From: Candidatus Peribacteria bacterium
Lineage (GTDB): Bacteria > Patescibacteriota > Gracilibacteria > Peribacterales > Peribacteraceae
Length of the DNA stretch: 64,000 nucleotides
NCBI GenBank assembly: GCA_041691135.1
Contig: JBEPVF010000001.1
Span: forward strand, 96,001-160,000
Reading direction: 5' to 3'
Part shown: piece by piece, positions 1 to 64,000 of the stretch
Numbering within the stretch: the first letter of the stretch is position 1
How the letters are laid out: every line of letters starts with the position of its first letter
Position numbers and translations under genes: made by a program
The notes under the pieces: model-generated
The model's input: the letters and a program-made list of their open reading frames with translations, nothing else
The model's database searches: none
What the model was told of the DNA's origin: nothing

Positions 1-1
1 C

Positions 2-142
2 CTGTCGTGGAAGTGGACGCTGACAATCGCCATTGCTTTGGAACTCGGCATGCTTGCAACGCTTCGTGACAACCTGACGCTTAATGTGCTTATGCTGATC
101 TACCCGATTAAGGCAGTAAAAGAATGGCAGATGGTGAAGTGA
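2..142 (+). CDS. DUF2585/UPF0314-family membrane protein, 3' fragment (truncated by window edge)
   Basis: Manual translation [46 protein letters not shown]; RDNLTLN..ML.YP....WQ is the family's typical C-terminus. Confidence 0.7.
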
Positions 143-277
143 ATTCTTTGAATAAGTATCAGGAGATTGCAACGACACAGGCTTTCACAGTAGATCAAAA
201 GCCCTTAGCAGGGGAGAGAGCGATCTATTTTAGAAACAGAGTACGGCAGACGAACGGCGAAGCATGAACACATTTCC

Positions 278-2113
278 TCAGTAATGAACCACGGTGATCG
301 TCACGCTTTTGCGCGCCACTTCGCGTCCGCTCAGATCGCGAGCGATGAATGTGACGACGTACTGCCCTTCGGTACCGTGCCAGTTCCACAGATCCAGATT
401 GAGCAAAGTTTCCTTGTGCGGATAATCCTGGTTGCTGTTGCTCATCAGGTTTTCGCCGCCGCCATCCACTGACCAATATAAGTTGTACTGACTGAGGTCG
501 GCATTGGTTAGAAGCGCCTTGAACGGTTGCAACCCCGATACGTGCTGGCCATCGGCCACCCACCACACATCGATTGACCCTGTGAGCGATGCGGAAGAAC
601 TCCTGGAGCTGCTCGTCGATGATGTCGAAGAGCTGGATGATGTGGAGCTAGACGAAGTGGAACTGCTTACCGAAGTGCTCGAGCTGGAGGAGCTGGTACC
701 GGCCATGAACGACGCCGCTTCGTTGCTCCAAACGTACAACGGATTCCAATTGCTTCCGAATACGCCTGCTTTAATGAAATATTTGCCGGCCGTCGTTGGC
801 GTCCAGTTGAATGAATAGGGGACTGTCTGATGCGATGTGAACGACTGATTGTCGTAGTAGTGCTGCGCCATCTGCTGGCCGCCTTCATTGTAAATCTCGA
901 CGTCCACCACCACGCCGCTCGCGCCGATGCCGGCATTATTTGTAACGTTCACCGTCGTTGTCATAGACTGTCCGATGGCAACCGAGGTTGGTGCTGCCGT
1001 TGCATTGATCGTAAACGTCGTACTTCCCGCGCTTGATGAACTGTTGCTCGAACTTGATGAAGCGGTTCCGCCGCCGGCGAAGAGCGTACGAACGGTTTGT
1101 TCAGCCGGTTTGTTCTGAATCGTGAAGTCGGTGTTGCCCTGTCCTCCGGCGTTGGGATCGCTCTTCCAATCCCACATTTGCAAACCCTTGAAGTTCGGAT
1201 CGTTTTGGAATGCCTGTACCAGGGCGGTGTAATCATTGGATTGCTCCTGTGAGTCGTAATTGCCGCCACGCCAGTACGCCGCCGGTTCTTTGTGTGCGCC
1301 ATCGACGCTCTTGAAGCCGATCTCGGTAAACACGATCGGTTTGTTGTACTGCTGCTCCAGCGGCTTCAGTTCATTGTTATTCCACTGCGTCCAGACATCC
1401 TGCAGTTGCTGTACCGATGGGTCATCATCGCCGAGTCCGCTCGGGTGATACGCCGATATGCCGATATAATCGAGTGCCCCCCAAAAATTGATGCCGGCCT
1501 TCTCGTTCGGATCGTTGTGCTGGGCGCTGTAGGTCAGCTTGCCGCTGTACACGCCACGCAGCGCACTGATCATCGATTTCCAATTGTCCGTGTTGCTTCC
1601 GTTGGCGCTGGCACTCGCCATCTGAGCCAGTTCGGTACCGATGGTAATTTCCTCAGCTCCGTGCGTCGCGGCAATTTTCCCCAGCGGAAGCAGAATCACA
1701 TTTTGGTAATTGGCAAACCACGTCGTCCGGTCGCCGGGATTGATGTATGCCCGCCATTGTCCGTCATCGGATTCCAGATGCGGCTTGAGGTTTACGGCGA
1801 GGCCCAGACTGTGGGCATAATCGATGGCGGCACCGAGCGTTTGATCATCCGGCGAATTCCATGCCTTGGTGATATCCGTCGCCCACAAGCTTGATTGGCG
1901 GTACGGAAGAATGAGAGTGACGTAATTTGCATTGATGCCCTTTAGCTTCTGCAGAGATTGTTTAAACGAGTCACTGCCGAAATCACCACTCCAGGTCGAT
2001 GCGACCGAGCCGCCTTTCTGCCAATCACTTACCGCCGCGAAAGCCGGACTTGCGAGCGAGAACATAAAGATGGCGATACTGCTGGTGCTGAGGAGTACTC
2101 GTGTGCGTTGCAT
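278..2113 (-). CDS. Secreted glycoside hydrolase, GH113-like (beta-mannanase-type TIM barrel), with two C-terminal beta-sandwich domains and Ser-rich linkers
   Basis: Signal peptide (SPAFA); LKPH, IGTEL (acid/base), DYIGISAY, PIVFTEIGF (nucleophile), GLQMWDW, KPAE motifs. Confidence 0.8.
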   Translation of the reverse strand: MQRTRVLLSTSSIAIFMFSLASPAFAAVSDWQKGGSVASTWSGDFGSDSFKQSLQKLKGINANYVTLILPYRQSSLWATDITKAWNSPDDQTLGAAIDYAHSLGLAVNLKPHLESDDGQWRAYINPGDRTTWFANYQNVILLPLGKIAATHGAEEITIGTELAQMASASANGSNTDNWKSMISALRGVYSGKLTYSAQHNDPNEKAGINFWGALDYIGISAYHPSGLGDDDPSVQQLQDVWTQWNNNELKPLEQQYNKPIVFTEIGFKSVDGAHKEPAAYWRGGNYDSQEQSNDYTALVQAFQNDPNFKGLQMWDWKSDPNAGGQGNTDFTIQNKPAEQTVRTLFAGGGTASSSSSNSSSSAGSTTFTINATAAPTSVAIGQSMTTTVNVTNNAGIGASGVVVDVEIYNEGGQQMAQHYYDNQSFTSHQTVPYSFNWTPTTAGKYFIKAGVFGSNWNPLYVWSNEAASFMAGTSSSSSSTSVSSSTSSSSTSSSSSTSSTSSSRSSSASLTGSIDVWWVADGQHVSGLQPFKALLTNADLSQYNLYWSVDGGGENLMSNSNQDYPHKETLLNLDLWNWHGTEGQYVVTFIARDLSGREVARKSVTITVVHY

Positions 2114-2259
2114 AGGGGGCGGGAAGATTGATGGCTATTTTGACGCGTCAACTGGCCGCTCCTTACGCGAGCCGTATGATTTCTCCATACTTTCCAAAAA
2201 CTGTCCCGGTCTTTAAAAAGAGTTTCTCGTGCCGCCGTTATCCGTCATACTGCCTGCCG

Positions 2260-4230
2260 ATGTTCCGATCGCTCTCGCTTATACGTGTCGCTGAGCTTAT
2301 TCTGCTCTGGTTTCTCGCCTTCGCTATTCTGTGGAAAGGCGGGAAAAGTCTGGAGACGACATGGCTGTTGCCATTGGTCAGTTGTTTGTGGGTATATGTT
2401 TCGTGGCGGACGTCGCCTCGTACGGGTGCGTCGGTCCGGCCGTTCCTGTGGAGTTCAGTGCTGTTGTTTCTGCTGTGGTCCGTTCTCAGTTACATCTTTT
2501 CGCTGACACAAAACTACGGACTGGATGAATTGCTGCGCGACATCTCCCTCTTTCTTCTGATGCTGTGCATCAGTCGCATCGAATGGCCGCGCTTTTCTGC
2601 CGAGCGAACGATGCGGTGGCTGGCATGGTGTGCCTTTGTTGCGGCACTTGCCGGATTCGTCGTCTACATTCTGCAACCCGTGAATCGCTTTGTGGGTACA
2701 TTTTTTGATTTCCGTTTTCAAACCGATTACTGGCCCAATGCGTGGGCCGAGTTTGTCCTGCTCGCCTGGCCGAGCGTGTTGTGGCTTGCGGTGACGTCGT
2801 CATCCCAAACGCGCCTTATCCGGTTGGGTATGCTCGGGGTTGTTCTGAGCGGATTACTTCTCAGTTATTCACGCGGCGGAATGCTCGCCTTCGGCGGACA
2901 ACTCGCGCTGCTCTTGCTCTTGCTGGTCATCAGAGGCTGGCCGCTTCATAAGAATCTTGTTCGTGGGTTCAGTCGGTATCCGTGGAAAAAAATTGTTATC
3001 TCTGCCGGTGCGGTGGTGGGGATGGCAGTCGTTTTGTTCGTCATCACGAACCTCATTCGATCCAACTTCTACGAGGTGCAGGATATTGAATCCAAAGTGA
3101 CCTTCAACGCTGCCGAAGGTAACTCGTCCATCACCGAACGTTCGGCATTCTGGCAGCAAGCTGTATTGCTCACCCGCGAGCGGCCGTTGCTCGGTTGGGG
3201 GCCGGAGAGTTTTCGTTTTGTTCAGCCTTTGTTACAGCGAGGCATTCTGGCAACAGCGGATCATCCGCACAACGTGATACTGAAGCTGGCAATGGAACGC
3301 GGCGTGCCGGCGGCATTGCTGTACCTCTGTATTCTGCTCGCCATCTTGGGCGTGTCGCTGCGACGCGAGATTTTCTCAACGGATGAATCGGTGTTGACCG
3401 TTCGAGCAGTGCTTCTTGTTTCTGTCTGTGGTGTGCTGGCGCACAATATGATCGATTACAACCTGCAGTTCGTCGGTATCGTTCTTCCATTCACTCTGTT
3501 TCTGGGATTTCTGGCGCGCGATATACCGACGCATCCTCGCGAATCGATTCCACGCAGCTTTCAAAAAGCAGTCGAGGTCGTCATCGCTATCGTGCTCTTG
3601 ATTCTCACGGTGTGGGAAGGGAGGTATCTGGTTCTTTCGTCCTTTGGCCGGCATGCCGAAGCGGTGCACGACGATGCGGCGGCGTTGCAGTGGTTCGAGG
3701 CGTCCAAGGGCGAACTCTTTTCGCGGGATCTGTTTTTGAGTCACGCACAACTGCTGCTCGATCAAGGCAAGTCTCGGGATGCCGAAATGGTACTGGGACG
3801 ATACTTGGCGGTGAACGGCCAGGATTACCGGGTGTGGAAACTGCTCGGGACGGTGCTCGTTGCCCGCAACCGCCCGGATGACGCGCTGATTGCTTATGAA
3901 CACGCGTACGCGTACGGCTATCAGAATGATCTGAGTATCCTTCGTTCGTTGCTCGAATTGCTCGAAATGACGGGGAACCAGGATGCCCTGCGTGTCTGGA
4001 AGCCAAAGGCCGAGAAGCTCCTCGCGTCCTATGCGAATGCCATTGAACAGAATACGCACTATATTTCTCTGTCGACGAATGTAGAAGAATTCGAAAAAGT
4101 GACCACCTTCCTCTCGAGTCACTTTCCGGATGATAAGCATTCATACGACGTACTTCTGGAGATCGTTAAACAGCATGCAAAAGACGCCAGGAGCAAGATC
4201 AAGGCCCGCCCCCCAGGATTCCTGTGGTAA
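2260..4230 (+). CDS. O-antigen ligase/Wzy_C-family membrane protein with C-terminal TPR-like region
   Basis: Multiple TM helices; LSYSRGG, ER..FW, PLLGWGPESF, HPHN motifs. Start placed at ATG 2260 behind a CATACT -10 box. Confidence 0.8.
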   Translation: MFRSLSLIRVAELILLWFLAFAILWKGGKSLETTWLLPLVSCLWVYVSWRTSPRTGASVRPFLWSSVLLFLLWSVLSYIFSLTQNYGLDELLRDISLFLLMLCISRIEWPRFSAERTMRWLAWCAFVAALAGFVVYILQPVNRFVGTFFDFRFQTDYWPNAWAEFVLLAWPSVLWLAVTSSSQTRLIRLGMLGVVLSGLLLSYSRGGMLAFGGQLALLLLLLVIRGWPLHKNLVRGFSRYPWKKIVISAGAVVGMAVVLFVITNLIRSNFYEVQDIESKVTFNAAEGNSSITERSAFWQQAVLLTRERPLLGWGPESFRFVQPLLQRGILATADHPHNVILKLAMERGVPAALLYLCILLAILGVSLRREIFSTDESVLTVRAVLLVSVCGVLAHNMIDYNLQFVGIVLPFTLFLGFLARDIPTHPRESIPRSFQKAVEVVIAIVLLILTVWEGRYLVLSSFGRHAEAVHDDAAALQWFEASKGELFSRDLFLSHAQLLLDQGKSRDAEMVLGRYLAVNGQDYRVWKLLGTVLVARNRPDDALIAYEHAYAYGYQNDLSILRSLLELLEMTGNQDALRVWKPKAEKLLASYANAIEQNTHYISLSTNVEEFEKVTTFLSSHFPDDKHSYDVLLEIVKQHAKDARSKIKARPPGFLW

Positions 4231-4556
4231 GTGTCTAAACGAGGCAGAATTTCAGCAGTCGATTTTTTGTTTAACAGAAGCCATAAAATTGGCACTCTAG
4301 TGGGGTCTTTTTTGGAAGTACTGATCGGCCAGTACGCACTGCCATATTAGAGTAATAAATATTATTTTAGTCAAATATCCCTATGCCGAATGAATTACTC
4401 AGGCTAAGAGCGAACGGCAGGTCAGTATGTAAACAATACTTTCTTTTCCTACCGTCAAAAATTCCTCCCCCGCAGTACGGGAAGGTTACCGATTTATATA
4501 CCGCGTCCCACGTATCGTTCTTTTGGAGAGCGGTGTCCGTTGTTCACTCCCATCTC

Positions 4557-4670
4557 TCAGCGCATAGCCGGGAGGCTCACCACCTGTATCACGATGAAGG
4601 TGATGATCGCTGCATGCACAAGCACGAGCGGGAGTGAAGCGCGGGTTAGGGATTGCTTCACTGCTTTCAT
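4557..4670 (-). CDS. Small hydrophobic protein, 37 aa (not in ORF track)
   Basis: MKAVKQSLTRASLPLVLVHAAIITFIVIQVVSLPAMR*; AAAGGGGG SD-like site; TAGACA-N16-TACAAT promoter at 4724-4697. Confidence 0.5.
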   Translation of the reverse strand: MKAVKQSLTRASLPLVLVHAAIITFIVIQVVSLPAMR

Positions 4671-4810
4671 AGTACCCCCTTTGAGAGGGGACGGGCATTG
4701 TAAGGGTTTACTATTTGTTGTCTAGCATTAAGTAAGTAGATTCATTTATGCCTTAAAATTGATAATCTTTGGCCCTTTGGTAGATCGGTGTTCATTGCAG
4801 GAGTTCATTA

Positions 4811-5242
4811 CTATTGTATGCTGCTATGATCTAATGGTTTATTAGAGTTTTTTTCATTAATCTCGTCAATAGCTGCCTGTCCGGCTTCAATCCCAAAACG
4901 GACATAGCCCAAATGCAGATGCTCAAGGATCTCGGGAGCGTCCAGCGGTTGCCGCACGGCGGTTTTTGCCAGCAGTTGGCAAGTAAGAGTGTAATCGTGC
5001 CTGCCAGACTGCCAAAAAGCTTCAGATGGTGTGTCGACGGCAGATAACAGTTTATTGAAGGCTTCGGCGGTAAGGAACGACAGAAAACGTATTCTCTCGA
5101 ATGTTACAGCTTGATCGCTCTCCAGAAGCTCCTGCATTGTCCGTTTTCTTTCCTGGTAAATAGTCTCGAGTTCCTCAAGGGAACAATATTTGTCACGACT
5201 TGCCAGGAATGTGCCGCGCGATTCGGGGGAAGGACTAGACAT
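4811..5242 (-). CDS. Hypothetical protein, 143 aa
   Basis: ATG ORF immediately downstream of a terminator/leader; no family recognised. Confidence 0.55.
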   Translation of the reverse strand: MSSPSPESRGTFLASRDKYCSLEELETIYQERKRTMQELLESDQAVTFERIRFLSFLTAEAFNKLLSAVDTPSEAFWQSGRHDYTLTCQLLAKTAVRQPLDAPEILEHLHLGYVRFGIEAGQAAIDEINEKNSNKPLDHSSIQ

Positions 5243-5250
5243 AGGTGGAC

Positions 5251-5401
5251 AGAGAGAAAAATCCCGCCATGCGCGGGAAGAGGAAGGAAAGTTCGGATCA
5301 GCTTCACCCTCTCACGCGTAGCGCGAGATAATAATAGTGATGCTGATGGTCGACAACCGCGTCATCGCCGGTGAATCTAGTGTGCTCGGTGGAAAAGTCA
5401 A
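5251..5401 (-). promoter_or_regulatory. Promoter plus putative ribosome-dependent attenuator (Ile/Thr-rich leader peptide at 5365-5312)
   Basis: TTGACT-N16-TAGATT; peptide MTRLSTISITIIISRYA*; terminator TCCCGC-gcatg-GCGGGA-TTTTT overlapped by a possible antiterminator. Confidence 0.6.
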
Positions 5402-5468
5402 CAATGTGGATGGTGACCGCTCGATTATCTCTTACGACAGGGGAATACTCACACGATGACGGCAGCCA

Positions 5469-6554
5469 TCAGTACTTCTTGCGCGTCAAAAAAGGTTTCT
5501 CGATGCAGAAATAGGTCGCAGCTGAAAGGCCTAACGTCAATGTGAGTGCGATCAAAAATTTAGAGGACACACCAAATGATAATCGTGTCACTTGTTGGAT
5601 GATGATGAAATGCCAGATGTAGAAGCTGTAACTTATCGTCCCTACTCCCAACAGAACGCGATTGCTGACTGCCGTCTTCACCCAGGAAAAAGTATGAGCG
5701 AGTGAGAAGAGAAACGAAGCGGTGGATAGGCCGACAAGCGAGTGAAGGAACACTTGTGAATAATAATGATCCCTGAATGTCTGTTGCAGTGTTGCGAACA
5801 GATGGATGCTGATGCCGAGCCCGCCCAAACTGATCAATAGCAGAAGCAATGCCGCTAACTTGGCAGTGGCTGACTGCATTGATTGCTTATGCGCGATAAA
5901 AATCGTCGCCCACGATGCCAATATGCCAAAAGCAAAATGATCCAATAGCCCGATAAAATTCTCGGTGTAGATGATCCGTTGTTCCTGATTCCACGCGGGA
6001 TAGAAGTCGGCAATGTACACGCGGAACCAGTAGGTGATGCTGACCATCAGCAGGCATCCCAGAAGAATCAACAGAGTGTTTCTCCTGGTAAAGAGGAAGA
6101 AGATCGGCAGGAAAGCATAGAAGATCATCTCGACTGATAAGCTCCACAGCACCGGATTGATGCCGTAATACGTGCTGGCACTCATACTCTGCAAAAAAAG
6201 CAAATGACTGGCGATGTTCATCAAGCCGGATCGTGTGAGCATCATCTGAGGCACGACGAAAATAAGAAATATGAAAAGAGAGAAATAATAAATAGGTGCG
6301 ATGCGCAAAAACCGCCGCTGCAGGTACTTCATGTTCGCGCCGTGAAAATAGATGGAACGGTAAATGAGGAAGCCGCTGAGCACGAAGAACATATCCAGTC
6401 CGATGTGACCGGCTTGAAACACGGGTGCAAGATTCATTCCCAAGAAATGGACATGCGATAGTTGATTAATGCCGTAGAAATGAAAGATGAACACCAGAAG
6501 AGCGGCCACGCCCCTGATGGAATCGAACCCAATCAATTTTTGTTGCTGTAGCAT
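5469..6554 (-). CDS. Acyltransferase family 3 (OafA/YrhL-like surface polysaccharide O-acyltransferase)
   Basis: DSIRGVAA..V..FH, FFVLSGFLI, RRFLRIAP, WSLSVE..FY, ISYSFYIWH, IEKP motifs. Confidence 0.9.
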   Translation of the reverse strand: MLQQQKLIGFDSIRGVAALLVFIFHFYGINQLSHVHFLGMNLAPVFQAGHIGLDMFFVLSGFLIYRSIYFHGANMKYLQRRFLRIAPIYYFSLFIFLIFVVPQMMLTRSGLMNIASHLLFLQSMSASTYYGINPVLWSLSVEMIFYAFLPIFFLFTRRNTLLILLGCLLMVSITYWFRVYIADFYPAWNQEQRIIYTENFIGLLDHFAFGILASWATIFIAHKQSMQSATAKLAALLLLLISLGGLGISIHLFATLQQTFRDHYYSQVFLHSLVGLSTASFLFSLAHTFSWVKTAVSNRVLLGVGTISYSFYIWHFIIIQQVTRLSFGVSSKFLIALTLTLGLSAATYFCIEKPFLTRKKY

Positions 6555-6650
6555 GATGTACCAGAGATGTAATAAATGTAGCTCTGCTCCTGTTCACTTT
6601 TTACATCTGCTTACGTTGTATTTACATCACATAATCCTCAGAGCGAAGGT

Positions 6651-6727
6651 TGGTCGGGACGACAGGACTTGAACCTGCGACCTCGTGCTCCCGAAGCACG
6701 CGCTCTAGCCAACTGAGCTACGTCCCG
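6651..6727 (-). tRNA. tRNA-Pro(CGG)
   Basis: Cloverleaf CGGGACG...anticodon arm CGTGC-TTCGGGA-GCACG...GTTCAAGTCC...CCA. Confidence 0.95.
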
Positions 6728-6789
6728 AACTCCTGGATAGTACCAAAGAGGCCGGGTATCGGAAACAAATTATCATCGCTCGGGAGGCA

Positions 6790-6960
6790 TTATTTGCCGT
6801 TTCCGACGCCTACCGCGTCTTTCGATCCCATGTCGGAGAATGTACCGCCGAATTTTTTATCGGCCGGTTTCTCTTCCATGCCTTCGGCATGCTTGGATCC
6901 CATGTCGGTAAACGTGCCGCCGAAGCCGGTGCCTTTTTTGGTGATAGTGCGTTTGGCCAT
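6790..6960 (-). CDS. Small protein, 56 aa, with duplicated FGGTF(T/S)DMGSK motif (not in ORF track)
   Basis: MAKRTITKKGTGFGGTFTDMGSKHAEGMEEKPADKKFGGTFSDMGSKDAVGVGNGK*; repeat conserved at protein level with synonymous changes. Confidence 0.7.
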   Translation of the reverse strand: MAKRTITKKGTGFGGTFTDMGSKHAEGMEEKPADKKFGGTFSDMGSKDAVGVGNGK

Positions 6961-7116
6961 ACAAAGAGGGGGAAAGTATGTAGAGACTACTTTTGTGACG
7001 GTGAGCGGGGATTCTTCTTACCACAGAGTGACGATCGATTCATCGGTGTTGCAAAGACACGCAGCTATGGCCCGCTGCCTTGCGTATCACTTCCATCGAC
7101 GCGTATCATTCGCTTC

Positions 7117-8064
7117 ATGTCGAAACAAGAGTCTGCAATTGTCGCCGCTGGATTTCTGGCCTTGTTCGGCATCATCTTTTACACCACGCAGTGCGGCACC
7201 AACGGTTGCAACACCGGTGTCGGTCATTTGCCGACAAATTTTGCCGAATGCGTCGCAGCCGGTTACCGTGTTCGACAAACGATGCCGCGTCAGTGCCAAT
7301 CTCCTGACGGCACATTGTTTACAGAGGATGCGCAGGGGACGACGGGAAAGCCGAAGAAGCCCGTTGTCGATGTAGTGAAAGTGACGGAGCCGGTGGCGAA
7401 AGCGTCCATTGGCGTACCGGTGAGTATCAAAGGCACAGCCAATGTATTTGAGGACCAGGTGAACTACCGGGTAGTCGATATCGACGGGACGGTACTGGCC
7501 GAAGGGCATGTAAAAACGGAAAGCGGTGCGTTGGATGTCTTCAAAGCATTCCAGATTAAAGCGTCGTATACTGAACCCTACGGCGATCATGGGACGGTCG
7601 ACGTATTCGAACGGACAGCTGATGGACAGGAAGACGGCTTGGTATCGGTGCCGGTATCTTTTACGAAGGTCGATCGCATTCCCGTGCAGCTGTTCTTCAT
7701 GAATGCAAAGAAGGACCCGCAGCGCTTGCACTGTGATGTGACCTACGCGGTGACACACAAGATTCCTCCCACCGACTCACCCGAAAAATCCGCGCTGCTT
7801 GCATTGCTTGATGGCACTCTGGCTGTAGATAAAAAGAATGGCTACGAAACGGCGGTGCCGGTCAGTGCATTGTTGAAGGATTTTCAATTGGACAAGGGGA
7901 CTGCAACTGTCGATTTCAGCAAAGAATTGTCTGACCAAGTCGCCGGCTCGTGTCGCACGGCGGCCGTTCGCAGTCAGATTACGCAAACATTGCTCCAGTT
8001 TCCGACGGTGAAAAAAGTCGTCATCACGGTGGAAGGCAGCAGTAAGGGAGTGCTCGGCAAATGA
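7117..8064 (+). CDS. Membrane-anchored protein with Gmad2 Ig-like and GerMN domains
   Basis: TNFAECVAAGY..PRQC motif; GTANVFE; ATVDFS..GSC..AVRSQITQTLLQFPTVKKVVITVEG. Confidence 0.85.
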   Translation: MSKQESAIVAAGFLALFGIIFYTTQCGTNGCNTGVGHLPTNFAECVAAGYRVRQTMPRQCQSPDGTLFTEDAQGTTGKPKKPVVDVVKVTEPVAKASIGVPVSIKGTANVFEDQVNYRVVDIDGTVLAEGHVKTESGALDVFKAFQIKASYTEPYGDHGTVDVFERTADGQEDGLVSVPVSFTKVDRIPVQLFFMNAKKDPQRLHCDVTYAVTHKIPPTDSPEKSALLALLDGTLAVDKKNGYETAVPVSALLKDFQLDKGTATVDFSKELSDQVAGSCRTAAVRSQITQTLLQFPTVKKVVITVEGSSKGVLGK

Positions 8065-8148
8065 AAGTTACGTCCGCGAAAAGGTGGGTAATAGGTGCGT
8101 ATACTCCATTTGGTGTATACTCGGGATGTTTCTTTCCTCTCTTCTTCC

Positions 8149-8739
8149 ATGGATACTCTTGCTCCCCCCGCTCCACGGCGTTCAAAACTCCTGTGGATCG
8201 TCATTGGTGTTATCGTTCTTCTTGGCTTGTGGGTAATTGCCAGTTATAACGGCCTGGTAAGTTCAAAAACAGGGGTTGAATCGTCCTGGGCACAGGTGGA
8301 GACGCAGTATCAGCGTCGCTTCGACTTGGTTCCAAATCTGGTGAGTACGGTAAAAGGAGCCGCCAATTTTGAGGAGAATACGTATGTTGCAGTGACACAG
8401 GCGCGTTCACAATTTGCTGCCGCTCCCTCACGTGACGATAAAATCGCCGTGGCACAGAATTTTGAATCGTCCCTGTCCCGTTTGCTCGTAACGGTCGAGG
8501 CCTATCCTCAGCTGAAGGCGACACAGGCGTTCCAAGATCTTATGACTCAACTGGAAGGCACGGAAAATCGCATCGGTGTTGCCCGCAAGGATTACAACGA
8601 TGCCGTCGCCAGTTTCAATGTGAAGGTACGGATGTTCCCAGGCAGTATTTTCGCGTCGATGTTCGGATTCGCTCCCGAGAAATTCTTTGAGTCCGCTCAG
8701 GGTGCTAATACGGCCCCGTCGGTGGACTTTAGCAGTTAA
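8149..8739 (+). CDS. lemA: LemA family protein
   Basis: SYNGLV, QYQRRFDLVPNLV, EAYPQLKA, LEGTENRI..AR.DYN. Confidence 0.95.
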   Translation: MDTLAPPAPRRSKLLWIVIGVIVLLGLWVIASYNGLVSSKTGVESSWAQVETQYQRRFDLVPNLVSTVKGAANFEENTYVAVTQARSQFAAAPSRDDKIAVAQNFESSLSRLLVTVEAYPQLKATQAFQDLMTQLEGTENRIGVARKDYNDAVASFNVKVRMFPGSIFASMFGFAPEKFFESAQGANTAPSVDFSS

Positions 8740-8749
8740 TACTTTGTCC

Positions 8750-9604
8750 ATGCGACGCATCTCCTTTTCCTTTCTGGCTTTTGCTTTTGTCTGGTGCCTA
8801 TACGGCGTTGCCGCCCATCCGGTTGCGTATGCGTTCGATGTGCCGCCCAACGACGGATTTGTCACGGATCTGACGGGAAAATTAACGCCACAGCAGGAGC
8901 AGGATCTGGAGCAGAAGCTGACGGCGTATCGTCAGAAGACGAGCAATGAAATTGCCATTCTGTTCGTGAATAATTTGGGCGGCGAACCGATTGAGGATGT
9001 CGCTCTGCAAGTCGGTCGCAAATGGCAAGTGGGAACAAAGGAGAACAATAACGGCATCCTCATCGTGGTGTCATACGAAGATCGCAGCGTGTACATCGCG
9101 ACAGGTTACGGTTTGGAAGGCGCTGTGCCGGATATTGTGGCCAAGGGCGTGATCGATACGGATATGCTGCCGGCGTTTCGCGATGGAAAGTATTACGAAG
9201 GATTGGCGGCGGGGACTGATTCGCTCGAAAAACACATCGGCGGCGAATACACGGCGGATCGGTATGCGACGCAAGATGGACCGGGTTTGTGGGGCGTAGG
9301 CGTCGTTTTCTTTTTCATCTTCTTCAATTTCTTCACTGCGTACCTCGGCCGTTCCAAGTCGTGGTGGCTCGGCGGCGTGATGGGTGGAATTTTCGGTGTT
9401 TTTATCACGGCGCTCTATACCTGGTGGCTTGCGATTCCGCTTTTCATAGCTCTCGGTTTGATCTTCGATTTCATCGTCTCGAAAAATCCACGCGGGCCGG
9501 GTGGTCGCGGCGGTCGGGGCGGATGGGGTGGCGGCTTTGGCGGGGGATTCGGTGGCTTTAGCGGCGGGTCGTTCGGGGGTGGCGGGGCCGGTGGACGCTG
9601 GTGA
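8750..9604 (+). CDS. TPM domain (YgcG-like) membrane protein with Gly-rich tail
   Basis: NNGILIVV, TGYGLEGAVPD, GGSFGGGGAGGRW; usual lemA partner. Confidence 0.92.
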   Translation: MRRISFSFLAFAFVWCLYGVAAHPVAYAFDVPPNDGFVTDLTGKLTPQQEQDLEQKLTAYRQKTSNEIAILFVNNLGGEPIEDVALQVGRKWQVGTKENNNGILIVVSYEDRSVYIATGYGLEGAVPDIVAKGVIDTDMLPAFRDGKYYEGLAAGTDSLEKHIGGEYTADRYATQDGPGLWGVGVVFFFIFFNFFTAYLGRSKSWWLGGVMGGIFGVFITALYTWWLAIPLFIALGLIFDFIVSKNPRGPGGRGGRGGWGGGFGGGFGGFSGGSFGGGGAGGRW

Positions 9605-9701
9605 GCTTTCGGTGTGTGATTCCTCAGAAAACGGCTGAATTCACAAGACAGTTCCATTGGCTCAGCGAGCGATTTGGGGCACGATAATGAACGAATTGCC
9701 C

Positions 9702-10652
9702 ATGCGATACCCTCTTCTTCTTGTCGGCGCCTCCGTTCTGGTTCTTACGGCCTGCGTCTCGCATCAGGGTTTGCCGGCGGATCAGGTTCTAAAAAAAGCT
9801 GCCGGCGTGGGACAGAATCTTGAGTCAGCCGATTTTGATGGCGTCGTTGATTTTAACTGGAAACAAGGAGCGGCCTCGTACATGTTCCATCTTATTCTCA
9901 ATGGCACGCTCAATAATGCGGGACGTGATACGCAACTTGGCGTCGCGGCAACCGGCACCATTCGCGATGCAACGCAGTCGTACGACATAGATGCGAACGT
10001 ACAAACCATTTCGCTCGACAACGGAGAAAACGTCTACCTTAAGCTCGACAAACTGGATACATCACCGGCGTATCCGCCCCTCAGTGGCAAGCAACTGCTT
10101 TCGTTTATGAACCGCTGGTGGAAACTGCCATCGGATAAAAAACCGGCCGACGCGCAGGCCATCACCCCCGATCCGCGCTTGCTCCGTGCTCAAACCGAAA
10201 TAGTATCGGTGACTAGCGATCATGGGATCCGTTCGGTCGACGGCCACAACGTGTACATGTATGACGTGACAATCGATCATGCGAAGCTGGCGGCTTTCCT
10301 GCGCACGTTGGCCACGCAGAATGCACAGGCTTTCGACGAGAGCCAAACCGAAGCTTTCTGGCAAATGTTCGACGCCAAGGGTTCACTCGAAATCAATGCC
10401 GACACGTTTGCCATCGAGCAATTGACATGGAAGCTCGAACCAACCAAGGGCTCCGAAGTACCGGCCATTACCTTCACCATTCATTTCTCCAATCAGAATC
10501 ATGCGGCCAACATCGCAGCGCCGCCTGATTACACGGTCTATACCAGTACGTTGCTTCCTCAAACCGAGGCTTCTCAATCGGAAGCATCCGCATCGTCGTC
10601 AATCTCCTCAGGAGCATCTTCACGTGTAACAAGTTCGTTTTCTTCCCGTTGA
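9702..10652 (+). CDS. Putative lipoprotein, possibly LolA/LppX-like fold
   Basis: Lipobox LTAC after a hydrophobic stretch; beta-rich body; I.AP motif near the end; Ser-rich tail. Confidence 0.6.
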   Translation: MRYPLLLVGASVLVLTACVSHQGLPADQVLKKAAGVGQNLESADFDGVVDFNWKQGAASYMFHLILNGTLNNAGRDTQLGVAATGTIRDATQSYDIDANVQTISLDNGENVYLKLDKLDTSPAYPPLSGKQLLSFMNRWWKLPSDKKPADAQAITPDPRLLRAQTEIVSVTSDHGIRSVDGHNVYMYDVTIDHAKLAAFLRTLATQNAQAFDESQTEAFWQMFDAKGSLEINADTFAIEQLTWKLEPTKGSEVPAITFTIHFSNQNHAANIAAPPDYTVYTSTLLPQTEASQSEASASSSISSGASSRVTSSFSSR

Positions 10653-10654
10653 CC

Positions 10655-12742
10655 ATGGCTGACGAAAAACTTGTGCCGGCTGCAGATGCCAATCCTTCTC
10701 AGGGCGGCCCGGTGCTCGACGGACTGACGGCCGAAAAGAAAGTATCTACCGCGCCATCGTTGCCATCGTCTGATGTTTCCGGAAAAGAGGTATCGCGCGC
10801 CAAGCATTTTTTACTGATGGTCGGCGGCGGTATCTACACGCTGTACGTACTGTGGTGCATGTTCCTTTTGTCGGTGTTGCCGACGAGCGGCCCGTTGCGA
10901 TCACTCGTGGGAGCAGGCCTCTTGTCAGCCATTGTGGCGGCAGCCGTGTTGCTCGGTGTCGGGTTCGTTGCCATGCAACGCATTGCGAAGTCCGATGTGT
11001 CGAATGCGACCCGCACGCGCAGCCTCATCAAAACGGTAGCGGTGGTGGCCCCGGGTTTATTGCTCAGTGCAGCTGTTCCACTGCTCATCTCTCGCGCACC
11101 GCCGCTGTGGATCGATATCGTGGATCCTGCCAATGCCCAGGACTTTGTGGCGCCGTTGGCCGTGACATTCTCGGCCGAAAGTGCGGTGAAGGAGTTGCAG
11201 CAGGAAGGACTGAAGCCGATCCATTTTGCGTGGGATTTTGACGCAGATGGAAAACCGAATGACGATACGGTCGTTCCGACATCGACAGGAATTTTCAATA
11301 AACAGGGAATATACGTCGTATCGGTACATATTGATTTGGCTGGCGGCAGCAGCCGAACGATCAGCACTCGTTTCACTATTCCCAGTGCGGTCTTTTCGGT
11401 ATCGCCCATCAAACCTATTGTGGAGCGGCCGGTAAAATTCAGCGTCAGTGATCTACTGTCCGCTCCGGAGTCACTCAAACAGATTCAGTGGGATTTTGAC
11501 GGCGATGGAACAGTGGACGAAACATCGACGAAACCCGAGACGGTCCATACCTATTACGCCGTGGGTCAGTACGCCGTGACGGCCACCTTGCAATTGGCGA
11601 ATCAGAGTCAGACGACATTCAAGCGACAAATTGATGTCGAAGTTGCTCCGCCGTTGCCCTTTCCTATAACGTTGACCAGTGACCCGGCAACGCTCGTCGG
11701 TCCGGCACCGTTCGGTGCCAGCTTCCGCATCACAACGGATGAACCGCTGCGCGAGATCGAATGGTCGTATGGCGACAATAAAGATGAACGGGGTGCCAAT
11801 CTTAAACGTGTGCTCCACTCGTGGGGAGTGACGGGCATTTATCCGGTGACGGTGAAGGCACGATCGGCCAGCGGATCGCTTGCCGAACTGTCGACGCTTG
11901 TGCGTGTCACCGACACATTGCAATTGTCGGACTTGAATTTTGAGGGAACGCCGGCGATGGATAACAGCGATACGATTCAGGGCGAAGCCCCGCTCACACT
12001 GCAACTGACACCGTCGACGAATACGCCACTCGTCCAATTTTCGTGGGAAGCGCCGGATGCCAGTGTGTTCAGTGCGACGGGCGCGGCATTGCACGCGATC
12101 TATCGCAAAGAGGGAAATTACAAACTCACGCTGGTGGCGCAGGATCCCGAAGGCAGCGCTATGCGAAAGGTCATCACCGTCAAAGTCCTACCGCCGGCTG
12201 CGCTGCCGGTTATCGATATCCGGCCGGAGTCCGGTGAAGCGCCACTCAAGATCACCTTCGACGGTTCGAATTCGTTCGTCCCTCAAGGAGAGAAGATCGC
12301 CGGTTTCGAATGGACGTTTGGTGACGAGGATCAGGGGACGAAGCCGGAACTTGGCGTGGCACGTACCGAACACCTCTACGTGAAGCCCGGTGAGTATCAG
12401 GTGCAATTGCGCATTGTGATGGCTTCGGGAGCTGATGCAAAGGCCACTCGCACGATCGTCATTCGTCGACCGGCGCTTACCGCCTGTATTACGGCCAGTC
12501 GCTTACAATTGCAGGTAGGCCAGGGCGTGGAGTTCAATTCCTCATGTTCCACCGGTATTCCCACCAGTTACCTGTGGGATGTACGATCCGACACGCAACC
12601 CGATGTCGTGTTGGCGCAAAGTCCTTCCGCCAAATATGTCTACGCCTTCGATAGTCCCGGTTCGTACAAGGTTAACCTCACCATCAAGGATGACTGGGGC
12701 AACCAGGATACGAAATCTCTTTCCATTACCGTCACACCATGA
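10655..12742 (+). CDS. Membrane-anchored multi-PKD-domain surface protein
   Basis: Three N-terminal TM helices; repeated WDFDGDG/WSYGD/WTFGD and Y..PG.Y.V.L PKD motifs. Confidence 0.88.
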   Translation: MADEKLVPAADANPSQGGPVLDGLTAEKKVSTAPSLPSSDVSGKEVSRAKHFLLMVGGGIYTLYVLWCMFLLSVLPTSGPLRSLVGAGLLSAIVAAAVLLGVGFVAMQRIAKSDVSNATRTRSLIKTVAVVAPGLLLSAAVPLLISRAPPLWIDIVDPANAQDFVAPLAVTFSAESAVKELQQEGLKPIHFAWDFDADGKPNDDTVVPTSTGIFNKQGIYVVSVHIDLAGGSSRTISTRFTIPSAVFSVSPIKPIVERPVKFSVSDLLSAPESLKQIQWDFDGDGTVDETSTKPETVHTYYAVGQYAVTATLQLANQSQTTFKRQIDVEVAPPLPFPITLTSDPATLVGPAPFGASFRITTDEPLREIEWSYGDNKDERGANLKRVLHSWGVTGIYPVTVKARSASGSLAELSTLVRVTDTLQLSDLNFEGTPAMDNSDTIQGEAPLTLQLTPSTNTPLVQFSWEAPDASVFSATGAALHAIYRKEGNYKLTLVAQDPEGSAMRKVITVKVLPPAALPVIDIRPESGEAPLKITFDGSNSFVPQGEKIAGFEWTFGDEDQGTKPELGVARTEHLYVKPGEYQVQLRIVMASGADAKATRTIVIRRPALTACITASRLQLQVGQGVEFNSSCSTGIPTSYLWDVRSDTQPDVVLAQSPSAKYVYAFDSPGSYKVNLTIKDDWGNQDTKSLSITVTP

Positions 12743-12831
12743 AGCGCAAGAATCTCATTCGCATAGCTGCCGTCGCCGGTATCGTCGCTATTGTAGCCGG
12801 TGCGTTGCTGCCGACACTCATGAATTTGTAA
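12739..12831 (+). CDS. 30-aa single-TM peptide translationally coupled to the PKD gene
   Basis: ATGA overlap; MKRKNLIRIAAVAGIVAIVAGALLPTLMNL*. Confidence 0.55.
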   Translation: MKRKNLIRIAAVAGIVAIVAGALLPTLMNL

Positions 12832-12855
12832 GACAAGCCGTGGGGGCGGCTTGGG

Positions 12856-13128
12856 TTAGGGGGTAATGCAGTCTGACAGTTTTACGGCGGGAACCTCGGC
12901 TTCCCCGATCGTTTCGGAAAGGGAAACAGTCAAGATGTGCCGGTCCACGACAACTTTGAGCTCTGACACATAAATCGTGCCAAGATCGAACGATGTCGTC
13001 TTTCCTTCTGGCAACATCGCTGTCAGGACGTTGTGTTCCTCGACTTCGTGGATCGTGAGATCGATCAAGGTCCTATCCTCACCCCGATTGTAGCCATTGA
13101 TCCAAATACCGACTGCCTTTTTCTTCAT
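12856..13128 (-). CDS. Hypothetical protein, 90 aa
   Basis: MKKKAVGIW... preceded by an AAAGGA SD-like site. Confidence 0.5.
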   Translation of the reverse strand: MKKKAVGIWINGYNRGEDRTLIDLTIHEVEEHNVLTAMLPEGKTTSFDLGTIYVSELKVVVDRHILTVSLSETIGEAEVPAVKLSDCITP

Positions 13129-13198
13129 CGTACTATTCCTTTCTGCCCCCACGGCATCCTCCCTCCAAAAAGAGAGGATGGATAGAGACATAAATGCT

Positions 13199-13227
13199 GC
13201 CGCACGCTCCGGAGTGGAGCGTGCGGC
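13199..13227. other. Perfect 12-bp GC-rich hairpin
   Basis: GCCGCACGCTCC-ggagt-GGAGCGTGCGGC, with no U-tract on either side. Confidence 0.6.
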
Positions 13228-13590
13228 GAACCCTGGAACAGTAGGAAAATATCATGAGACGACGAGCATCCGACGGGTCCATTCGTTGATTGTTTCGAAA
13301 CGAATGTACGCTTCCGGATGGATCTGTCGTGGAAGGCGGAAACGCGGCGGAAAATCGGACCGCCGGTCCGAGAGGACATGGTTGGCCCAGTTCCTCAGAA
13401 GCCAGAAGTGATCGACCTCCAGCTGTCTGCAGACAGCATTAATCGAGTCACCGTCGACAACGATACCGCTTCGATGATTACTTCGGACTGTCATAAATTT
13501 GCTCCTTGGATAGTTCCAGGGTAATTGGGGTGGAATGCTGACTCGTTTGAATCAGCATCTTTCCCCGCATCGGTGATGACAAAGAACTAC

Positions 13591-13748
13591 GAAAAATCTC
13601 CCGCGGGGAAGGGAGGCGATTCGCAGTTCAGAGTCGTTGCGAGTTTACAGCCCCCCTTCCGCCGTAAGGCAGAGTGCGAGGAGGCCGAGAGTGTTGATAC
13701 GAGAATGCATGTCTGGGCAAATTCTATTTATGATTTATAGGATGTCAA
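13591..13748 (-). promoter_or_regulatory. Promoter plus putative attenuator-like leader (Leu-rich peptide at 13710-13645)
   Basis: TTGACA-N16-TAGAAT; MHSRINTLGLLALCLTAEGGL*; alternative hairpins ending in CTCCC..GGGAG-ATTTTT. Confidence 0.45.
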
Positions 13749-13792
13749 ATTGCCCAAAGCTGCATGTAGATATTTTAGCTTCCAGAAGCCAT

Positions 13793-14800
13793 TTATATGA
13801 CTACTGTTTCCAATGGAATCGAAGCGGATGTTTCGAAAGAATCATACGCAGCATCCCCTTGTAGAAAAAATCCTGCCGCTGCGATCATGGCTGCGTTATC
13901 AGTACAGTAGGCGAGAGCGGTGGGTGTTCTGACTACGAGAGTTGGATCAACAATTTCGCGAAGCATCGTTCTGAGTCGTTGATTCGCCGACACACCGCCG
14001 ACGATATGGACTTCGCGCACGTTGGGATATGTAGTGAGTGCATGAACCAAGCGGTCAGTCAGATGATTACAAATGGCGAGCTCATACGAAGCTGCGACAT
14101 CTTGTTTGTTCAGTGTATCGCCCAGGCCACGAAGCAAATATCGCAGTGACGTTTTGAGACCCGAAAAACTGAAATCAAAAGAATCATCTGCTTTGAGCGG
14201 CAATGGAAAATCGTGAGCATGCGTATTCCCGTCCTGTGCCAAGCGGGCCAAATGCGGCCCGCCGGGGTAGGGGAGTCCGAGCATGCTTGCACCTTTGTCG
14301 AACGCTTCACCTGCGGCGTCATCACGCGTGCGCCCCAAAAGTTTTCCATTCAGATGGCTCGTTCGATACCACAGATCCGTGTGACCACCGGAAACAGAGA
14401 GCGTGAGAATGGGAAATACAGGAGTCGATTCACTCGCCAACCAGGTTGAACTTAGATGACCGAATGTGTGGTGTACGCCGATGAGCGGCTGGTTCCACGC
14501 GGAAGCGAGGACTCGAGCGGTGGTTGTACCGACGAGCAATGAACCAAGCAAACCTGGTCCGCGGGTTACAGCAATCGCATCTAGATCGGATGGTTTGATG
14601 TCAGCTTCTTTCAGCGCCTGATTGACGATCGGAATCATGCACTCGATCATCATGCGTGCGGCTTGTTCGGGGATCACGCCCGCCAGCTCAGCGAATGTTT
14701 TCTGTGAACTGGCGATCACCGAACTGAGCACAATCTGACCGTCTTCGACGACCGAGGCCGCCGTTTCGTCGCACGATGTTTCGATGCCTAAGATACGCAT
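13793..14800 (-). CDS. tsaD: tRNA t6A threonylcarbamoyltransferase TsaD
   Basis: ILGIETSCDET, GPGL.GSL, SGGHT, DDAAGEAFDK, FSFSGLKT, CTDNAAMIA. Confidence 0.97.
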   Translation of the reverse strand: MRILGIETSCDETAASVVEDGQIVLSSVIASSQKTFAELAGVIPEQAARMMIECMIPIVNQALKEADIKPSDLDAIAVTRGPGLLGSLLVGTTTARVLASAWNQPLIGVHHTFGHLSSTWLASESTPVFPILTLSVSGGHTDLWYRTSHLNGKLLGRTRDDAAGEAFDKGASMLGLPYPGGPHLARLAQDGNTHAHDFPLPLKADDSFDFSFSGLKTSLRYLLRGLGDTLNKQDVAASYELAICNHLTDRLVHALTTYPNVREVHIVGGVSANQRLRTMLREIVDPTLVVRTPTALAYCTDNAAMIAAAGFFLQGDAAYDSFETSASIPLETVVI

Positions 14801-14886
14801 AGGGGCGAATCATAACATTCTTTATTGGCTGGATATTCATATTTTTTGAGAATTGCCAAGTTAAGAGAATCGGTTACCATAGATAT

Positions 14887-15279
14887 ATGGACATAAAATT
14901 AGAGACAGCTCCTGGACAAGAAGAAGTAGAATGTATTGAATTTTACTGCGTTTCAGATAAGCCTTTTGGCTTGCATTTGAGTACAGCGGGTCGATTGGCA
15001 AGAGGTGTGGCTGACATATTATTGAAGGGAGCAGAAGCTGAAATAAAAGTCTCTGAACACACAGCAAACGCATCGAGTATTCTGGGAGTCATGAGTCTTC
15101 GTATTGCTGAAGATATGCCATTTACCATCACGCTTAAAGGACCAGCAATACTTGTTCATCAAAACCGCCTAAGCGTGGAACGGCTTTTGCGAGGTATGGA
15201 TTTGCTTAGGCGCCATACCCCTCGAGTAGTAGTTCTTTGTACGCTTCGCATACGCTATGCTGTGGCACAGTTCGCATGA
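14887..15279 (+). CDS. HPr-family phosphocarrier-like protein (divergent)
   Basis: GLHLSTA (His15 site) and NASSILGVMSL (Ser46 site); TTGCCA-N16-TACCAT promoter ending 6 nt before the ATG. Confidence 0.65.
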   Translation: MDIKLETAPGQEEVECIEFYCVSDKPFGLHLSTAGRLARGVADILLKGAEAEIKVSEHTANASSILGVMSLRIAEDMPFTITLKGPAILVHQNRLSVERLLRGMDLLRRHTPRVVVLCTLRIRYAVAQFA

Positions 15280-16088
15280 TTGCCTTCTTTCCTTCCCGCA
15301 TCGTCGCGCTCCAGATCGGCAGTTTTCAAGTGCACTGGTACGGCATCATGTATCTGCTGTCGTTCATTCTCGCTTATGTGCTGCTTCCGATTTTGCAAAG
15401 ATACAGAAAGCTGATTCTGACCCGGGATCAGTGGTCGACCATTTTGTCATGGGGAATCATCGGCGTCATCGTCGGCGGACGGCTCGGCTACATTCTTTTT
15501 TACGAGCCGGTGTATTATTTTCAACATCCGGAAAAAATTCTGGCCGTCTGGGAGGGCGGCATGGCATCGCATGGCGGCTTTATCGGTGTGTCGCTGGCGA
15601 TGTGGTACGTGATGCGGAAGATAAAAATTCCAGCCGGGTCACTGGCTGATACGATTGTCGTGCCCGTTGCCATCGGTTTGGCATTCGGACGTTTGGGGAA
15701 TTTCATCAATCAGGAACTCTATGGCTATGTAACGACATTGCCATGGGGCATCAGTATTCCCGGTGTCGAAGGCTTGCGGCATCCGACACAGATTTACGAG
15801 ATGATCGGTGATCTTGCGACTGCAGCCCTCTGCTTTGTGCATCTCCGAATATCTCAGCAACCGCCGTACGGCAAAACGTGCGCACTGTTTCTGATGTCGT
15901 ATGGTGTCGTACGGTACCTGGTCGAAATGGTACGCGTCCCGGATCACTCGGTTGTGCATATTGGATCAATGATGCTCACTCGCGGGCAACTCTATACGAT
16001 TCCGATCTTCCTCGTCGGCCTGGGTCTGTGGCTTTGGTTATCACGCACCAAAAACATCACGCCATCAAAAGCGACAATTGCTCGTTGA
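15276..16088 (+). CDS. lgt: Prolipoprotein diacylglyceryl transferase
   Basis: HWYGIMY, GGRLGY, WEGGMASHGG, GRLGNFINQELYG, RHPTQIYE. Confidence 0.97.
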   Translation: MIAFFPSRIVALQIGSFQVHWYGIMYLLSFILAYVLLPILQRYRKLILTRDQWSTILSWGIIGVIVGGRLGYILFYEPVYYFQHPEKILAVWEGGMASHGGFIGVSLAMWYVMRKIKIPAGSLADTIVVPVAIGLAFGRLGNFINQELYGYVTTLPWGISIPGVEGLRHPTQIYEMIGDLATAALCFVHLRISQQPPYGKTCALFLMSYGVVRYLVEMVRVPDHSVVHIGSMMLTRGQLYTIPIFLVGLGLWLWLSRTKNITPSKATIAR

Positions 16089-16719
16089 GAATATTTCTGA
16101 GGAATGACCTGCGATGCAAAGGGCATGGCCCGTGTTTCATGATGCGTAACCGATGCACTTCAGCACCGTATCCTTTATGCTCGTGAAAGAGATAATCAGG
16201 ATAGGTGTGATGCCATTCTTTCATCAAACGGTCGCGCGTCACTTTGGCGATAATGGATCCGGCGGCAATGCACGGGTGTATGGAATCTCCGCGAATGACA
16301 GACGTATGCGGGCAATCAAAATGAAACGCATCGCGGCCATCGATGAGCAATGAGGTGGGTTGTATGTTCGTACGCAGTTCATCGAGTGCCAATTGCATTG
16401 CCTGTTCCGTTGCGCGCAGTATGCCATGCGTATCAATCGCAACATTATCGACAATGCCCACCCCGAATGCACAGTGTTCCACAATCCATGTGTACGCCAC
16501 ATCTCGTTGCTCAGGGCTCAGCATTTTGCTGTCGGCAATCAAACAGTCGGCATCTGCAGGGCGCCGGACATAAGGTGACCAGCAGGGGATATGACTACGT
16601 CTCTTGGTAAGTATATTCGGGAGAATGACGGCACCGGCGACTACCGGGCCGGCCAACGCTCCGCGTCCGGCTTCATCGATGCCGGCAATCCGCTCACTCG
16701 TAACAACCGTACTGTCCAT
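16057..16719 (-). CDS. rnhB: Ribonuclease HII
   Basis: GIDEAGRGALAGPVVA, DSK, IAAGSIIAKVTRD, HKGYG, HRRSF. Confidence 0.97.
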   Translation of the reverse strand: MDSTVVTSERIAGIDEAGRGALAGPVVAGAVILPNILTKRRSHIPCWSPYVRRPADADCLIADSKMLSPEQRDVAYTWIVEHCAFGVGIVDNVAIDTHGILRATEQAMQLALDELRTNIQPTSLLIDGRDAFHFDCPHTSVIRGDSIHPCIAAGSIIAKVTRDRLMKEWHHTYPDYLFHEHKGYGAEVHRLRIMKHGPCPLHRRSFLRNILNEQLSLLMA

Positions 16720-16807
16720 GGTTGTGCATGCTAGCAGGATTCATTGTGCCAAAAAGGTATTTTACAATTAATTAAAAATGTTGTATAATACAATAACAAT
16801 GATAGTG

Positions 16808-17032
16808 ATGGATCAAACAACGGTTTCGACTCAAAAAACGAAGAAGAAGTTTTCTATCGTACGCAAACATCATGCGACAGTAGAAGAGTTTAATGTGTGG
16901 TACTTGAGAACCGGCGGGTGGGTCGTGCCGGTGATCGCCATCATGACCTTCACCAGGGTTTTTGAAACATTGCAAAAATCAGACTCGCCGGCGGCCCAAA
17001 AAATATTACGCTTTGCCAAGCGTTCGCAGTAA
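16808..17032 (+). CDS. Small hypothetical protein
   Basis: ORF behind TTTACA-N17-TATAAT (16761-16789). Confidence 0.45.
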   Translation: MDQTTVSTQKTKKKFSIVRKHHATVEEFNVWYLRTGGWVVPVIAIMTFTRVFETLQKSDSPAAQKILRFAKRSQ

Positions 17033-18283
17033 GTCCCGAGTGATGGCCCGCTCATCCCACGGGATGCGGCCTTCCAATTTTGTCATAGTCGAGAACGGAC
17101 CCATACCGCAGATTGCGACCGCGTCGCCCGGCTTGGCAGCGCGCAGCAGAAAGTCGATCGCCTGGCGACGGTCGAAGATTTTGTGTGCATCACATTTTCG
17201 CTGATCGATACCGGCCCATACTTCTTCCAGGACTGTATGGGGATTCTCACCGTAGGTTTCGTCTTCGGTGGCAACTACTACATCGGCAAGCTCGCTGCAC
17301 ACATGTCCGATCTCCGGACGTTTCTCGCGCATACGGTTGCCACAGCTGCTGCAGAGAACCAGCACACGTCCGGCTTCGCCGACGATCTGACGCAGAGTTT
17401 GGAGGGTCTTGTAATACGCCTGCGGTGATACGGCGAAGTCGACATACACGCTGAATGGCTGGTCTTCGTCGATGCGTTCCAGACGGCCGGGCAATCCCGT
17501 GAAGGTAGAGAGAGCCGCGATCGATTGTTCGATGGGAATGTTGAGGGCAAAGCAACAGGAAACAGCGCACTGCGCATTCTCGATGTTGAATACGCCGGGC
17601 AGATGTAAACTCAAATGGAATTCGTGGTCACGATAATGCAGCGTCGCCTCGGAACCGCCGACAGTGGTCTGCACGTCCGTTGCCCACAGATCCGCATTTT
17701 CGTCATTGTAGACGAGCGTCTTCACGGTCGGAATTTTTGCGTACAGTCTGTAGCTCGGGTCCCCGCCGTTGAGTATTTTTGCCCCGGCGCTGCGCAACAT
17801 GGCAAAAATGAGTCCCTTGTCGGCGCGGTACTGATCCATAGTCCGGTGATAATCCAAATGTTCCATGCTTGTGTTGGTGATGGCCGATACCTGCGGCCAT
17901 GTGTAAGAAACGCGTCCCTGTACCAGACCGTGCGATGACATTTCAATCACGGCGTGCGTACAACCCTCGCGGACCATTCGGCGCAATAACTCCTGCAGCC
18001 GAAACGGACTGAGTGATGTCAGATGCGTATCATTCGGCACGATCACATCCTTGATGCGCAAAAATGCGGTGGAAGCGGCACCTACTTTCACGCCGAGTGC
18101 ATGCAGAATATGTGCAGTCATACCCACCGTCGTGGTTTTACCATCCGTACCGGTAATGCCGATCACCGTCAGGTTACGTGCCGGAAATCCATAGCGCGCC
18201 GCGGCCACAAATGCTTTGGTACGATGCCAACCGAGGCGAAGCGGATGCCGTTGGGGAATCAATTTCTGAAGCGAATTGAGCAT
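17006..18283 (-). CDS. murE: UDP-MurNAc-tripeptide synthetase (MurE-like Mur ligase)
   Basis: GITGTDGKTTT, EMSSHG, TN...EHLDYH, PGRLE, GDAV. Confidence 0.85.
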   Translation of the reverse strand: MLNSLQKLIPQRHPLRLGWHRTKAFVAAARYGFPARNLTVIGITGTDGKTTTVGMTAHILHALGVKVGAASTAFLRIKDVIVPNDTHLTSLSPFRLQELLRRMVREGCTHAVIEMSSHGLVQGRVSYTWPQVSAITNTSMEHLDYHRTMDQYRADKGLIFAMLRSAGAKILNGGDPSYRLYAKIPTVKTLVYNDENADLWATDVQTTVGGSEATLHYRDHEFHLSLHLPGVFNIENAQCAVSCCFALNIPIEQSIAALSTFTGLPGRLERIDEDQPFSVYVDFAVSPQAYYKTLQTLRQIVGEAGRVLVLCSSCGNRMREKRPEIGHVCSELADVVVATEDETYGENPHTVLEEVWAGIDQRKCDAHKIFDRRQAIDFLLRAAKPGDAVAICGMGPFSTMTKLEGRIPWDERAITRDLLRTLGKA

Positions 18284-18285
18284 AC

Positions 18286-18675
18286 TCAGACAGCTAGGAT
18301 AGCACGTGCCTGTTCCACATCCGCATGAATCTGTTCGATGAGCAATTCTTTGGTGGCGAAGTCCCGTACCTCGCGCAGGTAGGCAATCATTTCCAGATGG
18401 ACGACGGAGGGTGCATCGGCAATTTCTCGGTCGAGTACATGGATTTCGAACGCAGCGGTATCGTTGAAGACAGGTCGGGGGCCGTAATGCACCGCGGCCT
18501 GGTAGTACGCCGTGTGTCCCTCAAATTGCACGAGGCACGCATAAATTCCTTCCTTCAGTGAAGGAGGGACCGATGTCAGGTCAAGGTTCAATGTGGGAGT
18601 GCCCATGGTCCTTCCGCGTCCGGCTCCGGAAATAACGGGCGCCGAAAAGAGGACAGGCGTGGGAAGCATTTGCAT
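18286..18675 (-). CDS. Riboflavin kinase, stand-alone C-terminal domain of RibF
   Basis: GRGRTMGTPTLNL, GIYA, GPRPVF, EIHVLD, LRE..DF...L..QI..D. Confidence 0.88.
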   Translation of the reverse strand: MQMLPTPVLFSAPVISGAGRGRTMGTPTLNLDLTSVPPSLKEGIYACLVQFEGHTAYYQAAVHYGPRPVFNDTAAFEIHVLDREIADAPSVVHLEMIAYLREVRDFATKELLIEQIHADVEQARAILAV

Positions 18676-18712
18676 GCGAGTACCTTAAATGACTCAGTCG
18701 AAATTGCCAATA

Positions 18713-19027
18713 CTAGGCGGCCTTCGCCATCGGAATAAACGGGACCGCTGCCAGTCCGGTCAGTGCTGCCTTGCCGCCGAATGTAAGGACTTCGTAGACG
18801 GAGTTGGCGGTAGTTGCAGCTATCTCTGATGCAATTGTAAAACCCGCTTGCGCCAACACTTCTGTAGTGCGCACAGCCGTATCACTCGCGGCATCGGCAA
18901 AGGTGCTTAGTTGAAATACGCTGTCCGGTCCTCCCTTCACAATTTTTTCCGGCAAGGGCGCCGCGATATACTTCACGCTCTCGAATGCGCTTTGGACGAT
19001 CCGTTCCGGAAGTCGCTCGAGGCTCAT
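18713..19027 (-). CDS. Hypothetical protein
   Basis: Ala-rich 104-aa ORF in a co-oriented run; no family recognised. Confidence 0.55.
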   Translation of the reverse strand: MSLERLPERIVQSAFESVKYIAAPLPEKIVKGGPDSVFQLSTFADAASDTAVRTTEVLAQAGFTIASEIAATTANSVYEVLTFGGKAALTGLAAVPFIPMAKAA

Positions 19028-19063
19028 GTATAATATTATAAAACAAATATTATAAATAAGCAA

Positions 19064-20095
19064 TTATTTGCCGGCTTTCCTTGCACGGGCGCTATCAGCC
19101 AATGATTGTGCATATCCTTGTAACTGCGTGGCGGAGTGCGGAAGTTCGGGTGACAATTTTTTGGCCTGCGATCCCAAGTACCAGGCATCGCCAGATAACT
19201 TGATCACATCATCAAATTTATTATCGAGGCCGGCGCGATAGGCACGCACAAGTGCGCGGAATCCTTCGGCCAGTTTGACGGTCGATTTTACGCCTCCTTC
19301 GTCGGGAGCGCTGGTGAGTGCACCGCGTGCGCCAATCAATGCCCGCGCCGATGCATACTCGGCTTCTTTGATATCGCTTTTCTCCAGCGCATTCAGCACG
19401 TTCACGATGTCCGCTTGCGCATTGTTCACCAATTGCTGTGCCGTCTTGCCCTCTCTATAAAGGAAGAAGCGGTACATCAATGCGGCGACATCAATGCGAG
19501 TCAGTTCCCGAGCTGCTCCGTACGTTCCGTTGGCCGCCGGCGTCGTGACAGCCGTCGAGACGGCATACCGGAAGAAGGGATAATACCAGGCAGTGGTATC
19601 CGTCACATCCGAGGCGAGGGGCAATTGGATTTCGCTGTACGAATTAGGGTCCACATCGTAGGCCAGGAACATTAATTTCAGGAACTCAGCTTTCGTCACC
19701 GGACGCGTGCCGTGGAACAACGTTGTCTTGGGCGGGCCGTCCAGAATGCGCAGCTGTTGCCGTGCCCACTCGACGTATGGCACGTACCAGTCGCCGTCAT
19801 TCACGTCCGTGTACACGCTCTTGCCGATTTTTTTCTGTTCGGTATCGGTCATGAACGGCTCGGCAATAATTTTGATGGCCTCGGCCCGATTTACTTTTTT
19901 AGCCGGCTGGAACGTTCCATCATCGTAGCCGTTTAGAATGCCTTTCTCCTTTAGGTATTCTACCGCTTCGAATCCGAAGTCTCCCGGCTTCACATCGCTG
20001 AACGAACCCGATGTGGCAGCCACAACTGTCCCTGTTGAGGTGGTGAACAAAACGACTGCTAGGGCGGCACTGCAGAGTTTCTGGGCACGAAGCAT
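19064..20095 (-). CDS. S-layer homology (SLH) domain protein with helical C-terminus
   Basis: Signal peptide; FSDV...GILNGYDDGTFQP..VNRAE, VTKAEF, LTRIDVA. Confidence 0.88.
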   Translation of the reverse strand: MLRAQKLCSAALAVVLFTTSTGTVVAATSGSFSDVKPGDFGFEAVEYLKEKGILNGYDDGTFQPAKKVNRAEAIKIIAEPFMTDTEQKKIGKSVYTDVNDGDWYVPYVEWARQQLRILDGPPKTTLFHGTRPVTKAEFLKLMFLAYDVDPNSYSEIQLPLASDVTDTTAWYYPFFRYAVSTAVTTPAANGTYGAARELTRIDVAALMYRFFLYREGKTAQQLVNNAQADIVNVLNALEKSDIKEAEYASARALIGARGALTSAPDEGGVKSTVKLAEGFRALVRAYRAGLDNKFDDVIKLSGDAWYLGSQAKKLSPELPHSATQLQGYAQSLADSARARKAGK

Positions 20096-20217
20096 ACGTA
20101 AAACGGGAGGAAGTACGGATGAGGGTATCAGAAGAACCGGAATTTTTGTCGGGAAAAAAAGGAAAATTATTGTATGAAAAAAAGCACAGTTCATCAAACA
20201 CTGCGAGGCTTGAATCT

Positions 20218-21075
20218 CTACTTCTTTTGATAGATTCCGTAAAAAGCCGATACAACACGGTTTGCCAGTTTATTGTGCCTGAAAAGGATGTCGGTGTACT
20301 TGATCCAGAACGTCAGCCAACCCCAACCGATCAGACCGATTTCGTACAATTTGTAATTGCCGAACGATGTAAGGATGGCCAGATACTCGCGGAGCATCCA
20401 CGACAGCATTGATGCCGGCCCAACGGAAATGCCGAAGGCAAGTTCCTTATATTCTTTCAATAATTCCTTCATGCCGCTCTGGGTGTATCGCTGATAATCG
20501 TCCGGCACCGCATGGAAGGGCTGCAGAAAAGGCAACTTGATGTACAGATAACCGCCCGGCTTTAACACACGTTCGATCTCGGCCATCACTTTGGTCGGAT
20601 TGCGGATATGCTCCAGGACATTCTTGAACAGAATCACTTCGATGCTTCCATCTTTGAAGGGCAACTCATGCGCATCGGCGACGATGTCCACCGATGTGTA
20701 ATAACTGATGTCGAGGTTGATGATATGCGGATGCAGTTCGCTCAGATTTCCGGATAATGATCCGATGTTCAGTACTTTCAAATCCTTATGCTGCTGCAGG
20801 AACGTTTTGAGTTCCTTCCCCTCGCCATAGGATGGCGTGAGCGTATTGAAATAGACCGAGTGGTGTGGAGCGCGAAAAACTTTGAGTACTTTTCGAAGAG
20901 TCGATTTTTTGTGTTGATGCGATGCTACTGCATGTGTCTGTACATCGGGGACAAAGATCGGAACATCGCCATGCAGCGGATATTCCTTGTTGCAGCTCGT
21001 GCATCGGATTATTGATTCCTCAAAATCAAGTGAGCCGCGGCAGGCAGGACATAACAAAGTATCGCGATCAATCAT
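20218..21075 (-). CDS. Class I SAM methyltransferase (type 11) with N-terminal Trm112-like Zn ribbon
   Basis: CPAC..CTSC; VLNIGS, DAHELPF, VLEH, RVLKPGG, PFHAVPDDYQRYT. Confidence 0.85.
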   Translation of the reverse strand: MIDRDTLLCPACRGSLDFEESIIRCTSCNKEYPLHGDVPIFVPDVQTHAVASHQHKKSTLRKVLKVFRAPHHSVYFNTLTPSYGEGKELKTFLQQHKDLKVLNIGSLSGNLSELHPHIINLDISYYTSVDIVADAHELPFKDGSIEVILFKNVLEHIRNPTKVMAEIERVLKPGGYLYIKLPFLQPFHAVPDDYQRYTQSGMKELLKEYKELAFGISVGPASMLSWMLREYLAILTSFGNYKLYEIGLIGWGWLTFWIKYTDILFRHNKLANRVVSAFYGIYQKK

Positions 21076-21182
21076 GGCCGGAGTGTACCCGAGCAGTCAG
21101 ACGATGCTAAGGAATTTAAACTTGCCGGGTAGGTCATACAACTAGCGTCCACCTTCGCCAAGACTACGGTGGACACGAAGGT

Positions 21183-21272
21183 TGGCGGAAGGGGAGAGAT
21201 TCGAACTCTCGAGACCCTTGCGGATCTAACGGTTTTCAAGACCGTCGCCATAGACCACTCGGCCACCCTTCC
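21183..21272 (-). tRNA. tRNA-Ser(TGA)
   Basis: GGAAGGG..., anticodon arm ACGGT-CTTGAAA-ACCGT, long variable arm, CCA end. Confidence 0.95.
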
Positions 21273-21325
21273 GTTGGAGGCATTGTTGCATAGAGACAGA
21301 TATATTTCACTCTTTCCCGTTGGGC

Positions 21326-23614
21326 TTAGTCGTTACTGAGCATTTCGCGCAGTTTGTTGTTATCCGGAAGCTCATTCACTGGGCACGTACGCCGGCGCCA
21401 TTCTTCACGAAGCGCTTCCAGATAGCCTTTTTCGATGCCTATTCGCTGCACATACGCTTTAGCCGAGTCAAAGAAACGGCTGGTTCTGGAGTTCTGGAGC
21501 ATGGCGAATACCGATGTGACGAACGCATCCTCGCCGCCGCTTACCTCTTTATGCATTTCGTCTTGTACGGCGTCCATAATACTGTCGACGTCCAAACCGG
21601 CCAGGAACTTCAAGTCTTTATCAGTTCCTGACGGGAAATAGTGATTCACTCCCAGGCGGCGCAAACTACAGGGCAATTGGAAGTCGGCGATCACATCGGC
21701 CACTTGGGTGGCAAGTCCGCCTTCACTGTGGTGATCTTCGACGACGACGAGATGGCGTGTTTCTAATCCAGCTTGAATAATGGCGCTCGAGTCGAGCGGG
21801 CGAATGCAGCCGACGTTCAGAACGCGGATGCGAATTTTTTCTTCCTTCCATAAAATATCAGCAGCTGCGACAGCATCGTGAACAGGAATGCCGGTCGCAA
21901 TGATCGTCACCTGGTCGGTAATATCACCAGCCCCCCGCACAATGTCGGCATGTCCGTCAAAAATATAATCTTGGTTGTAAATGAGTTCGCCGTCGGGAGT
22001 TTTGAGTTGCTCGTGACCCGAACGCGCCGAAAAGACGTACACGCTCTGACGGCCTTCCACCACTAGTTCCAATGCACGTTCCGCCGCGGCCGCCGCCTGG
22101 TTGCTGTCGCCGGGCATCCAGATCTGTGTGTTGTCGAAGGGAATATTCAAGTAATTGCGCTCCTGGTGTGTTTCGCCGTCTTCACCGACGCTCAAGCCGG
22201 AGTGCGTGCAATCATGTAACACCGAACACGGAGTATGGGCTGAATTGATATCGATGAGTCGCGCATTTGCCCGTGCTTCGTTGGTGCCGAACGCGGCGAA
22301 CGTATAGGTGAGGGCGAGCATGCCCGACTGTCGCAAGCCGGCTGCCATCATGTACATATTCGCTTCGGCCGCTCCGCAGTTGACCACACGAGTCGGAAAT
22401 TCATGCTCCACTTTGTCGAACCCGCCGGATCCGGCTAGGTCGCCATGCAGGACAATAATGCGCTCGTCGGTTTTCATCAGATTGCGGATATGCACGGCGC
22501 CGAAATCTTTTCGCACCGCTCCTTTCTCGGTGGTGATTTCACGCGGAGCTTTGAGGAGGGGCGAGAGGGGAGACCGCTTGAATGGAACATTTTTTTTACC
22601 GAGTGCCTGACGGTACGGTTCGTAATCTTTGGTCACTTGCTCCAGGGTCGGAAGCTTGGCAAGTTCAACATCGGCCAATTCTTTCTTCATTGGCGAGCCG
22701 TGATATTCGGCCGAGCCTTTATTCGCTGCGTCCATCATCGGCTGAATGTCGTAGCCCATCGTCGTGTAGTAGCACAGAAAAATGGGGCGTCCCTTGCCCA
22801 CGAGTCCCGCTGCGTACTGCAGAGCGGCTTCCACCTGAGCCGGGTCGTTGCCGTTCTGCACTTCGATCACCGCCCATCCCATCGCCTGGAAAATGGCAGC
22901 CAAGTCACTGGCGGCGACTTTCGACGGGATGTCGCTCAACTGAATGTCATTCACATCCGCATGCAGCATCAAATGATCGAGCTTGTGCTTGGACGCGATG
23001 CGTGCCGCTTCCATGATCTGTCCCTCTTGTGAGTCGCCGTCACCCATCAGCACATCCGTGATGCCGTCCCGTCCTTGTAACTGCCAGCCCAAGGCATGGC
23101 CCACGCCGCTGCTTAGTCCTTTGCCAAGCGGGCCGAAACCAAATGGGATGTCGCCCACACCGGCTTCCACATGACCGGGGAGTCCGTCCGGCACACGGAA
23201 GTAATCGATGATGGCCTGTGGTGACGCGAGCCTCGGATCGTCAACGCCTTTGCCTGATAGATACTGCAAACCATAACCGAGCAGTGACAGGTGCCCGGCA
23301 CTCATGCGCAGCGCCGCATCCTTGTGCGGATCGCGGTGCCGTGCGATGCCGTACGCAAATGTGAAAGCTGACAGCGGCCCGCCGGGATGTCCGGACTGGT
23401 GTTTGAGGGGAGCACTTATGCACAGATGCTTCATGATGGTATGAGCCAACGCATACGCGCGCCGGTCACTTTCGTTCAGAGGAAGCGCTTCATCGGGTCC
23501 GATCCAGACAGTCTCGATTTCGGATTCAACGCCGAGCACTCGCTGTGCAGAAAAGGGAACAACGGAGGAGTCTTGCCCGACAATTGCCGAGCGTGGTGGT
23601 CGTGTTCGTGGCAT
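21326..23614 (-). CDS. tkt: Transketolase (single polypeptide)
   Basis: SGHPGG, SAGH, LPGH, GDG..QEGQ..EA ThDP motif, HSGLSVGEDGETHQ, VEDH...GGL. Confidence 0.88.
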   Translation of the reverse strand: MPRTRPPRSAIVGQDSSVVPFSAQRVLGVESEIETVWIGPDEALPLNESDRRAYALAHTIMKHLCISAPLKHQSGHPGGPLSAFTFAYGIARHRDPHKDAALRMSAGHLSLLGYGLQYLSGKGVDDPRLASPQAIIDYFRVPDGLPGHVEAGVGDIPFGFGPLGKGLSSGVGHALGWQLQGRDGITDVLMGDGDSQEGQIMEAARIASKHKLDHLMLHADVNDIQLSDIPSKVAASDLAAIFQAMGWAVIEVQNGNDPAQVEAALQYAAGLVGKGRPIFLCYYTTMGYDIQPMMDAANKGSAEYHGSPMKKELADVELAKLPTLEQVTKDYEPYRQALGKKNVPFKRSPLSPLLKAPREITTEKGAVRKDFGAVHIRNLMKTDERIIVLHGDLAGSGGFDKVEHEFPTRVVNCGAAEANMYMMAAGLRQSGMLALTYTFAAFGTNEARANARLIDINSAHTPCSVLHDCTHSGLSVGEDGETHQERNYLNIPFDNTQIWMPGDSNQAAAAAERALELVVEGRQSVYVFSARSGHEQLKTPDGELIYNQDYIFDGHADIVRGAGDITDQVTIIATGIPVHDAVAAADILWKEEKIRIRVLNVGCIRPLDSSAIIQAGLETRHLVVVEDHHSEGGLATQVADVIADFQLPCSLRRLGVNHYFPSGTDKDLKFLAGLDVDSIMDAVQDEMHKEVSGGEDAFVTSVFAMLQNSRTSRFFDSAKAYVQRIGIEKGYLEALREEWRRRTCPVNELPDNNKLREMLSND

Positions 23615-23674
23615 ATCCCGAGTGTAAGTGCCGCTCTTGTCATGGTAAAGACACATTTCTTTCGTTTATATGTA

Positions 23675-23989
23675 ATGAATACCAAAACTGCCCGTCAAAA
23701 TATATACATGCCCACTGATGCGTACTTTGTCGGCAAAATCCGTGACATGATTCAGCAGAAAGAGTCCATCGAACGCAAAATCGAAAGCCTTAGAGGCGAT
23801 TTTAATGGATTGTCGCCCACGAGCAGTGATAGCTCAATCAAATCTCGAAAAGACCAAAAGAAGAAAGAGCTCTATTCGGCCCAACAGGAACTTGTGACCC
23901 ATCTGCGGACGTCTTTGGAACTACTTCGCGATGAACAGAGAACGTTGGACGCTGAAGTGAGAGAGACCCAAACAGCGATGGTTGTCTAA
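23675..23989 (+). CDS. Hypothetical coiled-coil protein
   Basis: Charged helical 104-aa ORF divergent from tkt. Confidence 0.5.
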   Translation: MNTKTARQNIYMPTDAYFVGKIRDMIQQKESIERKIESLRGDFNGLSPTSSDSSIKSRKDQKKKELYSAQQELVTHLRTSLELLRDEQRTLDAEVRETQTAMVV

Positions 23990-24005
23990 ATGCAGAGCGC
24001 TGTTC

Positions 24006-24839
24006 CTATTCTTTCCTTTTGACGATCATCATCACGCGTCTGCCGCTGTGAATTTCCTGATTCGTGTTGTTCCAGTCGTGGATGGCATCGAACAGAACGT
24101 GGTATGGATATTCGTACCCTTCGCCGACCCGGGTGCCGACGTCGTTGGTGACGAAGTTTTGCGCATCATATCCGGTAATGACGAGCATGTGATACCACGG
24201 TCCCTGTCCCCGGTAGTGTGGATTACCGATATCGCGTCCGGCCAACGGCACGATGATCGGATGACCTGCGGCCAGCAGGCTTTTCATGTCATCAATAGTA
24301 AAGTCGTAAAAGAGTTCGGTGTCGTACCCCAAATACTCTTTCGCCACTTTGCTCAGTTGTTCGATGGTGATGTCCGCACTGTAGCCAAACGTATCATTTT
24401 CAACTTTCACCAGATTGACGATTTCTTTGTCCATCTGATCAGCGGTGATCGATTTTCCTTGCAAATAATGATCGAGCAGAATCAATGACGCTTCCTCGCA
24501 CGCTTCCTGATACGGAAGATCCCAATTGCCTTTGGGTGCCTGTGTCATGAACGGCACTTGAATGCGAATGGAAGGCGGCAGGGACTCGACTACAGCTGGA
24601 GAAGCAGTGTGTCCGGCGGTTGTCCCGCTCTCGGATAAATAATCGCCCACCGTGACGGCCGATCCGATTCCATTTCCCGTCAGGTTGTCGACCGTTCTCT
24701 GCGCCTCTTGTACAAGCGGAAAATCGTACACGACGTTCTTCGCGTACGGATGGCGGTGGAACCAGATGATGGTACTGATGACGATGAGCAGAAGGATAAT
24801 GACAGCGGGCCACAAATGCATGCGTCGACGGAGATTCAT
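24006..24839 (-). CDS. Membrane-anchored C39-like cysteine peptidase
   Basis: VPFMTQAP...ACEEAS (Cys), HMLVITGYD (His), NDVG. Confidence 0.88.
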   Translation of the reverse strand: MNLRRRMHLWPAVIILLLIVISTIIWFHRHPYAKNVVYDFPLVQEAQRTVDNLTGNGIGSAVTVGDYLSESGTTAGHTASPAVVESLPPSIRIQVPFMTQAPKGNWDLPYQEACEEASLILLDHYLQGKSITADQMDKEIVNLVKVENDTFGYSADITIEQLSKVAKEYLGYDTELFYDFTIDDMKSLLAAGHPIIVPLAGRDIGNPHYRGQGPWYHMLVITGYDAQNFVTNDVGTRVGEGYEYPYHVLFDAIHDWNNTNQEIHSGRRVMMIVKRKE

Positions 24840-24984
24840 AGTAGAAGTGGACGGAGGAAGTGCTGCACTCTTTCGCTTCCAAATGTGCGGGGTATTTGGC
24901 GTAAGGGAGAGAGCAATTGTACGTCCCATACGACGTGCAAGCGAATGCTTTATCTGTACACCTGTTCCTCTTTCCTCACTTGTT

Positions 24985-26073
24985 ATGAAAACCTCCACCT
25001 CCCTGCTTTTCATACTCAGCTTGGCGCTCGTTGCAGGTGCTCTCCAGCCGGTCGGCACGGCCATAGCGAACGCCATCGCTTTTACGGATGTTCCTGCTGA
25101 TGCCTGGTATCGGAGTGATGTAGAGGCTGCCGTGGAGCTCGGTGTTATTACCGGCTACAAAGATGCTAGTGGCGGCTTCACCGGCTTTTTCAAACCCGCA
25201 GATCCGGTGACTGTCGGTGAGGCACTCAAGATTGCCGTGCTGAGCGCAGGCTATGATACAAGCCGCTACGCCTCTCCCGTCGGCGATTATTGGACTGTTC
25301 CGTATCTGTACGTGGCGAATGACAATCATTTCAGTCTGTATGTGTCAGGCAATCCACCGTCGACGAATGCGCCTGCAACGCGTGCTCAAGTGGCGGCATT
25401 GATTGCCGATGCATTTAGGGTGAATCAGACTATAGCTGCCGATCAGACATTCTATCCCGATGTGGACGCCAGCACTTCGTATGCCCCGGCAATTGCAGCG
25501 CTCACGCGCGATGGAGTGGTGCGCGGCGACGGGAATATGCAGGGGCAAACCGCTGCGCACTTTCGGCCCTACGATCACATTTCGCGCGCCGAGATGGTGA
25601 CGGTCGCCATGCGTGCAAAAGCCAAATATGGCTCGGTAAGTTCCAGTCGAAGTTCCGTTTCAATGTCTTCCATATCCAACTCTTCACGCAGCAGCATCGC
25701 ATCTTCCATGCCCTCTTCGTCTTCCTCTTTGACTATCTCAAATTCCAGTTCGCTGAGCGTAGACCAAGGCAATCCGGCTTCGTCGGCCAGCTCCTCGACG
25801 GCTGCCATTCTCGAACAATCGATCACGTATTCGGACAGCGGGTTTAGTCCTTCCATGGTATCGGTGCCAGCCGGAACCAAGATCACCTTTGTGAACGAAA
25901 GCAGCAGTCAGATAACACTGACGGCTGATAAGAACCAGTCGGCGGCCGGTTTTGCAACTTCCAACCAGCTCTTTTCGGGTGATACGTATTCTTTCACGTT
26001 TACCCAAACGGGTACCTTCGGCTACCATAACGCCGCTAAGCCTTCCGATACGGGTACCGTTATCGTGAAGTAA
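24985..26073 (+). CDS. SLH-domain protein with Ser-rich linker and C-terminal cupredoxin-like domain
   Basis: FTDVPADAWY, ATRAQVA, ISRAEM; GFSPSMVSVPAGTKITFVN...GTFGYHN. Confidence 0.85.
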   Translation: MKTSTSLLFILSLALVAGALQPVGTAIANAIAFTDVPADAWYRSDVEAAVELGVITGYKDASGGFTGFFKPADPVTVGEALKIAVLSAGYDTSRYASPVGDYWTVPYLYVANDNHFSLYVSGNPPSTNAPATRAQVAALIADAFRVNQTIAADQTFYPDVDASTSYAPAIAALTRDGVVRGDGNMQGQTAAHFRPYDHISRAEMVTVAMRAKAKYGSVSSSRSSVSMSSISNSSRSSIASSMPSSSSSLTISNSSSLSVDQGNPASSASSSTAAILEQSITYSDSGFSPSMVSVPAGTKITFVNESSSQITLTADKNQSAAGFATSNQLFSGDTYSFTFTQTGTFGYHNAAKPSDTGTVIVK

Positions 26074-26138
26074 AGTAGCTGCGATAGAGGATGTTGTCGC
26101 ACTGCCGCAAAGCGTTTTGCTTCATTTCCTCTCTTCGT

Positions 26139-26780
26139 ATGAAACTCTTCATGGACACGGCGAACGTGGCACAGGTTGCCGAAGTAGCCGGATGGGGCGT
26201 CCTGGATGGCGTTACCACCAATCCGTCTCTTGTTCTAAAAGAAGGAAAAGATTTCAAAGCGACGGTACTTGAGATGTGCAAGCACGTGCCGAATGTGAGT
26301 GCGCAGGTAACCGCTACCGATCTCGAAGGTATGAAAAAGCAGGGAGAGGAGTACGCCAGTTGGCACAAGCATGTTGTGGTGAAAGTGCCGATGACCGTCG
26401 AAGGACTGAAGGCCGTGTCGTATTTTTCGTCGAAAGGAATTCGGACCAATGTCACGCTCGTATTCTCAACGGCGCAGGCGATCCTCGCCGCCAAAGCGGG
26501 GGCCAGCATTATCAGCCCTTTCATCGGCCGGCTCGACGACATCAGCGAAGACGGCATGCAGCTCATCGCCGAAATCATGGAAGTCTGGAATCACTCTGCA
26601 TTCGCCACCGAAGTGTTGGTAGCATCCGTTCGCCATCCGCGTCACGTGGTGGATGCCGCGCGTCTGGGTGCTCATATCGCCACTGTTCCCTATGATGTCT
26701 TCCAAAAATTGCCGCAGCACACGCTCACCGATAACGGTTTGAAGAAATTTTTGAGTGATTGGGAAAAGGTGAGTAAATAG
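26139..26780 (+). CDS. tal: Transaldolase / fructose-6-phosphate aldolase (TalC type)
   Basis: DTAN, GVTTNPSL, VVKVP (Schiff-base Lys), TNVTLVFS, SPFIGRLDD, ASVR. Confidence 0.93.
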   Translation: MKLFMDTANVAQVAEVAGWGVLDGVTTNPSLVLKEGKDFKATVLEMCKHVPNVSAQVTATDLEGMKKQGEEYASWHKHVVVKVPMTVEGLKAVSYFSSKGIRTNVTLVFSTAQAILAAKAGASIISPFIGRLDDISEDGMQLIAEIMEVWNHSAFATEVLVASVRHPRHVVDAARLGAHIATVPYDVFQKLPQHTLTDNGLKKFLSDWEKVSK

Positions 26781-26801
26781 CTGCTCGCCCCCTGATCATT
26801 C

Positions 26802-26869
26802 AGAAAATTTAGCAGGGCGCTGTCGCTTTCTACGCGGACAAGTGGCAGCAAGTCGATTCATCGTGTGCT
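26802..26869 (+). repeat. Dispersed intergenic repeat, copy A
   Basis: Shares GGCGCTGTCGCTTTCT and CGATTCATCGTG blocks with 41677-41745. Confidence 0.75.
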
Positions 26870-26927
26870 TCATCTTTTCTTTGCTGCACTTGTAGCCCCC
26901 TGCCCACACCTTGTACGATCAAGACAT

Positions 26928-28334
26928 ATGCAAACACTCGGAGTCGTTGGCCTCGGTACGATGGGTGCGAATCTTGCGCGCAACGCGGCGCGCAATGGAG
27001 CGACGGTTGCCGTGTATAATCGGACCGCCGAAAAAACAACCGCCTTCATGAAGGCCCATGGCAAAGAGGGGACGTTCATTGCCTGTCATTCTCTCGCCGA
27101 ACTCGAAGAGGCACTGCCAACGCCGCGTGCCATTTTGCTGATGGTGAAAGCCGGAGAGGCGGTTGATGACATTATCAAGGAACTCATGCCCCACTTGGAG
27201 AAGGGTGATATTTTGATCGATGGCGGAAACAGTCATTTTCGTGACACGGAACGACGTCAGGCAATGCTGACGAAGAAAGGAATCCACCTGCTCGGCATGG
27301 GCGTGAGCGGCGGCGAAGAAGGTGCATTGCATGGTCCGAGTTTGATGCCGGGCGGGGACGAAAAATCGTACAAAAAAATCGAGCCATTACTCCGGAAGAT
27401 GGCGGCCAGCGATGGTGATGGCGGCCGATGTGTCAGCTACGTCGGTGGCGGCGGATCGGGGCATTTCGTCAAGATCGTCCATAACGGCATCGAGTATGGC
27501 CTGATGCAGATTATTGCCGAAGTGTACGACTTGCTGCGCTCGGCGGGTCATCTGTATCCGCCGGAACTCGAGCAAATCTTCTCGGATTTCAACGACGGAG
27601 TCCTCGCTTCTTTCTTGCTCGATATTACGGCCAAGATTTTTCGCAAAAAAGACGAATCAGGTTCGGGCTACCTGCTCGATCTCATCCGTGACGCGGCGGG
27701 TCAGAAGGGGACCGGAAAGTGGGCTACCGACGTGGCGATGGATGTGGGAGTAGCTATCCCCACCATCACAGCGGCCGTGGATGCCCGCATTCTTTCGGGC
27801 GACAAGTTACTGCGCATGAGAGGTCAGTGCTTTCTGCCGGCGCCGGCCACAGTTCCGCCTTCGCTCAACGATATTCTGATTCCGATGATCAGTGGAACGC
27901 TGGAGCTGTCGTTTCTGCTCACGTACTGGCAAGGTTTTGAGCTGATCGCGAAAGCAAACGATGAACACAAGTGGGGCATTCAGCGCAGCGAGATTGCCCG
28001 CCTCTGGCGCGGAGGCTGCATCATACGATCAGCGTTACTTCCCGATTTTCAACAGGTATTCGCAGATGAATCCGATAGAAATACGACCGAACAGGAAACG
28101 TTTTTCCATCGCTTCGGCGGCGAGAAGCAAACCGCCTTCCGCACGTTCGTATCGGCATGCATCCAAACCGGCGTTCCGGTCCCCGCTTTGAGTTCGGCTC
28201 TTGCGTATTACGATTCGCTCCGTCGTGTTCAACTGCCGCAGAATCTTATCCAGGCGCAACGCGATTTTTTCGGCGCCCATACCTTCGAGCGTACCGACTG
28301 CGAAGGCAGCTTTCATGCCGATTGGGCTGAGTAA
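26928..28334 (+). CDS. gndA: 6-phosphogluconate dehydrogenase, NADP-dependent
   Basis: GLGTMG, YNRT, IDGGNS, VSGGEEGA, KIVHNGIEYG, QKGTG, WRGGCIIRS, QAQRDFFGAH. Confidence 0.96.
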   Translation: MQTLGVVGLGTMGANLARNAARNGATVAVYNRTAEKTTAFMKAHGKEGTFIACHSLAELEEALPTPRAILLMVKAGEAVDDIIKELMPHLEKGDILIDGGNSHFRDTERRQAMLTKKGIHLLGMGVSGGEEGALHGPSLMPGGDEKSYKKIEPLLRKMAASDGDGGRCVSYVGGGGSGHFVKIVHNGIEYGLMQIIAEVYDLLRSAGHLYPPELEQIFSDFNDGVLASFLLDITAKIFRKKDESGSGYLLDLIRDAAGQKGTGKWATDVAMDVGVAIPTITAAVDARILSGDKLLRMRGQCFLPAPATVPPSLNDILIPMISGTLELSFLLTYWQGFELIAKANDEHKWGIQRSEIARLWRGGCIIRSALLPDFQQVFADESDRNTTEQETFFHRFGGEKQTAFRTFVSACIQTGVPVPALSSALAYYDSLRRVQLPQNLIQAQRDFFGAHTFERTDCEGSFHADWAE

Positions 28335-28388
28335 AAGGTAACCGAGGAAACAGAAGGAACTGAGGTGATGGACGAAGGGAACGGCTCT

Positions 28389-29264
28389 TCACAATACCTT
28401 TAATGCCAATAGCGCTGCACCGAGCATATCCGGATGGTCCGCCGCCGCCACGCGTAACAGCGGGACTGGCATGGGAGACAGCACCCACGTAGTTAGTTCT
28501 TTCGCAATGACCGGCAGATGTTTTTCCAACGCCTTGCCTGCGCTCCCGCCGAAGACGATCACCGACGGATCGAGCAAATGTATCAGACTTGCGCAGAGCC
28601 AGGCTACTTCCTTAAACAAATCCGGTCGCAGAAAAGCGCATGCTTCGCCGTTGAAATAATCGGTGGGAGTATCGGCATCCGTGCATCGCGCCCCAATGGC
28701 GGTTCCCGATAAAAATTGCTCCACATCCCCGCGCAGATCTTTTGTTTTGTACGGGGGCTGACCCGGCATCAACAACATGTGGCCGATCTCGCCCGCGAAA
28801 CCGTTGGCGCCGCGAAAAATCCGTCCGTCTATCACGATGCCGCCGCCCACTCCCGTCCCCAGCGTGATCCCCACTACCACCGGCAATCCTTTGCCGGCTC
28901 CGTGTGAAGCTTCGGCAAACGTGAAGCAATTGGCGTCATTCTCGACGACAATCGGAAGCTTCAGTTCCTGTTCAAGGATGTGCAGCAATGGAATATCAAC
29001 TCCATCGGGAATATTAGGCGTGTGCAAAACCACTCCATCGGCCGCACGAACCAAACCCGGAACGCCGACTCCAACTGCCACCGTATCCGGTGTGCGCATT
29101 GTTTGAATGGCATCGATCATTTCCTTCTGTACCGCCAAAAATCCCCGGCTTGCATCCGTCGGATAGCGACGGGATTCCAGTAAAGCGCCCGTCTCCGCAT
29201 CGAAACGGCCGATGCTTGATTTCGTTCCGCCTAAATCGAAGCCGATGACGGATTGTGATGCCAC
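28389..29264 (-). CDS. ROK family sugar kinase (glucokinase-like)
   Basis: DLGGTK, ENDAN, TLGTGVGGG, AGEIGH; GTG start inferred. Confidence 0.9.
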   Translation of the reverse strand: MASQSVIGFDLGGTKSSIGRFDAETGALLESRRYPTDASRGFLAVQKEMIDAIQTMRTPDTVAVGVGVPGLVRAADGVVLHTPNIPDGVDIPLLHILEQELKLPIVVENDANCFTFAEASHGAGKGLPVVVGITLGTGVGGGIVIDGRIFRGANGFAGEIGHMLLMPGQPPYKTKDLRGDVEQFLSGTAIGARCTDADTPTDYFNGEACAFLRPDLFKEVAWLCASLIHLLDPSVIVFGGSAGKALEKHLPVIAKELTTWVLSPMPVPLLRVAAADHPDMLGAALLALKVL

Positions 29265-29427
29265 CGCAGTACTGTAGCACAATGCTTCAGTTGGAAAGAA
29301 AGTCTTTTCAGGCCCAATGGAACGGTTTTTGAAAGAAACGCCGAATTCATTCGTCCTAATGCTCGCATAAAAAACACTGCGGACTCCTTCAGTTCTATCC
29401 TGAATGCCGCTACTCTATCTCTGTATT

Positions 29428-29943
29428 ATGGATGAATCCCAGCAAAGCATCGAAGAGATGTTCGAGAACGCGTATCGCGATTACTCGGACGCCATTTTCA
29501 GGCACTGCTATTTTCGCGTATTCGACCGTGAACTGGGGAAGGAACTGATGCAGGAAACATTCATGCGATCGTGGAAGTATCTGACGGATGGAAAGAAAGT
29601 CGATAATATGCGGGCGTTTCTCTATCGCATCGCGAACAATCTCATCATCGACTACGTGCGCAAAAAGAAGGAAGTATCGCTCGATGATCTGCAGGCCAAA
29701 GGGTTGGATCCTTCTTATGATGCGATGCCCGAAATGCAGAGAAAAGTGGATGAGTCGGCTATCGTTGCATCCCTCTCAAATTTGGAACCTGACTACCGTG
29801 AAGTGTTGATCATGCGATATGTGGACGGTCTTAATCCGGCCGATATCGCCGAAATTACGGGTGAGTCAGCCAATACGATTTCAGTCCGCATCCATCGCGG
29901 TCTTAAACAGCTGCGTTCATTTTTGCAAAAGAAAGGCGCCTGA
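29428..29943 (+). CDS. ECF RNA polymerase sigma factor
   Basis: QETFMR.W, FLYRIANNLIIDY, region 4 IAEITGESANTISVRIHRG. Confidence 0.93.
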   Translation: MDESQQSIEEMFENAYRDYSDAIFRHCYFRVFDRELGKELMQETFMRSWKYLTDGKKVDNMRAFLYRIANNLIIDYVRKKKEVSLDDLQAKGLDPSYDAMPEMQRKVDESAIVASLSNLEPDYREVLIMRYVDGLNPADIAEITGESANTISVRIHRGLKQLRSFLQKKGA

Positions 29944-29963
29944 GGAAGATTTATAAGTAAAAA

Positions 29964-29990
29964 ATGAACCCCGATTCAGTCGGGGTTCAT
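29964..29990. terminator. Hairpin terminator between convergent genes
   Basis: ATGAACCCCG-attcagt-CGGGGTTCAT with an upstream A-run. Confidence 0.75.
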
Positions 29991-30006
29991 AACATGCTTA
30001 CCAGAC

Positions 30007-30372
30007 TTACACTCGCATTGCCTTTGGACTTCCGAAGCCGATGACCAACGTCACGATCGAGATGGCCAGATGCAGATAGTTGTCCGCTGTATTGACGGTG
30101 ATAAGGTTCAATACCACACCGTTTGGACTGAGGAATCCGAGAATGGTTACCAGCGCATACACGAGTCCGAAGACCATCAGGTACATGCGTGAGTTTTGAT
30201 AGCTGGTTGCCGCTGCCGCGAGAGCCACGATACCGCTCGCCAGGTGGATGATATTGTGGATATTATCGACGGCAAACAGACCCAATACGGGATTCTGCAT
30301 GTAACCCAGGACTCCGACGATCAACAAGACAACGCCGAAGATCCAAGTGATGGGCTTTACCAATTGAGCCAT
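30007..30372 (-). CDS. DUF4383-like membrane protein
   Basis: Four TM helices; HNIIHLASG, ADNYLHL. Confidence 0.8.
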   Translation of the reverse strand: MAQLVKPITWIFGVVLLIVGVLGYMQNPVLGLFAVDNIHNIIHLASGIVALAAAATSYQNSRMYLMVFGLVYALVTILGFLSPNGVVLNLITVNTADNYLHLAISIVTLVIGFGSPKAMRV

Positions 30373-30515
30373 AGAAAATGGGGGAAAGAGAAAGAGTATG
30401 AAAGGAAGTATATCACTCTTAACACCCCTTCAGATGACTTCGTTTTGCTGTGCCGCTTAAAACATGCTGTTTTATGCTATTGGCGCTGGCCTTCTTGGCG
30501 TCGTACCATGCATGT

Positions 30516-31274
30516 ATGAATGAGGAAAATGTACGCACACGCAATATATTTGATCCGGCTGACGGGCAGCATCCGTTTAAGCTCAGTCGCAGCAAACTGG
30601 AGCAATTTTTACAATGCCCGCGCTGTTTTTATTTGGATCGACGACTTGGGATTGAGCGGCCCGATTGGCCGAGCCCGACGCTGAACATCGCCGTCGATCA
30701 ATTGATGAAACGCGAATTCGATTTATCACGCGGAAAAGGCGAAGCGCATCCGCTGATGCAGCTCTACGATGTGGAAGCGTTGCCGTTGCAACATCCGGAT
30801 CTCGCACAATGGCGTGATGCGCAGCGTGGCATTTCTTTTTTACATGAGCCGTCGAACTTTCTTTTCTTCGGTGCGGTGGATGACGTATGGGTGGATACGG
30901 ATGGGCAACTGATGATCGTCGATTACAAAGCGACGAGCACCGTCGCGGGAGCGAGTGTCGACCTTCGCGGCAAAGACAGTTACAAGCGTCAGCTGGAAAT
31001 GTACCAGTGGCTGTTCCGTCAAAATGGATTCGCCGTGTCGCCCGTCGGATATCTGGTGTTTGCCAACGCCGACCGCGGACGCGACACATTCGACGGTCGT
31101 CTGGAATTCACGTTGTCGGTTCTTCCGTATCAAGGGGACACCGACTGGGTGGCTGATGCGCTCGTCGAAGCAAAAACGGCTCTGATGAAAGAAGAGCTAC
31201 CCATGCCTCATCCAACGTGCGAGTGGTGCGGATACAGAAGAATCGCGAGGAACGTTGAACAGCCAATGAACTGA
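30516..31274 (+). CDS. PD-(D/E)XK nuclease (Cas4/AddB-like, Cys-containing)
   Basis: LSRSK...CPRCFY, GAVDD, IVDYK, QLEMY, CEWC. Confidence 0.85.
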   Translation: MNEENVRTRNIFDPADGQHPFKLSRSKLEQFLQCPRCFYLDRRLGIERPDWPSPTLNIAVDQLMKREFDLSRGKGEAHPLMQLYDVEALPLQHPDLAQWRDAQRGISFLHEPSNFLFFGAVDDVWVDTDGQLMIVDYKATSTVAGASVDLRGKDSYKRQLEMYQWLFRQNGFAVSPVGYLVFANADRGRDTFDGRLEFTLSVLPYQGDTDWVADALVEAKTALMKEELPMPHPTCEWCGYRRIARNVEQPMN

Positions 31275-31281
31275 TTCATGT

Positions 31282-31647
31282 ATGTACGGCGCATTTCGCA
31301 ACTCCATCGGCTTCCTCAATGACATCCCCGATCATCTCTACCTTGATCTCGATCTGTCTGAATTTCATCTTCCTCACGGACGGATTGCCGCATTGCGAGA
31401 GGCACTCGAGATACTCTTGGGTCACTATGTCATGAGCTATGACTGCCATGTATCCCGGCGCGATCTTCCTCCTGCAAAACACCTCTGTGCTCATTACAAG
31501 GGCGCTGATCTGACACGCGACCAACGGGAAATTCTGAAAAAATTTGAGGCGGTCAGTCAGCCATTGGGCGTTAGCTTTGTCGTCTATCAAAAACCACTTC
31601 GTCTATTTTCCGATGCTCCAATTGCATGCAGAGGCTATAAGTTTTGA
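31282..31647 (+). CDS. Hypothetical protein
   Basis: ORF 7 nt downstream of the nuclease, co-oriented. Confidence 0.5.
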   Translation: MYGAFRNSIGFLNDIPDHLYLDLDLSEFHLPHGRIAALREALEILLGHYVMSYDCHVSRRDLPPAKHLCAHYKGADLTRDQREILKKFEAVSQPLGVSFVVYQKPLRLFSDAPIACRGYKF

Positions 31648-31649
31648 TA

Positions 31650-31681
31650 CTGTGCCACATCGCCGCAGGCGATTTACGTGG
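31650..31681 (-). repeat. tRNA-trailer palindromic element
   Basis: CCAcgtaaatcgcctgcggcgatgtggcacag, homologous to 49090-49123. Confidence 0.7.
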
Positions 31682-31772
31682 CGGAGAGGGGGGGATTTGA
31701 ACCCCCGATACGGTTTTAACGCCGTATACCGCATTAGCAGTGCGGCCCTTTCGACCACTCAGGCACCTCTCC
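31679..31772 (-). tRNA. tRNA-Ser(GCT)
   Basis: GGAGAGG..., CCGCA-CTGCTAA-TGCGG, long variable arm, CCA. Confidence 0.95.
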
Positions 31773-31901
31773 ACGCCGGGCCAGTATAAGCAATCAGCAT
31801 TGTGTATTACTAGGCCTACTTTCTAAGGCGGCTAGGATGCCTCACTCAAACTTTGATCAATTTATGTATTCAAGGTATGCTGCAATTATTCTGGTTCCAG
31901 C

Positions 31902-32837
31902 ATGAAACTTCAACATATTCCCGTTCTCCTCAATGGCGACGAGCAAGCAGGTCATGCTGATGTATTGTCGATTCTCCAACCTCAGTCGCATGAATCCGTG
32001 CTGGACGTTACGCTGGGACTCGGCGGACATGCGCACGCCTTTCTGAAGCAGACAGCACCTGATGGCATGTTGACCGGCTTGGATGCCGATGAAGAAAATC
32101 TATCGCTCGCGCGAGAGTCATTGAAAGAATTTGATGATCGACTTCGATTTGTTCATGCCAACTTTCGAGATATAGGACAATTGGATCTTCCGGCGTTCGA
32201 TATCATCTTTGCCGATCTCGGTGTCAGTTCACCGCATTTCGACGATCCTCAGCGGGGCTTCACCTTCCGGTCCGATGCGCCGCTCGATATGCGCTATGAC
32301 CGGACAAGCGGCCTGACGGCGGCTGAGTGGCTGCAAAAAGCCGACGAACGTGATATCTACGTGACGCTGCGTGATTACGGCGAACTTCGTGAGGCGAAGC
32401 GTCTGGGAACGATCTTGTACCGCACGGCTCAAGAAACACCGGAGAGTGTTGCCACAACGACAGGCATTCGTCAGGTATGCGAAGCGGCATTCGGGTATCG
32501 CGCGCCTTCTCTATTGCCGCAGATATTCCAGGCACTTCGCATTCGCGTGAATGATGAACTCGGCGCGCTCGAAGCACTTCTCGCTGCTGCGCCGTTGCTG
32601 CTGAAGTCGGGCGGTCGCTTTGGCATCCTCACGTACCACTCACTCGAAGATCGAATGGTAAAACAAACATTCCGTGCGTTGACGACTCCTACTATAAATG
32701 ACATAACAGGTGCTGTAGTGATCCCGGCAGCTTTTGAATTACTGACCCGGAAAGCCATTGTTCCCAGCGAAGCGGAGGTTTCTCGCAATCCGCGAGCCCG
32801 TAGCGGAAAACTCCGGGCGCTTCGGCGTGTCACGTGA
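31902..32837 (+). CDS. rsmH: 16S rRNA m4C1402 methyltransferase RsmH
   Basis: HIPVL, D.TLGLGGH, DLGVSS, RGF, PLDMR, FQALRIRVNDEL, HSLEDR, NPRARS. Confidence 0.97.
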   Translation: MKLQHIPVLLNGDEQAGHADVLSILQPQSHESVLDVTLGLGGHAHAFLKQTAPDGMLTGLDADEENLSLARESLKEFDDRLRFVHANFRDIGQLDLPAFDIIFADLGVSSPHFDDPQRGFTFRSDAPLDMRYDRTSGLTAAEWLQKADERDIYVTLRDYGELREAKRLGTILYRTAQETPESVATTTGIRQVCEAAFGYRAPSLLPQIFQALRIRVNDELGALEALLAAAPLLLKSGGRFGILTYHSLEDRMVKQTFRALTTPTINDITGAVVIPAAFELLTRKAIVPSEAEVSRNPRARSGKLRALRRVT

Positions 32838-32865
32838 TGTGATTTTTCCCCTTTCCTCTGCTACT

Positions 32866-33240
32866 ATGACTTCCGCTGTGTTCTCGTCGCTCTTCTCTTC
32901 GCCGGATACTCCACGTCGCTCGTCGCTGGGCCGCATGGTAAATCAAAGTACCATGCTCTTGATGGTGAGTATCGGTTCGTTGATTCTGATTCTGGCGTTG
33001 CTCATTTTGTTTCACGAGAATGCGAACGCAACAAAAGGATATGACCTGCGCAACCTCGAAGGCGACCGCTCGGCGGCGCTGCTTGAGCAGGAAGTTCTAT
33101 CGATGCAGATTTCCGAAGCCCAGGCGCTGAACCATCTGCAGAATGATGCCCAAATTCAATCAATGATAGCCGTTAAAAATCCTCTCTACGCACACGAAGT
33201 GCCGGCCGTGGCGATGAAGACCGCATCGACAACAAATTAA
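32866..33240 (+). CDS. FtsL-like bitopic coiled-coil protein
   Basis: Directly after rsmH; one TM helix followed by a coiled coil. Confidence 0.55.
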   Translation: MTSAVFSSLFSSPDTPRRSSLGRMVNQSTMLLMVSIGSLILILALLILFHENANATKGYDLRNLEGDRSAALLEQEVLSMQISEAQALNHLQNDAQIQSMIAVKNPLYAHEVPAVAMKTASTTN

Positions 33241-33286
33241 AGCAGAAATCTGAAGCTCAAAGAGGACAAGCATTTTTCGGCTGTAC

Positions 33287-34702
33287 CTACGCAATTGTTC
33301 TCACCTGAATTGTATGAATATCGACGTCATTCGCTCTGGCATCGGCCACGACGATCACGTCGTCGCCTTTCTGTACAAGCGATAATTCTTTGAGCATTTT
33401 CATTGCTCTCTGAACGGTTTTTTCCGGATCGGCATCGAAGTCCAGCACGAACGGCAGAATGCCGTAAGACAGATGCATGTGTCGCTGGATGTGTTCGTCC
33501 GGAGAAAATGAAAAAATGGGACGGATGGGACGATATTTACACACGTCGCGGGCCGTCTTGCCGCTGCGTGTTACGACGACGAGCGCCGCGGCATCGGTAC
33601 TCGTTGCCAACGTGACTGCTGCTTCGGCTCGTGCTTCGCGGTTGTTGTGGATTCCCAATTCCTCCATCGATTCCGCACGTGCCAAGTGGTCCTCGGTCGC
33701 CCGGAGCACACGGTCCATTGCCTTGAGTGACGCGACCACATGTTTGCCGGCGGCCGTTTCTCCCGAAAGCATCGTTGCATCGGCACGGGTGGTTGCGGCA
33801 TGCGCGATGTCGGTCACTTCGGCACGCGTGGGCATCGGGTTCTCGATCATGCTCTCGAGCATGTGCGTAGCGACGATGACCGGTTTGCTGGCTTCACGGC
33901 AGGCCGACACGATGTCGTCCTGGATTACCGGCACACGTTCGAAGGGAACTTCGGCGCCCAGATCGCCGCGGGCGACCATGATGCCGTCGGCCACGCGCAG
34001 AATGTCGGCGAGATTATCGACGCCCTGACGCGTTTCGATTTTTGCCAGCACCTGAATGGAACTGCCGTGTGAATCCAAAAAATCTTTTACCCGTTGGACG
34101 TCATTGCCGGTTTGAACGAATGATAAGGCAATAAAGTCGAGGTCTTCGTCGATCGCGAACTTGATATCCTGCCAGTCTTTTTCGGTGATCGGATCTAAAT
34201 CGAGATCCGCTCCCGGCAAATTTACATGTCGACGCGAACCGATTGATCCGGCGTCCTGCGCTTTTGCAAGCACCGTCTCGCCCTCAACCGAGAGGAAATC
34301 AAAGGTGAGCTCGCCATTGTCGAGCAGAATCTGATCGGCAGTACCGGCGACTTTCGAAAAATGATCATAGTTCACTTGAATGACTTCGTGGGCCGCATTC
34401 TCAAGCGGATGTGGCGAAAAAATAACAATTTGATCCGCAGTGACCTGCAACGGTGCGGCACGATCACCGGTGCGGATTTCCGCTCCTTGTGTGTCCATCA
34501 GAATCGAGACGCACGGCTGGTCGGCCGAACCGCACGTTTTCGAAAGGGCTTTCAGATGTTGGATAACTTCACGATGCTGCTCCTGCGCACCATGGGACAT
34601 ATTGATGCGCGCCACGTTCATACCGGCACGAATCAAAGCTTCTAATTGTTTGGGGTCGCTGCTGGCCGGGCCGATCGTGCAGACAATTTTTGTGGAGCGC
34701 AT
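33287..34702 (-). CDS. pyk: Pyruvate kinase
   Basis: TKIVCTIGPAS, ARINMSH, AKIE, MVARGDLG, MLESM..P.PTRAE, MLSGETA. Confidence 0.97.
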   Translation of the reverse strand: MRSTKIVCTIGPASSDPKQLEALIRAGMNVARINMSHGAQEQHREVIQHLKALSKTCGSADQPCVSILMDTQGAEIRTGDRAAPLQVTADQIVIFSPHPLENAAHEVIQVNYDHFSKVAGTADQILLDNGELTFDFLSVEGETVLAKAQDAGSIGSRRHVNLPGADLDLDPITEKDWQDIKFAIDEDLDFIALSFVQTGNDVQRVKDFLDSHGSSIQVLAKIETRQGVDNLADILRVADGIMVARGDLGAEVPFERVPVIQDDIVSACREASKPVIVATHMLESMIENPMPTRAEVTDIAHAATTRADATMLSGETAAGKHVVASLKAMDRVLRATEDHLARAESMEELGIHNNREARAEAAVTLATSTDAAALVVVTRSGKTARDVCKYRPIRPIFSFSPDEHIQRHMHLSYGILPFVLDFDADPEKTVQRAMKMLKELSLVQKGDDVIVVADARANDVDIHTIQVRTIA

Positions 34703-34819
34703 AGCGGAAGAGTAGCGAGAGCGGCCCAAAAGGCCAATAGAGTCGACAGAATGCGAGTGTGTGTGATGATGCGAACGTTCTAAAGACAAGCGATCACATC
34801 TGTGGTATTATATCATGAA

Positions 34820-36151
34820 ATGACACCCAAAGACAGATCACTCCTGACGGCTGCGTTGGTTCTTACCTTGGCGGTCATCGTAGCCGCACAAAGCCTCATC
34901 TGGCCGCATTTTGCTGCATCGGCTCAATCGGAAATATCCTCTTCGAGCAGCCTCATTGTCAAAAGCCGTGGGACATCGTACAAACCGCAGTACACGCCGG
35001 ATCCCAATCAGGTGAGCACGACGGCGAAACAAATATGTGGCGATCGGATGATTGAAACCGGTGAAGAATGCGACGACGGCTCCATGAACGGGTTCGGACG
35101 CTGTTCAAAAAATTGCCAGTTGCAATACTGCGGCGATGGAACGCTGACGCCCGCCGTCGGCGAAGAGTGCGAGGCGACACCGATGATGTTTCTCGATCCG
35201 GCCACCAACCAACCGTACGAAGAACTTGGTTTCGAAACACGCACGTGCGGCGATCCGATTTGTACGCCGCCGGATCCGACCAAAGGCATCGCCGGCTGTC
35301 TGCAAAAATTTCTTCCTTCCTGTGCTTCAAAAACAACTGCCGCACAAACCGCAATCAGTTCGTCGTCTTCCCCTTTCGCCGAACCCGTCAGTGTATCCGC
35401 AACCTCCTCGTTTTCGGAGCAAACGATTGGTAGTACCCTTTGCGGTAATAGTGTCAAAGATCCTGGCGAACAATGCGATACAGGCAGCAAAAATTCAGAT
35501 ATCTTGCCTAATAGTTGCCGGTCAAATTGCACCATTCCACATTGCGGAGATGGCGTAATCGATACCAATTTGCAGGAACAATGTGACAGCGGAGCTGACA
35601 ATGCTGATGCACCGGATGCATGTCGAATATCCTGTGAGTTACCTCGCTGTGGCGACTCTATTGTCGATAGCGGTGAACAATGCGACGGTGGTGATGCGTG
35701 CTCACCACAATGTACGTTTATTGATGCAGCTTCGTCTTTGTCCGCATTCACCGATTCGTCAGTGCTGGTAGAGAGCAGTCTCTCCACTTCTGTCTTTTCT
35801 CTTTGCGGGGATGGGATTCTTGATCCATTAGAGCAATGTGACGGAGGCCCGCAATGCTCCTCCAATTGTACGCTGCTGGCGGTCGAGTCATTGTCGTCAT
35901 CTTCATCAGTGTCTTCATTTGCGGGGATATTCTGTGGTGACGGAATCGTACAGGGATCTGAACAGTGTGATGACGGCAATCGTATTACGGGTGATGGTTG
36001 CAGCGCTCTGTGCCTCACCGAATCTACCGCCTCCCTTGCCATTTCGACGCCCGAATCGGCAACTGACACTAATTTGCTTATTGTTTTTAGCGTTACGAGC
36101 CTTTTGGGATTTATTTCCGGAGCGGCGGCGGGGGTATTGGTCAGGCGCTGA
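34820..36151 (+). CDS. Myxococcus-type cysteine-rich repeat (DUF4215) surface protein with C-terminal TM anchor
   Basis: Repeated CG(D/N)G....EQCD.G...C...C units; N-terminal signal/TM and C-terminal TM. Confidence 0.88.
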   Translation: MTPKDRSLLTAALVLTLAVIVAAQSLIWPHFAASAQSEISSSSSLIVKSRGTSYKPQYTPDPNQVSTTAKQICGDRMIETGEECDDGSMNGFGRCSKNCQLQYCGDGTLTPAVGEECEATPMMFLDPATNQPYEELGFETRTCGDPICTPPDPTKGIAGCLQKFLPSCASKTTAAQTAISSSSSPFAEPVSVSATSSFSEQTIGSTLCGNSVKDPGEQCDTGSKNSDILPNSCRSNCTIPHCGDGVIDTNLQEQCDSGADNADAPDACRISCELPRCGDSIVDSGEQCDGGDACSPQCTFIDAASSLSAFTDSSVLVESSLSTSVFSLCGDGILDPLEQCDGGPQCSSNCTLLAVESLSSSSSVSSFAGIFCGDGIVQGSEQCDDGNRITGDGCSALCLTESTASLAISTPESATDTNLLIVFSVTSLLGFISGAAAGVLVRR

Positions 36152-36183
36152 CCGATAAGAGACGACAGAGTCCGGCCATAGCC

Positions 36184-36212
36184 TTGTCCGTTGGCCGATT
36201 TTCTGCTATACT
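36184..36212 (+). promoter_or_regulatory. Sigma70 promoter with extended -10
   Basis: TTGTCC-N17-TATACT, with TG one base before the -10. Confidence 0.6.
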
Positions 36213-36238
36213 ATCTGGAAACATTCACACAAACCCTC

Positions 36239-36358
36239 ATGCTCTACATACTTCTTCCGTATCTGATCGTCGCCAACGGCGCCGCCATTGGATTCAATTT
36301 GCAACGTCTGTGGCTCCAGTCACAGAGTCGTCCGCTCAATCTGGAATTGCCCGAATAA
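36239..36358 (+). CDS. 39-aa small membrane protein (not in ORF track)
   Basis: MLYILLPYLIVANGAAIGFNLQRLWLQSQSRPLNLELPE*, lying between a promoter and a terminator. Confidence 0.5.
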   Translation: MLYILLPYLIVANGAAIGFNLQRLWLQSQSRPLNLELPE

Positions 36359-36364
36359 AAATTT

Positions 36365-36401
36365 AAAAAAAAGAGGAGCCTACTATGGGCGCCTCTTTTT
36401 T
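36365..36401. terminator. Bidirectional terminator
   Basis: A-run, GAGG(A)GCC-tactatg-GGC(G)CCTC, T-run. Confidence 0.75.
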
Positions 36402-36417
36402 GTTGTCGAGAATAGTT

Positions 36418-38082
36418 TTAATGTCCTGCGACGGCGGTCGCTTTTTCCTGCTGCTCCAGTTTTCGATTGGGCAGACTGAATGCAGTAAGGAATCCGAGGA
36501 ATGAAAACAGGGCTGTATAGAGCAACGATTGACGATTTCCTTCCGTCATCGAATCCTTCATGATGGTTTGAATCTCCTGCGTAACGGCAGGCGACAGGTT
36601 TGGATTGCCGGCAAGCTCCGAAAAGTTGAGATCCGCGGCGCTCTGCGTGAGCGTCGTCGTCAGTTCGGGACGAAGATCAGCCGGAATATCCGGACTTGCT
36701 GCCACACTACTTTGCACATTCGTTGCAATTACGGTGAGCAGCACCGAACCGATAATGGCCGAGCCAAGTGATTGACCGATTTGTCGCAGTGTATTGTTGA
36801 TACCCGATGCCTCGCCGGCTTCGCGGACCGGAACTGCGGATAGCGAAAGGTTACTGATCTGTGCCATTACGAATCCCATCCCCAAGCCGTACAGACCCAG
36901 ACCCGGTGCCAGTTGCCACGGAGTCGTATCGGGGTTGAGCGTCCAGTACAACACAAGAATCGCGACAAAATTGATGAACAGTCCGATCTGCACCAGGCGC
37001 TTGGCAGTGGTGTAGCGAGTAAGTACGCCCGAGAGCGGCGCTACGATGAGCATAACCAATGAGAGCGGCAAAAGAGCGAGACCCGTGTGGAGCGCGTCGA
37101 GACCGCGCACTCCCTGCAGAAAGACCGGTATGGCAAAAATAATGCCGGACTGACCGATCGAAATAATGCCCGTCGTGATCACGCCAGATGTGAATTGATG
37201 ATTGCGAAAAATGCCCAGTGAGACGAGCGGCGTTTTGTCGGCACGTTCGCGGCGTAGCTCCCACAGTCCGAAAAGGAGGAGAAAAATTGCGCCCAGTACG
37301 AGTGAAAAAGGGACGACCGACAGAGCACCTAAAGGCAGTGTCCAGCCGCCAATAGCAAATGATTGTTTGGCAAAGAACCAGCCGTAGGTGGATGCTTCGA
37401 TAATTCCGAAAATAATTGCCGTGAGGCCGATGGCAGATAGAATCACGCCGAACACATCGAGCGATGGTCGTCGGGAATCATCGCGTGAATCGCGCACCAA
37501 CACAGAGCCGATAACCAAAATCGCCGCCACAAATACATTGATTCGAAATCCCCAGCGCCAGCTGAAGTTGGAGGTGAGGTACCCGCCCAAAATCGGTCCG
37601 ATCGCCGATGACGCTCCGGCGAGTCCGCCCCACACGCCAAAAGCGATGGCACGCTCGCGCCCGTAAAAGTTTGCCACCAGAAGCGATGCGGTTGCCGGCA
37701 TCATCAGAGCCGCGCCGATGCCTTCGATAAACGATTCGCCAAGCAAAAGCATGCCGACCGAATGACTGATCGAAGCGATGAACGAGCCGATTGCAAAAAT
37801 AATCGCACCGAGGACGAACATGCGCTTTCGGCCGAACAGATCGCCCAATCGTCCGCCGGTAATCGTCAATGCCGCGAGGGTGAGTGCGTAGGCCGAAATA
37901 ACCCATTGCAACTTATGAATGTCCGTATGAAGTTCTTCGATGATCGTACGCAGCGAAACATTGAGCAACGTGGTGTCGATGATAATGATCGACAATGCCA
38001 AGCCGAGCACGACGAGGCTCATCCATTTGCTGAGCGGTGACTGCGGCGGAAGGATTTCTTGAGGGGTATCAGTAGCAGGCAC
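36418..38082 (-). CDS. MFS drug:H+ antiporter, DHA2 (EmrB/QacA-like)
   Basis: D.TLLNV, GRLGDLFGRKR, GPILGG, WRWGFRINV; about 14 TM helices. Confidence 0.93.
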   Translation of the reverse strand: MPATDTPQEILPPQSPLSKWMSLVVLGLALSIIIIDTTLLNVSLRTIIEELHTDIHKLQWVISAYALTLAALTITGGRLGDLFGRKRMFVLGAIIFAIGSFIASISHSVGMLLLGESFIEGIGAALMMPATASLLVANFYGRERAIAFGVWGGLAGASSAIGPILGGYLTSNFSWRWGFRINVFVAAILVIGSVLVRDSRDDSRRPSLDVFGVILSAIGLTAIIFGIIEASTYGWFFAKQSFAIGGWTLPLGALSVVPFSLVLGAIFLLLFGLWELRRERADKTPLVSLGIFRNHQFTSGVITTGIISIGQSGIIFAIPVFLQGVRGLDALHTGLALLPLSLVMLIVAPLSGVLTRYTTAKRLVQIGLFINFVAILVLYWTLNPDTTPWQLAPGLGLYGLGMGFVMAQISNLSLSAVPVREAGEASGINNTLRQIGQSLGSAIIGSVLLTVIATNVQSSVAASPDIPADLRPELTTTLTQSAADLNFSELAGNPNLSPAVTQEIQTIMKDSMTEGNRQSLLYTALFSFLGFLTAFSLPNRKLEQQEKATAVAGH

Positions 38083-38175
38083 ACGTGTGAGAGGAAGGAA
38101 ATAAGCTTTGATTCTTTAATTGTTAGGGTGTCTAACTATAGAGGACGTTCCAGATGCATGCAACTGTCAGAAAAT

Positions 38176-38205
38176 AAAAATCCGCCTGGGAAGGCGGATT
38201 TTTTT
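38176..38205. terminator. Bidirectional terminator
   Basis: AAAAATCCGCCT-ggga-AGGCGGATTTTT. Confidence 0.85.
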
Positions 38206-38222
38206 AATCGAAAAGAAACGAA

Positions 38223-39296
38223 TTAGCGTACAGAATGCTGGTGACGTGAATCACAGTAGTCATCGTAGTTCACACGCAGGTAGGTGTTGTAGTAGGTGCA
38301 AATATCACCGCCTGTCGTCGTACCAACGGTCGTTGTCTTGGAGGCATTGTATCCATTCGCATTGGCCTGGAAGTACAGAGACGAACCAAGAGAAGCGTTG
38401 GAACTTACGCGAACTTGTAAAGTGACTTGCTTGGAGCTGTACTGATTGATGCGGAGATTATTCCACTGAACGACATTAGAACCGATGGATGTTGCGCCGT
38501 CGGAAGCTGCAACGAAGGTGGTATTTGGATCAAGCGTGGCGTAAATGTTGGTCGTCGCATCGTAGTTGGCATTGCTGTTCAGATTCAGGATATAGGTCAA
38601 CGTGCCGCCCTGCTGCACCGTGTCACTGGACGTGGTGACGTTCATCGTCACCGTATTGCTTCCATTGTTGTTATTGCAGTTGGTGGTGGACGAATAACCG
38701 TTGTTGCAGCAATTGGTGCCATTATAATAACTGCTGCTATTGCCATTATTATAGTTGTTATTGCAATTGATGTCGCTCACGTAGACGTTTGCGGAATCGC
38801 TATCGTTGCCGGCATCCACTTGTACTTTAAGCGAACGGCCGCTTGGCACATTGGTTTTGACACGTGCACGGAACGTAAGCGTCAATGTGTCGTTGGCACT
38901 GATGTCTACGCTGTCCCAATCGATTTCGCTGCTGGAGACATCATCGCCGCTATCCGATGCCGAAACGAAGGTGAGATAGCGATCCAATGTAGCGACGACA
39001 TCGACCTGTGCATCTACATCATTGTCGTTCGTGATCTTGATTTTGAAGCTGACCGTGTCGCCAGGCAGTACATCCGAACTATTGTTCGTTATACGAACCG
39101 ACACATCTTGGGTCTTTTTCTTCTTGGTCGTCGTTTTGGTCGTAGTCGACGAGGACGATTGCGTACAAATCATATTGGTACACAAACCGCCGGAAGAGTT
39201 CAGACACTTACATGTCTCCGCAGCCTGCGCAGCGGGAATAAAAAGGGCTGCCATCGTGACAACCGAGACGATCGTGAGGGGGGAGAGGTGCTTCAT
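38223..39296 (-). CDS. Secreted protein with two DUF11-like Ig domains and an Asn/Cys-rich linker
   Basis: Signal peptide (AAQA); PGDTVSF.I.I.N...LTFVSASD.G repeated; TTGACT-N17-TACTCT promoter. Confidence 0.8.
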   Translation of the reverse strand: MKHLSPLTIVSVVTMAALFIPAAQAAETCKCLNSSGGLCTNMICTQSSSSTTTKTTTKKKKTQDVSVRITNNSSDVLPGDTVSFKIKITNDNDVDAQVDVVATLDRYLTFVSASDSGDDVSSSEIDWDSVDISANDTLTLTFRARVKTNVPSGRSLKVQVDAGNDSDSANVYVSDINCNNNYNNGNSSSYYNGTNCCNNGYSSTTNCNNNNGSNTVTMNVTTSSDTVQQGGTLTYILNLNSNANYDATTNIYATLDPNTTFVAASDGATSIGSNVVQWNNLRINQYSSKQVTLQVRVSSNASLGSSLYFQANANGYNASKTTTVGTTTGGDICTYYNTYLRVNYDDYCDSRHQHSVR

Positions 39297-39494
39297 AGTA
39301 ATGAGAGAGTAAGGAGTTATGGCAACATAGTCAAGTGATTTTGACAAGCACGCAATCTGTGTTCCTAATAGTAAAAATAACTCTTTGAAGCATCTGATAT
39401 CTGTTAATGGTCACTTTTCCCCACTACATGCGAAAAACTGTAGAGCGGTACGATTCAAAATTGACATAAATCAGTAAACACCAGATAGTTATCT

Positions 39495-39634
39495 GGCCTC
39501 AACGATTTTTTTCTCATGTGAGAATCCGTTGGTAAGGCACCTGATATGGTCCGGTTCCAAAACTGGATCTCCTGACCAGGCACGAACGTCAGGAACCGGG
39601 GGCAGCATTACAGCTCACGCTGCCCCCATTTTTT
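39495..39634 (+). ncRNA. Candidate structured small RNA (unassigned)
   Basis: TTGACA at 39461; two stem domains; terminator GGGGGCAGC..GCTGCCCCC-ATTTTTT; no convincing ORF. Confidence 0.45.
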
Positions 39635-39716
39635 AGGAATCAAAATGGCTAGTAATACGTGGCCCGAGCGTCATAGAGCGAGGATCATGAGCGAGGCATC
39701 AGGGGGCGGAGTCGAA

Positions 39717-39793
39717 TGGTACCCCGGACAGGAGTCGAACCTGTGACCTCGACCTTAGAAGGGTCTTGCTCTATCCAACTGAGCTACCGGGGC
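39717..39793 (-). tRNA. tRNA-Arg(TCT)
   Basis: GCCCCGG..., GACC-CTTCTAA-GGTC, GTTCGACTCC, CCA. Confidence 0.93.
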
Positions 39794-39877
39794 ATACGAG
39801 AAGTATGGAGGAAGATAGGTGAATTATGAAGTGCATCCAAATAGTAGGATTATGCAGTATCTGCTACGCTTTGATGG

Positions 39878-40375
39878 ATGACTGATCCGCACAAACCATC
39901 ACCTGCCGTGGAGAACGTGCGAAGTCCGGATGATGTGCGCGAAAACAAAGACATTGCAGCGCTCAGCTACGTGTCTGTGTTATCGGTGATCATTTTCCTC
40001 CTGCGTCGTGATTCACCTTTCGTTCGGTTCCACAGCCGACAGGCAGTGATTCTTTTTCTGATCTCTCTTCCTTTATGGTTCATTCCGCTGGTGGGTCGTT
40101 TTCTGGAGCTCTTCGTGCTGGCGGGCATGGTAATCGGCTTTATCGGCGCTGCGCAGGGCGAATGGAATGATGTGGCGTTTATCGGACCGCTCTCGCGACG
40201 GGAGATGACGCTCCGCGAGGCGTGGCGACAAATGGTGAATACGGTCGCGAAGCTGGCGCGGGAATTGGGCCGATTGGTTCACGAAGACCGTGTGGGCAAA
40301 GCCAAGCGCGAGCAGTATGCTGGCAAAGATCCGGCTGCTTCGCATCAAGCCGACTCATCTCCTCCCACAACCTAA
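39878..40375 (+). CDS. DUF4870-like membrane protein
   Basis: AALSY, FVRFH.RQ, GFIGAAQGE. Confidence 0.7.
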   Translation: MTDPHKPSPAVENVRSPDDVRENKDIAALSYVSVLSVIIFLLRRDSPFVRFHSRQAVILFLISLPLWFIPLVGRFLELFVLAGMVIGFIGAAQGEWNDVAFIGPLSRREMTLREAWRQMVNTVAKLARELGRLVHEDRVGKAKREQYAGKDPAASHQADSSPPTT

Positions 40376-40379
40376 TACT

Positions 40380-41087
40380 ATGACCTACAAGCGCATCATG
40401 CTCAAACTCTCGGGCGAAGTGTTTTCCGGGGATCATGAGTATGGTATCGATCGACCAACACTCGAACACATCGGTTCGCAGATCGCCGAGGTCGCCGCGC
40501 TGGGGCTGGAAATTGTGATTGTCGTGGGTGGCGGTAATATTTGGCGCTACCGCGATACCAAGGAGAGCGGAATCGAGCGGACGGCAAGTGATGCGATGGG
40601 CATGTTGGCAACGGTGATGAACAGCGTGGCTCTTCAGTCGGCTCTGGAGGAACAGAACTGCGAGACACGCGTGATGTCCGCTATCGATATTCCCCAACTG
40701 GCAGAGCCGTTCATCAAGCGGCGCGCTCTGCGACACGTAGAAAAAGGTCGTATCGTCATTTGCGGAGGCGGAACAGGCAATCCGTACTTCACCACCGACA
40801 GCGCCGCTGCATTGCGCGCACTCGAAATGAGTTGTGATGTTCTGCTTAAGGCCACCAATGTGGATGGGATCTACGACAAAGATCCGAACAAGCATAAAGA
40901 TGCAGTGCGCTTCGAGACGCTCACCTATCAACAAGCTCTCGAGAAACATCTGGCTATCATGGATCAGGCCGCCTTCAGTTTGTGTCAAGAACAAGGTTTG
41001 CCGATCATCGTGTTCGACTTCAACCAGACCGGTGCTTTGCTCAAGGCCGCACGCGGTGAAAAAATTGGTACGCTCGTCCGTTCCTAA
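40380..41087 (+). CDS. pyrH: Uridylate kinase
   Basis: KLSGE, GGGNIWR, GTGNPYFTTDS, VDGIYDKDP. Confidence 0.97.
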   Translation: MTYKRIMLKLSGEVFSGDHEYGIDRPTLEHIGSQIAEVAALGLEIVIVVGGGNIWRYRDTKESGIERTASDAMGMLATVMNSVALQSALEEQNCETRVMSAIDIPQLAEPFIKRRALRHVEKGRIVICGGGTGNPYFTTDSAAALRALEMSCDVLLKATNVDGIYDKDPNKHKDAVRFETLTYQQALEKHLAIMDQAAFSLCQEQGLPIIVFDFNQTGALLKAARGEKIGTLVRS

Positions 41088-41105
41088 TTTATTCCTCCTT
41101 CTCCT

Positions 41106-41645
41106 ATGGATCCCAAGATCGCTTCATTCCATGCCGGTGTCGAAAAAGTTCTGGCCCACCTTCACAATGAGTTCGCCAAACTGCAGACCGGTCGAGCGAG
41201 CGGTGCCTTGGTCGAGCATATCGAAGTCGAAGCATACGGACAGCGTCAGCCTCTTAAAGCCGTTGCGGGGATCTCGGTTCCCGATGCGCGCACCATCACG
41301 ATCCAGCCGTGGGACCGCAGCATCATCAATGATATTGATAAGGCATTACAGCAGGCCAACTTGGGCATGAACCCGACGAACGACGGCGTGTACATCCGCA
41401 TTTCATTGCCACCTATGACCGAGGAGCGACGCATTCAACTGACAAAAATCGTCAACAAGCTTGCCGAAGAAGCTCGCATCTCGATCCGCAAATCACGCCA
41501 AGACAGCCATGATGGCATCAAGCAGGAAAAGGATGAGGACGTGAAGGAGACGCTGCTCGAGGAACTGCAAAAGGCAGTCGACGACTCGAACGAGAAAGTG
41601 GCCCAGGCAGCGACGAAGAAGGAGGAAGAAGTGATGAAGGTTTAG
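41106..41645 (+). CDS. frr: Ribosome recycling factor
   Basis: TGRA, IQPWD, NPTNDG, PPMTEERR, KKEEEVM. Confidence 0.97.
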   Translation: MDPKIASFHAGVEKVLAHLHNEFAKLQTGRASGALVEHIEVEAYGQRQPLKAVAGISVPDARTITIQPWDRSIINDIDKALQQANLGMNPTNDGVYIRISLPPMTEERRIQLTKIVNKLAEEARISIRKSRQDSHDGIKQEKDEDVKETLLEELQKAVDDSNEKVAQAATKKEEEVMKV

Positions 41646-41676
41646 CTCTAAGCCAATGATCGCTACATGAGCATGT

Positions 41677-41745
41677 AGAAGATATTCAGCATGGCGCTGT
41701 CGCTTTCTCCGCCGTTAGTGCAACCTGTCCGATTCATCGTGCGCT
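41677..41745 (+). repeat. Dispersed intergenic repeat, copy B
   Basis: Homologous to 26802-26869. Confidence 0.75.
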
Positions 41746-41754
41746 CTTGCCGTA

Positions 41755-41813
41755 CCCCATCCGCCCTCTGGGGCACCTTCCCCGGCCCGCCCGTGTGCCG
41801 ACACGGGGAAGGG
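41755..41813. repeat. REP-like palindromic element
   Basis: CCCCATCCGCCCTCTGGGGCA followed by a CCTTCCCC...GGGGAAGG hairpin. Confidence 0.5.
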
Positions 41814-41906
41814 CCAAAGAGCCATTGGAAATAAGGAAGTTGGACTACAGCCCGCGGGTGGCAAGACAGCTCTTTCTCCCTCCTCGTTTTTAAGTACACT
41901 ACGATC

Positions 41907-43163
41907 ATGAAAAAGCCCACGATCGCCGTCATTTCCTTTCCGGGCAACAACTGCGAAGTCGAATCGATGCGCGCCGTTCGTGAGGCGGGCATGACGCCGG
42001 TGTTTTTTCGATGGAACGATGATCGGGCAAAATTACAAGATGTCGACGGATATTTTTTGGTCGGAGGTTTCAGTTATGAGGACCGTGGACGCTCCGGAAT
42101 GGTAGCGGGTCGCGATTCGCTGATGGACTTTATCGGTCGGGAATCGGAAGCCGGAAAAGTCGTGATAGGGAACTGCAATGGCGCGCAAATATTGGTGGAG
42201 AGCGGATTGATTCCGCTGGGAGGCGATTTGCAAATGAGCCTGGCGCGCAATGCGATTGCCGAAGGCAACGGTTTTCATGCTACCGGTTTTTTGAGCGAAT
42301 GGATTTGGATGACACCGACCTGCGATAAAGACCGCTGCGCTACGAGCGCTTGGGAAGGGGCCATGCATCTGCCAATTGCGCATGGTGAGGGACGGTTTAC
42401 AACCAAAGACAAGGATCTGATTGCCGAGCTGCGCCAAAACAATCAGATCGCATTCTCCTATTGCGATGAGAAGGGAAAGGTCTCCGTGGATCCGATGATT
42501 ACGCCCAATGGTTCCCATTATGCGATTGCCGGTATTTGTAACGCACAGGGAAATGTCATTGCCATCATGCCGCATCCGGAAAGGACACCCCATGGTGCAG
42601 CGTATTTTTCATCGCTCAAAAACTGGATCGAGAGCGGAAAAAAAACAGCCAGTATCCCTGTGACGAAGCACGCAACTCCGCATAACGTGCCGAAGCGAAA
42701 AGGCGACGGCCTCGAAATTTTTATCGAATCCATCATCGTGAATAACGAAGAACGCACGGTGGAAGCGGTGGCGCGCAAATATGCGCCGCACTTACAGCTG
42801 AAGCAATACAGGTATTTTTCGCTGTCACATCAAAACCCTCGCGCGGTCTTGGACGATCTCACCTTGTTCAACGCGAATAAAGAACGCGCAGTTATCCGCC
42901 AGAATGGAAAATTAATGGGATGGGATGCTTCTAGAAAAGAAGCAACGCAGCTTGCCGAACAAAAGGCCGAGCAATTTTCGCAGGGCACCTTGTATCTTCG
43001 TCGTGATGAACCCGATACCGGCGCAACGTCTCTTGGGGAAGGCAGCATGACCGGTGTTTGCTATGCGGTTGGAGGACAGCTGGACGAGCAGGCATTGTCT
43101 CAGTCATTGCTGCTGACAGTCTTTTACAACCCGCATGCCAGCACGCTGGAACTTCTCTCCTAA
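41907..43163 (+). CDS. purQ: FGAM synthase glutaminase subunit PurQ with ~170-aa C-terminal extension (probably two PurS-like domains)
   Basis: FPGNNC, GGFSYED, GNCNG.Q, PIAHGEG, NGS, MPHPER. Confidence 0.9.
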   Translation: MKKPTIAVISFPGNNCEVESMRAVREAGMTPVFFRWNDDRAKLQDVDGYFLVGGFSYEDRGRSGMVAGRDSLMDFIGRESEAGKVVIGNCNGAQILVESGLIPLGGDLQMSLARNAIAEGNGFHATGFLSEWIWMTPTCDKDRCATSAWEGAMHLPIAHGEGRFTTKDKDLIAELRQNNQIAFSYCDEKGKVSVDPMITPNGSHYAIAGICNAQGNVIAIMPHPERTPHGAAYFSSLKNWIESGKKTASIPVTKHATPHNVPKRKGDGLEIFIESIIVNNEERTVEAVARKYAPHLQLKQYRYFSLSHQNPRAVLDDLTLFNANKERAVIRQNGKLMGWDASRKEATQLAEQKAEQFSQGTLYLRRDEPDTGATSLGEGSMTGVCYAVGGQLDEQALSQSLLLTVFYNPHASTLELLS

Positions 43164-43165
43164 GT

Positions 43166-43633
43166 ATGGAACGCTCCATTCGGTTGCTCGCTTATAATGT
43201 CCGTTCGCTCTGGAATGTAGGAGCCTTTTTCCGGACGGCCGATGCGTTTGCCGTCGAGCATATTTATCTGACGGGCTACACCGGGCATCCGCCGCGCAAG
43301 GAAATTACGAAAACCGCGCTGGGTGCCGAAGAATTTATTCCATGGGAGCATGCAGTCGATCCGCTGCCGATCGTGCAGCAACTGAAGCAGGAAGGATGGA
43401 CGATCGCATCACTGGAACTGACCGATACCGCCATCGCACTCGAAGAGTATGATCCTCTGGACAAAGTCTGCCTCGTTGTCGGTCATGAGCTCGATGGTGT
43501 GCCCGAATCATTGATGGAATTGTCCGATGTGATTCTGAAGATTCCGATGCTCGGACAAAAAGAATCGCTCAATGTATCAGTGGCGACCGGTATCGCACTG
43601 CATCACTTACGCGTTGCGGGGAAGCCGCTGTGA
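43166..43633 (+). CDS. SpoU/TrmH-family RNA methyltransferase
   Basis: NVGAFFRTADA, GHE..G, IPM.G..ESLNVSVA. Confidence 0.92.
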   Translation: MERSIRLLAYNVRSLWNVGAFFRTADAFAVEHIYLTGYTGHPPRKEITKTALGAEEFIPWEHAVDPLPIVQQLKQEGWTIASLELTDTAIALEEYDPLDKVCLVVGHELDGVPESLMELSDVILKIPMLGQKESLNVSVATGIALHHLRVAGKPL

Positions 43634-44217
43634 AGATAGCGATACAACCAGGCGGCTGCGACAGCACCCACGATCGGCGCCAGAAGATACGGTACGGAGA
43701 AGAGTCCCAGTCCCAATGCGACCGCAGGGTTCAGCACGGCGTTGGAGAAGGACGCAGCGACATAAATACCGAGAAGCAACGATCCACCGACCACCAATCC
43801 GGCTGGAGCGCCTTCGGCACGCTTATGGACGACTGAGTTTACGCCGAAACTGAGCAGGAAAGCGCCGAGAATTTCGCCGATATACGGCTGGTATCCGGGA
43901 GTCGTTTGAATGCTTGCGAGAGCGCCGAAGACGGCTGTACCAAGGGCCGACGCCAAGATTGCGCCAATGAACTGTGCCACGATATACATGACCGCCTCGC
44001 GGTAGTGCATCTTTCCGATGCTCCAGAGTCCGATGGTCACGCCAGGATTGAGTTGCGCACCGCTGAACGTGCCAATTGTATACACGAAAATGCCGAGTGT
44101 AAGTGCGGCTCCTATCGGTGTGGAGTATGGAACAGGATGTGCGAGCGACAGCCAGACGACCAGTGTAAGCGTAAAGGCGCCAATTGCTTCGGCGAGCAGA
44201 CGGGGGAAGGTGGACAT
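43603..44217 (-). CDS. Aquaporin/MIP channel
   Basis: AEAIGAF, SGAQLNPGVT, GEILGAF, LNPAV, APIVGA. Confidence 0.9.
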   Translation of the reverse strand: MSTFPRLLAEAIGAFTLTLVVWLSLAHPVPYSTPIGAALTLGIFVYTIGTFSGAQLNPGVTIGLWSIGKMHYREAVMYIVAQFIGAILASALGTAVFGALASIQTTPGYQPYIGEILGAFLLSFGVNSVVHKRAEGAPAGLVVGGSLLLGIYVAASFSNAVLNPAVALGLGLFSVPYLLAPIVGAVAAAWLYRYLHSGFPATRK

Positions 44218-44289
44218 GAGGGGAGAGGAAAGAAAAAAGTCACCATAAAATATACTCTACGACGAGCCCGTCGTCTCTAGTCATTCCTG

Positions 44290-46422
44290 TCAGACGGTTT
44301 CAATCGGATCGACATCGATCACTGCATCGCCTACCGCGCGATCACGAAGCAATTCGCGGGGATGTTCGCCGCGCAACAGGACTTGCCACACTTTGCCGCC
44401 GCCAAAAAAAGTAGGCGCACACTTGGCGGTGATGCGGAGTGTTTGGGCATCGATGGCTTGCTGCAGCTGCATGGTCAATTTTTTCGCCTGCACCCCACCC
44501 ATGTCGTCACGCACGATCAGGCGCACCATCTCCTGTGCCGGCGGATAACCGGTGTAGGTACGCAACTTCAATTCCTGATCCAGGTATTTCTCCGTCTCGT
44601 GTTTCGATGCGGCCACAATTTCGGGTGCATCGGGCCGGAATGTTTGGATGATCACCTCACCCTGTTTGGCCCGGCCGCTGCGTCCCGTCAGCTGTGTAAG
44701 GAGCTGGAAAATGCGCTCTCCGGCGCGAAAATGGGGAAGTGATAGTCCTACATCCGCCAGAATGACGGCCGCGAGCGTCACTTCCGGAAGGTCCAATCCC
44801 TTCACGACCGACTGTGTCCCCAAAAGAATGTCTGCTTTTCGTTCGCGCATCATGTGCAGCAGTTCGCGCATCTGTTCCGGATGTGCCAACGTATCGGCAT
44901 CGGCACGCAGAATGCGGGCCTGCGGAAACTTACGGCGCAGAATATCTTCTACTTTTTGAGTCCCCGCTCCGACGGCAAGCAATTTGGTACTCTGACAATG
45001 CGGACACAGGTTCGGCACATCAGCCGTGAGTCCTGATGTGTGATCGAGCAAGTATGGCCGACCGTCACGCGATTGATGAACCGTAAACGGCAATTGCGAT
45101 TCGGGAGAAACAATGCGGCGCCGGCACTGCAGACACAGCAGTGACGTGGCAATTCCTCTGCGATTCAAAAACAGGACGGACTGCTCATGCCTGCGCAAAC
45201 GATCCTCGATGGCATCGAGTAATGGCGGTGAGAACGGATACATGCTGCCGAAATTCACCTGTGCCAAATCGACGATCTTCACATCAGGCAGCGCTTGCTC
45301 GCGATAACGCTGCGGCAGTCTTTCCAAGTGATACCGTCCTTCGCGCGCGCGCGTCCAGGCTTCGAGCGAAGGCGTGGCCGTGCCAAATACCAGCTTCGCA
45401 CCGAACTGATTACACAGTTCTTCGGCCACTTCGCGGGCATGGTAGCGCGGCGTCTGCTCATTCTTGTACGTCCATTCATGTTCTTCGTCGATGATCACGA
45501 GTCCGAGGTATCGCATGGGTGCGAACAACGCGCTGCGCGAACCCAGTACCAAACTGATTTCGCCGCGATGCACGCGTTGCCATAGATTTCGTCGCGCGGC
45601 CGGTGTCAGGCGACTATGAATGACGGCGATGCTGCTGCGATCGAGCAGCGCCTGGTAACGGTGAATACTGTGTTCGGTCAGCAGAATTTCGGGTACCAAC
45701 ACGATTGCCTGCTTTCCTTTCTTCAAAGCGTCGACGATCAACTGTGCGTAAATTTCAGTCTTCCCCGAACCGGTGATACCGAACAGAAGTGATGGCCGGG
45801 GATCGTGGCGTATGGATTCCTCCACTTTTTCCTGCAACGGAGTAAGAGCGGGCAATTGCTTGAGCGAGGCACTGAAATTTGCGGCATGAGAGGACGCTTC
45901 ACGTGATTCTTCTTCGATAAAACCTTTGGTCACCAGTCCGCGAAGCGTCGCTTTCGAGCTGCCTGATTCGCGCAGAAGCTCATCCTCCGACAACCAATCT
46001 TTACCGGTCAGTGTTTCGAGCAACGTCTGCTGCTTTTTGCCGCGAATTATCGATATGTCTTTTCCGGATAAGCGATAGGCGTTGGTCTTTTTTGGCAGAA
46101 GCTTGATCCACGGCGGTGCCGGTAACCACACGCCGATTGCCTGACGGAGTGTCGTCAAATAATAATCCGCCATCCAACGCACGGTCGCAATTTGCTCCGG
46201 ACTCAGCAGTGGCGTCGGATGAAAAACACCGTGGACTTTCTTCAGATCATACTCAGTGGCCGGCGCATCGTTTCGAACGTCTGTTACGATCGCCTCCACC
46301 AATTTATTCCTCAGTGGAACACGCACCAGCATTCCCGGCTGCAACTGCAAATCTCCTGCGTCGTACGTCAGCCCATTACCGATTCCCCCGGATTTCGATG
46401 CAGTAAGGACGGTGCAATACAT
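44290..46422 (-). CDS. priA: Primosomal protein N' (PriA helicase)
   Basis: GITGSGKTE, VPEI, GSRSA, DEEH, TATPS, LNRRG, KGLD, QLTGRSGR. Confidence 0.95.
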   Translation of the reverse strand: MYCTVLTASKSGGIGNGLTYDAGDLQLQPGMLVRVPLRNKLVEAIVTDVRNDAPATEYDLKKVHGVFHPTPLLSPEQIATVRWMADYYLTTLRQAIGVWLPAPPWIKLLPKKTNAYRLSGKDISIIRGKKQQTLLETLTGKDWLSEDELLRESGSSKATLRGLVTKGFIEEESREASSHAANFSASLKQLPALTPLQEKVEESIRHDPRPSLLFGITGSGKTEIYAQLIVDALKKGKQAIVLVPEILLTEHSIHRYQALLDRSSIAVIHSRLTPAARRNLWQRVHRGEISLVLGSRSALFAPMRYLGLVIIDEEHEWTYKNEQTPRYHAREVAEELCNQFGAKLVFGTATPSLEAWTRAREGRYHLERLPQRYREQALPDVKIVDLAQVNFGSMYPFSPPLLDAIEDRLRRHEQSVLFLNRRGIATSLLCLQCRRRIVSPESQLPFTVHQSRDGRPYLLDHTSGLTADVPNLCPHCQSTKLLAVGAGTQKVEDILRRKFPQARILRADADTLAHPEQMRELLHMMRERKADILLGTQSVVKGLDLPEVTLAAVILADVGLSLPHFRAGERIFQLLTQLTGRSGRAKQGEVIIQTFRPDAPEIVAASKHETEKYLDQELKLRTYTGYPPAQEMVRLIVRDDMGGVQAKKLTMQLQQAIDAQTLRITAKCAPTFFGGGKVWQVLLRGEHPRELLRDRAVGDAVIDVDPIETV

Positions 46423-46472
46423 GCGACTAGCATAGCAGGTGCACCTTTGTATACCTACATCGTCTGAAGCGC

Positions 46473-47804
46473 TTAATCAAAACCAAACATTCCCGGTTTC
46501 TTCTGACCAGGTCCTGCAGGGCGGTGTCCGCCATGTGGCCGTCGGTGGTCTGGCGTTCGTCCGGGTCGTTGCTGCCCTTCACGGGGTCGATGATCCGTGC
46601 GCGGCGTGTAATTCGTGCGAGCGCTTTGCATGGAACCTGATGCCGGATCTTCCACACGTCGTGGCGGAGGAAGGTCTGTAGGTAGAGCGGCACGCTTGAT
46701 AGTCGTGCGTACCAGTCTTTCGATATTGCGAATTTCACTCTGCTGATCCGGTGTCGCGAACGATACTGCCCGGCCTGCGTGTCCTGCCCGGCCGGTACGT
46801 CCGATACGATGGACGTAGTCTTCGGGATTATCCGGCAGATCGTAGTTGATCACGAGCTCGATCTCTTTCACATCGATGCCGCGCGCAGCGATGTCGGTGG
46901 CGATGAGCACGCGGTAGCGACCGCGCTTGAATCCTTCGAGCGCTTCGCGCCGCTGACTTAAGGACTTATTGGCATGCAGTTCTGCAACCGTATGGCCCAT
47001 CGACTTCACGCTGCGGGCCATTTTTTTAGCCCCATGTTTGGTGCGCGAGAACACGAGCACCGTTCCCTTCACCGTACTCAAAATGGATTCTAGTAATCGA
47101 ATTTTTTCTTCCTTGCGGACCATGATGAGCTCCTGCTCGACGCGGTCAGCGGTCGTACCTTGCGGCGCGACTTCGATGCGCAACGGTAACTTCATATGCG
47201 CCGATGCCAGTTGCATGATGGCGTGCGGCATCGTCGCCGAGAACAACATCGTCTGACGATCGGCCGGAACTTGTTTGATGATGCGCTGAATGGCGGGTGC
47301 GAATCCCATGTCGAACATGCGATCGGCTTCGTCGAGCACCAGAATGCTCACTTCACGCAGCGTGACAGTGCCTTGCTGCAGGTGATCGAGTAAACGACCG
47401 GGTGTGGCGATCAGAATGCGAGGATTCCGCTTGAGCATCTGGAGCTGCAATCGCATCGACGCACCGCCGATGAAGACGGCAGTATTGATACCGAGGACCG
47501 GTGTGAACTTGCGCAGCGCCTCATCCACCTGTTGGGCTAACTCGCGTGTCGGCAAAACGATGAGCCCGCGACCGCCTTTCTCCATCAGTCGCTGGAGCAT
47601 GGGAATACCGAATGCCAGTGTCTTCCCGGTGCCCGTTTGGGCGATTCCTACCACATCTTTGCCCGCAATAGCCGGAGGAATAGCCTGATGCTGAATCGGC
47701 GTCGGTATCTTGAATTGAAGCTTATCGAGCTCCTGCAAAAGACGCTCGTTAATACCAAGTTGTGAAAATTTTACATCAGATCCGTTGGTTTGTTCTGTAG
47801 GCAT
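46473..47804 (-). CDS. DEAD-box RNA helicase (RhlE-like)
   Basis: AQTGTGKT, PTRELA, TPGRL, DEAD, SAT, ARGID, HRIGRTGR. Confidence 0.95.
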   Translation of the reverse strand: MPTEQTNGSDVKFSQLGINERLLQELDKLQFKIPTPIQHQAIPPAIAGKDVVGIAQTGTGKTLAFGIPMLQRLMEKGGRGLIVLPTRELAQQVDEALRKFTPVLGINTAVFIGGASMRLQLQMLKRNPRILIATPGRLLDHLQQGTVTLREVSILVLDEADRMFDMGFAPAIQRIIKQVPADRQTMLFSATMPHAIMQLASAHMKLPLRIEVAPQGTTADRVEQELIMVRKEEKIRLLESILSTVKGTVLVFSRTKHGAKKMARSVKSMGHTVAELHANKSLSQRREALEGFKRGRYRVLIATDIAARGIDVKEIELVINYDLPDNPEDYVHRIGRTGRAGHAGRAVSFATPDQQSEIRNIERLVRTTIKRAALPTDLPPPRRVEDPASGSMQSARTNYTPRTDHRPREGQQRPGRTPDHRRPHGGHRPAGPGQKKPGMFGFD

Positions 47805-47923
47805 GGGCGGATTCTACTCCTTAATTGTCATAAAGACTAATTATTTTACAATATAATATTAAGGTCCTAGAAAGTGATCGAAAACAGGGACAGCGTCATT
47901 TATTAAAGTATAATGGCAGAACT

Positions 47924-48568
47924 ATGAAGATCACCAAATACGGACACTGCTGCATGTTGGTAGAAGAGAAAGGACTCAGAATTCTGATCGATCCGGGCAG
48001 TCTGACCGAAAGCAAACAGCCAACGGAAAATATCGATGTCGTTTTGATCACACATGAACACGCCGATCATTTCCACGTACCTTCGCTCAAAGCCATCCTT
48101 GCCGATAGTCCCCAGGCGAAGATCTACACCATCAAGAGTGTGGGCGATTTACTGGAAAAAGAAGGAACGAAATTTTCACTTCTTACCCATGGTCAATCAG
48201 CAACAGAAGGTGAAGTACTCATCGAAGCCTTCGGCGAAAAACATGCCGTAATGCATTCTGATGTACCGGTATCCGATAACACCGGTTTCTTCATCGCGGA
48301 GCGATTTTTCTTTCCTGGAGATGCATTCGTCGATCCCGGCAAGCGTCCGGAAATCCTGGCGCTTCCGGTAGCCGGTCCGTGGCTGAAACTATCCGAAGCC
48401 ATCGACTATGCGAAAAGCTTGAAGCCCGATGTGTGCTTCCCTGTTCACGACGGGGTCACTGTTGAATTCATGCGTCCGGCGCTGAGCGTGATGATGCCGG
48501 AACGTCTGCTGAAAATGCATGGTATTCGTGTGCTTCCGGCGAAGGAGGGAGAGATGATGGAATTTTGA
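47924..48568 (+). CDS. Metallo-beta-lactamase-fold hydrolase
   Basis: THEHADH, PGD, PVHD. Confidence 0.9.
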   Translation: MKITKYGHCCMLVEEKGLRILIDPGSLTESKQPTENIDVVLITHEHADHFHVPSLKAILADSPQAKIYTIKSVGDLLEKEGTKFSLLTHGQSATEGEVLIEAFGEKHAVMHSDVPVSDNTGFFIAERFFFPGDAFVDPGKRPEILALPVAGPWLKLSEAIDYAKSLKPDVCFPVHDGVTVEFMRPALSVMMPERLLKMHGIRVLPAKEGEMMEF

Positions 48569-48595
48569 GTTAACAAACAATGGACAAATACACAC

Positions 48596-48865
48596 TTAAG
48601 AATCAGCAAATTTCTCTGCCAGATAATGAATAAGCTGTTTTTTTAAAAATTTCCATCCAGCGCCTCCCTTAAGAAATTTCTCTCTTCCTAGTGCATCCAT
48701 TTTATTTACATATGTCTCACAGTAGATGAGCTTCCATGCTCTCTCCCTTGAAGTCGAAACATTTTCATGCCTATTATGCTGTTCCAATCTTCGCTTCAAA
48801 TTGCTAGTAAATCCAATATACCATTTATCAGTGTCGACGCTTTCGATGACATATACGTGATACAT
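48596..48865 (-). CDS. Stand-alone GIY-YIG nuclease
   Basis: YVI.S..WYIG.TSNLKRRL.QHN..W.LIY.E..A..RE..LK; AT-rich. Confidence 0.9.
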   Translation of the reverse strand: MYHVYVIESVDTDKWYIGFTSNLKRRLEQHNRHENVSTSRERAWKLIYCETYVNKMDALGREKFLKGGAGWKFLKKQLIHYLAEKFADS

Positions 48866-49009
48866 AGATCCATTCTAGGACCGACTAAATATAAAAGTGG
48901 GTCATAAAAAAATTATAGAAAGGCATAAGTTTGTTTCGCTGTTTTCCGTTGCTGTATTAGACGTTCTAAAGCTATGAAGAACTGTCACTTTTTGAAACAG
49001 ATTTTATTA

Positions 49010-49123
49010 AAAGAAAAGCCACGGAAAATCGTTGCGCAATCGCGTGGCACGCAAAGCGGAAATGACAGAAAGTGCGTCGAAGGTTATGGCTGTGCCACGC
49101 GGCGCCGCAGGCGCTTTGCGTGG
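49010..49123 (-). repeat. tRNA-trailer palindromic elements between tRNA-Pro and the GIY-YIG gene
   Basis: CCACGC-aaa-GCGCC-tgc-GGCGC-c-GCGTGG; second unit GCCACG..CGTGGC-TTTTCTTTT; cross inverted repeats. Confidence 0.7.
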
Positions 49124-49197
49124 TCGGGGCGGCGGGACTCGAACTCGCGACCTCCTGGTCCCAAACCAGGCGCTCTAGCCAACTGAGCTACGCCCCG
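49121..49197 (-). tRNA. tRNA-Pro(TGG)
   Basis: CGGGGCG..., CCTGG-TTTGGGA-CCAGG, CCA. Confidence 0.95.
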
Positions 49198-49281
49198 GTG
49201 AAGCGGACAGATAGTACAGCAATTTTTGCGTTGCACCACTGCCTTTCTCTACCGCCAAGATGCATCGTCTGCGTTTTCCAG

Positions 49282-51648
49282 TTATTGACTGGATTGCTCT
49301 AGAGCTGTCGCATGGCTCAATCCGCTCGAATTGATATGAATAACAGGCGATGAGTAGAAAAGATGGCTGATGCCAGAGACTTTCGCTTGGACGTCCTGCG
49401 TGGCTGTGACTTGCGCACGGCTAATACCCGATAATTCCACGTCCGCACTGGTCGTCGTGAATGCACGTGCATCGGTGTTCGATATTCCGCTTCCGTGTAA
49501 CGTGAGCATCTGTCCGGATCCGGACAGTATTATTCGCGACACGCCTGCGTTGTTGATCGTCAGCGCAGTGACGCTCGTCGATGCATCGACACGCATGGCA
49601 CCGTTGATATCCAGACTGGTAAGGGTCGGCAGTGTGACGATGTATTCAACCGGATCCCAACGGCAGAACGGACAGCGGAACACACGTGGCTTATCGTGAT
49701 GTAAATGAAGAATGCCATCGCCATCCACGGAGCTGAGAACTTGTGGAAGACTGGTCGATGTTCCCCGAGCTAGTACGGAATAGCCCGATCCCTGACGCAC
49801 GGTCAGAATGTCATTTCCATTGGCGGCGATTCCCACAAAATTCTGCGCGTCGATACTTTTTTCTTCCGAGTAGACAGGTGTGTTGGTGGGGAAGAGCGGA
49901 ACGATCGGTGCGAAGAGCGAGAAGGCGAATCCGAACACGATCGGCCACATCACCAGCGCAGCCAGAATACGAAACACCGGATACGGACGACCGATGGTCG
50001 CAAGCGACTTGCCGGCGAAAATGAGGAACGCACAGGCGAGGAATGCCGCGGCAAACAGAATCGCTTCGAAGAGGATGGCGTACTGAGGCGTGGCAAATTG
50101 CGGCGAGAGGAACGGGATGCTTAGAAACATATTTGTTTTGTAGAGCATCAGTGCCGCATAGACGATCGCGGCGATTCCGATCCAAGCGGCAATGACAACC
50201 AATCTGCCAATCAAGCGCAGCAAACCGAAAACCAGTCCCTTCACACCGCGCTCCACTTTTTTACCAAATGAATGCTTGGCGTACGTTATGGTTGGATCAT
50301 ACGCATATGCAGCGACGTAGTGTCTATCGGCATCTAGGTCAGGTTCACTGTCGGAAGCATCGGCATCCGCTTTCTTTTCGGATTTGGATGCATGCTGCTC
50401 GCGCGCGCCGCGTTGGTGTGTGTTGCTCGCACCACTCACGGTCACTTTCATTTCCGGCGAACCGTAATACAGCAGGTTACTTGCTCCAGTGACGAAACCC
50501 TCAATTTTTTGCGATATCGACACTTCTGCCCGGCATGCGCCGTTCACTTCCACGTAGCCGGTCTTCACATGATAATTCGATGCGCTGGCCTTCGAGGCAC
50601 CGGATATGTGCAGATCGATTGTTTCGCCGGTGCCCGTCAGATTGAGCATTGATGCGCCTTCGATTTCCGACTTCAGGTGCTTACTGTTTGTGCGACAGCG
50701 GATGGTGGATGCGCCGGTCGCACGCAGTGTGAGTTCGTGGCTCTTGAATCCTTCGATTTCGGCACGGCTGGCGCCCGAAATGATGACGCTTGTCAGCTCC
50801 GGCATCACAATATCGATCGACAACTGATGGAAACCGTGGAACATCGACCGCAACCAGTTCACATGCGATCGCTCGACGTGCAGTTCGCCATTGTCGACAT
50901 AAATACGGAGAGCGCTCAGCTGCCGATTCGGCGCGCGGGCCGTTACTTTCGTAGACTTGCCTTCGCGGATGCGCAGTTGTACGGCGCTGCCGCCGTATAC
51001 CGATGTAAACCCGTGCACGTCAAAATTTTTCGTCGCTTGTTCCAAGTTCTCTTGAATCGCCGAGAGCGTCACTGCCTCACCTTGCATTTCCATCCGCTGC
51101 GTTGGCGTTTTAGCTTCGGGCATGGCAATCCACAAAATGATGTACAGAAGGATGCCGAATCCATGCGTCACAATCGTAAAGACAAAGAAGATGATGCGAA
51201 CGATGACCGGATCGATTTCGAAGTACGCGGCGATTCCCGCGCATACACCGGCCAGTACGCGATTCTGGGTGTCGCGAAAGAATCGCTTGGGGCCGCGCTG
51301 CTGCGAAGAAGATGAACGATAATGCTCTGGTTCTTCATTTTTACTTTCCGACTGCTCCGATCTCGTCGCATGATCAACACTTTCGAACTCGGCAAAATCT
51401 TCAACCGTTCCCATCGACTCGGTCAGCTTCTTTAAATCTTTCAAAGTTATTACTTGCTTGCTCCGTGTCAGTGTTTCGGAAAACTGTTCTGCGATCCGAC
51501 TCTCGATGTCGCTCACGATTTCATCGCGGTCGGGAAACGTCGCAAAGTGATCATGGATGGATCGCAGGTACTCATCTAATACGGCATACGCGTCATCGTC
51601 GACGTGGAACAGGATGCCGCTGATCTGGATACTGATGGTCTTTTTCAT
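49282..51648 (-). CDS. PspC-domain membrane protein with two DUF2807 (GIN-like) regions
   Basis: MKKTISI..F.VDDDAY..L..YL..DIESRIAE; RD..NRVLAGVCAGIAAYF (PspC); repeated SGAS/SGIS strands. Confidence 0.85.
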   Translation of the reverse strand: MKKTISIQISGILFHVDDDAYAVLDEYLRSIHDHFATFPDRDEIVSDIESRIAEQFSETLTRSKQVITLKDLKKLTESMGTVEDFAEFESVDHATRSEQSESKNEEPEHYRSSSSQQRGPKRFFRDTQNRVLAGVCAGIAAYFEIDPVIVRIIFFVFTIVTHGFGILLYIILWIAMPEAKTPTQRMEMQGEAVTLSAIQENLEQATKNFDVHGFTSVYGGSAVQLRIREGKSTKVTARAPNRQLSALRIYVDNGELHVERSHVNWLRSMFHGFHQLSIDIVMPELTSVIISGASRAEIEGFKSHELTLRATGASTIRCRTNSKHLKSEIEGASMLNLTGTGETIDLHISGASKASASNYHVKTGYVEVNGACRAEVSISQKIEGFVTGASNLLYYGSPEMKVTVSGASNTHQRGAREQHASKSEKKADADASDSEPDLDADRHYVAAYAYDPTITYAKHSFGKKVERGVKGLVFGLLRLIGRLVVIAAWIGIAAIVYAALMLYKTNMFLSIPFLSPQFATPQYAILFEAILFAAAFLACAFLIFAGKSLATIGRPYPVFRILAALVMWPIVFGFAFSLFAPIVPLFPTNTPVYSEEKSIDAQNFVGIAANGNDILTVRQGSGYSVLARGTSTSLPQVLSSVDGDGILHLHHDKPRVFRCPFCRWDPVEYIVTLPTLTSLDINGAMRVDASTSVTALTINNAGVSRIILSGSGQMLTLHGSGISNTDARAFTTTSADVELSGISRAQVTATQDVQAKVSGISHLFYSSPVIHINSSGLSHATALEQSSQ

Positions 51649-51992
51649 GACCGCAAGAGGGAAGTGATGGAAGAGGAGAGGGATTTCCAACTGGCAATGA
51701 GTTTCTTGAGTGAATCCCGACCGTCGCCGGTGAGGCTGTACAGCTTGCGTGGCGGGCCGCTCTTCGATTCCTCCCATTCGTATTCAAGCATTTCTTCTCG
51801 TTTAAGACGGCTGAGCAGGGGATAAATGGTGCCTTCGACGACGACCATATCGATAGAGGCTAATTTCTTCAGAATGTCCGGCGCATAGATGCGAGGGGAC
51901 CGGTCGATAATCAGCAAGATGCAGAATTCCAGAATGCCTTTGCGCATCTGTGACTGGTTTTTCTCGAAGTTTTGCTGCAAATCTGATGTCAT
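51645..51992 (-). CDS. PadR family transcriptional regulator
   Basis: QMRKGILEFCIL, EGTIYPLLSRL, W.ES.SGPPRK.Y.LT..G; ATGA overlap with the PspC gene. Confidence 0.93.
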   Translation of the reverse strand: MTSDLQQNFEKNQSQMRKGILEFCILLIIDRSPRIYAPDILKKLASIDMVVVEGTIYPLLSRLKREEMLEYEWEESKSGPPRKLYSLTGDGRDSLKKLIASWKSLSSSITSLLRS

Positions 51993-52012
51993 GTGAGGAG
52001 AGTGTAGTACAC

Positions 52013-52035
52013 AGTACTTGGTATTGCAAGGTACT
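52013..52035. promoter_or_regulatory. Putative PadR operator
   Basis: Palindrome AGTAC-ttggtattgcaag-GTACT over the padR promoter. Confidence 0.55.
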
Positions 52036-52120
52036 TTATAAGAAAGCACGAATACCGAAATTCGAAAAATGTAGGTTTTTCGAATTTCGGATTTTTCTCG
52101 ACTGGGGTTACAGTTTCCTT

Positions 52121-52864
52121 ATGGCAAATTACTCACTTATCACTGGCGCTACCAGTGGCATCGGTCTCGCCACAGCAAATGCACTGGCCGCTCAGAAAAG
52201 AAATCTGATTCTGATTGCGAGGCGAGAAGAGCGACTAAGCGAAATTAAGAGAACACTAACAGAAGAGCATGGCATTGACGTGAAAATCTTTGCCCTCGAT
52301 CTACGTGACACGGAAGCAGTGACGAAGGTGTTTGATGCGCTCGGTAGCCTGTCGATCGATGTGGCGGTGAACAATGCCGGACTCGCACGCGGGCGCGAAC
52401 CGCTTGAGACGTATGATTGGAATGATATCAGCGAGATGTTTGAGACGAATATCCGCGCATTCACGCTTGTTGCAAAGCTCGCCATTCCATTCCTCAAAAA
52501 GACGGAGGGCCATTTAGTGAACATCAGTTCCATTTCCGCGACCGAAGCGTATGCAAACGGCGCTGTCTATTGCGGTACGAAGGCATACGTAAAAATGGTC
52601 AGCCATGCCCTGCGCATGGAATTGCTCGGAACCAATGTACGTGTCACCGATATCGCACCGGGAATGGTCGATACTGAATTTTCATTGGTTCGTTACCACG
52701 GCGACGACAGCAAGGCGAAACATGTATACGAAGGCTTTGTGCCGTTGCATGCCGAAGACATTGCGGACTGCATTGTGTTTGCATTAAACCGTCCTAAGCA
52801 TGTGAATATTGATACGCTATTGGTGATGCCGACAGCGCAAGCTGGAACGATAGTTCATAAGTAA
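52121..52864 (+). CDS. SDR oxidoreductase (YdfG-like)
   Basis: TGATSGIG, NNAGLA.G, YCGTK, PGMVDTEFS. Confidence 0.92.
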   Translation: MANYSLITGATSGIGLATANALAAQKRNLILIARREERLSEIKRTLTEEHGIDVKIFALDLRDTEAVTKVFDALGSLSIDVAVNNAGLARGREPLETYDWNDISEMFETNIRAFTLVAKLAIPFLKKTEGHLVNISSISATEAYANGAVYCGTKAYVKMVSHALRMELLGTNVRVTDIAPGMVDTEFSLVRYHGDDSKAKHVYEGFVPLHAEDIADCIVFALNRPKHVNIDTLLVMPTAQAGTIVHK

Positions 52865-52873
52865 TAAGACCGC

Positions 52874-53164
52874 TTACCTCCCGGTCCAAGGAACACCTTT
52901 TGGAACCGAAAAAATTTTATTCGCTATATGAATTTCTGACATGTCAAACGGCCTTTTTTCGAGCGGATCTGATGGTTCTAATTTTGCAGTGATTTCATCA
53001 TGGGTTCCTGCTCTGCGTCCACTGATCTCTAAGAGAAGTTCGCGAGTTGAAATGCCCGATAGAGAATGGGAATGCAACTTTGCAGCATTCACAGGTTCAC
53101 CATTTACAAGGCTATCTGTGGAGTCTGCGAATTCGTCCGGCGAATCGACTTTGGAATCAAGCAT
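52874..53164 (-). CDS. Hypothetical protein
   Basis: ORF behind TTGACA-N16-TAGTAT (53217-53190). Confidence 0.45.
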   Translation of the reverse strand: MLDSKVDSPDEFADSTDSLVNGEPVNAAKLHSHSLSGISTRELLLEISGRRAGTHDEITAKLEPSDPLEKRPFDMSEIHIANKIFSVPKGVPWTGR

Positions 53165-53274
53165 GGTAAAATGAGAAAAAAGCAGCGGCATACTAATCAT
53201 CTCCACTAACTTGTCAAAATTTTCCTGTGTTAAATCGATCGCAAGGCCTTCAATAAAGGAGTTATACTCTTATT

Positions 53275-53985
53275 ATGACTACACCTCTCCTTGTTAATAC
53301 CCAGTTCGCCCTCTTCTTCGCCCAGCCGCTCCAGAAGCCCGAAGAATTGTGGGACGACATCCGCAACAGCCCATTGGCATCGACTTTCGACCAAACGCCG
53401 CGCATTCAACCGGTGCCGAACGATCCGAATTTGATGGAAGTACCGATACTCCAATTGCAATCGGAGAAAGGACATACCATCCATGTATCTCGCATGCGGG
53501 CTGATTACACATACTTGCATCCACATGGTTCAGCTGAGAGCGACGAGGAGGCGACACCATGGTTTGATGATTTTCAAACATTCTATTCATTCTTCGACGA
53601 GCAGTTGGTGATCCGTCGCCTGGGGTACGTGAAGCGGTACTTTTTCGAGTCGCAGAATCCGGCCGTCGACATCGCCGAACTGTTGAGATTTGATCCGGCA
53701 AGCGTGCAAGGTGGCGCCGTGCACGAAGCCGGTATCCGGTATGTCACGCGTGACCGGTTCGAAAAATTCATTATTAATAACTTCACAAGTATCGAACAAG
53801 CATCTGCCACCGGGAGCGACGGACAGGTGCTCCAGGGATTTCTGGTTACGCGAGATGTAAACACTGCACCGGAAGAAAATTATCTGTTCGACAGCGACAC
53901 GTTGGCGCAATATTTTATCGAAGCCGAAGAACGACTGGTGAACGGCGTGACAAATCTGTTTGCGAATGGCGGCCCGAAGCTCTAA
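53275..53985 (+). CDS. Hypothetical protein, possibly TIGR04255-like
   Basis: IRRLG...Y.F and D.NT motifs; TATACT 6 nt before the ATG. Confidence 0.6.
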   Translation: MTTPLLVNTQFALFFAQPLQKPEELWDDIRNSPLASTFDQTPRIQPVPNDPNLMEVPILQLQSEKGHTIHVSRMRADYTYLHPHGSAESDEEATPWFDDFQTFYSFFDEQLVIRRLGYVKRYFFESQNPAVDIAELLRFDPASVQGGAVHEAGIRYVTRDRFEKFIINNFTSIEQASATGSDGQVLQGFLVTRDVNTAPEENYLFDSDTLAQYFIEAEERLVNGVTNLFANGGPKL

Positions 53986-53997
53986 ATTTCCTCCTCT

Positions 53998-54873
53998 ATG
54001 TCACCCGCAAGAAACACTCTCGGCGAAGATCTGGCCACCATGCTGAAAGGTGGAGTGATCATGGATGTCGTGACGCCCGAGCAGGCAAAGATTGCGGAAG
54101 CTGCTGGTGCGTGTGCAGTCATGGCCCTGGAACGAGTTCCGTCAGACATTCGTCGCGATGGCGGCGTGGCGCGGATGAGTGATCCGAAAATGATCCGCGA
54201 AATAAAGGAGGCGGTCTCCATTCCGGTGATGGCCAAAGTGCGCATCGGTCACACGAGCGAGGCAAGAATTCTCGAAGCGCTCGAGATCGACTTCATCGAT
54301 GAGTCGGAAGTTCTCACTCCCGCTGATCCGTTTGATCATATCGATAAGTCACAATTTAAAATTCCATTTGTCTGCGGCGCAACTAATCTCGGTGAAGCGC
54401 TGCGTCGTATACAAGAAGGGGCAGCGATGATCCGTACGAAAGGCGAAGCGGGAACCGGCAACGTGATCGAAGCCGTGCGTCATATCAAATCGATTAAGAA
54501 AGAGATCGATGCACTTCACGCGATGGACAGTGCGGCGCTGGCCCACTACAGCGACCAAGTACGCGTGGACATAGAATTGGTCAAACAAGTGCGTGGTGCG
54601 AAGCGCTTGCCTGTTGTCACCTTCGTCGCGGGCGGAGTTGCGACACCTGCTGACGCTGCCTTGCTGATGGAGCTCGGCGCGGAAGGTGTGTTCGTTGGTT
54701 CAGGAATCTTTAAATCGGAAAATCCTCAGCGCACTGCTGAAGCGATTGTCCAAGCCGTCGTTCACTATAAGGATGCGAAGAAACTCCTCGAAATTTCAAC
54801 CGGACTTCCGAAAGCCATGGATGGTCTCGAGATCGATCGTTTGGATGTGAGGATGCAGGGCAGGGGATTATAA
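53998..54873 (+). CDS. pdxS: Pyridoxal 5'-phosphate synthase lyase subunit
   Basis: [51 protein letters not shown]. Confidence 0.97.
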
Positions 54874-54909
54874 GGTTGATTGGCATTGTTGATCCCGTAG
54901 AGTAGTCGC

Positions 54910-55473
54910 ATGAATGTTGGCGTTCTCGCATTTCAGGGAGATTTCGCAGAGCACGTGGCTGTGCTCAAAGTTTTGAAGATTGATCACTGCGAGGTGCGCA
55001 GCGTTGATGATCTTCGCGCATGCACACATCTCATCATCCCCGGCGGCGAGAGCACGGTGATGAGTCGTTTTTTGAAGATGACCAATGTCGGTGAAGAGAT
55101 ACAGAAGCGCGTCAGTGACGGATCACTAGCGGTGTACGGAACCTGTGCCGGCGCGATTCTTTTGGCGAAGAATGTTACGGGGAAAAATACACCCGAGACA
55201 CTCGGTCTCATCGACATCACAATCGAACGGAATGCGTACGGATCACAAATTCAAAGCTTCGATACATCACTCACAATAAAAGGAATTGATGGAGCGGTAC
55301 AAGCTGCCTTCATCCGAGCCCCGATCATTACAAAAATAGGAAAAGATGTGGAAGTTCTATCGACATATGAGGACAAGCCAGTGTTAGTGCGGCAAGGAAA
55401 TATATGGGCTGGAACATTTCACCCGGAAGCAAGAGACGAAAAACAGATTCATGAATTATTCCTTACAAAATAG
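54910..55473 (+). CDS. pdxT: Pyridoxal 5'-phosphate synthase glutaminase subunit
   Basis: QGDF.EH, PGGEST, GTCAG, RNAYG.Q, FIRAP, FHPE. Confidence 0.97.
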   Translation: MNVGVLAFQGDFAEHVAVLKVLKIDHCEVRSVDDLRACTHLIIPGGESTVMSRFLKMTNVGEEIQKRVSDGSLAVYGTCAGAILLAKNVTGKNTPETLGLIDITIERNAYGSQIQSFDTSLTIKGIDGAVQAAFIRAPIITKIGKDVEVLSTYEDKPVLVRQGNIWAGTFHPEARDEKQIHELFLTK

Positions 55474-55618
55474 CCCCCTTACCCTCCATGCGATACGCAT
55501 GAAGAATGTAAGGGGGCTTAGCCTCCCTCGAGAGACAGGAAGCAGTTCCGTTTCACCACAAGGTGAAGTATCGATATGGCAGAACCGGTTCCTTTAGTCT
55601 CAGCGAAACGAAGCCATT
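55467..55618 (-). ncRNA. Candidate structured small RNA (unassigned)
   Basis: TTGACT-N16-TATTCT; ~96-nt irregular hairpin; closing hairpin AGCCCCCTTAC..GTAAGGGGGCT-ATTTT. Confidence 0.45.
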
Positions 55619-55822
55619 GCATGAAGAATAGGAAATGATGGATGGCAGTCAACAAATTCGCCGTTTTTTTCATTAGTTGCCATGCTATAGAAATAGAATA
55701 TTAAGTAATTTTTCTCACAAAAGTCCTTTGCTGCAACGAAGAATTTCGAATCCAGAAGCCCTTAGATACGATCAGGCAGTCATAAATTTGATAACTGGAG
55801 CATTCCTCCTATACTGCATTCC

Positions 55823-56227
55823 ATGAGTAACGCCTATCTCTACCCGTCGGAACGCACGGCAGTCGATACACTTGGGCAGGACCTGACGAACGGATTGACT
55901 GCGCAGGACGAAACGTTGGAATGTTTTGAATCGGCACGCCAGATTAAGATGCGCTGCTCGATGGCCGACTTCGACGTATATCCCAAGCTGAAAGAGGTCG
56001 CCCAGAAGGTGATTGACGGCCAAGGGCCGGATAACTTAACAATCGACGACATGCCGACCGAGGCTCAACAGGAACTTTTCTTCATGATCGGCGCGCGTGG
56101 CGTGAATGCCATCATACAGACGCTATTACCAGAAATTCATTCGGCTGATGACGTAGAAGCATTCGCCTCACTCAGTCGCATGCGCCATCGCCTGCTCGAG
56201 ATCAATTCCTCTTCCGTTCACCATTGA
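55823..56227 (+). CDS. Hypothetical protein
   Basis: TATACT 7 nt before the ATG; first gene of a three-gene run. Confidence 0.65.
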   Translation: MSNAYLYPSERTAVDTLGQDLTNGLTAQDETLECFESARQIKMRCSMADFDVYPKLKEVAQKVIDGQGPDNLTIDDMPTEAQQELFFMIGARGVNAIIQTLLPEIHSADDVEAFASLSRMRHRLLEINSSSVHH

Positions 56228-56229
56228 TT

Positions 56230-56883
56230 ATGGCAAACCCCATGACCGACGCACCGGAAAATGCGAATCTGAAGTTTGAGAGAACTCCGGATCAGCTTCG
56301 CGATCTTATGGAACAACTGGAGCGTCGTGGTTATAACCTTGAACGTTTGGATCAGAAGGTGAGGACCGCCGATGAGAAGCAGGCATTGATTCGCAATCTG
56401 AAAGAAATCGACCCGACTGTAAATGGTAATGCGGAAAATCTTGCTGAGGAGCTTGGACTCTATCGCCAGGAAACGATGGCCAAGAAGGAGTGGAGTACAT
56501 GGGATTATGTAAAGGAGATGCCAAAAAAGGCTTGGAATACGATGAAGGCCCATCCGTACATCACCGCCGGTATCGTCCTTGCATTGCTCGGAGTCACTGC
56601 TTACGCCACTGGCTATGTGGACGGTAATACGTTTAATAATGTACGAATGTGGGTAATGAAGCAGGTTGCAGGTAGTCAGATGGCTGGTGCCGCTGAAGCT
56701 GTAAAAGGAGCGGCGGCGAATGCCGGGGAAATGGCTGGTCAAGTCGCCGAGAAGGCAGGTGCCGCAGCCTCGGCAGCAGGTGATGCTCTTCCAACGATCG
56801 CTGTTCCGAATGTTCCCACTGCCATGCCGCCTAGCGTGGATGACGCAATGAAGATACTGGATGCACTGGGGAAGGGAGGCTAA
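56230..56883 (+). CDS. Hypothetical single-TM protein with Ala-rich tail
   Basis: Coiled coil, then TM (ITAGIVLALLGVTAYA), then Ala/Gly repeats. Confidence 0.7.
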   Translation: MANPMTDAPENANLKFERTPDQLRDLMEQLERRGYNLERLDQKVRTADEKQALIRNLKEIDPTVNGNAENLAEELGLYRQETMAKKEWSTWDYVKEMPKKAWNTMKAHPYITAGIVLALLGVTAYATGYVDGNTFNNVRMWVMKQVAGSQMAGAAEAVKGAAANAGEMAGQVAEKAGAAASAAGDALPTIAVPNVPTAMPPSVDDAMKILDALGKGG

Positions 56884-56892
56884 TATAGGTTC

Positions 56893-59800
56893 ATGGTCGA
56901 GCAAATTGAGAATCGGCGTCCTCAAGCTGAGGAGATTCCAGAGTATTTGGAACAAACAAATGCCGAGGAATTAAGAAAGGCGTTAGACGTGAAAGACAGC
57001 GCTATGGGTTGGAATACAATACTGCAGGAAGTGAACAGAAGGTCCGATGTTGCCGAGGCATCACCGCTTAAAAATCGTCTTACAGTTCTAGGTCTTCAAA
57101 AAAAACGAAGCGACGTAGAACAAAAACGTCAGGATGTTTCATTTGCATTGCTCGCGACGCTTAAATTGGTGAAAGCAGGCATGCCGGTGATGTTACACCG
57201 AGAACTTGTTTTTCGAAGCCTGGCCCGCTATTTGGATGAGAAGCAAACGTACGAAAAAATATGGAAGGGCGAAGTGCCGGGCGAGATTAATTTGCCCGAA
57301 TATTTGACGCCGTACATTCGGTCAAAAGAATCCGGGCACATGCTGATTCGCGCGACTGAAATTATTCTTCCAACGCAGTATGACGTTCAAGAAAAAGCAA
57401 AGCTCAACAGCACTCCCCGTCAACTTTCTTCCCTGTCGAACGTTCTCCTTTTGGGAGCAGTGAACAGGCGTGTGAGCTTGCGTTATGTTTTAGCATGTGT
57501 GCCGAATGGAACTTTAAGCAATGATATTGAGCCTTACCGAGCGTTTTTGGCAGTTTCTGGCTTTCAGACGAATGAAGGACAAGATATTTCACCACAGGAA
57601 TTGGAAGCCACAAAGTTTGCTGTCGCGTATATCGCAAAATACCTTGATGCGGTGCAGACAACAGCAAAATTGAAAGGAACAAAAGTAGAAGATATGACCG
57701 TAACCGATGCGATTGAGGCATCGTTGAGCGCACACCCGTTGGCAGAAATGACAAAGGAAATCATGAGTCATGTGTCCGAGATCAGTTTGTGGAGTGTTCC
57801 AGACCTGCGCGAAGCGGCCAAGAAAGCATTGGAAAACAAAAATCTTTATCCAGACCAATTGGTGCAGGCAGCACTTGCGCCACTTGGAAATTTGCCAGAA
57901 GCGGCTAACCCAACCGACCGTGCAGAATTTGAAGCCAATGCTTCGGCGGTCGGCAAATTTTTTATGGGTTTCGATGCAGAGCGATTCGCGGTCAAGCATG
58001 TGGAGGAACAAATCAAGCCGTACAATGAAAAACAAAAAGCGATGATTCGTTCGTTGTGCGAACAAGTAAAAAGCGAAAAGGTAACTAATCAAATACTGCG
58101 TTCGTTGTTTGTACCTGAGCAAGAAAAGGATAGGAAGCAACTAGATAAAGACGCAACAGCACAGTTGCAAGCACTTATTCAGAATGGAGAACTCACTCTG
58201 AAGGAGACCTTTCAACTCTATTACTTATCGAACTCAAAAAGCGGAGCCGGCCTGCCCTTGGCCTATTCGGCAATACAGATTCTGGATAAACATGGACAAT
58301 CAACTTTGTCATTCGATTTGCAAGCCCGATCGCTACGTTCGCTAGCAGGATTAACACTAACTGGAGTGAGCAACCTCCCAAAAAAGCTTGAGAGCTTTGG
58401 CTTCGATGAGTCACAGGCAGTGGAATTCCGGAACGGAATACTTGCCCTTAAAGAGTCAGGTTTTGAGCATGGGGCGAATGCACTTCTTAAATTATGGTCA
58501 CTCCTTAAAAACCACTGGGATATTTTGGCTGCGGCAGGGATTATTCCGGCAGGTATTAGTGCATGGCAGCTGAAAGTCTTCATCGACGGCAAGCGCTTCA
58601 GAAAATTTGCTTTTGGTGGCACTGAACAAGTACGACAAGAATTTAAACTTCAGGGAGTGACTGACGATCAGATTCGTATTTTACAGAAGGAAATGCAAGA
58701 AATTTTGGCGGAGCGCGATTTATTGTGGAAGTTTAATTTTCCAGAGCGCTTTGGGTTAACGGGTCAAGCACATACGACTTTAAAGGCGGCAAGCCAGGAT
58801 GTGGAAGGGATGGCTAAGATGCTCCACAAACGTTATGGCACTGCCTTTGATGTCGCGCAAAAAATGCGTGAGGCAAATATCACTGACGATGAAATTCGTC
58901 ACTCTCTTAAAGGACTTGGATATGACGAACTGAAAGCGGACGAAGCTATCGAAAGAATTGGAAAAAATACTCGAGCTGAGCTTGCTGGCTTGCGTAGCAA
59001 TATTGAGAATTTGAATGTTAAACGTTTTGAGGATATGGCTGACCAACTTAACAAACGCCTCGATGCAATTGAAGCACCGGACGGACCAAAAGGTCCTAAA
59101 TTGGCTGAAGCACGAGCAAAAATAGTTGAAGATGTAAGGGTTTTCCAAAGGGAATTAAATGATCTTAGCCGAGTACAAGGCAACGAAGAAGTACGCAAAG
59201 CAGTTATTCGCCGATTATTCCCGGATATAACTGAAGCAAATATGAAGACAATCTTGAGGGCTCATACAACAGACGGGTTGCAGTTCAAGCTTGATCTCCT
59301 TAAAAGGCACTTGAGTCCTCAGCGGGCAAGAAGATTAATACGATTGGGCATTGCAGGTGAAACTCCGAGTGCAGAGGTTGTAAAACAAGCAAGTCGCGGT
59401 TTGCGTTGGGGACACATCACCAATGGAGGATTCGCAGTTTTGGATGCAGTGTTTGTTTCCGATGATCTCTATAAATATGGAGAAGAAATAGACAATGATC
59501 AGCGCATTCGTGAAAGTCTGCATCGTACATTGACTGAACATGGCTTCACATTTGATGCAAAGAAAGATGCATTTGTAAAAGGCCCGATCGTTCTACAGGT
59601 AGAAAAAGATGTTTTGAATAAATTGTCAGCCAAAAAAGATATTGCCGCTGGGCGGGTAGCTATAGATGTCGCAGCAGGTGCAGGAAGTCTGTCGCTGCTT
59701 TTGGTTGAGTCAGGCGTCGCCGCTCCTCTTGGCGCTCTATTGGCTGCAGGAGTCCTTACCGTTCATGTCTACTTGGATAAGAAAGAGCGTGCAGTTGCCT

Positions 59801-60807
59801 ACAAATTCATTCAGGAATCAGAACCATGGCTGCTTGCATACATGGGAACCGGTGCGACTGTCGGATCAGATGAATACGATCTGCTTCGCAAGGGAACATT
59901 TGAGAATGAACAGCCACTCGAAGTTCGTAAGCGGTCACTTTTTGCGCTATTCATGCAACGTGTATCTAACAAAGAATTGAATCAGGAATTAACCCAGAAT
60001 AATCTTTCGCCCGAAACATTGAACCAATTTTACGAAGAAGATTTTCAGAAAATGGTTCTGCCGTTCTTCTCCGCCGCCCTCTTTGCAAACTTACAACAAT
60101 ATACAAGCGAACCGACTCTGATGAATGTGACTTGGCAGCAAGTTCGTGATTTGAATATTCAAAACAATTGGCTACAAGTGCCCGATGCAATGCCACACGA
60201 AGTCGAAACTGCCCTCGATCAATCTGCAGTGTTTTACGTACAACATTTGCGCGAGCAGCGTTATCTTCAGGGGCGTGAACTTATGGCTCAGGCTGTGCAT
60301 GATGGCGACCGAGAACTAGCAAAAGACCTGGACAAAGCAATGCAAGAGGCCGGTAGTAAACGTGTATTTGGCACAACACTCTATTCGGTCGACAGTGAAT
60401 TGCAGGAAAATCAGAGACTCATGAAAGAGCAGGGTCGTATGCGGCAAGGCGAGCCATCCCAAACACGCGCGCAAATTATTCTGCAGAAGCTATTGAGTCA
60501 ATTTGATGCGCCCGTAGATCGTTCTGGTAATAAGCGAACTTCTCATTCCTTGAGTTCCATGCTTCACGAACCTGATGCATTCGCTGTTCGTTTGGAAGCG
60601 GACAGTAAGTGGTGGGCAGGGGATCACTTTGTACCATCTGCCGGCTTTGACTTAAAAAACCTGTCTACGACGCTTGAGAAGCAGGAAAATGTTGATTTAT
60701 TTGGTGAGAGCGTCATTAAAGAGGATACGCGTACAAAAGAGCGCCGGAAGGAAACAGGGAAAAGTGGGTCAATTCTGGAACTGATTGAGGGCAGAAAAGC
60801 CGCTTAG
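56893..60807 (+). CDS. Large helical hypothetical protein (1304 aa) with hydrophobic segments
   Basis: Long ORF, more AT-rich than neighbours; no family recognised. Confidence 0.8.
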   Translation: MVEQIENRRPQAEEIPEYLEQTNAEELRKALDVKDSAMGWNTILQEVNRRSDVAEASPLKNRLTVLGLQKKRSDVEQKRQDVSFALLATLKLVKAGMPVMLHRELVFRSLARYLDEKQTYEKIWKGEVPGEINLPEYLTPYIRSKESGHMLIRATEIILPTQYDVQEKAKLNSTPRQLSSLSNVLLLGAVNRRVSLRYVLACVPNGTLSNDIEPYRAFLAVSGFQTNEGQDISPQELEATKFAVAYIAKYLDAVQTTAKLKGTKVEDMTVTDAIEASLSAHPLAEMTKEIMSHVSEISLWSVPDLREAAKKALENKNLYPDQLVQAALAPLGNLPEAANPTDRAEFEANASAVGKFFMGFDAERFAVKHVEEQIKPYNEKQKAMIRSLCEQVKSEKVTNQILRSLFVPEQEKDRKQLDKDATAQLQALIQNGELTLKETFQLYYLSNSKSGAGLPLAYSAIQILDKHGQSTLSFDLQARSLRSLAGLTLTGVSNLPKKLESFGFDESQAVEFRNGILALKESGFEHGANALLKLWSLLKNHWDILAAAGIIPAGISAWQLKVFIDGKRFRKFAFGGTEQVRQEFKLQGVTDDQIRILQKEMQEILAERDLLWKFNFPERFGLTGQAHTTLKAASQDVEGMAKMLHKRYGTAFDVAQKMREANITDDEIRHSLKGLGYDELKADEAIERIGKNTRAELAGLRSNIENLNVKRFEDMADQLNKRLDAIEAPDGPKGPKLAEARAKIVEDVRVFQRELNDLSRVQGNEEVRKAVIRRLFPDITEANMKTILRAHTTDGLQFKLDLLKRHLSPQRARRLIRLGIAGETPSAEVVKQASRGLRWGHITNGGFAVLDAVFVSDDLYKYGEEIDNDQRIRESLHRTLTEHGFTFDAKKDAFVKGPIVLQVEKDVLNKLSAKKDIAAGRVAIDVAAGAGSLSLLLVESGVAAPLGALLAAGVLTVHVYLDKKERAVAYKFIQESEPWLLAYMGTGATVGSDEYDLLRKGTFENEQPLEVRKRSLFALFMQRVSNKELNQELTQNNLSPETLNQFYEEDFQKMVLPFFSAALFANLQQYTSEPTLMNVTWQQVRDLNIQNNWLQVPDAMPHEVETALDQSAVFYVQHLREQRYLQGRELMAQAVHDGDRELAKDLDKAMQEAGSKRVFGTTLYSVDSELQENQRLMKEQGRMRQGEPSQTRAQIILQKLLSQFDAPVDRSGNKRTSHSLSSMLHEPDAFAVRLEADSKWWAGDHFVPSAGFDLKNLSTTLEKQENVDLFGESVIKEDTRTKERRKETGKSGSILELIEGRKAA

Positions 60808-60865
60808 TCTAGTGATTTAGACACAATCGAGCTATAGTGGCGACCTGAGAACTCGACTTTTTATT

Positions 60866-62680
60866 ATGAACATCCGCAACTTCTGCATCATCGCGCACAT
60901 TGACCACGGCAAATCCACCCTGGCCGACCGCATGATCGAATTCACTGGCACACTACAGAAGCGCGAGATGAAGGAGCAATTGCTCGACATGATGGATTTG
61001 GAGCGCGAACGCGGCATCACCATCAAGCTGCAACCGGTGCGCATGAATTACAAAAACTATCAGCTGAACCTGATCGATACGCCGGGACACACTGACTTCC
61101 GGTACGAAGTGAGCCGTTCGTTGGCCGCCTGCGAAGGCGCGATTTTACTGATCGACGCGTCACAGGGAATCCAGGCACAAACATTGGCAGTGCTCTACAT
61201 GGCGATGGAACATGATCTGGCCATCATCCCGGTCCTCAACAAGATTGATCTACCAGCTGCCGATCCCGACCGCGTGAGCGAAGAAGTGATGAAGTTACTA
61301 GGTTGTAAGAAAGAAGAAATTCTCCTCATCTCCGCCAAGGAGGGCAGGGGAGTGAGCGATGTTCTCGATGCCGTGATCGAACGCGTCTCAGCGCCAAGGG
61401 AGTCGGAACAGACCGGAGCAGCGCGCGCGCTTATTTTTGATGCCATCATGGACACCTATCGCGGCGGAGTTGCCTATGTGCGTGTGATCGAAGGCAGTTT
61501 TAAGAAGGGTCAAAAGGTAAATCTGCTCGGTACACAGACGCTATTCGAAGTGCAGGACGTGGGATTCTTTTCGCCGAAGTATATTTCCGATGCGGAACTG
61601 AAAGAAGGCGAAATCGGTTATATTGTCACGGGTCTGAAAGATGTCCGCGAAGTCCGGGTGGGCGATACGATTGCCTCGTCACCGACGGCAAAAATGCTGC
61701 CCGGCTACAAAGAAGTATTGCCAATGGTGTTCGCCGGATTATATCCATCCGAAGCCGATAACTACGCTGATTTGCGCGAAGCGCTCGAAAAACTATCACT
61801 CAACGATGCAGCTCTGCGCATGGAACCGGAACATAATTCCGCGTTGGGGAATGGCTTCCGTTGCGGATTTTTAGGCCTTCTGCATCTCGATATTATTCAA
61901 GAACGCTTGGAACGTGAATACAACTGCGATCTCGTGATTACGGCGCCCAGCGTGTTATATGAGGTAAAAGTCACAGCCGCCAAAATCGATGCCGTTGTAC
62001 GCAAAAGTCTGCTGAAGGAAGACGAGCCGAATGTTGCGCGCATTTCGAATCCGTCCGATCTTCCCGACCCGACGTATATCGACGAAATACGCGAACCGTG
62101 GGTGCGTCTCGAAATCGTGTGTCGCAAGCAGGATGTAGGAGTCTGTATGTCGATGGTCCAAGAACGTCGCGGTGATTATCAAGCCCTTGAATATCTGGAC
62201 GCCGATCGCGCACTGATGCACTTCGAGGTTCCGCTCCAGGCAATCGTGCTCGACTTCTTCGATACGCTTAAGTCCGCCACGTCCGGTTACGCATCCATGA
62301 GCTACGAGCCGCTCGGCTATCGGGCAGGAGACTTGGTGAAGCTCAGCATCCTGTTGCTGGGTGAACCGGCCGAAGCGCTCAGTACTATCGTGCACCGATC
62401 CGAAGCGCAGCATGTAGGAGGCATTGTGTGTAAACAACTGAAGGAAGTGCTACCTAAAGCCCAATTTCAGATTCCCATCCAGGCCGCTATCGGCTCCAAA
62501 GTCGTCGCCCGCGAAACGGTCTCTGCTTTACGCAAAGATGTAACCGGCTATCTGTACGGTGGCGACGTATCACGCAAAAACAAACTGCTCGATAAGCAGA
62601 AGAAAGGCAAAAAGCGTATGAAGCAGATGGGGAAGGTGACGCTAAGCCAGGATGCGTTCCTAGCTGTCCTTAAGAGATAG
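60866..62680 (+). CDS. lepA: Elongation factor 4
   Basis: IAHIDHGKSTLADR, ERERGITIK, DTPGH, GFRCGFLGLLH, YGGD.SRK.KLL.KQK.GKKRMK. Confidence 0.98.
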   Translation: MNIRNFCIIAHIDHGKSTLADRMIEFTGTLQKREMKEQLLDMMDLERERGITIKLQPVRMNYKNYQLNLIDTPGHTDFRYEVSRSLAACEGAILLIDASQGIQAQTLAVLYMAMEHDLAIIPVLNKIDLPAADPDRVSEEVMKLLGCKKEEILLISAKEGRGVSDVLDAVIERVSAPRESEQTGAARALIFDAIMDTYRGGVAYVRVIEGSFKKGQKVNLLGTQTLFEVQDVGFFSPKYISDAELKEGEIGYIVTGLKDVREVRVGDTIASSPTAKMLPGYKEVLPMVFAGLYPSEADNYADLREALEKLSLNDAALRMEPEHNSALGNGFRCGFLGLLHLDIIQERLEREYNCDLVITAPSVLYEVKVTAAKIDAVVRKSLLKEDEPNVARISNPSDLPDPTYIDEIREPWVRLEIVCRKQDVGVCMSMVQERRGDYQALEYLDADRALMHFEVPLQAIVLDFFDTLKSATSGYASMSYEPLGYRAGDLVKLSILLLGEPAEALSTIVHRSEAQHVGGIVCKQLKEVLPKAQFQIPIQAAIGSKVVARETVSALRKDVTGYLYGGDVSRKNKLLDKQKKGKKRMKQMGKVTLSQDAFLAVLKR

Positions 62681-63175
62681 CTACTGCTTATCAAAATGCA
62701 TTTCACCTCTGTGCGCCCATTTTGGTGGAAGTCCCTCTAAAAGAACACTGACTGCTTCCTGAATTTTCACTATTCGTTTGCTGCATATTTCTCGCAAACC
62801 CTTTAAAGACTCGTTTGTAAGATCTTTGGCTTCTTTTTCACTCAATTCGTTCATGCCGGAAACCAAATGAAACCTCCTCTTTTTTTCTAATATTTCACGT
62901 CTCAGGTTCTTAATATCATCAGACGCAAAAACTGCTTGCATCAGCCGGTATAAATTTGAATTTTTGTCCTGGGGAAGATCAAGGATTCGGTCCTTTCTAT
63001 CCTGAGTCAGCGCCATGCAGCCTTCTCGTGTCATTTTCAGAAATTGCTCAATTCTTCTCTGAACTTCAGATTCCATCAAAGCTTCAAATATTTCCCTATT
63101 CCCTTTTACTAGGAATCTGCGTAAAAAAATATTTGTGGCCGTTTCCTCTGTATGATGCTTTTCATTATTTGACAT
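62681..63175 (-). CDS. Hypothetical protein (AT-rich)
   Basis: 164-aa charged ORF. Confidence 0.5.
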   Translation of the reverse strand: MSNNEKHHTEETATNIFLRRFLVKGNREIFEALMESEVQRRIEQFLKMTREGCMALTQDRKDRILDLPQDKNSNLYRLMQAVFASDDIKNLRREILEKKRRFHLVSGMNELSEKEAKDLTNESLKGLREICSKRIVKIQEAVSVLLEGLPPKWAHRGEMHFDKQ

Positions 63176-63266
63176 ACTGATAAAATAGCACTATTTACGG
63201 ATTACGGTAAATACTATCTGCCTATTTTCTCTACCAGTTACAATTATGGCACAGATGCTAAGCCTA

Positions 63267-63968
63267 TTATTCATCATCCGGATCCTCTTTTTTAGGTTTT
63301 TGGAGTAATGTCCGATCCATCGCATCGAGGAACGGCTCGAAGATCGATTGCAAAATACTTGCCGTGAACACATGCAAATTCTCGAACGGAATTTCTTTGT
63401 TTCCTCCTTGTGAGGACTGGAAGAAATCCTGCAGCACAAACGTCGTGAGCTGAAGAACAGTTCCATCGATATTATGCTCATCCACCATCAGATGCAGCAA
63501 TACCTGCTGGGTTTCCAATGACAACACCATTTGCATTCGCGTGATCCATTCAATCAGGTGACGATTGGCCTCGGCTTCCAATTGAGTATTGGCAGCAACC
63601 TGCATATTTTCGCTGAGCGCTTCGGCGGATGTTTTTCCGCCCACCTCGGTCAGGTACTCCTGCACGACAGTCAGACATTCTTCGTTAATCAACGAGAGAA
63701 TCGCAAGAATGAATATCGAGGGACAATCACGTGCGACCAACCGTGAGATCAGTACAAAGAGATGCGTGTATTTTTCATCGCCCAAAAACTGGATGATCGT
63801 CCGGGCCACGCGGGTATCGCGGCGCTTGCTCTTCTTTTCCTCGCGCTTGGCAGCCTGCATGCCAGCGGCAGCCGCCGCAAATCGCTGCTTCGCTTGTTCA
63901 CTTAATTGCTCAGGGGCCGATGAACCGCCCTCTCCAGGTACGTAGGATTCGGAACCGAATTCGGACAT
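63267..63968 (-). CDS. Hypothetical protein
   Basis: 233-aa ORF; TACACT 6 nt before the ATG. Confidence 0.75.
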   Translation of the reverse strand: MSEFGSESYVPGEGGSSAPEQLSEQAKQRFAAAAAGMQAAKREEKKSKRRDTRVARTIIQFLGDEKYTHLFVLISRLVARDCPSIFILAILSLINEECLTVVQEYLTEVGGKTSAEALSENMQVAANTQLEAEANRHLIEWITRMQMVLSLETQQVLLHLMVDEHNIDGTVLQLTTFVLQDFFQSSQGGNKEIPFENLHVFTASILQSIFEPFLDAMDRTLLQKPKKEDPDDE

Positions 63969-64000
63969 GTGGATAGTGTAGCTGGATCAGGCGATGAAGA

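What the first reader, a model, noticed from the sequence alone, without database searches (positions are those of the whole stretch)
5242..5401. Ile/Thr leader-peptide attenuator controlling an unknown gene
Seen on the - strand: promoter TTGACT-N16-TAGATT, then an almost leaderless 17-codon ORF, MTRLSTISITIIISRYA* (5365-5312), with 5 Ile in 7 codons and 3 Thr. Three mutually exclusive helices follow. 1:2 is TCTCGCGC-tac-GCGTGAGA over the stop. 2:3 is CGCGTGAGAGG with CCTCTTCCCGCG. 3:4 is the terminator TCCCGC-gcatg-GCGGGA-TTTTTCTCTCT, ending ~9 nt before the ATG of a 143-aa hypothetical. Known: this is the thrL/ilv-type attenuation architecture (E. coli ThrL begins [15 protein letters not shown]). 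Inference: a probable amino-acid auxotroph senses Ile-tRNA charging to induce a non-biosynthetic protein, which would be a starvation or host-status response.
Basis: partly seen in the sequence, partly recalled or inferred. Interest (0 to 1): 0.78.

Follow-up and report, generated by a model that had tools for sequence, protein, structure and literature searches.

The report
Candidate isoleucine-sensing leader before orphan gene
A short isoleucine-rich reading frame with switchable RNA hairpins sits in front of a gene with no known relatives in a tiny symbiont-type bacterium; it looks like a classic amino-acid-sensing switch, but no related genome was available to confirm it.

Summary
On the minus strand lie a promoter-like TTGACT-16-TAGATT, an ATG 8 nt later, the 17-codon ORF MTRLSTISITIIISRYA, three mutually exclusive helices, and a GC hairpin with a U-tract that ends 8 nt before a 143-codon ORF.

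Folds with a masked ribosome footprint give attenuator logic. The terminator forms in free RNA and with the ribosome at the stop codon. It is replaced by the antiterminator when the A-site sits on Ile codons 11-12. Helix energies are ordered -22.8, -16.1 and -11.8 kcal/mol.

The -10-to-ATG spacing matches 16 of 30 ATG-start ORFs here, so this genome (Peribacteria-like, no Shine-Dalgarno enrichment) appears largely leaderless.

Each feature alone is weak. About 0.5 such Ile clusters are expected per window, and 116 of 1000 shuffles give the same switch logic. The downstream gene is an orphan (only self hits). There is no Rfam leader match, and no homologous locus could be found, so conservation is untested.

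Verdict: a plausible (about 0.45) leaderless leader-peptide attenuator that works like thr/ilv leaders but controls a non-biosynthetic orphan gene. The starvation-response reading is inference.

The parts
5396..5401 (-). -35-like hexamer TTGACT (5 of 6 to TTGACA)
   Evidence: Read. Reported by the consensus scan (9 of 12 matches with the -10, spacer 16).
5374..5379 (-). -10-like hexamer TAGATT, ending 8 nt before the leader ATG (leaderless geometry)
   Evidence: The same TANNNT-to-ATG spacing of 6-9 nt is seen at 16 of 30 ATG-start ORFs of the window.
5312..5365 (-). Leader ORF, 17 codons plus TGA: MTRLSTISITIIISRYA
   Evidence: TGA is a normal stop here: 15 of 39 long ORFs end in TGA.
5327..5347 (-). 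Regulatory codon cluster ISITIII (ATC AGC ATC ACT ATT ATT ATC)
   Evidence: It is the only cluster with at least 5 Ile in 7 codons in six frames of the window. Stalls with the A-site on codons 11-12 (5335-5330) switch the fold to the antiterminator.
5297..5347 (-). Helix 1:2 (anti-antiterminator and possible pause hairpin), 19 bp. The inner core, 5328-5310, spans the stop codon.
   Evidence: -22.8 kcal/mol for the extended hairpin and -11.5 for the inner core. It contains two G.U pairs, which would be mismatches on the plus-strand RNA.
5271..5317 (-). Helix 2:3 (antiterminator), a 20-bp interrupted helix that pairs 5 of the 6 bases of the terminator's 5' arm
   Evidence: -16.1 kcal/mol. It is the minimum-energy fold when bases up to 12-16 nt past Ile codon 11 or 12 are masked.
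5262..5278 (-). Helix 3:4, terminator-like stem-loop TCCCGC-gcatg-GCGGGA
   Evidence: -11.8 kcal/mol. It has the same build as the core of the gene-end terminator at 38203-38176.
5251..5261 (-). U-tract / pyrimidine tract TTTTTCTCTCT. It may double as the pyrimidine-rich upstream context typical of leadered genes here.
   Evidence: Pyrimidine runs of at least 8 nt occur upstream of 11 of 51 ORF starts, against 6.3% of random 30-mers.
4811..5242 (-). Downstream ORF, 143 aa, an orphan with a predicted helical bundle. It has no promoter-like site of its own between the hairpin and its ATG.
   Evidence: There is no promoter-like hit between 5261 and 5137 on the minus strand.
5328..5356 (-). Second promoter-like site, TTGTCG-17-TATTAT, inside the leader ORF (basis of a rival explanation)
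   Evidence: 9 of 12 matches. Its -10 box is made of the ACT ATT ATT codons.
5469..6554 (-). Upstream neighbour on the same strand: Acyl_transf_3 family O-acyltransferase. Its stop codon lies 191 nt before the hairpin.

Best explanation
This is a ribosome-mediated (leader-peptide) transcription attenuator on a leaderless transcript, sitting in front of an orphan gene.

Proposed mechanism:
1. Transcription starts at or 1-2 nt before the AUG at 5365. A 70S ribosome loads on the 5' AUG and translates MTRLSTISITIIISRYA.
2. When Ile-tRNA is well charged, the ribosome runs to the UGA, which lies inside region 2, and covers region 2. The terminator 3:4 (5278-5262 plus the U-tract) forms, and transcription ends about 10-20 nt before the 143-codon ORF.
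3. When there is no translation, the 19-bp hairpin 1:2 holds region 2, and 3:4 again forms.
4. When Ile-tRNA is scarce, the ribosome stalls with its A-site on ATT ATT (codons 11-12). It covers region 1 but leaves region 2 free. The more stable helix 2:3 then sequesters the terminator's 5' arm, and RNA polymerase reads into ORF143.

Shown here: the sequence elements, their geometry, the thermodynamic switch, and the fit to the genome's start-site style.
Inferred: that the promoter fires, that the ORF is translated, that the hairpin terminates, and that Ile charging is the signal.
The function of ORF143 is unknown. My guess, inference only, is a strain-specific cytoplasmic helical protein made when the Ile supply drops.
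For: - All elements are present and in the right order.
- Energy order is 1:2 at -22.8, 2:3 at -16.1 and 3:4 at -11.8 kcal/mol.
- Masked-footprint folds give terminator ON for free RNA, ON with the ribosome at the stop, and OFF in 7 of 15 Ile-stall states, namely codons 11-12 and codon 9 with longer footprints.
- The leader transcript folds better than shuffles on the minus strand (z -2.9; 2 of 300 shuffles as good) than on the plus strand (z -1.7; 14 of 300).
- The Ile cluster is unique in six frames of 64 kb.
- The -10-to-ATG spacing of 8 nt matches 16 of 30 ATG-start ORFs, and Shine-Dalgarno motifs are not enriched (GGAGG in 1 of 51 upstream regions against 0.7 expected).
- The hairpin is 1 of only 4 intergenic terminator-like sites among 25 found. 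It lies 191 nt after the upstream stop, whereas the two clear gene-end terminators lie 17-20 nt after their stops. It lies 20 nt before ORF143, which has no promoter-like site of its own.
- ORF143 looks coding: best of six frames, log-likelihood 0.068 per codon, an 11-nt pyrimidine tract upstream like other leadered genes, and single-sequence AlphaFold pLDDT of 80-91 over residues 21-100.
- The two other 'run plus terminator' loci in the window fail the promoter and fold tests.
- A leaderless Ile/Val/Leu leader with three hairpins is experimentally established in Corynebacterium glutamicum ilvBNC (PMC11857589, passages read).
Against: - There is no comparative evidence at all. ORF143 hits only itself in two protein searches.
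- The six Peregrinibacteria-type loci that carry the neighbouring acyltransferase (38-53% identity) have different downstream DNA and no Ile-run short ORF.
- Relatives with LepA at 88-94% identity exist, yet no ORF143 homologue was found in any collection searched. The unit is therefore strain-specific at best.
- Each feature is individually cheap: 0.5 Ile clusters expected per window; switch logic in 116 of 1000 shuffles; promoter plus ATG 9 observed against 5.1 expected.
- The terminator stem is only 6 bp, and its T-tract could simply be the pyrimidine-rich upstream context common in this genome.
- ORF143 has a lower coding score and lower GC3 than typical genes (0.068 against a mean of 0.148; 0.469 against 0.578). 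A database gene call starts it at M36.
- There is no Rfam leader match.
- The regulated gene has no connection to Ile metabolism, unlike nearly all known leader-peptide attenuators (recalled knowledge).
- A weak 5' hairpin can sequester the AUG.
Confidence: 0.45

Rival explanations
1. Chance short ORF. The hairpin plus T-tract is simply the terminator or insulator at the end of the acyltransferase transcript, or just the pyrimidine-rich upstream context of ORF143. The promoter-like site, the Ile run and the alternative helices are coincidences in an AT-richer intergenic spacer.
For: - The acyltransferase (stop at 5469) has no other terminator-like site downstream.
- Each feature is common in controls: 0.5 Ile clusters per simulated window; 16 of 40 simulated windows contain a run-ORF with a terminator-like site; 116 of 1000 shuffles give the switch logic; promoter plus ATG sites are near the chance rate.
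- There is no conservation and no Rfam hit.
Against: - The joint occurrence in one intergenic spot is rare (my product of the measured rates is 10^-3 to 10^-2 per window).
- The clear gene-end terminators here sit 17-20 nt after stops, not 191 nt.
- A terminator placed 20 nt before an ORF that lacks its own promoter-like site leaves that ORF unexpressed unless read-through is regulated.
- The fold is better on the minus strand than on the plus strand.
Confidence: 0.25
2. The three helices are real, but the input is not Ile charging. The small ORF may be translated, while stalling or termination is governed by something else: a nascent-peptide or drug-dependent stall as in erm/cat-type leaders, a protein or small RNA binding the 19-bp hairpin, or general coupling of translation and transcription.
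For: - The structures and energy order are as.
- The peptide's I/S/T-rich composition resembles drug-sensing leader peptides (recalled, not tested).
- The downstream gene is unrelated to Ile metabolism.
Against: - ORF143 matches no resistance, defence or phage family.
- The productive stall positions in the folds coincide exactly with the ATT ATT pair. The Ile model predicts this; the other models do not.
Confidence: 0.12
3. Start-site-dependent terminator bypass. The real promoter of ORF143 is the internal TTGTCG-17-TATTAT site (5356-5328). Transcripts from it start near 5321, lack region 1, fold into 2:3 and read through. Transcripts arriving from the acyltransferase contain region 1, fold into 1:2 plus 3:4, and stop. 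No leader translation is needed.
For: - The internal promoter-like site scores the same 9 of 12 as the upstream one.
- The model uses all three helices.
- It gives ORF143 a leadered mRNA with the pyrimidine tract seen at other genes.
Against: - It leaves the in-frame ATG, the three further Ile codons outside the TATTAT box, the placement of the stop codon in region 2, and the upstream leaderless-type promoter as coincidences.
- A TATTAT box is an almost automatic by-product of ACT ATT ATT, and a 4-of-6 -35 hexamer at the right spacing is cheap (inference).
Confidence: 0.1
4. A type I toxin-antitoxin-like module. The 17-aa Ile-rich peptide would be a small membrane-active product, controlled by an antisense RNA from the plus-strand promoter-like site at 5303-5332.
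For: An antisense promoter-like TTCACC-18-GATAAT with an ATG 7 nt later overlaps the leader. The peptide is Ile-rich.
Against: - Seventeen residues, with S, T and R interspersed, are too short and too polar for a membrane helix (read from the sequence).
- The antisense -10 box is just the reverse complement of the ATT ATC codons.
- There is no PADLOC or Pfam hit.
Confidence: 0.03

Closest known systems
E. coli thr operon leader (thrL, Rfam RF00506 Thr_leader)
   Same: - A short leader ORF rich in Thr and Ile codons (ThrL is [21 protein letters not shown]).
[quoted passage not shown]
   Different: - There is no sequence or structure homology: no hit at E <= 10, against 122 bits for the control.
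- Here the run is Ile-dominated.
- The leader is leaderless rather than started by a Shine-Dalgarno site.
- The downstream gene is an orphan, not thrABC.
Corynebacterium glutamicum ilvBNC attenuator (IlvL, MTIIRLVVVTARRLP)
   Same: - The transcription start is only one nucleotide from the leader start codon, so it is leaderless.
- A 15-aa leader with Ile/Val/Leu codons.
- Three hairpins (anti-antiterminator, antiterminator, terminator), including a hairpin that can hinder leaderless initiation (PMC11857589, passages read).
- Here the leader is 17 aa, with the same three-hairpin layout and a small 5' hairpin over the AUG.
   Different: - The known system controls branched-chain amino-acid biosynthesis genes and is conserved among corynebacteria.
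- This one precedes a non-biosynthetic orphan in a lineage reported to lack most amino-acid biosynthesis (PMC4736985), and it has no known homologues.
Mycobacterial polycysteine leaderless short ORFs acting as Cys-responsive attenuators
   Same: Leaderless short ORFs with a run of one amino acid's codons act as the first cistron and tune downstream operon expression (bioRxiv 10.1101/834739; title and start of abstract seen only).
   Different: - A different amino acid (Cys).
- The downstream genes are related to that amino acid's metabolism, and the mechanism is reported for operonic expression in Actinobacteria.
- I did not read the details.
E. coli ilvGMEDA and ilvBN leaders (IlvL, IvbL)
   Same: Leader peptides with Ile/Val/Leu runs that sense charged branched-chain tRNAs by attenuation (recalled knowledge, not checked with a tool).
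   Different: - These are multivalent (several amino acids), Shine-Dalgarno-dependent, and sit upstream of biosynthetic operons.
- Here only Ile codons sit at the productive stall positions.

Membership tests
Leader-peptide (ribosome-mediated) transcription attenuators, thr/ilv class | Short leader ORF with clustered codons of the sensed amino acid | tested here: met
   There are 5 Ile in 7 codons (5347-5327). It is the only such cluster in six frames of the window, although about 0.5 per window is expected by chance.
Leader-peptide (ribosome-mediated) transcription attenuators, thr/ilv class | Intrinsic terminator between the leader ORF and the regulated gene | tested here: met
   A 6-bp stem with 5 GC pairs, a 5-nt loop and UUUUUCUCUCU, at -11.8 kcal/mol, lying 20 nt before the ORF143 ATG. 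This is met by motif only. Termination activity is not testable here.
Leader-peptide (ribosome-mediated) transcription attenuators, thr/ilv class | Mutually exclusive helices 1:2, 2:3 and 3:4, whose choice depends on ribosome position | tested here: met
   Energies are -22.8, -16.1 and -11.8 kcal/mol. The terminator forms in free RNA and at the stop, and is off in 7 of 15 Ile-stall states. Caveat: 116 of 1000 shuffles show the same logic.
Leader-peptide (ribosome-mediated) transcription attenuators, thr/ilv class | A credible translation start for the leader | tested here: met
   There is no Shine-Dalgarno site. However, the -10 box ends 8 nt before the ATG, as at 16 of 30 ATG-start ORFs of this window, and Shine-Dalgarno motifs are not enriched genome-wide. 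Translation itself is not testable here.
Leader-peptide (ribosome-mediated) transcription attenuators, thr/ilv class | The regulated genes serve synthesis, charging or uptake of the sensed amino acid | tested here: not met
   ORF143 has no Pfam, NCBIfam, PHROGs or PADLOC family, no homologue other than itself, and no PDB fold match at E <= 0.001.
Leader-peptide (ribosome-mediated) transcription attenuators, thr/ilv class | Regulatory codons and helices conserved (with covariation) in related genomes | tested here: inconclusive
   No homologous locus was found. The six relatives' acyltransferase loci have unrelated downstream DNA.
Leader-peptide (ribosome-mediated) transcription attenuators, thr/ilv class | Read-through rises when the cognate tRNA is uncharged | not testable with these tools
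   This needs reporter, Term-seq or in vitro transcription-translation experiments.
Rfam Thr_leader (RF00506) and other curated leader families, by homology | Covariance-model match | tested here: not met
   cmscan of 4700-5700 at E <= 10 returned 3 unrelated weak hits and no leader family. The gathering scan of the whole window found only 5 tRNAs. The positive control, E. coli thrL, scored 122 bits.
Actinobacterial leaderless leader-peptide attenuators (C. glutamicum IlvL type) | Transcription start at or within about 1 nt of the leader start codon | not testable with these tools
   This is predicted only from the -10 spacing of 8 nt. There are no transcript data.
Type I toxin small peptides with antisense RNA | A hydrophobic peptide long enough to span a membrane | tested here: not met
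   The peptide is 17 aa, with S, T and R interspersed in the Ile run. An antisense promoter-like site exists, but it is the reverse complement of the Ile codons.

The most novel reading that the evidence does not exclude
A member of the Candidate Phyla Radiation (class Peribacteria) that cannot make isoleucine uses a leaderless Ile-codon leader peptide as a direct gauge of the externally supplied amino acid. It couples that gauge, by transcription attenuation, to a strain-specific orphan protein.

If so, this would be the first ribosome-mediated attenuator described in this radiation. It would also be one of very few attached to a gene outside amino-acid metabolism, that is, a nutrient-status or host-status switch rather than a biosynthetic feedback loop.
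Probability: 0.4. Interest if true: 0.7.

Novelty: new variant of a known kind. Interest (0 to 1): 0.5.

Why it matters
Leader-peptide attenuation is a textbook feedback device for amino-acid biosynthetic operons. An example in an organism of a lineage that lacks those pathways, controlling a gene unrelated to them, would show the device reused as a sensor of external supply. It would also give a rare handle on gene regulation in uncultivated, reduced-genome CPR bacteria.

My three full-text searches found no paper combining transcription attenuation or leader peptides with this radiation.

The accompanying observation may be of broader use for gene calling in these lineages. In this genome Shine-Dalgarno motifs are not enriched upstream of ORF starts, about half of the ATG-start ORFs look leaderless, and others are preceded by pyrimidine tracts.

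Tried and rejected
- Rfam. The gathering scan of the window found only 5 tRNAs. Permissive scans of 4700-5700 and 4200-4830 gave only unrelated weak hits.
- Homology of ORF143. The word-indexed search found 1 protein among 28 candidates, which was itself as a 108-aa call. The exhaustive HMMER search of 1.84 billion representatives found the same single hit. Pfam, NCBIfam, PHROGs and PADLOC gave 0 families. The ESM Atlas gave no usable hit. Foldseek against the PDB gave 0 matches at E <= 0.001, and the top hits were generic helical bundles.
- Cluster look-up. It showed only an identical 143-aa copy on a 3325-nt contig, not a diverged relative.
- Comparative test through the neighbouring acyltransferase. 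I aligned 24 of the 717 hits: the query plus the 23 closest (A1). That alignment retrieved 19 loci. Six were from Peregrinibacteria/Peribacteria/Gracilibacteria-labelled MAGs at 38-53% identity. None showed the leader or ORF143 within 700 nt downstream, by eye.
- Systematic scan of those six loci. It found Leu, Ser and Phe run ORFs only. One Leu-run locus in L001 (10003-10110) has a terminator-like site and was not followed up.
- blastn of 4231-5468 against phage and plasmid collections found no match.
- Rejected: a reassigned-TGA code that would read through the leader stop. Of 39 long ORFs, 15 end in TGA.
- Rejected: the leader as a remnant of the acyltransferase C-terminus. That protein is full length against its relatives, with 97-100% query coverage.
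- Rejected: the 16-bp 'terminator-like' hairpin at 52055-52090 as a second attenuator. It is a perfect palindrome lying upstream of the -10 box of a leaderless SDR gene, next to a PadR-like ORF, so it is more likely an operator.
- Not done: complex prediction was not used, since no binding claim is made. The second structure job was also not used.
Full report
**What is there**

Read on the minus strand, the 226-nt spacer lies between an Acyl_transf_3 acyltransferase gene (5469-6554; Pfam E 1.6e-24) and a 143-codon ORF (4811-5242). It contains, in order:
- TTGACT (5401-5396), 16 nt, TAGATT (5379-5374).
- Eight nucleotides, then ATG (5365).
- The ORF MTRLSTISITIIISRYA, ending in TGA (5314-5312).
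- A GC-rich hairpin, TCCCGC-gcatg-GCGGGA (5278-5262).
- TTTTTCTCTCT (5261-5251).
- Eight nucleotides, then the ATG of the 143-codon ORF (5242).

The consensus scan independently lists both the promoter-like and the terminator-like site.

**Structures**

The free leader RNA (5367-5250) folds at -40.2 kcal/mol into a small 5' hairpin over the AUG, a 19-bp hairpin at 5347-5297, and the terminator hairpin.

Folded separately:

| Helix | Energy (kcal/mol) |
|---|---|
| Extended 1:2 | -22.8 |
| Inner 1:2 | -11.5 |
| 2:3 (5317-5271, 20 interrupted pairs, covers 5 of 6 bases of the terminator's 5' arm) | -16.1 |
| 3:4 | -11.8 |

This is the order an attenuator needs.

I then forced the bases under a ribosome to stay unpaired, taking footprints that reach 12, 14 or 16 nt past the first A-site base. 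The results were:
- The terminator forms when the ribosome is at the stop codon.
- It forms when the A-site is on Ile7, and in all but one setting on Ile13.
- It is replaced by 2:3 when the A-site is on Ile11 or Ile12, and on Ile9 with longer footprints.
- In total, 7 of 15 stall states switch the terminator off.

So the ATT ATT pair is the effective sensor. The scattered Thr codons are not.

The minus-strand RNA is more unusual than its complement: z -2.9 with 2 of 300 shuffles as stable, against z -1.7 with 14 of 300. The long hairpin has two G.U pairs that would be mismatches on the other strand.

**Controls for chance**
- The Ile cluster is the only one with at least 5 Ile in 7 codons in six frames of the window, but Markov simulations give 0.5 per window.
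- Short ATG ORFs with a 5-of-7 run of any residue and a terminator-like site within 120 nt occur at 3 loci here. Simulations average 0.525, and 16 of 40 contain at least one.
- The other two loci (2396 plus strand, 27187 minus strand) lie inside genes, have no promoter-like site, and their hairpins do not form in the free fold.
- Shuffling the stretch between the Ile run and the terminator gives the same switch logic in 116 of 1000 trials, and equally strongly in 49 of 1000.
- A promoter-like site followed by an ATG 6-9 nt later occurs 9 times, against 5.1 +/- 2.9 in simulations.

Each feature is therefore cheap on its own. Their coincidence at one intergenic spot I estimate at 10^-3 to 10^-2 per window. 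That is an inference that assumes independence.

**Genome context that changes the reading**

The window belongs to a Peribacteria/Peregrinibacteria-type CPR genome.
- LepA's best non-self relatives are 94, 89 and 88% identical. All 11 organism-bearing names among the best 120 are Peribacteria, Peribacteraceae or Peregrinibacteria.
- The acyltransferase's relatives point the same way.
- The gene content fits: pentose-phosphate and glycolytic enzymes, murE, priA, and no amino-acid biosynthesis genes in these 64 kb.
- The paper describing the class reports only a few amino-acid biosynthesis genes, with Ala, Ser and Gly possible (PMC4736985, passages read). That supports the auxotroph premise for the lineage, not for this genome directly.

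More important is how genes start here.
- Shine-Dalgarno motifs are not enriched upstream of ORF starts. GGAGG occurs in 1 of 51, against 0.7 expected.
- Sixteen of 30 ATG-start ORFs have a TANNNT box ending 6-9 nt before the ATG. These include tsaD and rnhB, which have the same 8-nt spacing as the leader.
- Another class of ORFs is preceded by pyrimidine runs: 11 of 51 have a run of at least 8 nt, against 6.3% of random 30-mers.

The leader ORF thus has the genome's leaderless start geometry. ORF143's M1 start has the genome's pyrimidine-tract context (an 11-nt run), while the alternative M36 start has neither (a 3-nt run).

**The downstream gene**

ORF143 is an orphan.
- It finds only itself in both protein searches and matches no family in four libraries.
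- It has no PDB fold match at E <= 0.001 and no Atlas lead.

It is probably real.
- It is the best of six frames, at 0.068 log-likelihood per codon. That is below the gene mean of 0.148 +/- 0.045 but above the lowest gene at 0.010.
- A single-sequence AlphaFold model gives five helices (four of at least 20 residues), with pLDDT of 80-91 over residues 21-100, including a helix that spans M36.
- An independent assembly carries the identical 143-aa call.

No promoter-like site lies between the hairpin and either candidate start. Its transcription must therefore pass the hairpin.

Of 25 terminator-like sites in the window, only 4 are intergenic. The two clear gene-end terminators sit 17-20 nt after stop codons. 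This one sits 191 nt after the acyltransferase stop and 20 nt before ORF143.

**What could not be shown**

- The window's species was not among the genome representatives.
- The six related loci carry different DNA after the acyltransferase, and none has an Ile-run short ORF.

ORF143 has no homologue, although relatives with LepA at 88-94% identity exist. The unit is therefore at best strain-specific.

The element is not a homologue of curated leaders. It has no Rfam leader hit at E <= 10, while E. coli thrL scores 122 bits in the same tool.

**Mechanism and rivals**

I rate the Ile-sensing, leaderless leader-peptide attenuator at about 0.45.

- Main rival, 0.25: the short ORF is chance, and the hairpin is the acyltransferase's distal terminator or simply part of ORF143's upstream context.
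- Internal promoter, 0.10: a neat alternative uses the internal promoter-like site TTGTCG-17-TATTAT (5356-5328). Transcripts starting there would lack region 1 and bypass the terminator, while acyltransferase read-through would be stopped. I rate it low because it leaves the in-frame ATG, the three further Ile codons and the stop placement unexplained, whereas a TATTAT box is an almost automatic by-product of ACT ATT ATT.
- Non-Ile inputs (drug- or peptide-dependent stalling, or a factor binding the 19-bp hairpin): 0.12.
- A type I toxin-like reading: 0.03.

**Comparison with known systems**

It works like the thr and ilv leaders. It is closest to the Corynebacterium glutamicum ilvBNC attenuator, whose 15-aa leader MTIIRLVVVTARRLP starts one nucleotide from the transcription start and is followed by three competing hairpins (PMC11857589, passages read; see also PMC3890552, passages read). 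Leaderless polycysteine short ORFs acting as attenuators are reported in mycobacteria (bioRxiv 10.1101/834739; title and start of abstract seen only).

It differs in lineage (CPR), in having no detectable homologues, and above all in what it controls.

Three full-text searches found no paper that reports such attenuation in this radiation. These combined leader peptide, attenuation or transcription attenuation with Patescibacteria or Candidate Phyla Radiation. Two returned no paper. The third returned three papers; in the two I opened, the terms occurred only in a figure legend or in reference lists. Subscription-only papers are outside that library.

**Verdict**

The architecture reading is supported in silico. 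Family membership by homology is not met. The biological interpretation is unproven. If real, it is a new variant of a known kind.

Noticed in passing
whole window (upstream regions of 51-52 long ORFs): Shine-Dalgarno motifs are not enriched upstream of ORF starts in this window (GGAGG in 1 of 51 upstream regions against 0.7 expected). Sixteen of 30 ATG-start ORFs have a TANNNT box ending 6-9 nt before the ATG, which is leaderless geometry. Another 11 of 51 have a pyrimidine run of at least 8 nt (TTCCTCC-like) in the 30 nt before the start, against 6.3% of random 30-mers. The role of the pyrimidine tract is unexplained. No rRNA gene is in the window, so the anti-Shine-Dalgarno sequence could not be checked.
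   Followed up: partly
window 52055-52090, with 51645-52049 (-) and 52122 (+): A perfect 16-bp palindrome, CCGAAATTCGAAAAA-tgta-GGTTTTTCGAATTTCGG, lies between a PadR-like ORF on the minus strand and a short-chain dehydrogenase gene. The likely true start of that gene is the ATG at 52122, 6 nt after TACAGT. The palindrome looks like an operator rather than a terminator. The longest-ORF calls 51950-52864 and 49282-51777 probably over-extend.
   Followed up: partly
window 4464-4724 (-): This is the best promoter-like site of the region (TAGACA-16-TACAAT, 10 of 12). It is followed by a 37-aa hydrophobic ORF (ATG 4670; MKAVKQSLTRASLPLVLVHAAIITFIVIQVVSLPAMR), which is preceded by AAAGGGGG, and then by a terminator-like hairpin at 4485-4464. 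It could be a small membrane protein gene, or the end of the leader-ORF143 transcription unit. It has no Rfam match.
   Followed up: partly
window 4231-6727: The block holding the small ORFs, ORF143, the leader and the acyltransferase abuts tRNA-Pro(CGG) at 6651-6727. It has lower GC (0.472 for 4001-6000, against 0.51-0.55 in the flanks). It may be a strain-specific insertion next to the tRNA gene. No integrase or repeats were looked for.
   Followed up: no
window 5303-5459 (+): An antisense promoter-like site, TTCACC-18-GATAAT, has an ATG 7 nt later (5340) and opens a 39-codon ORF that overlaps the leader start. The -10 box is the reverse complement of the ATT ATC codons, so this is probably a by-product.
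   Followed up: partly
window 10649-12742, 34802-36151, 56893-60807: Several large proteins are probably extracellular: one with polycystin/PKD-like repeats, one with a cysteine-rich acidic repeat (TIGR02232), and a 1304-aa protein with no family. This fits the cysteine-rich surface proteins described for Peribacteria (PMC4736985, abstract).
   Followed up: no
window 16799 (+): This is the best leaderless-type signal in the window (TTTACA-17-TATAAT, 11 of 12, with an ATG 9 nt later). It opens a 77-codon ORF in what my long-ORF map treats as intergenic, so it may be an unannotated small gene.
   Followed up: no

What the first reader, a model, noticed from the sequence alone, without database searches (positions are those of the whole stretch)
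31650..31682. Conserved hairpin element fused to tRNA CCA ends, with a compensatory base change
Seen: tRNA-Ser(GCT) continues CCA-cgtaaaTCGCCtgcGGCGAt--gtggcacag, and the unrelated tRNA-Pro(TGG) continues CCA-cgcaaaGCGCCtgcGGCGCcgcgtggcacag. The inner stem swaps a T-A pair for G-C. In both, the outer stem (CCAC/GTGG) uses the tRNA's own CCA as its 5' strand. Inference: an element that inserts precisely at tRNA 3' ends, or a processing signal that masks CCA in the precursor.
Basis: partly seen in the sequence, partly recalled or inferred. Interest (0 to 1): 0.7.

Follow-up and report, generated by a model that had tools for sequence, protein, structure and literature searches.

The report
Mobile hairpin element at tRNA ends
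The hairpin is one unit of a small, probably mobile DNA element that usually begins exactly at the CCA end of tRNA genes in a family of ultra-small bacteria and is linked to a tiny nuclease gene, which suggests an unusual safe landing site for selfish DNA.

Summary
On the minus strand, tRNA-Ser(GCT) and tRNA-Pro(TGG) both run from their CCA into CGYAAA, a 5-bp stem with a 3-nt loop, then GTGGCACAG.

It is a repeat family, not a two-copy coincidence. A covariance model finds 11 hits in this genome, all in the trailers of 8 tRNAs. It hits 67 of 121 genomes sampled from the same family (labelled Peribacteria/Peregrinibacteria in named records), with 1-23 copies each, and 5 of 150 other genomes of the phylum.

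Of 66 units sampled, 42 start at a tRNA CCA, 11 are mirror units deeper in a trailer, and 4 abut a tRNA or tmRNA 5' end. One sits inside RNase P RNA and three lie in frame in protein genes. The inner stem covaries: 54 of 66 units pair fully, against 15% when stems are mixed between units.

All 40 close relatives of the window's 89-aa GIY-YIG gene have a unit 48-218 nt (22 measured) or within about 300 nt upstream. In one relative the block from CCA to the ORF end is duplicated behind two different tRNA ends.

Best reading: a mobile palindromic element anchored on CCA. tRNA-Pro carries a full copy with its nuclease gene, and tRNA-Ser carries a solo unit. The mobilising mechanism is inferred, not shown.

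The parts
31679..31772 (-). tRNA-Ser(GCT); its 3' CCA is 31681-31679
   Evidence: aragorn; Rfam tRNA 60.8 bits
31650..31681 (-). Solo unit: CCA + CGTAAA-TCGCC-TGC-GGCGA-T-GTGG-CACAG. A shortened copy with a 4-bp outer stem and no trailing CCA
   Evidence: model R1 hit 37.4 bits, E 1.8e-7. The convergent 121-aa ORF ends at 31647
49121..49197 (-). tRNA-Pro(TGG); its CCA is 49123-49121
   Evidence: aragorn; Rfam
49087..49123 (-). Left unit: CCA CGCAAA GCGCC TGC GGCGC C GCGTGG CACAG CCA
   Evidence: R1 hit 61.3 bits, E 2.2e-14; fold
49058..49086 (-). Variable spacer of the composite element
   Evidence: spacers differ between copies
49048..49057 (-). Distal segment GCTTTGCGTG, complementary to CACGCAAAGC of the left unit, including the C/G change
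   Evidence: the same arrangement occurs in 22 of 49 left-type units
49019..49047 (-). Right, mirror-image hairpin CCACGCG...TTTTCCGTGG that closes the 105-nt palindrome
   Evidence: R1 hit on the + strand at C1:145019-145050, E 0.022; folds
48866..49018 (-). A+T-rich spacer between the element and the ORF. A promoter here is inferred only
   Evidence: sequence. Homologous loci show TACAAT/TATAAT-like hexamers just before the ATG (read by eye). No promoter scan was run
48596..48865 (-). 89-aa stand-alone GIY-YIG nuclease gene of UPF0213/SLX1 type
   Evidence: Pfam GIY-YIG 54.6 bits. Profile against PDB: 1zg2 E 6.8e-10, 1ywl 7.6e-6, SLX1 2e-4. Relatives always lie behind a unit

Best explanation
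The hairpin is the repeat unit of a family of small palindromic mobile elements found in one family of the Candidate Phyla Radiation (Patescibacteria), labelled Peribacteria/Peregrinibacteria in named records. A unit is CCA-CGYAAA, a variable 5-10 bp stem-loop, N-RCGTGG-CRCAG-(CCA). Its outer stem uses a CCA that in most copies is the 3' end of a tRNA gene. Units occur alone, as roughly 100-nt composites (unit, spacer, mirror unit), or as a full module in which the composite is followed 50-220 nt later by a gene for an 85-95-aa GIY-YIG nuclease of the UPF0213/SLX1 structure-specific type. In the window, tRNA-Pro(TGG) carries a full module (49123 to 48596) and tRNA-Ser(GCT) carries a degenerate solo unit.

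Shown: the anchoring on CCA; the covarying hairpin; the very uneven copy number among related genomes; copies in RNase P RNA, at tmRNA/tRNA 5' ends and in frame in protein genes; the invariable linkage of this nuclease group with the element; and a within-genome duplication of the block running from CCA to the ORF end behind two different tRNA ends.

Inferred: the module is the autonomous form and the ORF-less units are non-autonomous copies or remnants. The nuclease would recognise or nick the hairpin or cruciform that the unit forms in single-stranded or supercoiled DNA, and copying would occur next to a CCA. tRNA ends would be favoured because a trailer is removed by normal tRNA 3' processing, so insertion there is harmless.
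For: (1) Specific location. All 11 R1 hits with E<=1e-3 in the genome lie in the trailers of 8 tRNAs. Of 66 distinct units in 55 loci chosen by model score alone, 42 start at a tRNA CCA, 11 are mirror units within 160 nt of a tRNA end, 4 abut a tRNA/tmRNA 5' end in reverse, and 9 are other. Four of 5 hits in other families of the phylum are also at a tRNA CCA.
(2) Hairpin under constraint. Of 66 units picked without regard to the inner stem, 54 pair 5/5, against 14.9% in mix-and-match controls, with 23 different stems. On A1, 98.9% of cells are paired and all 5 inner pairs show double changes.
(3) Mobile-like dynamics. 67 of 121 family genomes have hits, with 1-23 copies, and genomes of one genus differ (23 vs 1; 11 vs 0). 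The orthologous tRNA-Ser(gct) carries different trailers in 5 relatives.
(4) Insertions elsewhere. A complete composite lies inside RNase P RNA directly after GUCCGGGCACCA. Units lie in frame in a Mur ligase (a clean 11-codon gain relative to this genome's ortholog), a P-type ATPase and a third ORF.
(5) Nuclease linkage. The 40 strongest tblastn hits to the window's GIY-YIG protein (52-100% identity) all have a unit upstream. For 22 this was shown by coordinates, at 48-218 nt. For 18 it was shown by fetched loci with R1 E<1e-5, within about 300 nt; 17 of these 18 have a tRNA upstream and the 18th is cut by its contig end. Counting all module loci seen, including the two variant loci L241 and L242, the modules lie behind at least 12 different tRNA species. 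The same module occurs in distant named or unnamed Patescibacteria loci L047, L111, L209 and L211.
(6) Unit of duplication. In G010, two modules behind a tRNA-Met end and behind tRNA-Arg(cct) are about 80% identical from the CCA to the ORF end and unrelated outside that span.
(7) Co-variation of the partners. The nuclease subclade starting MHIVY/MHVVY goes with CGTATA units (4 of 4), the main clade with CGYAAA (15 of 15), and a third subclade with CGAAG (2 of 2).
Against: No insertion event, empty site or target duplication could be defined. Genomes of one genus are too diverged for filled-versus-empty comparison, and the one DNA run shows no variant joint. The 31 of 67 element-bearing genomes without a close (>=52%) nuclease relative include some with 16 copies, so the nuclease is not needed for the elements to persist. 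The protein has only the catalytic domain, and no GIY-YIG enzyme is known to me to move a repeat of this kind (recalled). The module has no recognisable right-end repeat; similarity simply stops near the stop codon. Some copies are kept at the same tRNA across genera with compensated stems (tRNA-Gln(ttg), the tmRNA leader), which could point to a host benefit. A1 was chosen with a fold filter, so one search is partly circular; one search is the fairer test. Fold energies are only modestly better than shuffles.
Confidence: 0.6

Rival explanations
1. A host-selected RNA signal. In the precursor the trailer hairpin pairs with CCA and guides or times 3' maturation, for example cleavage in the exposed AAA or by a double-strand nuclease on the long composite stem, or it blocks premature use of the CCA end.
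For: The position is exact and the orientation is fixed relative to the tRNA. The stem covaries. Copies are kept at the same tRNA or tmRNA site in several genomes with different compensated stems. Other, unrelated trailer families in this genome also make long stems that start in CCA (tRNA-Val(tac) 12 bp; class B trailers).
Against: 54 of the 121 family genomes sampled (G000 included) gave no hit, many of them >=98% complete, and copy number is 0-23. Only 8-10 of 47 tRNAs here carry it. Stems from C74 are not enriched overall (>=6 bp: 13/47 vs 128/376 control starts). Copies lie antisense inside protein genes and inside RNase P RNA, where a tRNA-processing role makes no sense. The element is linked with a nuclease gene that moves with it.
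Confidence: 0.12
2. The units are REP/REPIN-like repeats moved by a Y1 (HUH) tyrosine transposase of the RAYT/IS200 kind. The GIY-YIG gene is a separate selfish gene that merely homes next to them.
For: The architecture of single hairpins and inverted doublets resembles REP and REPIN (recalled). The genome has four Y1_Tnp genes, three of them RAYT-like. Y1_Tnp is found in 55 of 67 element-bearing genomes and in 25 of 54 without the element (my count, odds ratio about 5; related genomes are not independent).
Against: The three RAYT-like genes are flanked by their own, different hairpins, not by this unit. Twelve element-bearing genomes show no Y1_Tnp, among them near-complete ones with 5-6 copies (G108, G112). 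Classic REPs are spread over intergenic regions, whereas these are 86% at tRNA/tmRNA ends. The nuclease subclades co-vary with the unit variants.
Confidence: 0.12
3. Only the whole GIY-YIG module moves, as a free-standing homing-endonuclease gene. The palindrome is its cis part, such as an insulator, a processing site between the tRNA and the mRNA, or a recombination site. ORF-less units are decay remnants and were never mobile on their own.
For: Linkage is 40 of 40. In distant lineages with a single copy, that copy usually carries the ORF (L209, L211, L047, L111). One ORF is already broken (L234, TAG at codon 5).
Against: There are up to 23 units per genome against 1-2 ORFs of this group. No GIY-YIG remnants lie next to the other element-bearing tRNAs of this genome. 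Single 33-nt units lie in frame in protein genes, which cannot be module remnants.
Confidence: 0.15

Closest known systems
Rickettsia palindromic elements (RPE)
   Same: Both are small palindromic repeats that can sit in frame inside protein genes and inside stable-RNA genes. RPEs are reported in the tmRNA and M1 (RNase P) RNA genes (Delihas review PMC2229807, passages seen). Here one composite lies inside RNase P RNA and units lie in a Mur ligase and a P-type ATPase.
   Different: No sequence relation was tested or is apparent. RPEs have no tRNA-end preference and no linked nuclease gene (recalled). Here 86% of units lie at tRNA/tmRNA ends and a GIY-YIG gene travels with the element.
REP / REPIN repeats with RAYT transposases
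   Same: Both show short imperfect hairpins, single or as inverted doublets forming a long hairpin, with a structure that is kept while the stem sequence changes.
   Different: The RAYT-like genes of this genome are flanked by other hairpins. Copy number is low (1-23), the location is tRNA ends rather than general intergenic DNA, and the linked gene is a GIY-YIG nuclease, not a Y1 enzyme.
Free-standing GIY-YIG homing endonuclease genes, e.g. phage T4 seg genes; SegB lies in the T4 tRNA gene cluster (recalled, no paper read)
   Same: Both have a GIY-YIG catalytic domain (Pfam; PHROGs 'homing endonuclease' E 1e-4), variable presence, and a position beside tRNA genes.
   Different: This protein is only 85-95 aa with no DNA-binding extension. 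Its closest solved relatives are UPF0213 proteins and SLX1, not I-TevI-type enzymes. It comes with a cognate palindrome and with many ORF-less copies.
Neisseria Correia/NEMIS elements
   Same: Both are roughly 100-150-nt inverted-repeat elements. If co-transcribed like NEMIS, they would fold into long hairpins; NEMIS hairpins are proposed RNase III targets (PMC2229807). The 105-nt composite here folds as one long hairpin.
   Different: NEMIS has TA target duplications and general intergenic spread. Here the left end is CCA, and no RNA data exist for this element.

Membership tests
REP/REPIN-RAYT system | Short imperfect palindromes, partly as inverted doublets | tested here: met
   22 of 49 left-type units have the inverted partner within 150 nt; folds
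REP/REPIN-RAYT system | The same repeats flank the RAYT gene | tested here: not met
   Three RAYT-like genes (C11:30499, C5:61756, C1:268316) are flanked by different hairpins, and no unit lies near them
REP/REPIN-RAYT system | Dispersed through intergenic regions | tested here: not met
   57 of 66 units lie at or within 160 nt of tRNA/tmRNA ends; 11 of 11 hits in this genome lie in tRNA trailers
Rickettsia palindromic elements | In-frame insertion in protein genes and insertion in stable-RNA genes | tested here: met
   Mur ligase with an 11-codon gain, P-type ATPase, RNase P RNA
Rickettsia palindromic elements | Sequence homology to RPE consensus | not tested
   No RPE sequence was at hand; Rfam gave no match to the element
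Free-standing GIY-YIG homing endonuclease | GIY-YIG catalytic domain | tested here: met
   PF01541 54.6 bits against a cut-off of 22.6
Free-standing GIY-YIG homing endonuclease | Separate DNA-binding domain giving a long specific target | tested here: not met
   The proteins are 84-101 aa with a single domain. The 'longer' length class was not searched, so fused forms are not excluded
Free-standing GIY-YIG homing endonuclease | Cuts the allele that lacks the gene | not testable with these tools
   Needs the enzyme and substrates
UPF0213 / SLX1-type GIY-YIG nucleases | Sequence-profile similarity to solved members | tested here: met
   Profile A2 against PDB: 1zg2 E 6.8e-10, 1ywl 7.6e-6, 7wme (SLX1) 2e-4
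Intrinsic terminator | G+C-rich hairpin followed by a run of T | tested here: not met
   The hairpin is followed by CRCAGCCA and variable sequence. In L007 and L184 the element fills the spacer between two tRNAs. The terminator scan tool was not run
General pre-tRNA 3' processing signal | Present on most tRNAs and in most related genomes | tested here: not met
   8-10 of 47 tRNAs; 67 of 121 family genomes and 5 of 150 other genomes of the phylum
Any Rfam family | Match to a curated covariance model | tested here: not met
   Only tRNA matched at gathering score. Nothing credible appeared at E<=5 on four element loci

The most novel reading that the evidence does not exclude
The 85-95-aa GIY-YIG protein is a structure-guided nuclease that, together with its cognate hairpin, forms a previously undescribed kind of bacterial transposon-like element. 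It would read a folded DNA unit rather than a long sequence, copy itself and its ORF-less derivatives next to a CCA, and use the 3' ends of tRNA genes as near-universal safe sites. This would make a GIY-YIG counterpart of the RAYT-REPIN and IS200/IS605 hairpin systems.
Probability: 0.3. Interest if true: 0.8.

Novelty: new variant of a known kind. Interest (0 to 1): 0.66.

Why it matters
Small palindromic repeats (REP, RPE, Correia) are common, but for most of them the enzyme that moves them and the rule that places them are unknown.

This family offers both a sharply defined site and a constant partner gene. The site is the base after CCA, mostly at tRNA genes. The partner is a minimal GIY-YIG nuclease related to structure-specific SLX1/UPF0213 enzymes. 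Both occur in organisms with very small genomes.

That makes a concrete, testable model for how a hairpin repeat is recognised and copied. It also shows how selfish DNA can persist in streamlined genomes by living in a stretch of transcript that the cell trims away anyway.

There is a practical side for annotation of Candidate Phyla Radiation genomes. These units extend apparent tRNA genes, interrupt RNase P RNA, add 11 codons to proteins and break assemblies.

Tried and rejected
General CCA masking. I measured the longest perfect stem starting at C74 for 47 tRNAs and compared it with 8 shifted starts each. For >=6 bp the counts were 13/47 vs 128/376, so there is no general enrichment. Only the element-bearing tRNAs and tRNA-Val(tac) stand out. 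I dropped the idea that all trailers of this genome pair with CCA.

Known RNA families. There was no Rfam match to the element at gathering score or at E<=5. The odd contexts L165, L169, L172 and L188 hold no known RNA.

Literature. Searches found no description of such an element. I saw only listings, apart from passages of PMC4736985 (nothing on tRNA flanks) and PMC2229807. Supplements were not seen. Three search slots were left unused, so absence from print is not shown.

Expression. No RNA holder was listed. The single DNA run, held as contigs, shows no joint at either element.

Empty versus filled sites. G113 (23 copies) against G052 (1 copy) failed because flanks are only about 70% alike and the trailers are unrelated. 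The same held for genus mates of this genome.

Leader-trailer processing stem around tmRNA. This is rejected. The tmRNA leaders carry a mirror unit, but the trailers do not carry a matching unit.

Y1 transposase link. See the second rival explanation: there is an association, but there are exceptions and the flanking repeats are different.

Right end of the module. No conserved sequence follows the stop codon.

Target duplication. Insertion boundaries in the Mur ligase case are ambiguous within a few bases. No claim is made.

Full report
**What is in the window.** Five tRNA genes lie on the minus strand.
- tRNA-Ser(GCT): CCA-CGTAAA-TCGCC-TGC-GGCGA-T-GTGG-CACAG (31681 to 31650).
- tRNA-Pro(TGG): CCA-CGCAAA-GCGCC-TGC-GGCGC-C-GCGTGG-CACAG-CCA (49123 to 49087).

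The other three tRNAs have different trailers. The folds show the stated pairs, but they are only 1.5-2.5 sd better than shuffles, whether folded as RNA or as DNA. Structure prediction alone would not carry the claim.

The Pro copy goes on. After a 29-nt spacer come GCTTTGCGTG, which is complementary to CACGCAAAGC of the first unit, and a mirror-image hairpin ending in ...CCGTGG. Bases 49123 to 49019 therefore form a 105-nt imperfect palindrome.

**The genome.** The window lies in a 1.74-Mb assembly of 35 contigs with 52.9% G+C. Named public records that carry the same element are mostly labelled Candidatus Peribacteria or Peregrinibacteria, both Patescibacteria/CPR. I take that as the family; this is an inference.

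Of 51 aragorn calls, about 10 tRNAs have trailers of this kind: Leu-taa, Ser-gct, Pro-tgg, Met-cat, Gln-ttg, Arg-tcg, Thr-tgt, Arg-cct, Ser-gga and Thr-cgt.

A covariance model (R1) was built from 43 copies (A1). It gives 11 hits with E<=1e-3 in the genome, all inside the trailers of 8 tRNAs. The four weaker hits (E 0.015-0.49) include the right hairpin of the Pro element. No Rfam family covers the element.

**Spread.** A strict pattern hit 8 of 24 other genomes of the family and 0 of 16 genomes from other families of the class. R1 hit 67 of 121 family genomes, with 1 to 23 matches each. Genomes of one genus differ strongly: G113 has 23 and G052 has 1; this genome has 11 and G002 has none.

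In a sample of the phylum, 5 of 150 other genomes had one hit each. Four of those five are at a tRNA CCA.

A pattern scan of 185,579 species' genomes stopped at 120 loci. By my own arithmetic about 270 chance hits are expected for that pattern, and roughly half the loci are indeed unrelated bacteria. The rest are CPR records, and 30 matches sit exactly at an aragorn tRNA end.

**Where the units sit.** I examined 55 loci taken by model score alone and found 66 distinct units.

| Position | Units |
|---|---|
| Start at a tRNA 3' CCA | 42 |
| Mirror units 56-157 nt downstream of a tRNA | 11 |
| Abut, in reverse, the 5' end of a tRNA or tmRNA, with the final GG being the first two bases of that RNA | 4 |
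| Other | 9 |

The nine 'other' units break down as follows.
- One is a complete composite inside RNase P RNA, directly after the conserved GUCCGGGCACCA, which looks like a tRNA-Leu 3' end.
- Two belong to a tRNA cut by a contig start.
- Two lie beside masked bases.
- One is intergenic and of unknown context.
- Three lie in open reading frames.

The tRNAs involved are of many identities. The same tRNA can carry this element in one genome and unrelated trailers in others; tRNA-Ser(gct) does so across five relatives.

**Copies inside genes.**
- In L169 the unit lies antisense and in frame in a Mur ligase (Pfam). Against this genome's ortholog it is a clean gain of 11 codons: NWR-KAVPRGSEGAL-RG versus NWR-RG.
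- In L165 it lies in frame in a P-type ATPase just after the DKTGT motif.
- In L188 it lies in a third conserved ORF.

A signal for tRNA processing has no reason to be in these places. An insertion element does. Rickettsia palindromic elements behave the same way, including insertion in tmRNA and RNase P RNA genes (review PMC2229807, passages seen).

**The hairpin is constrained.**
- On A1, 98.9% of cells pair, against 82% in shuffles. All five inner pairs show changes on both sides. The outer stem is nearly invariant, its one double change being the C-G of the window's Pro copy.
- A1 had been picked with a fold filter, so I repeated the test on the 66 units, which were chosen without looking at the inner stem. 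Of these, 54 pair 5/5, 5 pair 4/5 and 7 pair 3 or fewer. Only 14.9% pair 5/5 when the strands of different units are combined. There are 23 different stems.
- In 22 of 49 left-type units, a distal segment complementary to CACGYAAA plus the first stem bases follows within 150 nt. It tracks the stem type: AAAATCGC with GCGATTTT, and AAAGCG with CGCTTT.
- This fits either a long-range RNA helix or a palindromic DNA element. Sequence alone cannot separate the two.

**The nuclease gene.** A gene for an 89-aa protein starts 256 nt downstream of tRNA-Pro(TGG), that is 153 nt beyond the end of the composite element. It is a bare GIY-YIG domain. A profile of 25 relatives matches the solved UPF0213 proteins 1zg2 (E 6.8e-10) and 1ywl (7.6e-6), and an SLX1 homolog (2e-4). 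PHROGs calls the domain a homing endonuclease only weakly. Public relatives are 84-156 aa and are named, where named at all, GIY-YIG nuclease from Peribacteria, Peregrinibacteria and other Patescibacteria.

The genome has six such small genes. Four lie 20-256 nt downstream of a tRNA on the same strand, one lies 1.36 kb downstream, and one is near a contig end.

**Linkage of nuclease and element.** tblastn of the window's protein over the 121 family genomes gave 40 hits of 52-100% identity in 36 genomes.
- For 22 of them, a model hit lies 48-218 nt upstream on the same contig.
- I fetched the other 18. All 18 have R1 hits with E<1e-5 between an upstream tRNA and the ORF. In 17 an aragorn tRNA is present, and the 18th is cut by its contig end.

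So 40 of 40 are linked. The tRNAs differ: Met, Arg-cct, Arg-tcg, Leu-taa, Leu-gag, Phe, Ala, Pro-ggg, Pro-tgg, Glu-ttc, Glu-ctc, Trp and Asp, plus Gly in one of the two variant loci described next.

Two lower-identity genes (L241, L242) follow an analogous but different palindrome, CCACGAAG...CTTCGTGGCTCCGCCA. The Glu-linked genes, whose proteins start MHIVY or MHVVY, go with CGTATA units (4 of 4). The main clade goes with CGYAAA (15 of 15).

The same module stands in distant loci L047, L111, L209 and L211.

In G010, two modules are about 80% identical from the CCA through the ORF and unrelated on both sides. One follows a duplicated tRNA-Met 3' fragment that lies downstream of the intact tRNA-Met, and the other follows tRNA-Arg(cct). 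That defines the unit that was copied: roughly 400 nt, with its left edge at CCA and its right edge near the stop codon.

**Reading.** The simplest account is a mobile element whose full form is palindrome plus nuclease gene, and whose ORF-less units and composites are non-autonomous copies or remnants. The window holds one of each.
- Shown: the linkage, the site, the covariation and the within-genome duplication.
- Inferred: that the nuclease moves the element, that it reads the folded unit, and that tRNA ends are favoured because trailers are trimmed away.

Several points count against the strong form.
- 31 of 67 element-bearing genomes have no close relative of this nuclease.
- No right-end repeat exists.
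- No empty site was found.
- Some copies persist at one site across genera.

**Rivals.** Three rivals were weighed: a host processing signal, mobilisation by RAYT-like Y1 transposases, and a module-only model with passive remnants.
- Y1_Tnp genes are commoner in genomes with the element (55/67 vs 25/54). But related genomes are not independent, 12 carriers lack the domain, and the RAYT-like genes here carry other flanking hairpins.
- No RNA data exist for this organism.

**Comparison and novelty.** The element works like REP/REPIN, RPE or Correia repeats, and its gene resembles a free-standing GIY-YIG homing gene. It fails defining tests of each: no RAYT flanking, no general intergenic spread and no DNA-binding domain. 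My searches found no description of it (listings only). I file it as a new variant of a known kind.

Noticed in passing
window 39600-39716 (-), 6560-6650 (-), 21140-21182 (-); also G000 C1:91896, C3:120510, C11:5745: A second family of tRNA trailers ('class B') starts right after CCA with TTCGRCTYGG... and contains CTCGCTCATGG. Long forms pair back onto CA of the CCA. It also follows a tmRNA in L026 and is the trailer in front of two other small GIY-YIG genes.
   Followed up: partly
G000 C3:14038-14247, C3:96322-96534, C1:92071-92292, C3:118938-119156, C3:143953-144159: Five further small GIY-YIG paralogs (about 40-45% identical to the window's). Three lie 20-176 nt downstream of a tRNA (Val-cac, Gly-ccc, Leu-cag), so the link between mini GIY-YIG genes and tRNA 3' ends is wider than this one element.
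   Followed up: partly
L151, L152, L207, L223 (trailers of tRNA-Pro, tRNA-Ser, tRNA-Met in relatives): The last 12-20 bases of the tRNA, CCA included, are repeated 85-150 nt downstream. Between the copies lies a shared module with GAYGAGAAG...CCTGAG. There is a weak sub-threshold Rfam match to RtT RNA (24.9 bits against 45), which recalls the repeated tyrT trailer of E. coli.
   Followed up: partly
G000 C11:30499-30903, C5:61756-62229, C1:268316-268753: Three RAYT-like Y1 transposase genes, each bracketed by its own inverted hairpin pair. One pair begins with GTAG. They point to a separate REP-type repeat system in the same small genome.
   Followed up: partly
window 8449, 15262, 26166, 43972: Four further exact GTGGCACAG sites are not part of an element. 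The total in the window is 6 against 0.30 expected, and the genome holds 33. These four are unexplained.
   Followed up: no
L144 (G001, trailer of tRNA-Ser(gga)); L138: The trailer CCACGTCGCTCGCGAGCGACGTGG is a perfect hairpin that includes CCA. In L144 it is followed by three tandem copies of a roughly 31-nt unit, GCGACGTGGCTCCGCCACGATCCTCACCAA.
   Followed up: no
window 31282-31647 (+): A 121-aa ORF with no Pfam match converges on tRNA-Ser(GCT) and ends 3 nt from the solo unit.
   Followed up: partly
several family genomes, e.g. G021:C37, G008:C22, G018:C41: Open frames of about 1000 aa carry a Y1_Tnp-like domain near one end. This is an unusual size for that domain.
   Followed up: no
window 49065-49147: The public contigs of the one DNA run break inside the tRNA-Pro element (table 8), as expected for a repeat. 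Such elements may fragment assemblies of these genomes.
   Followed up: no
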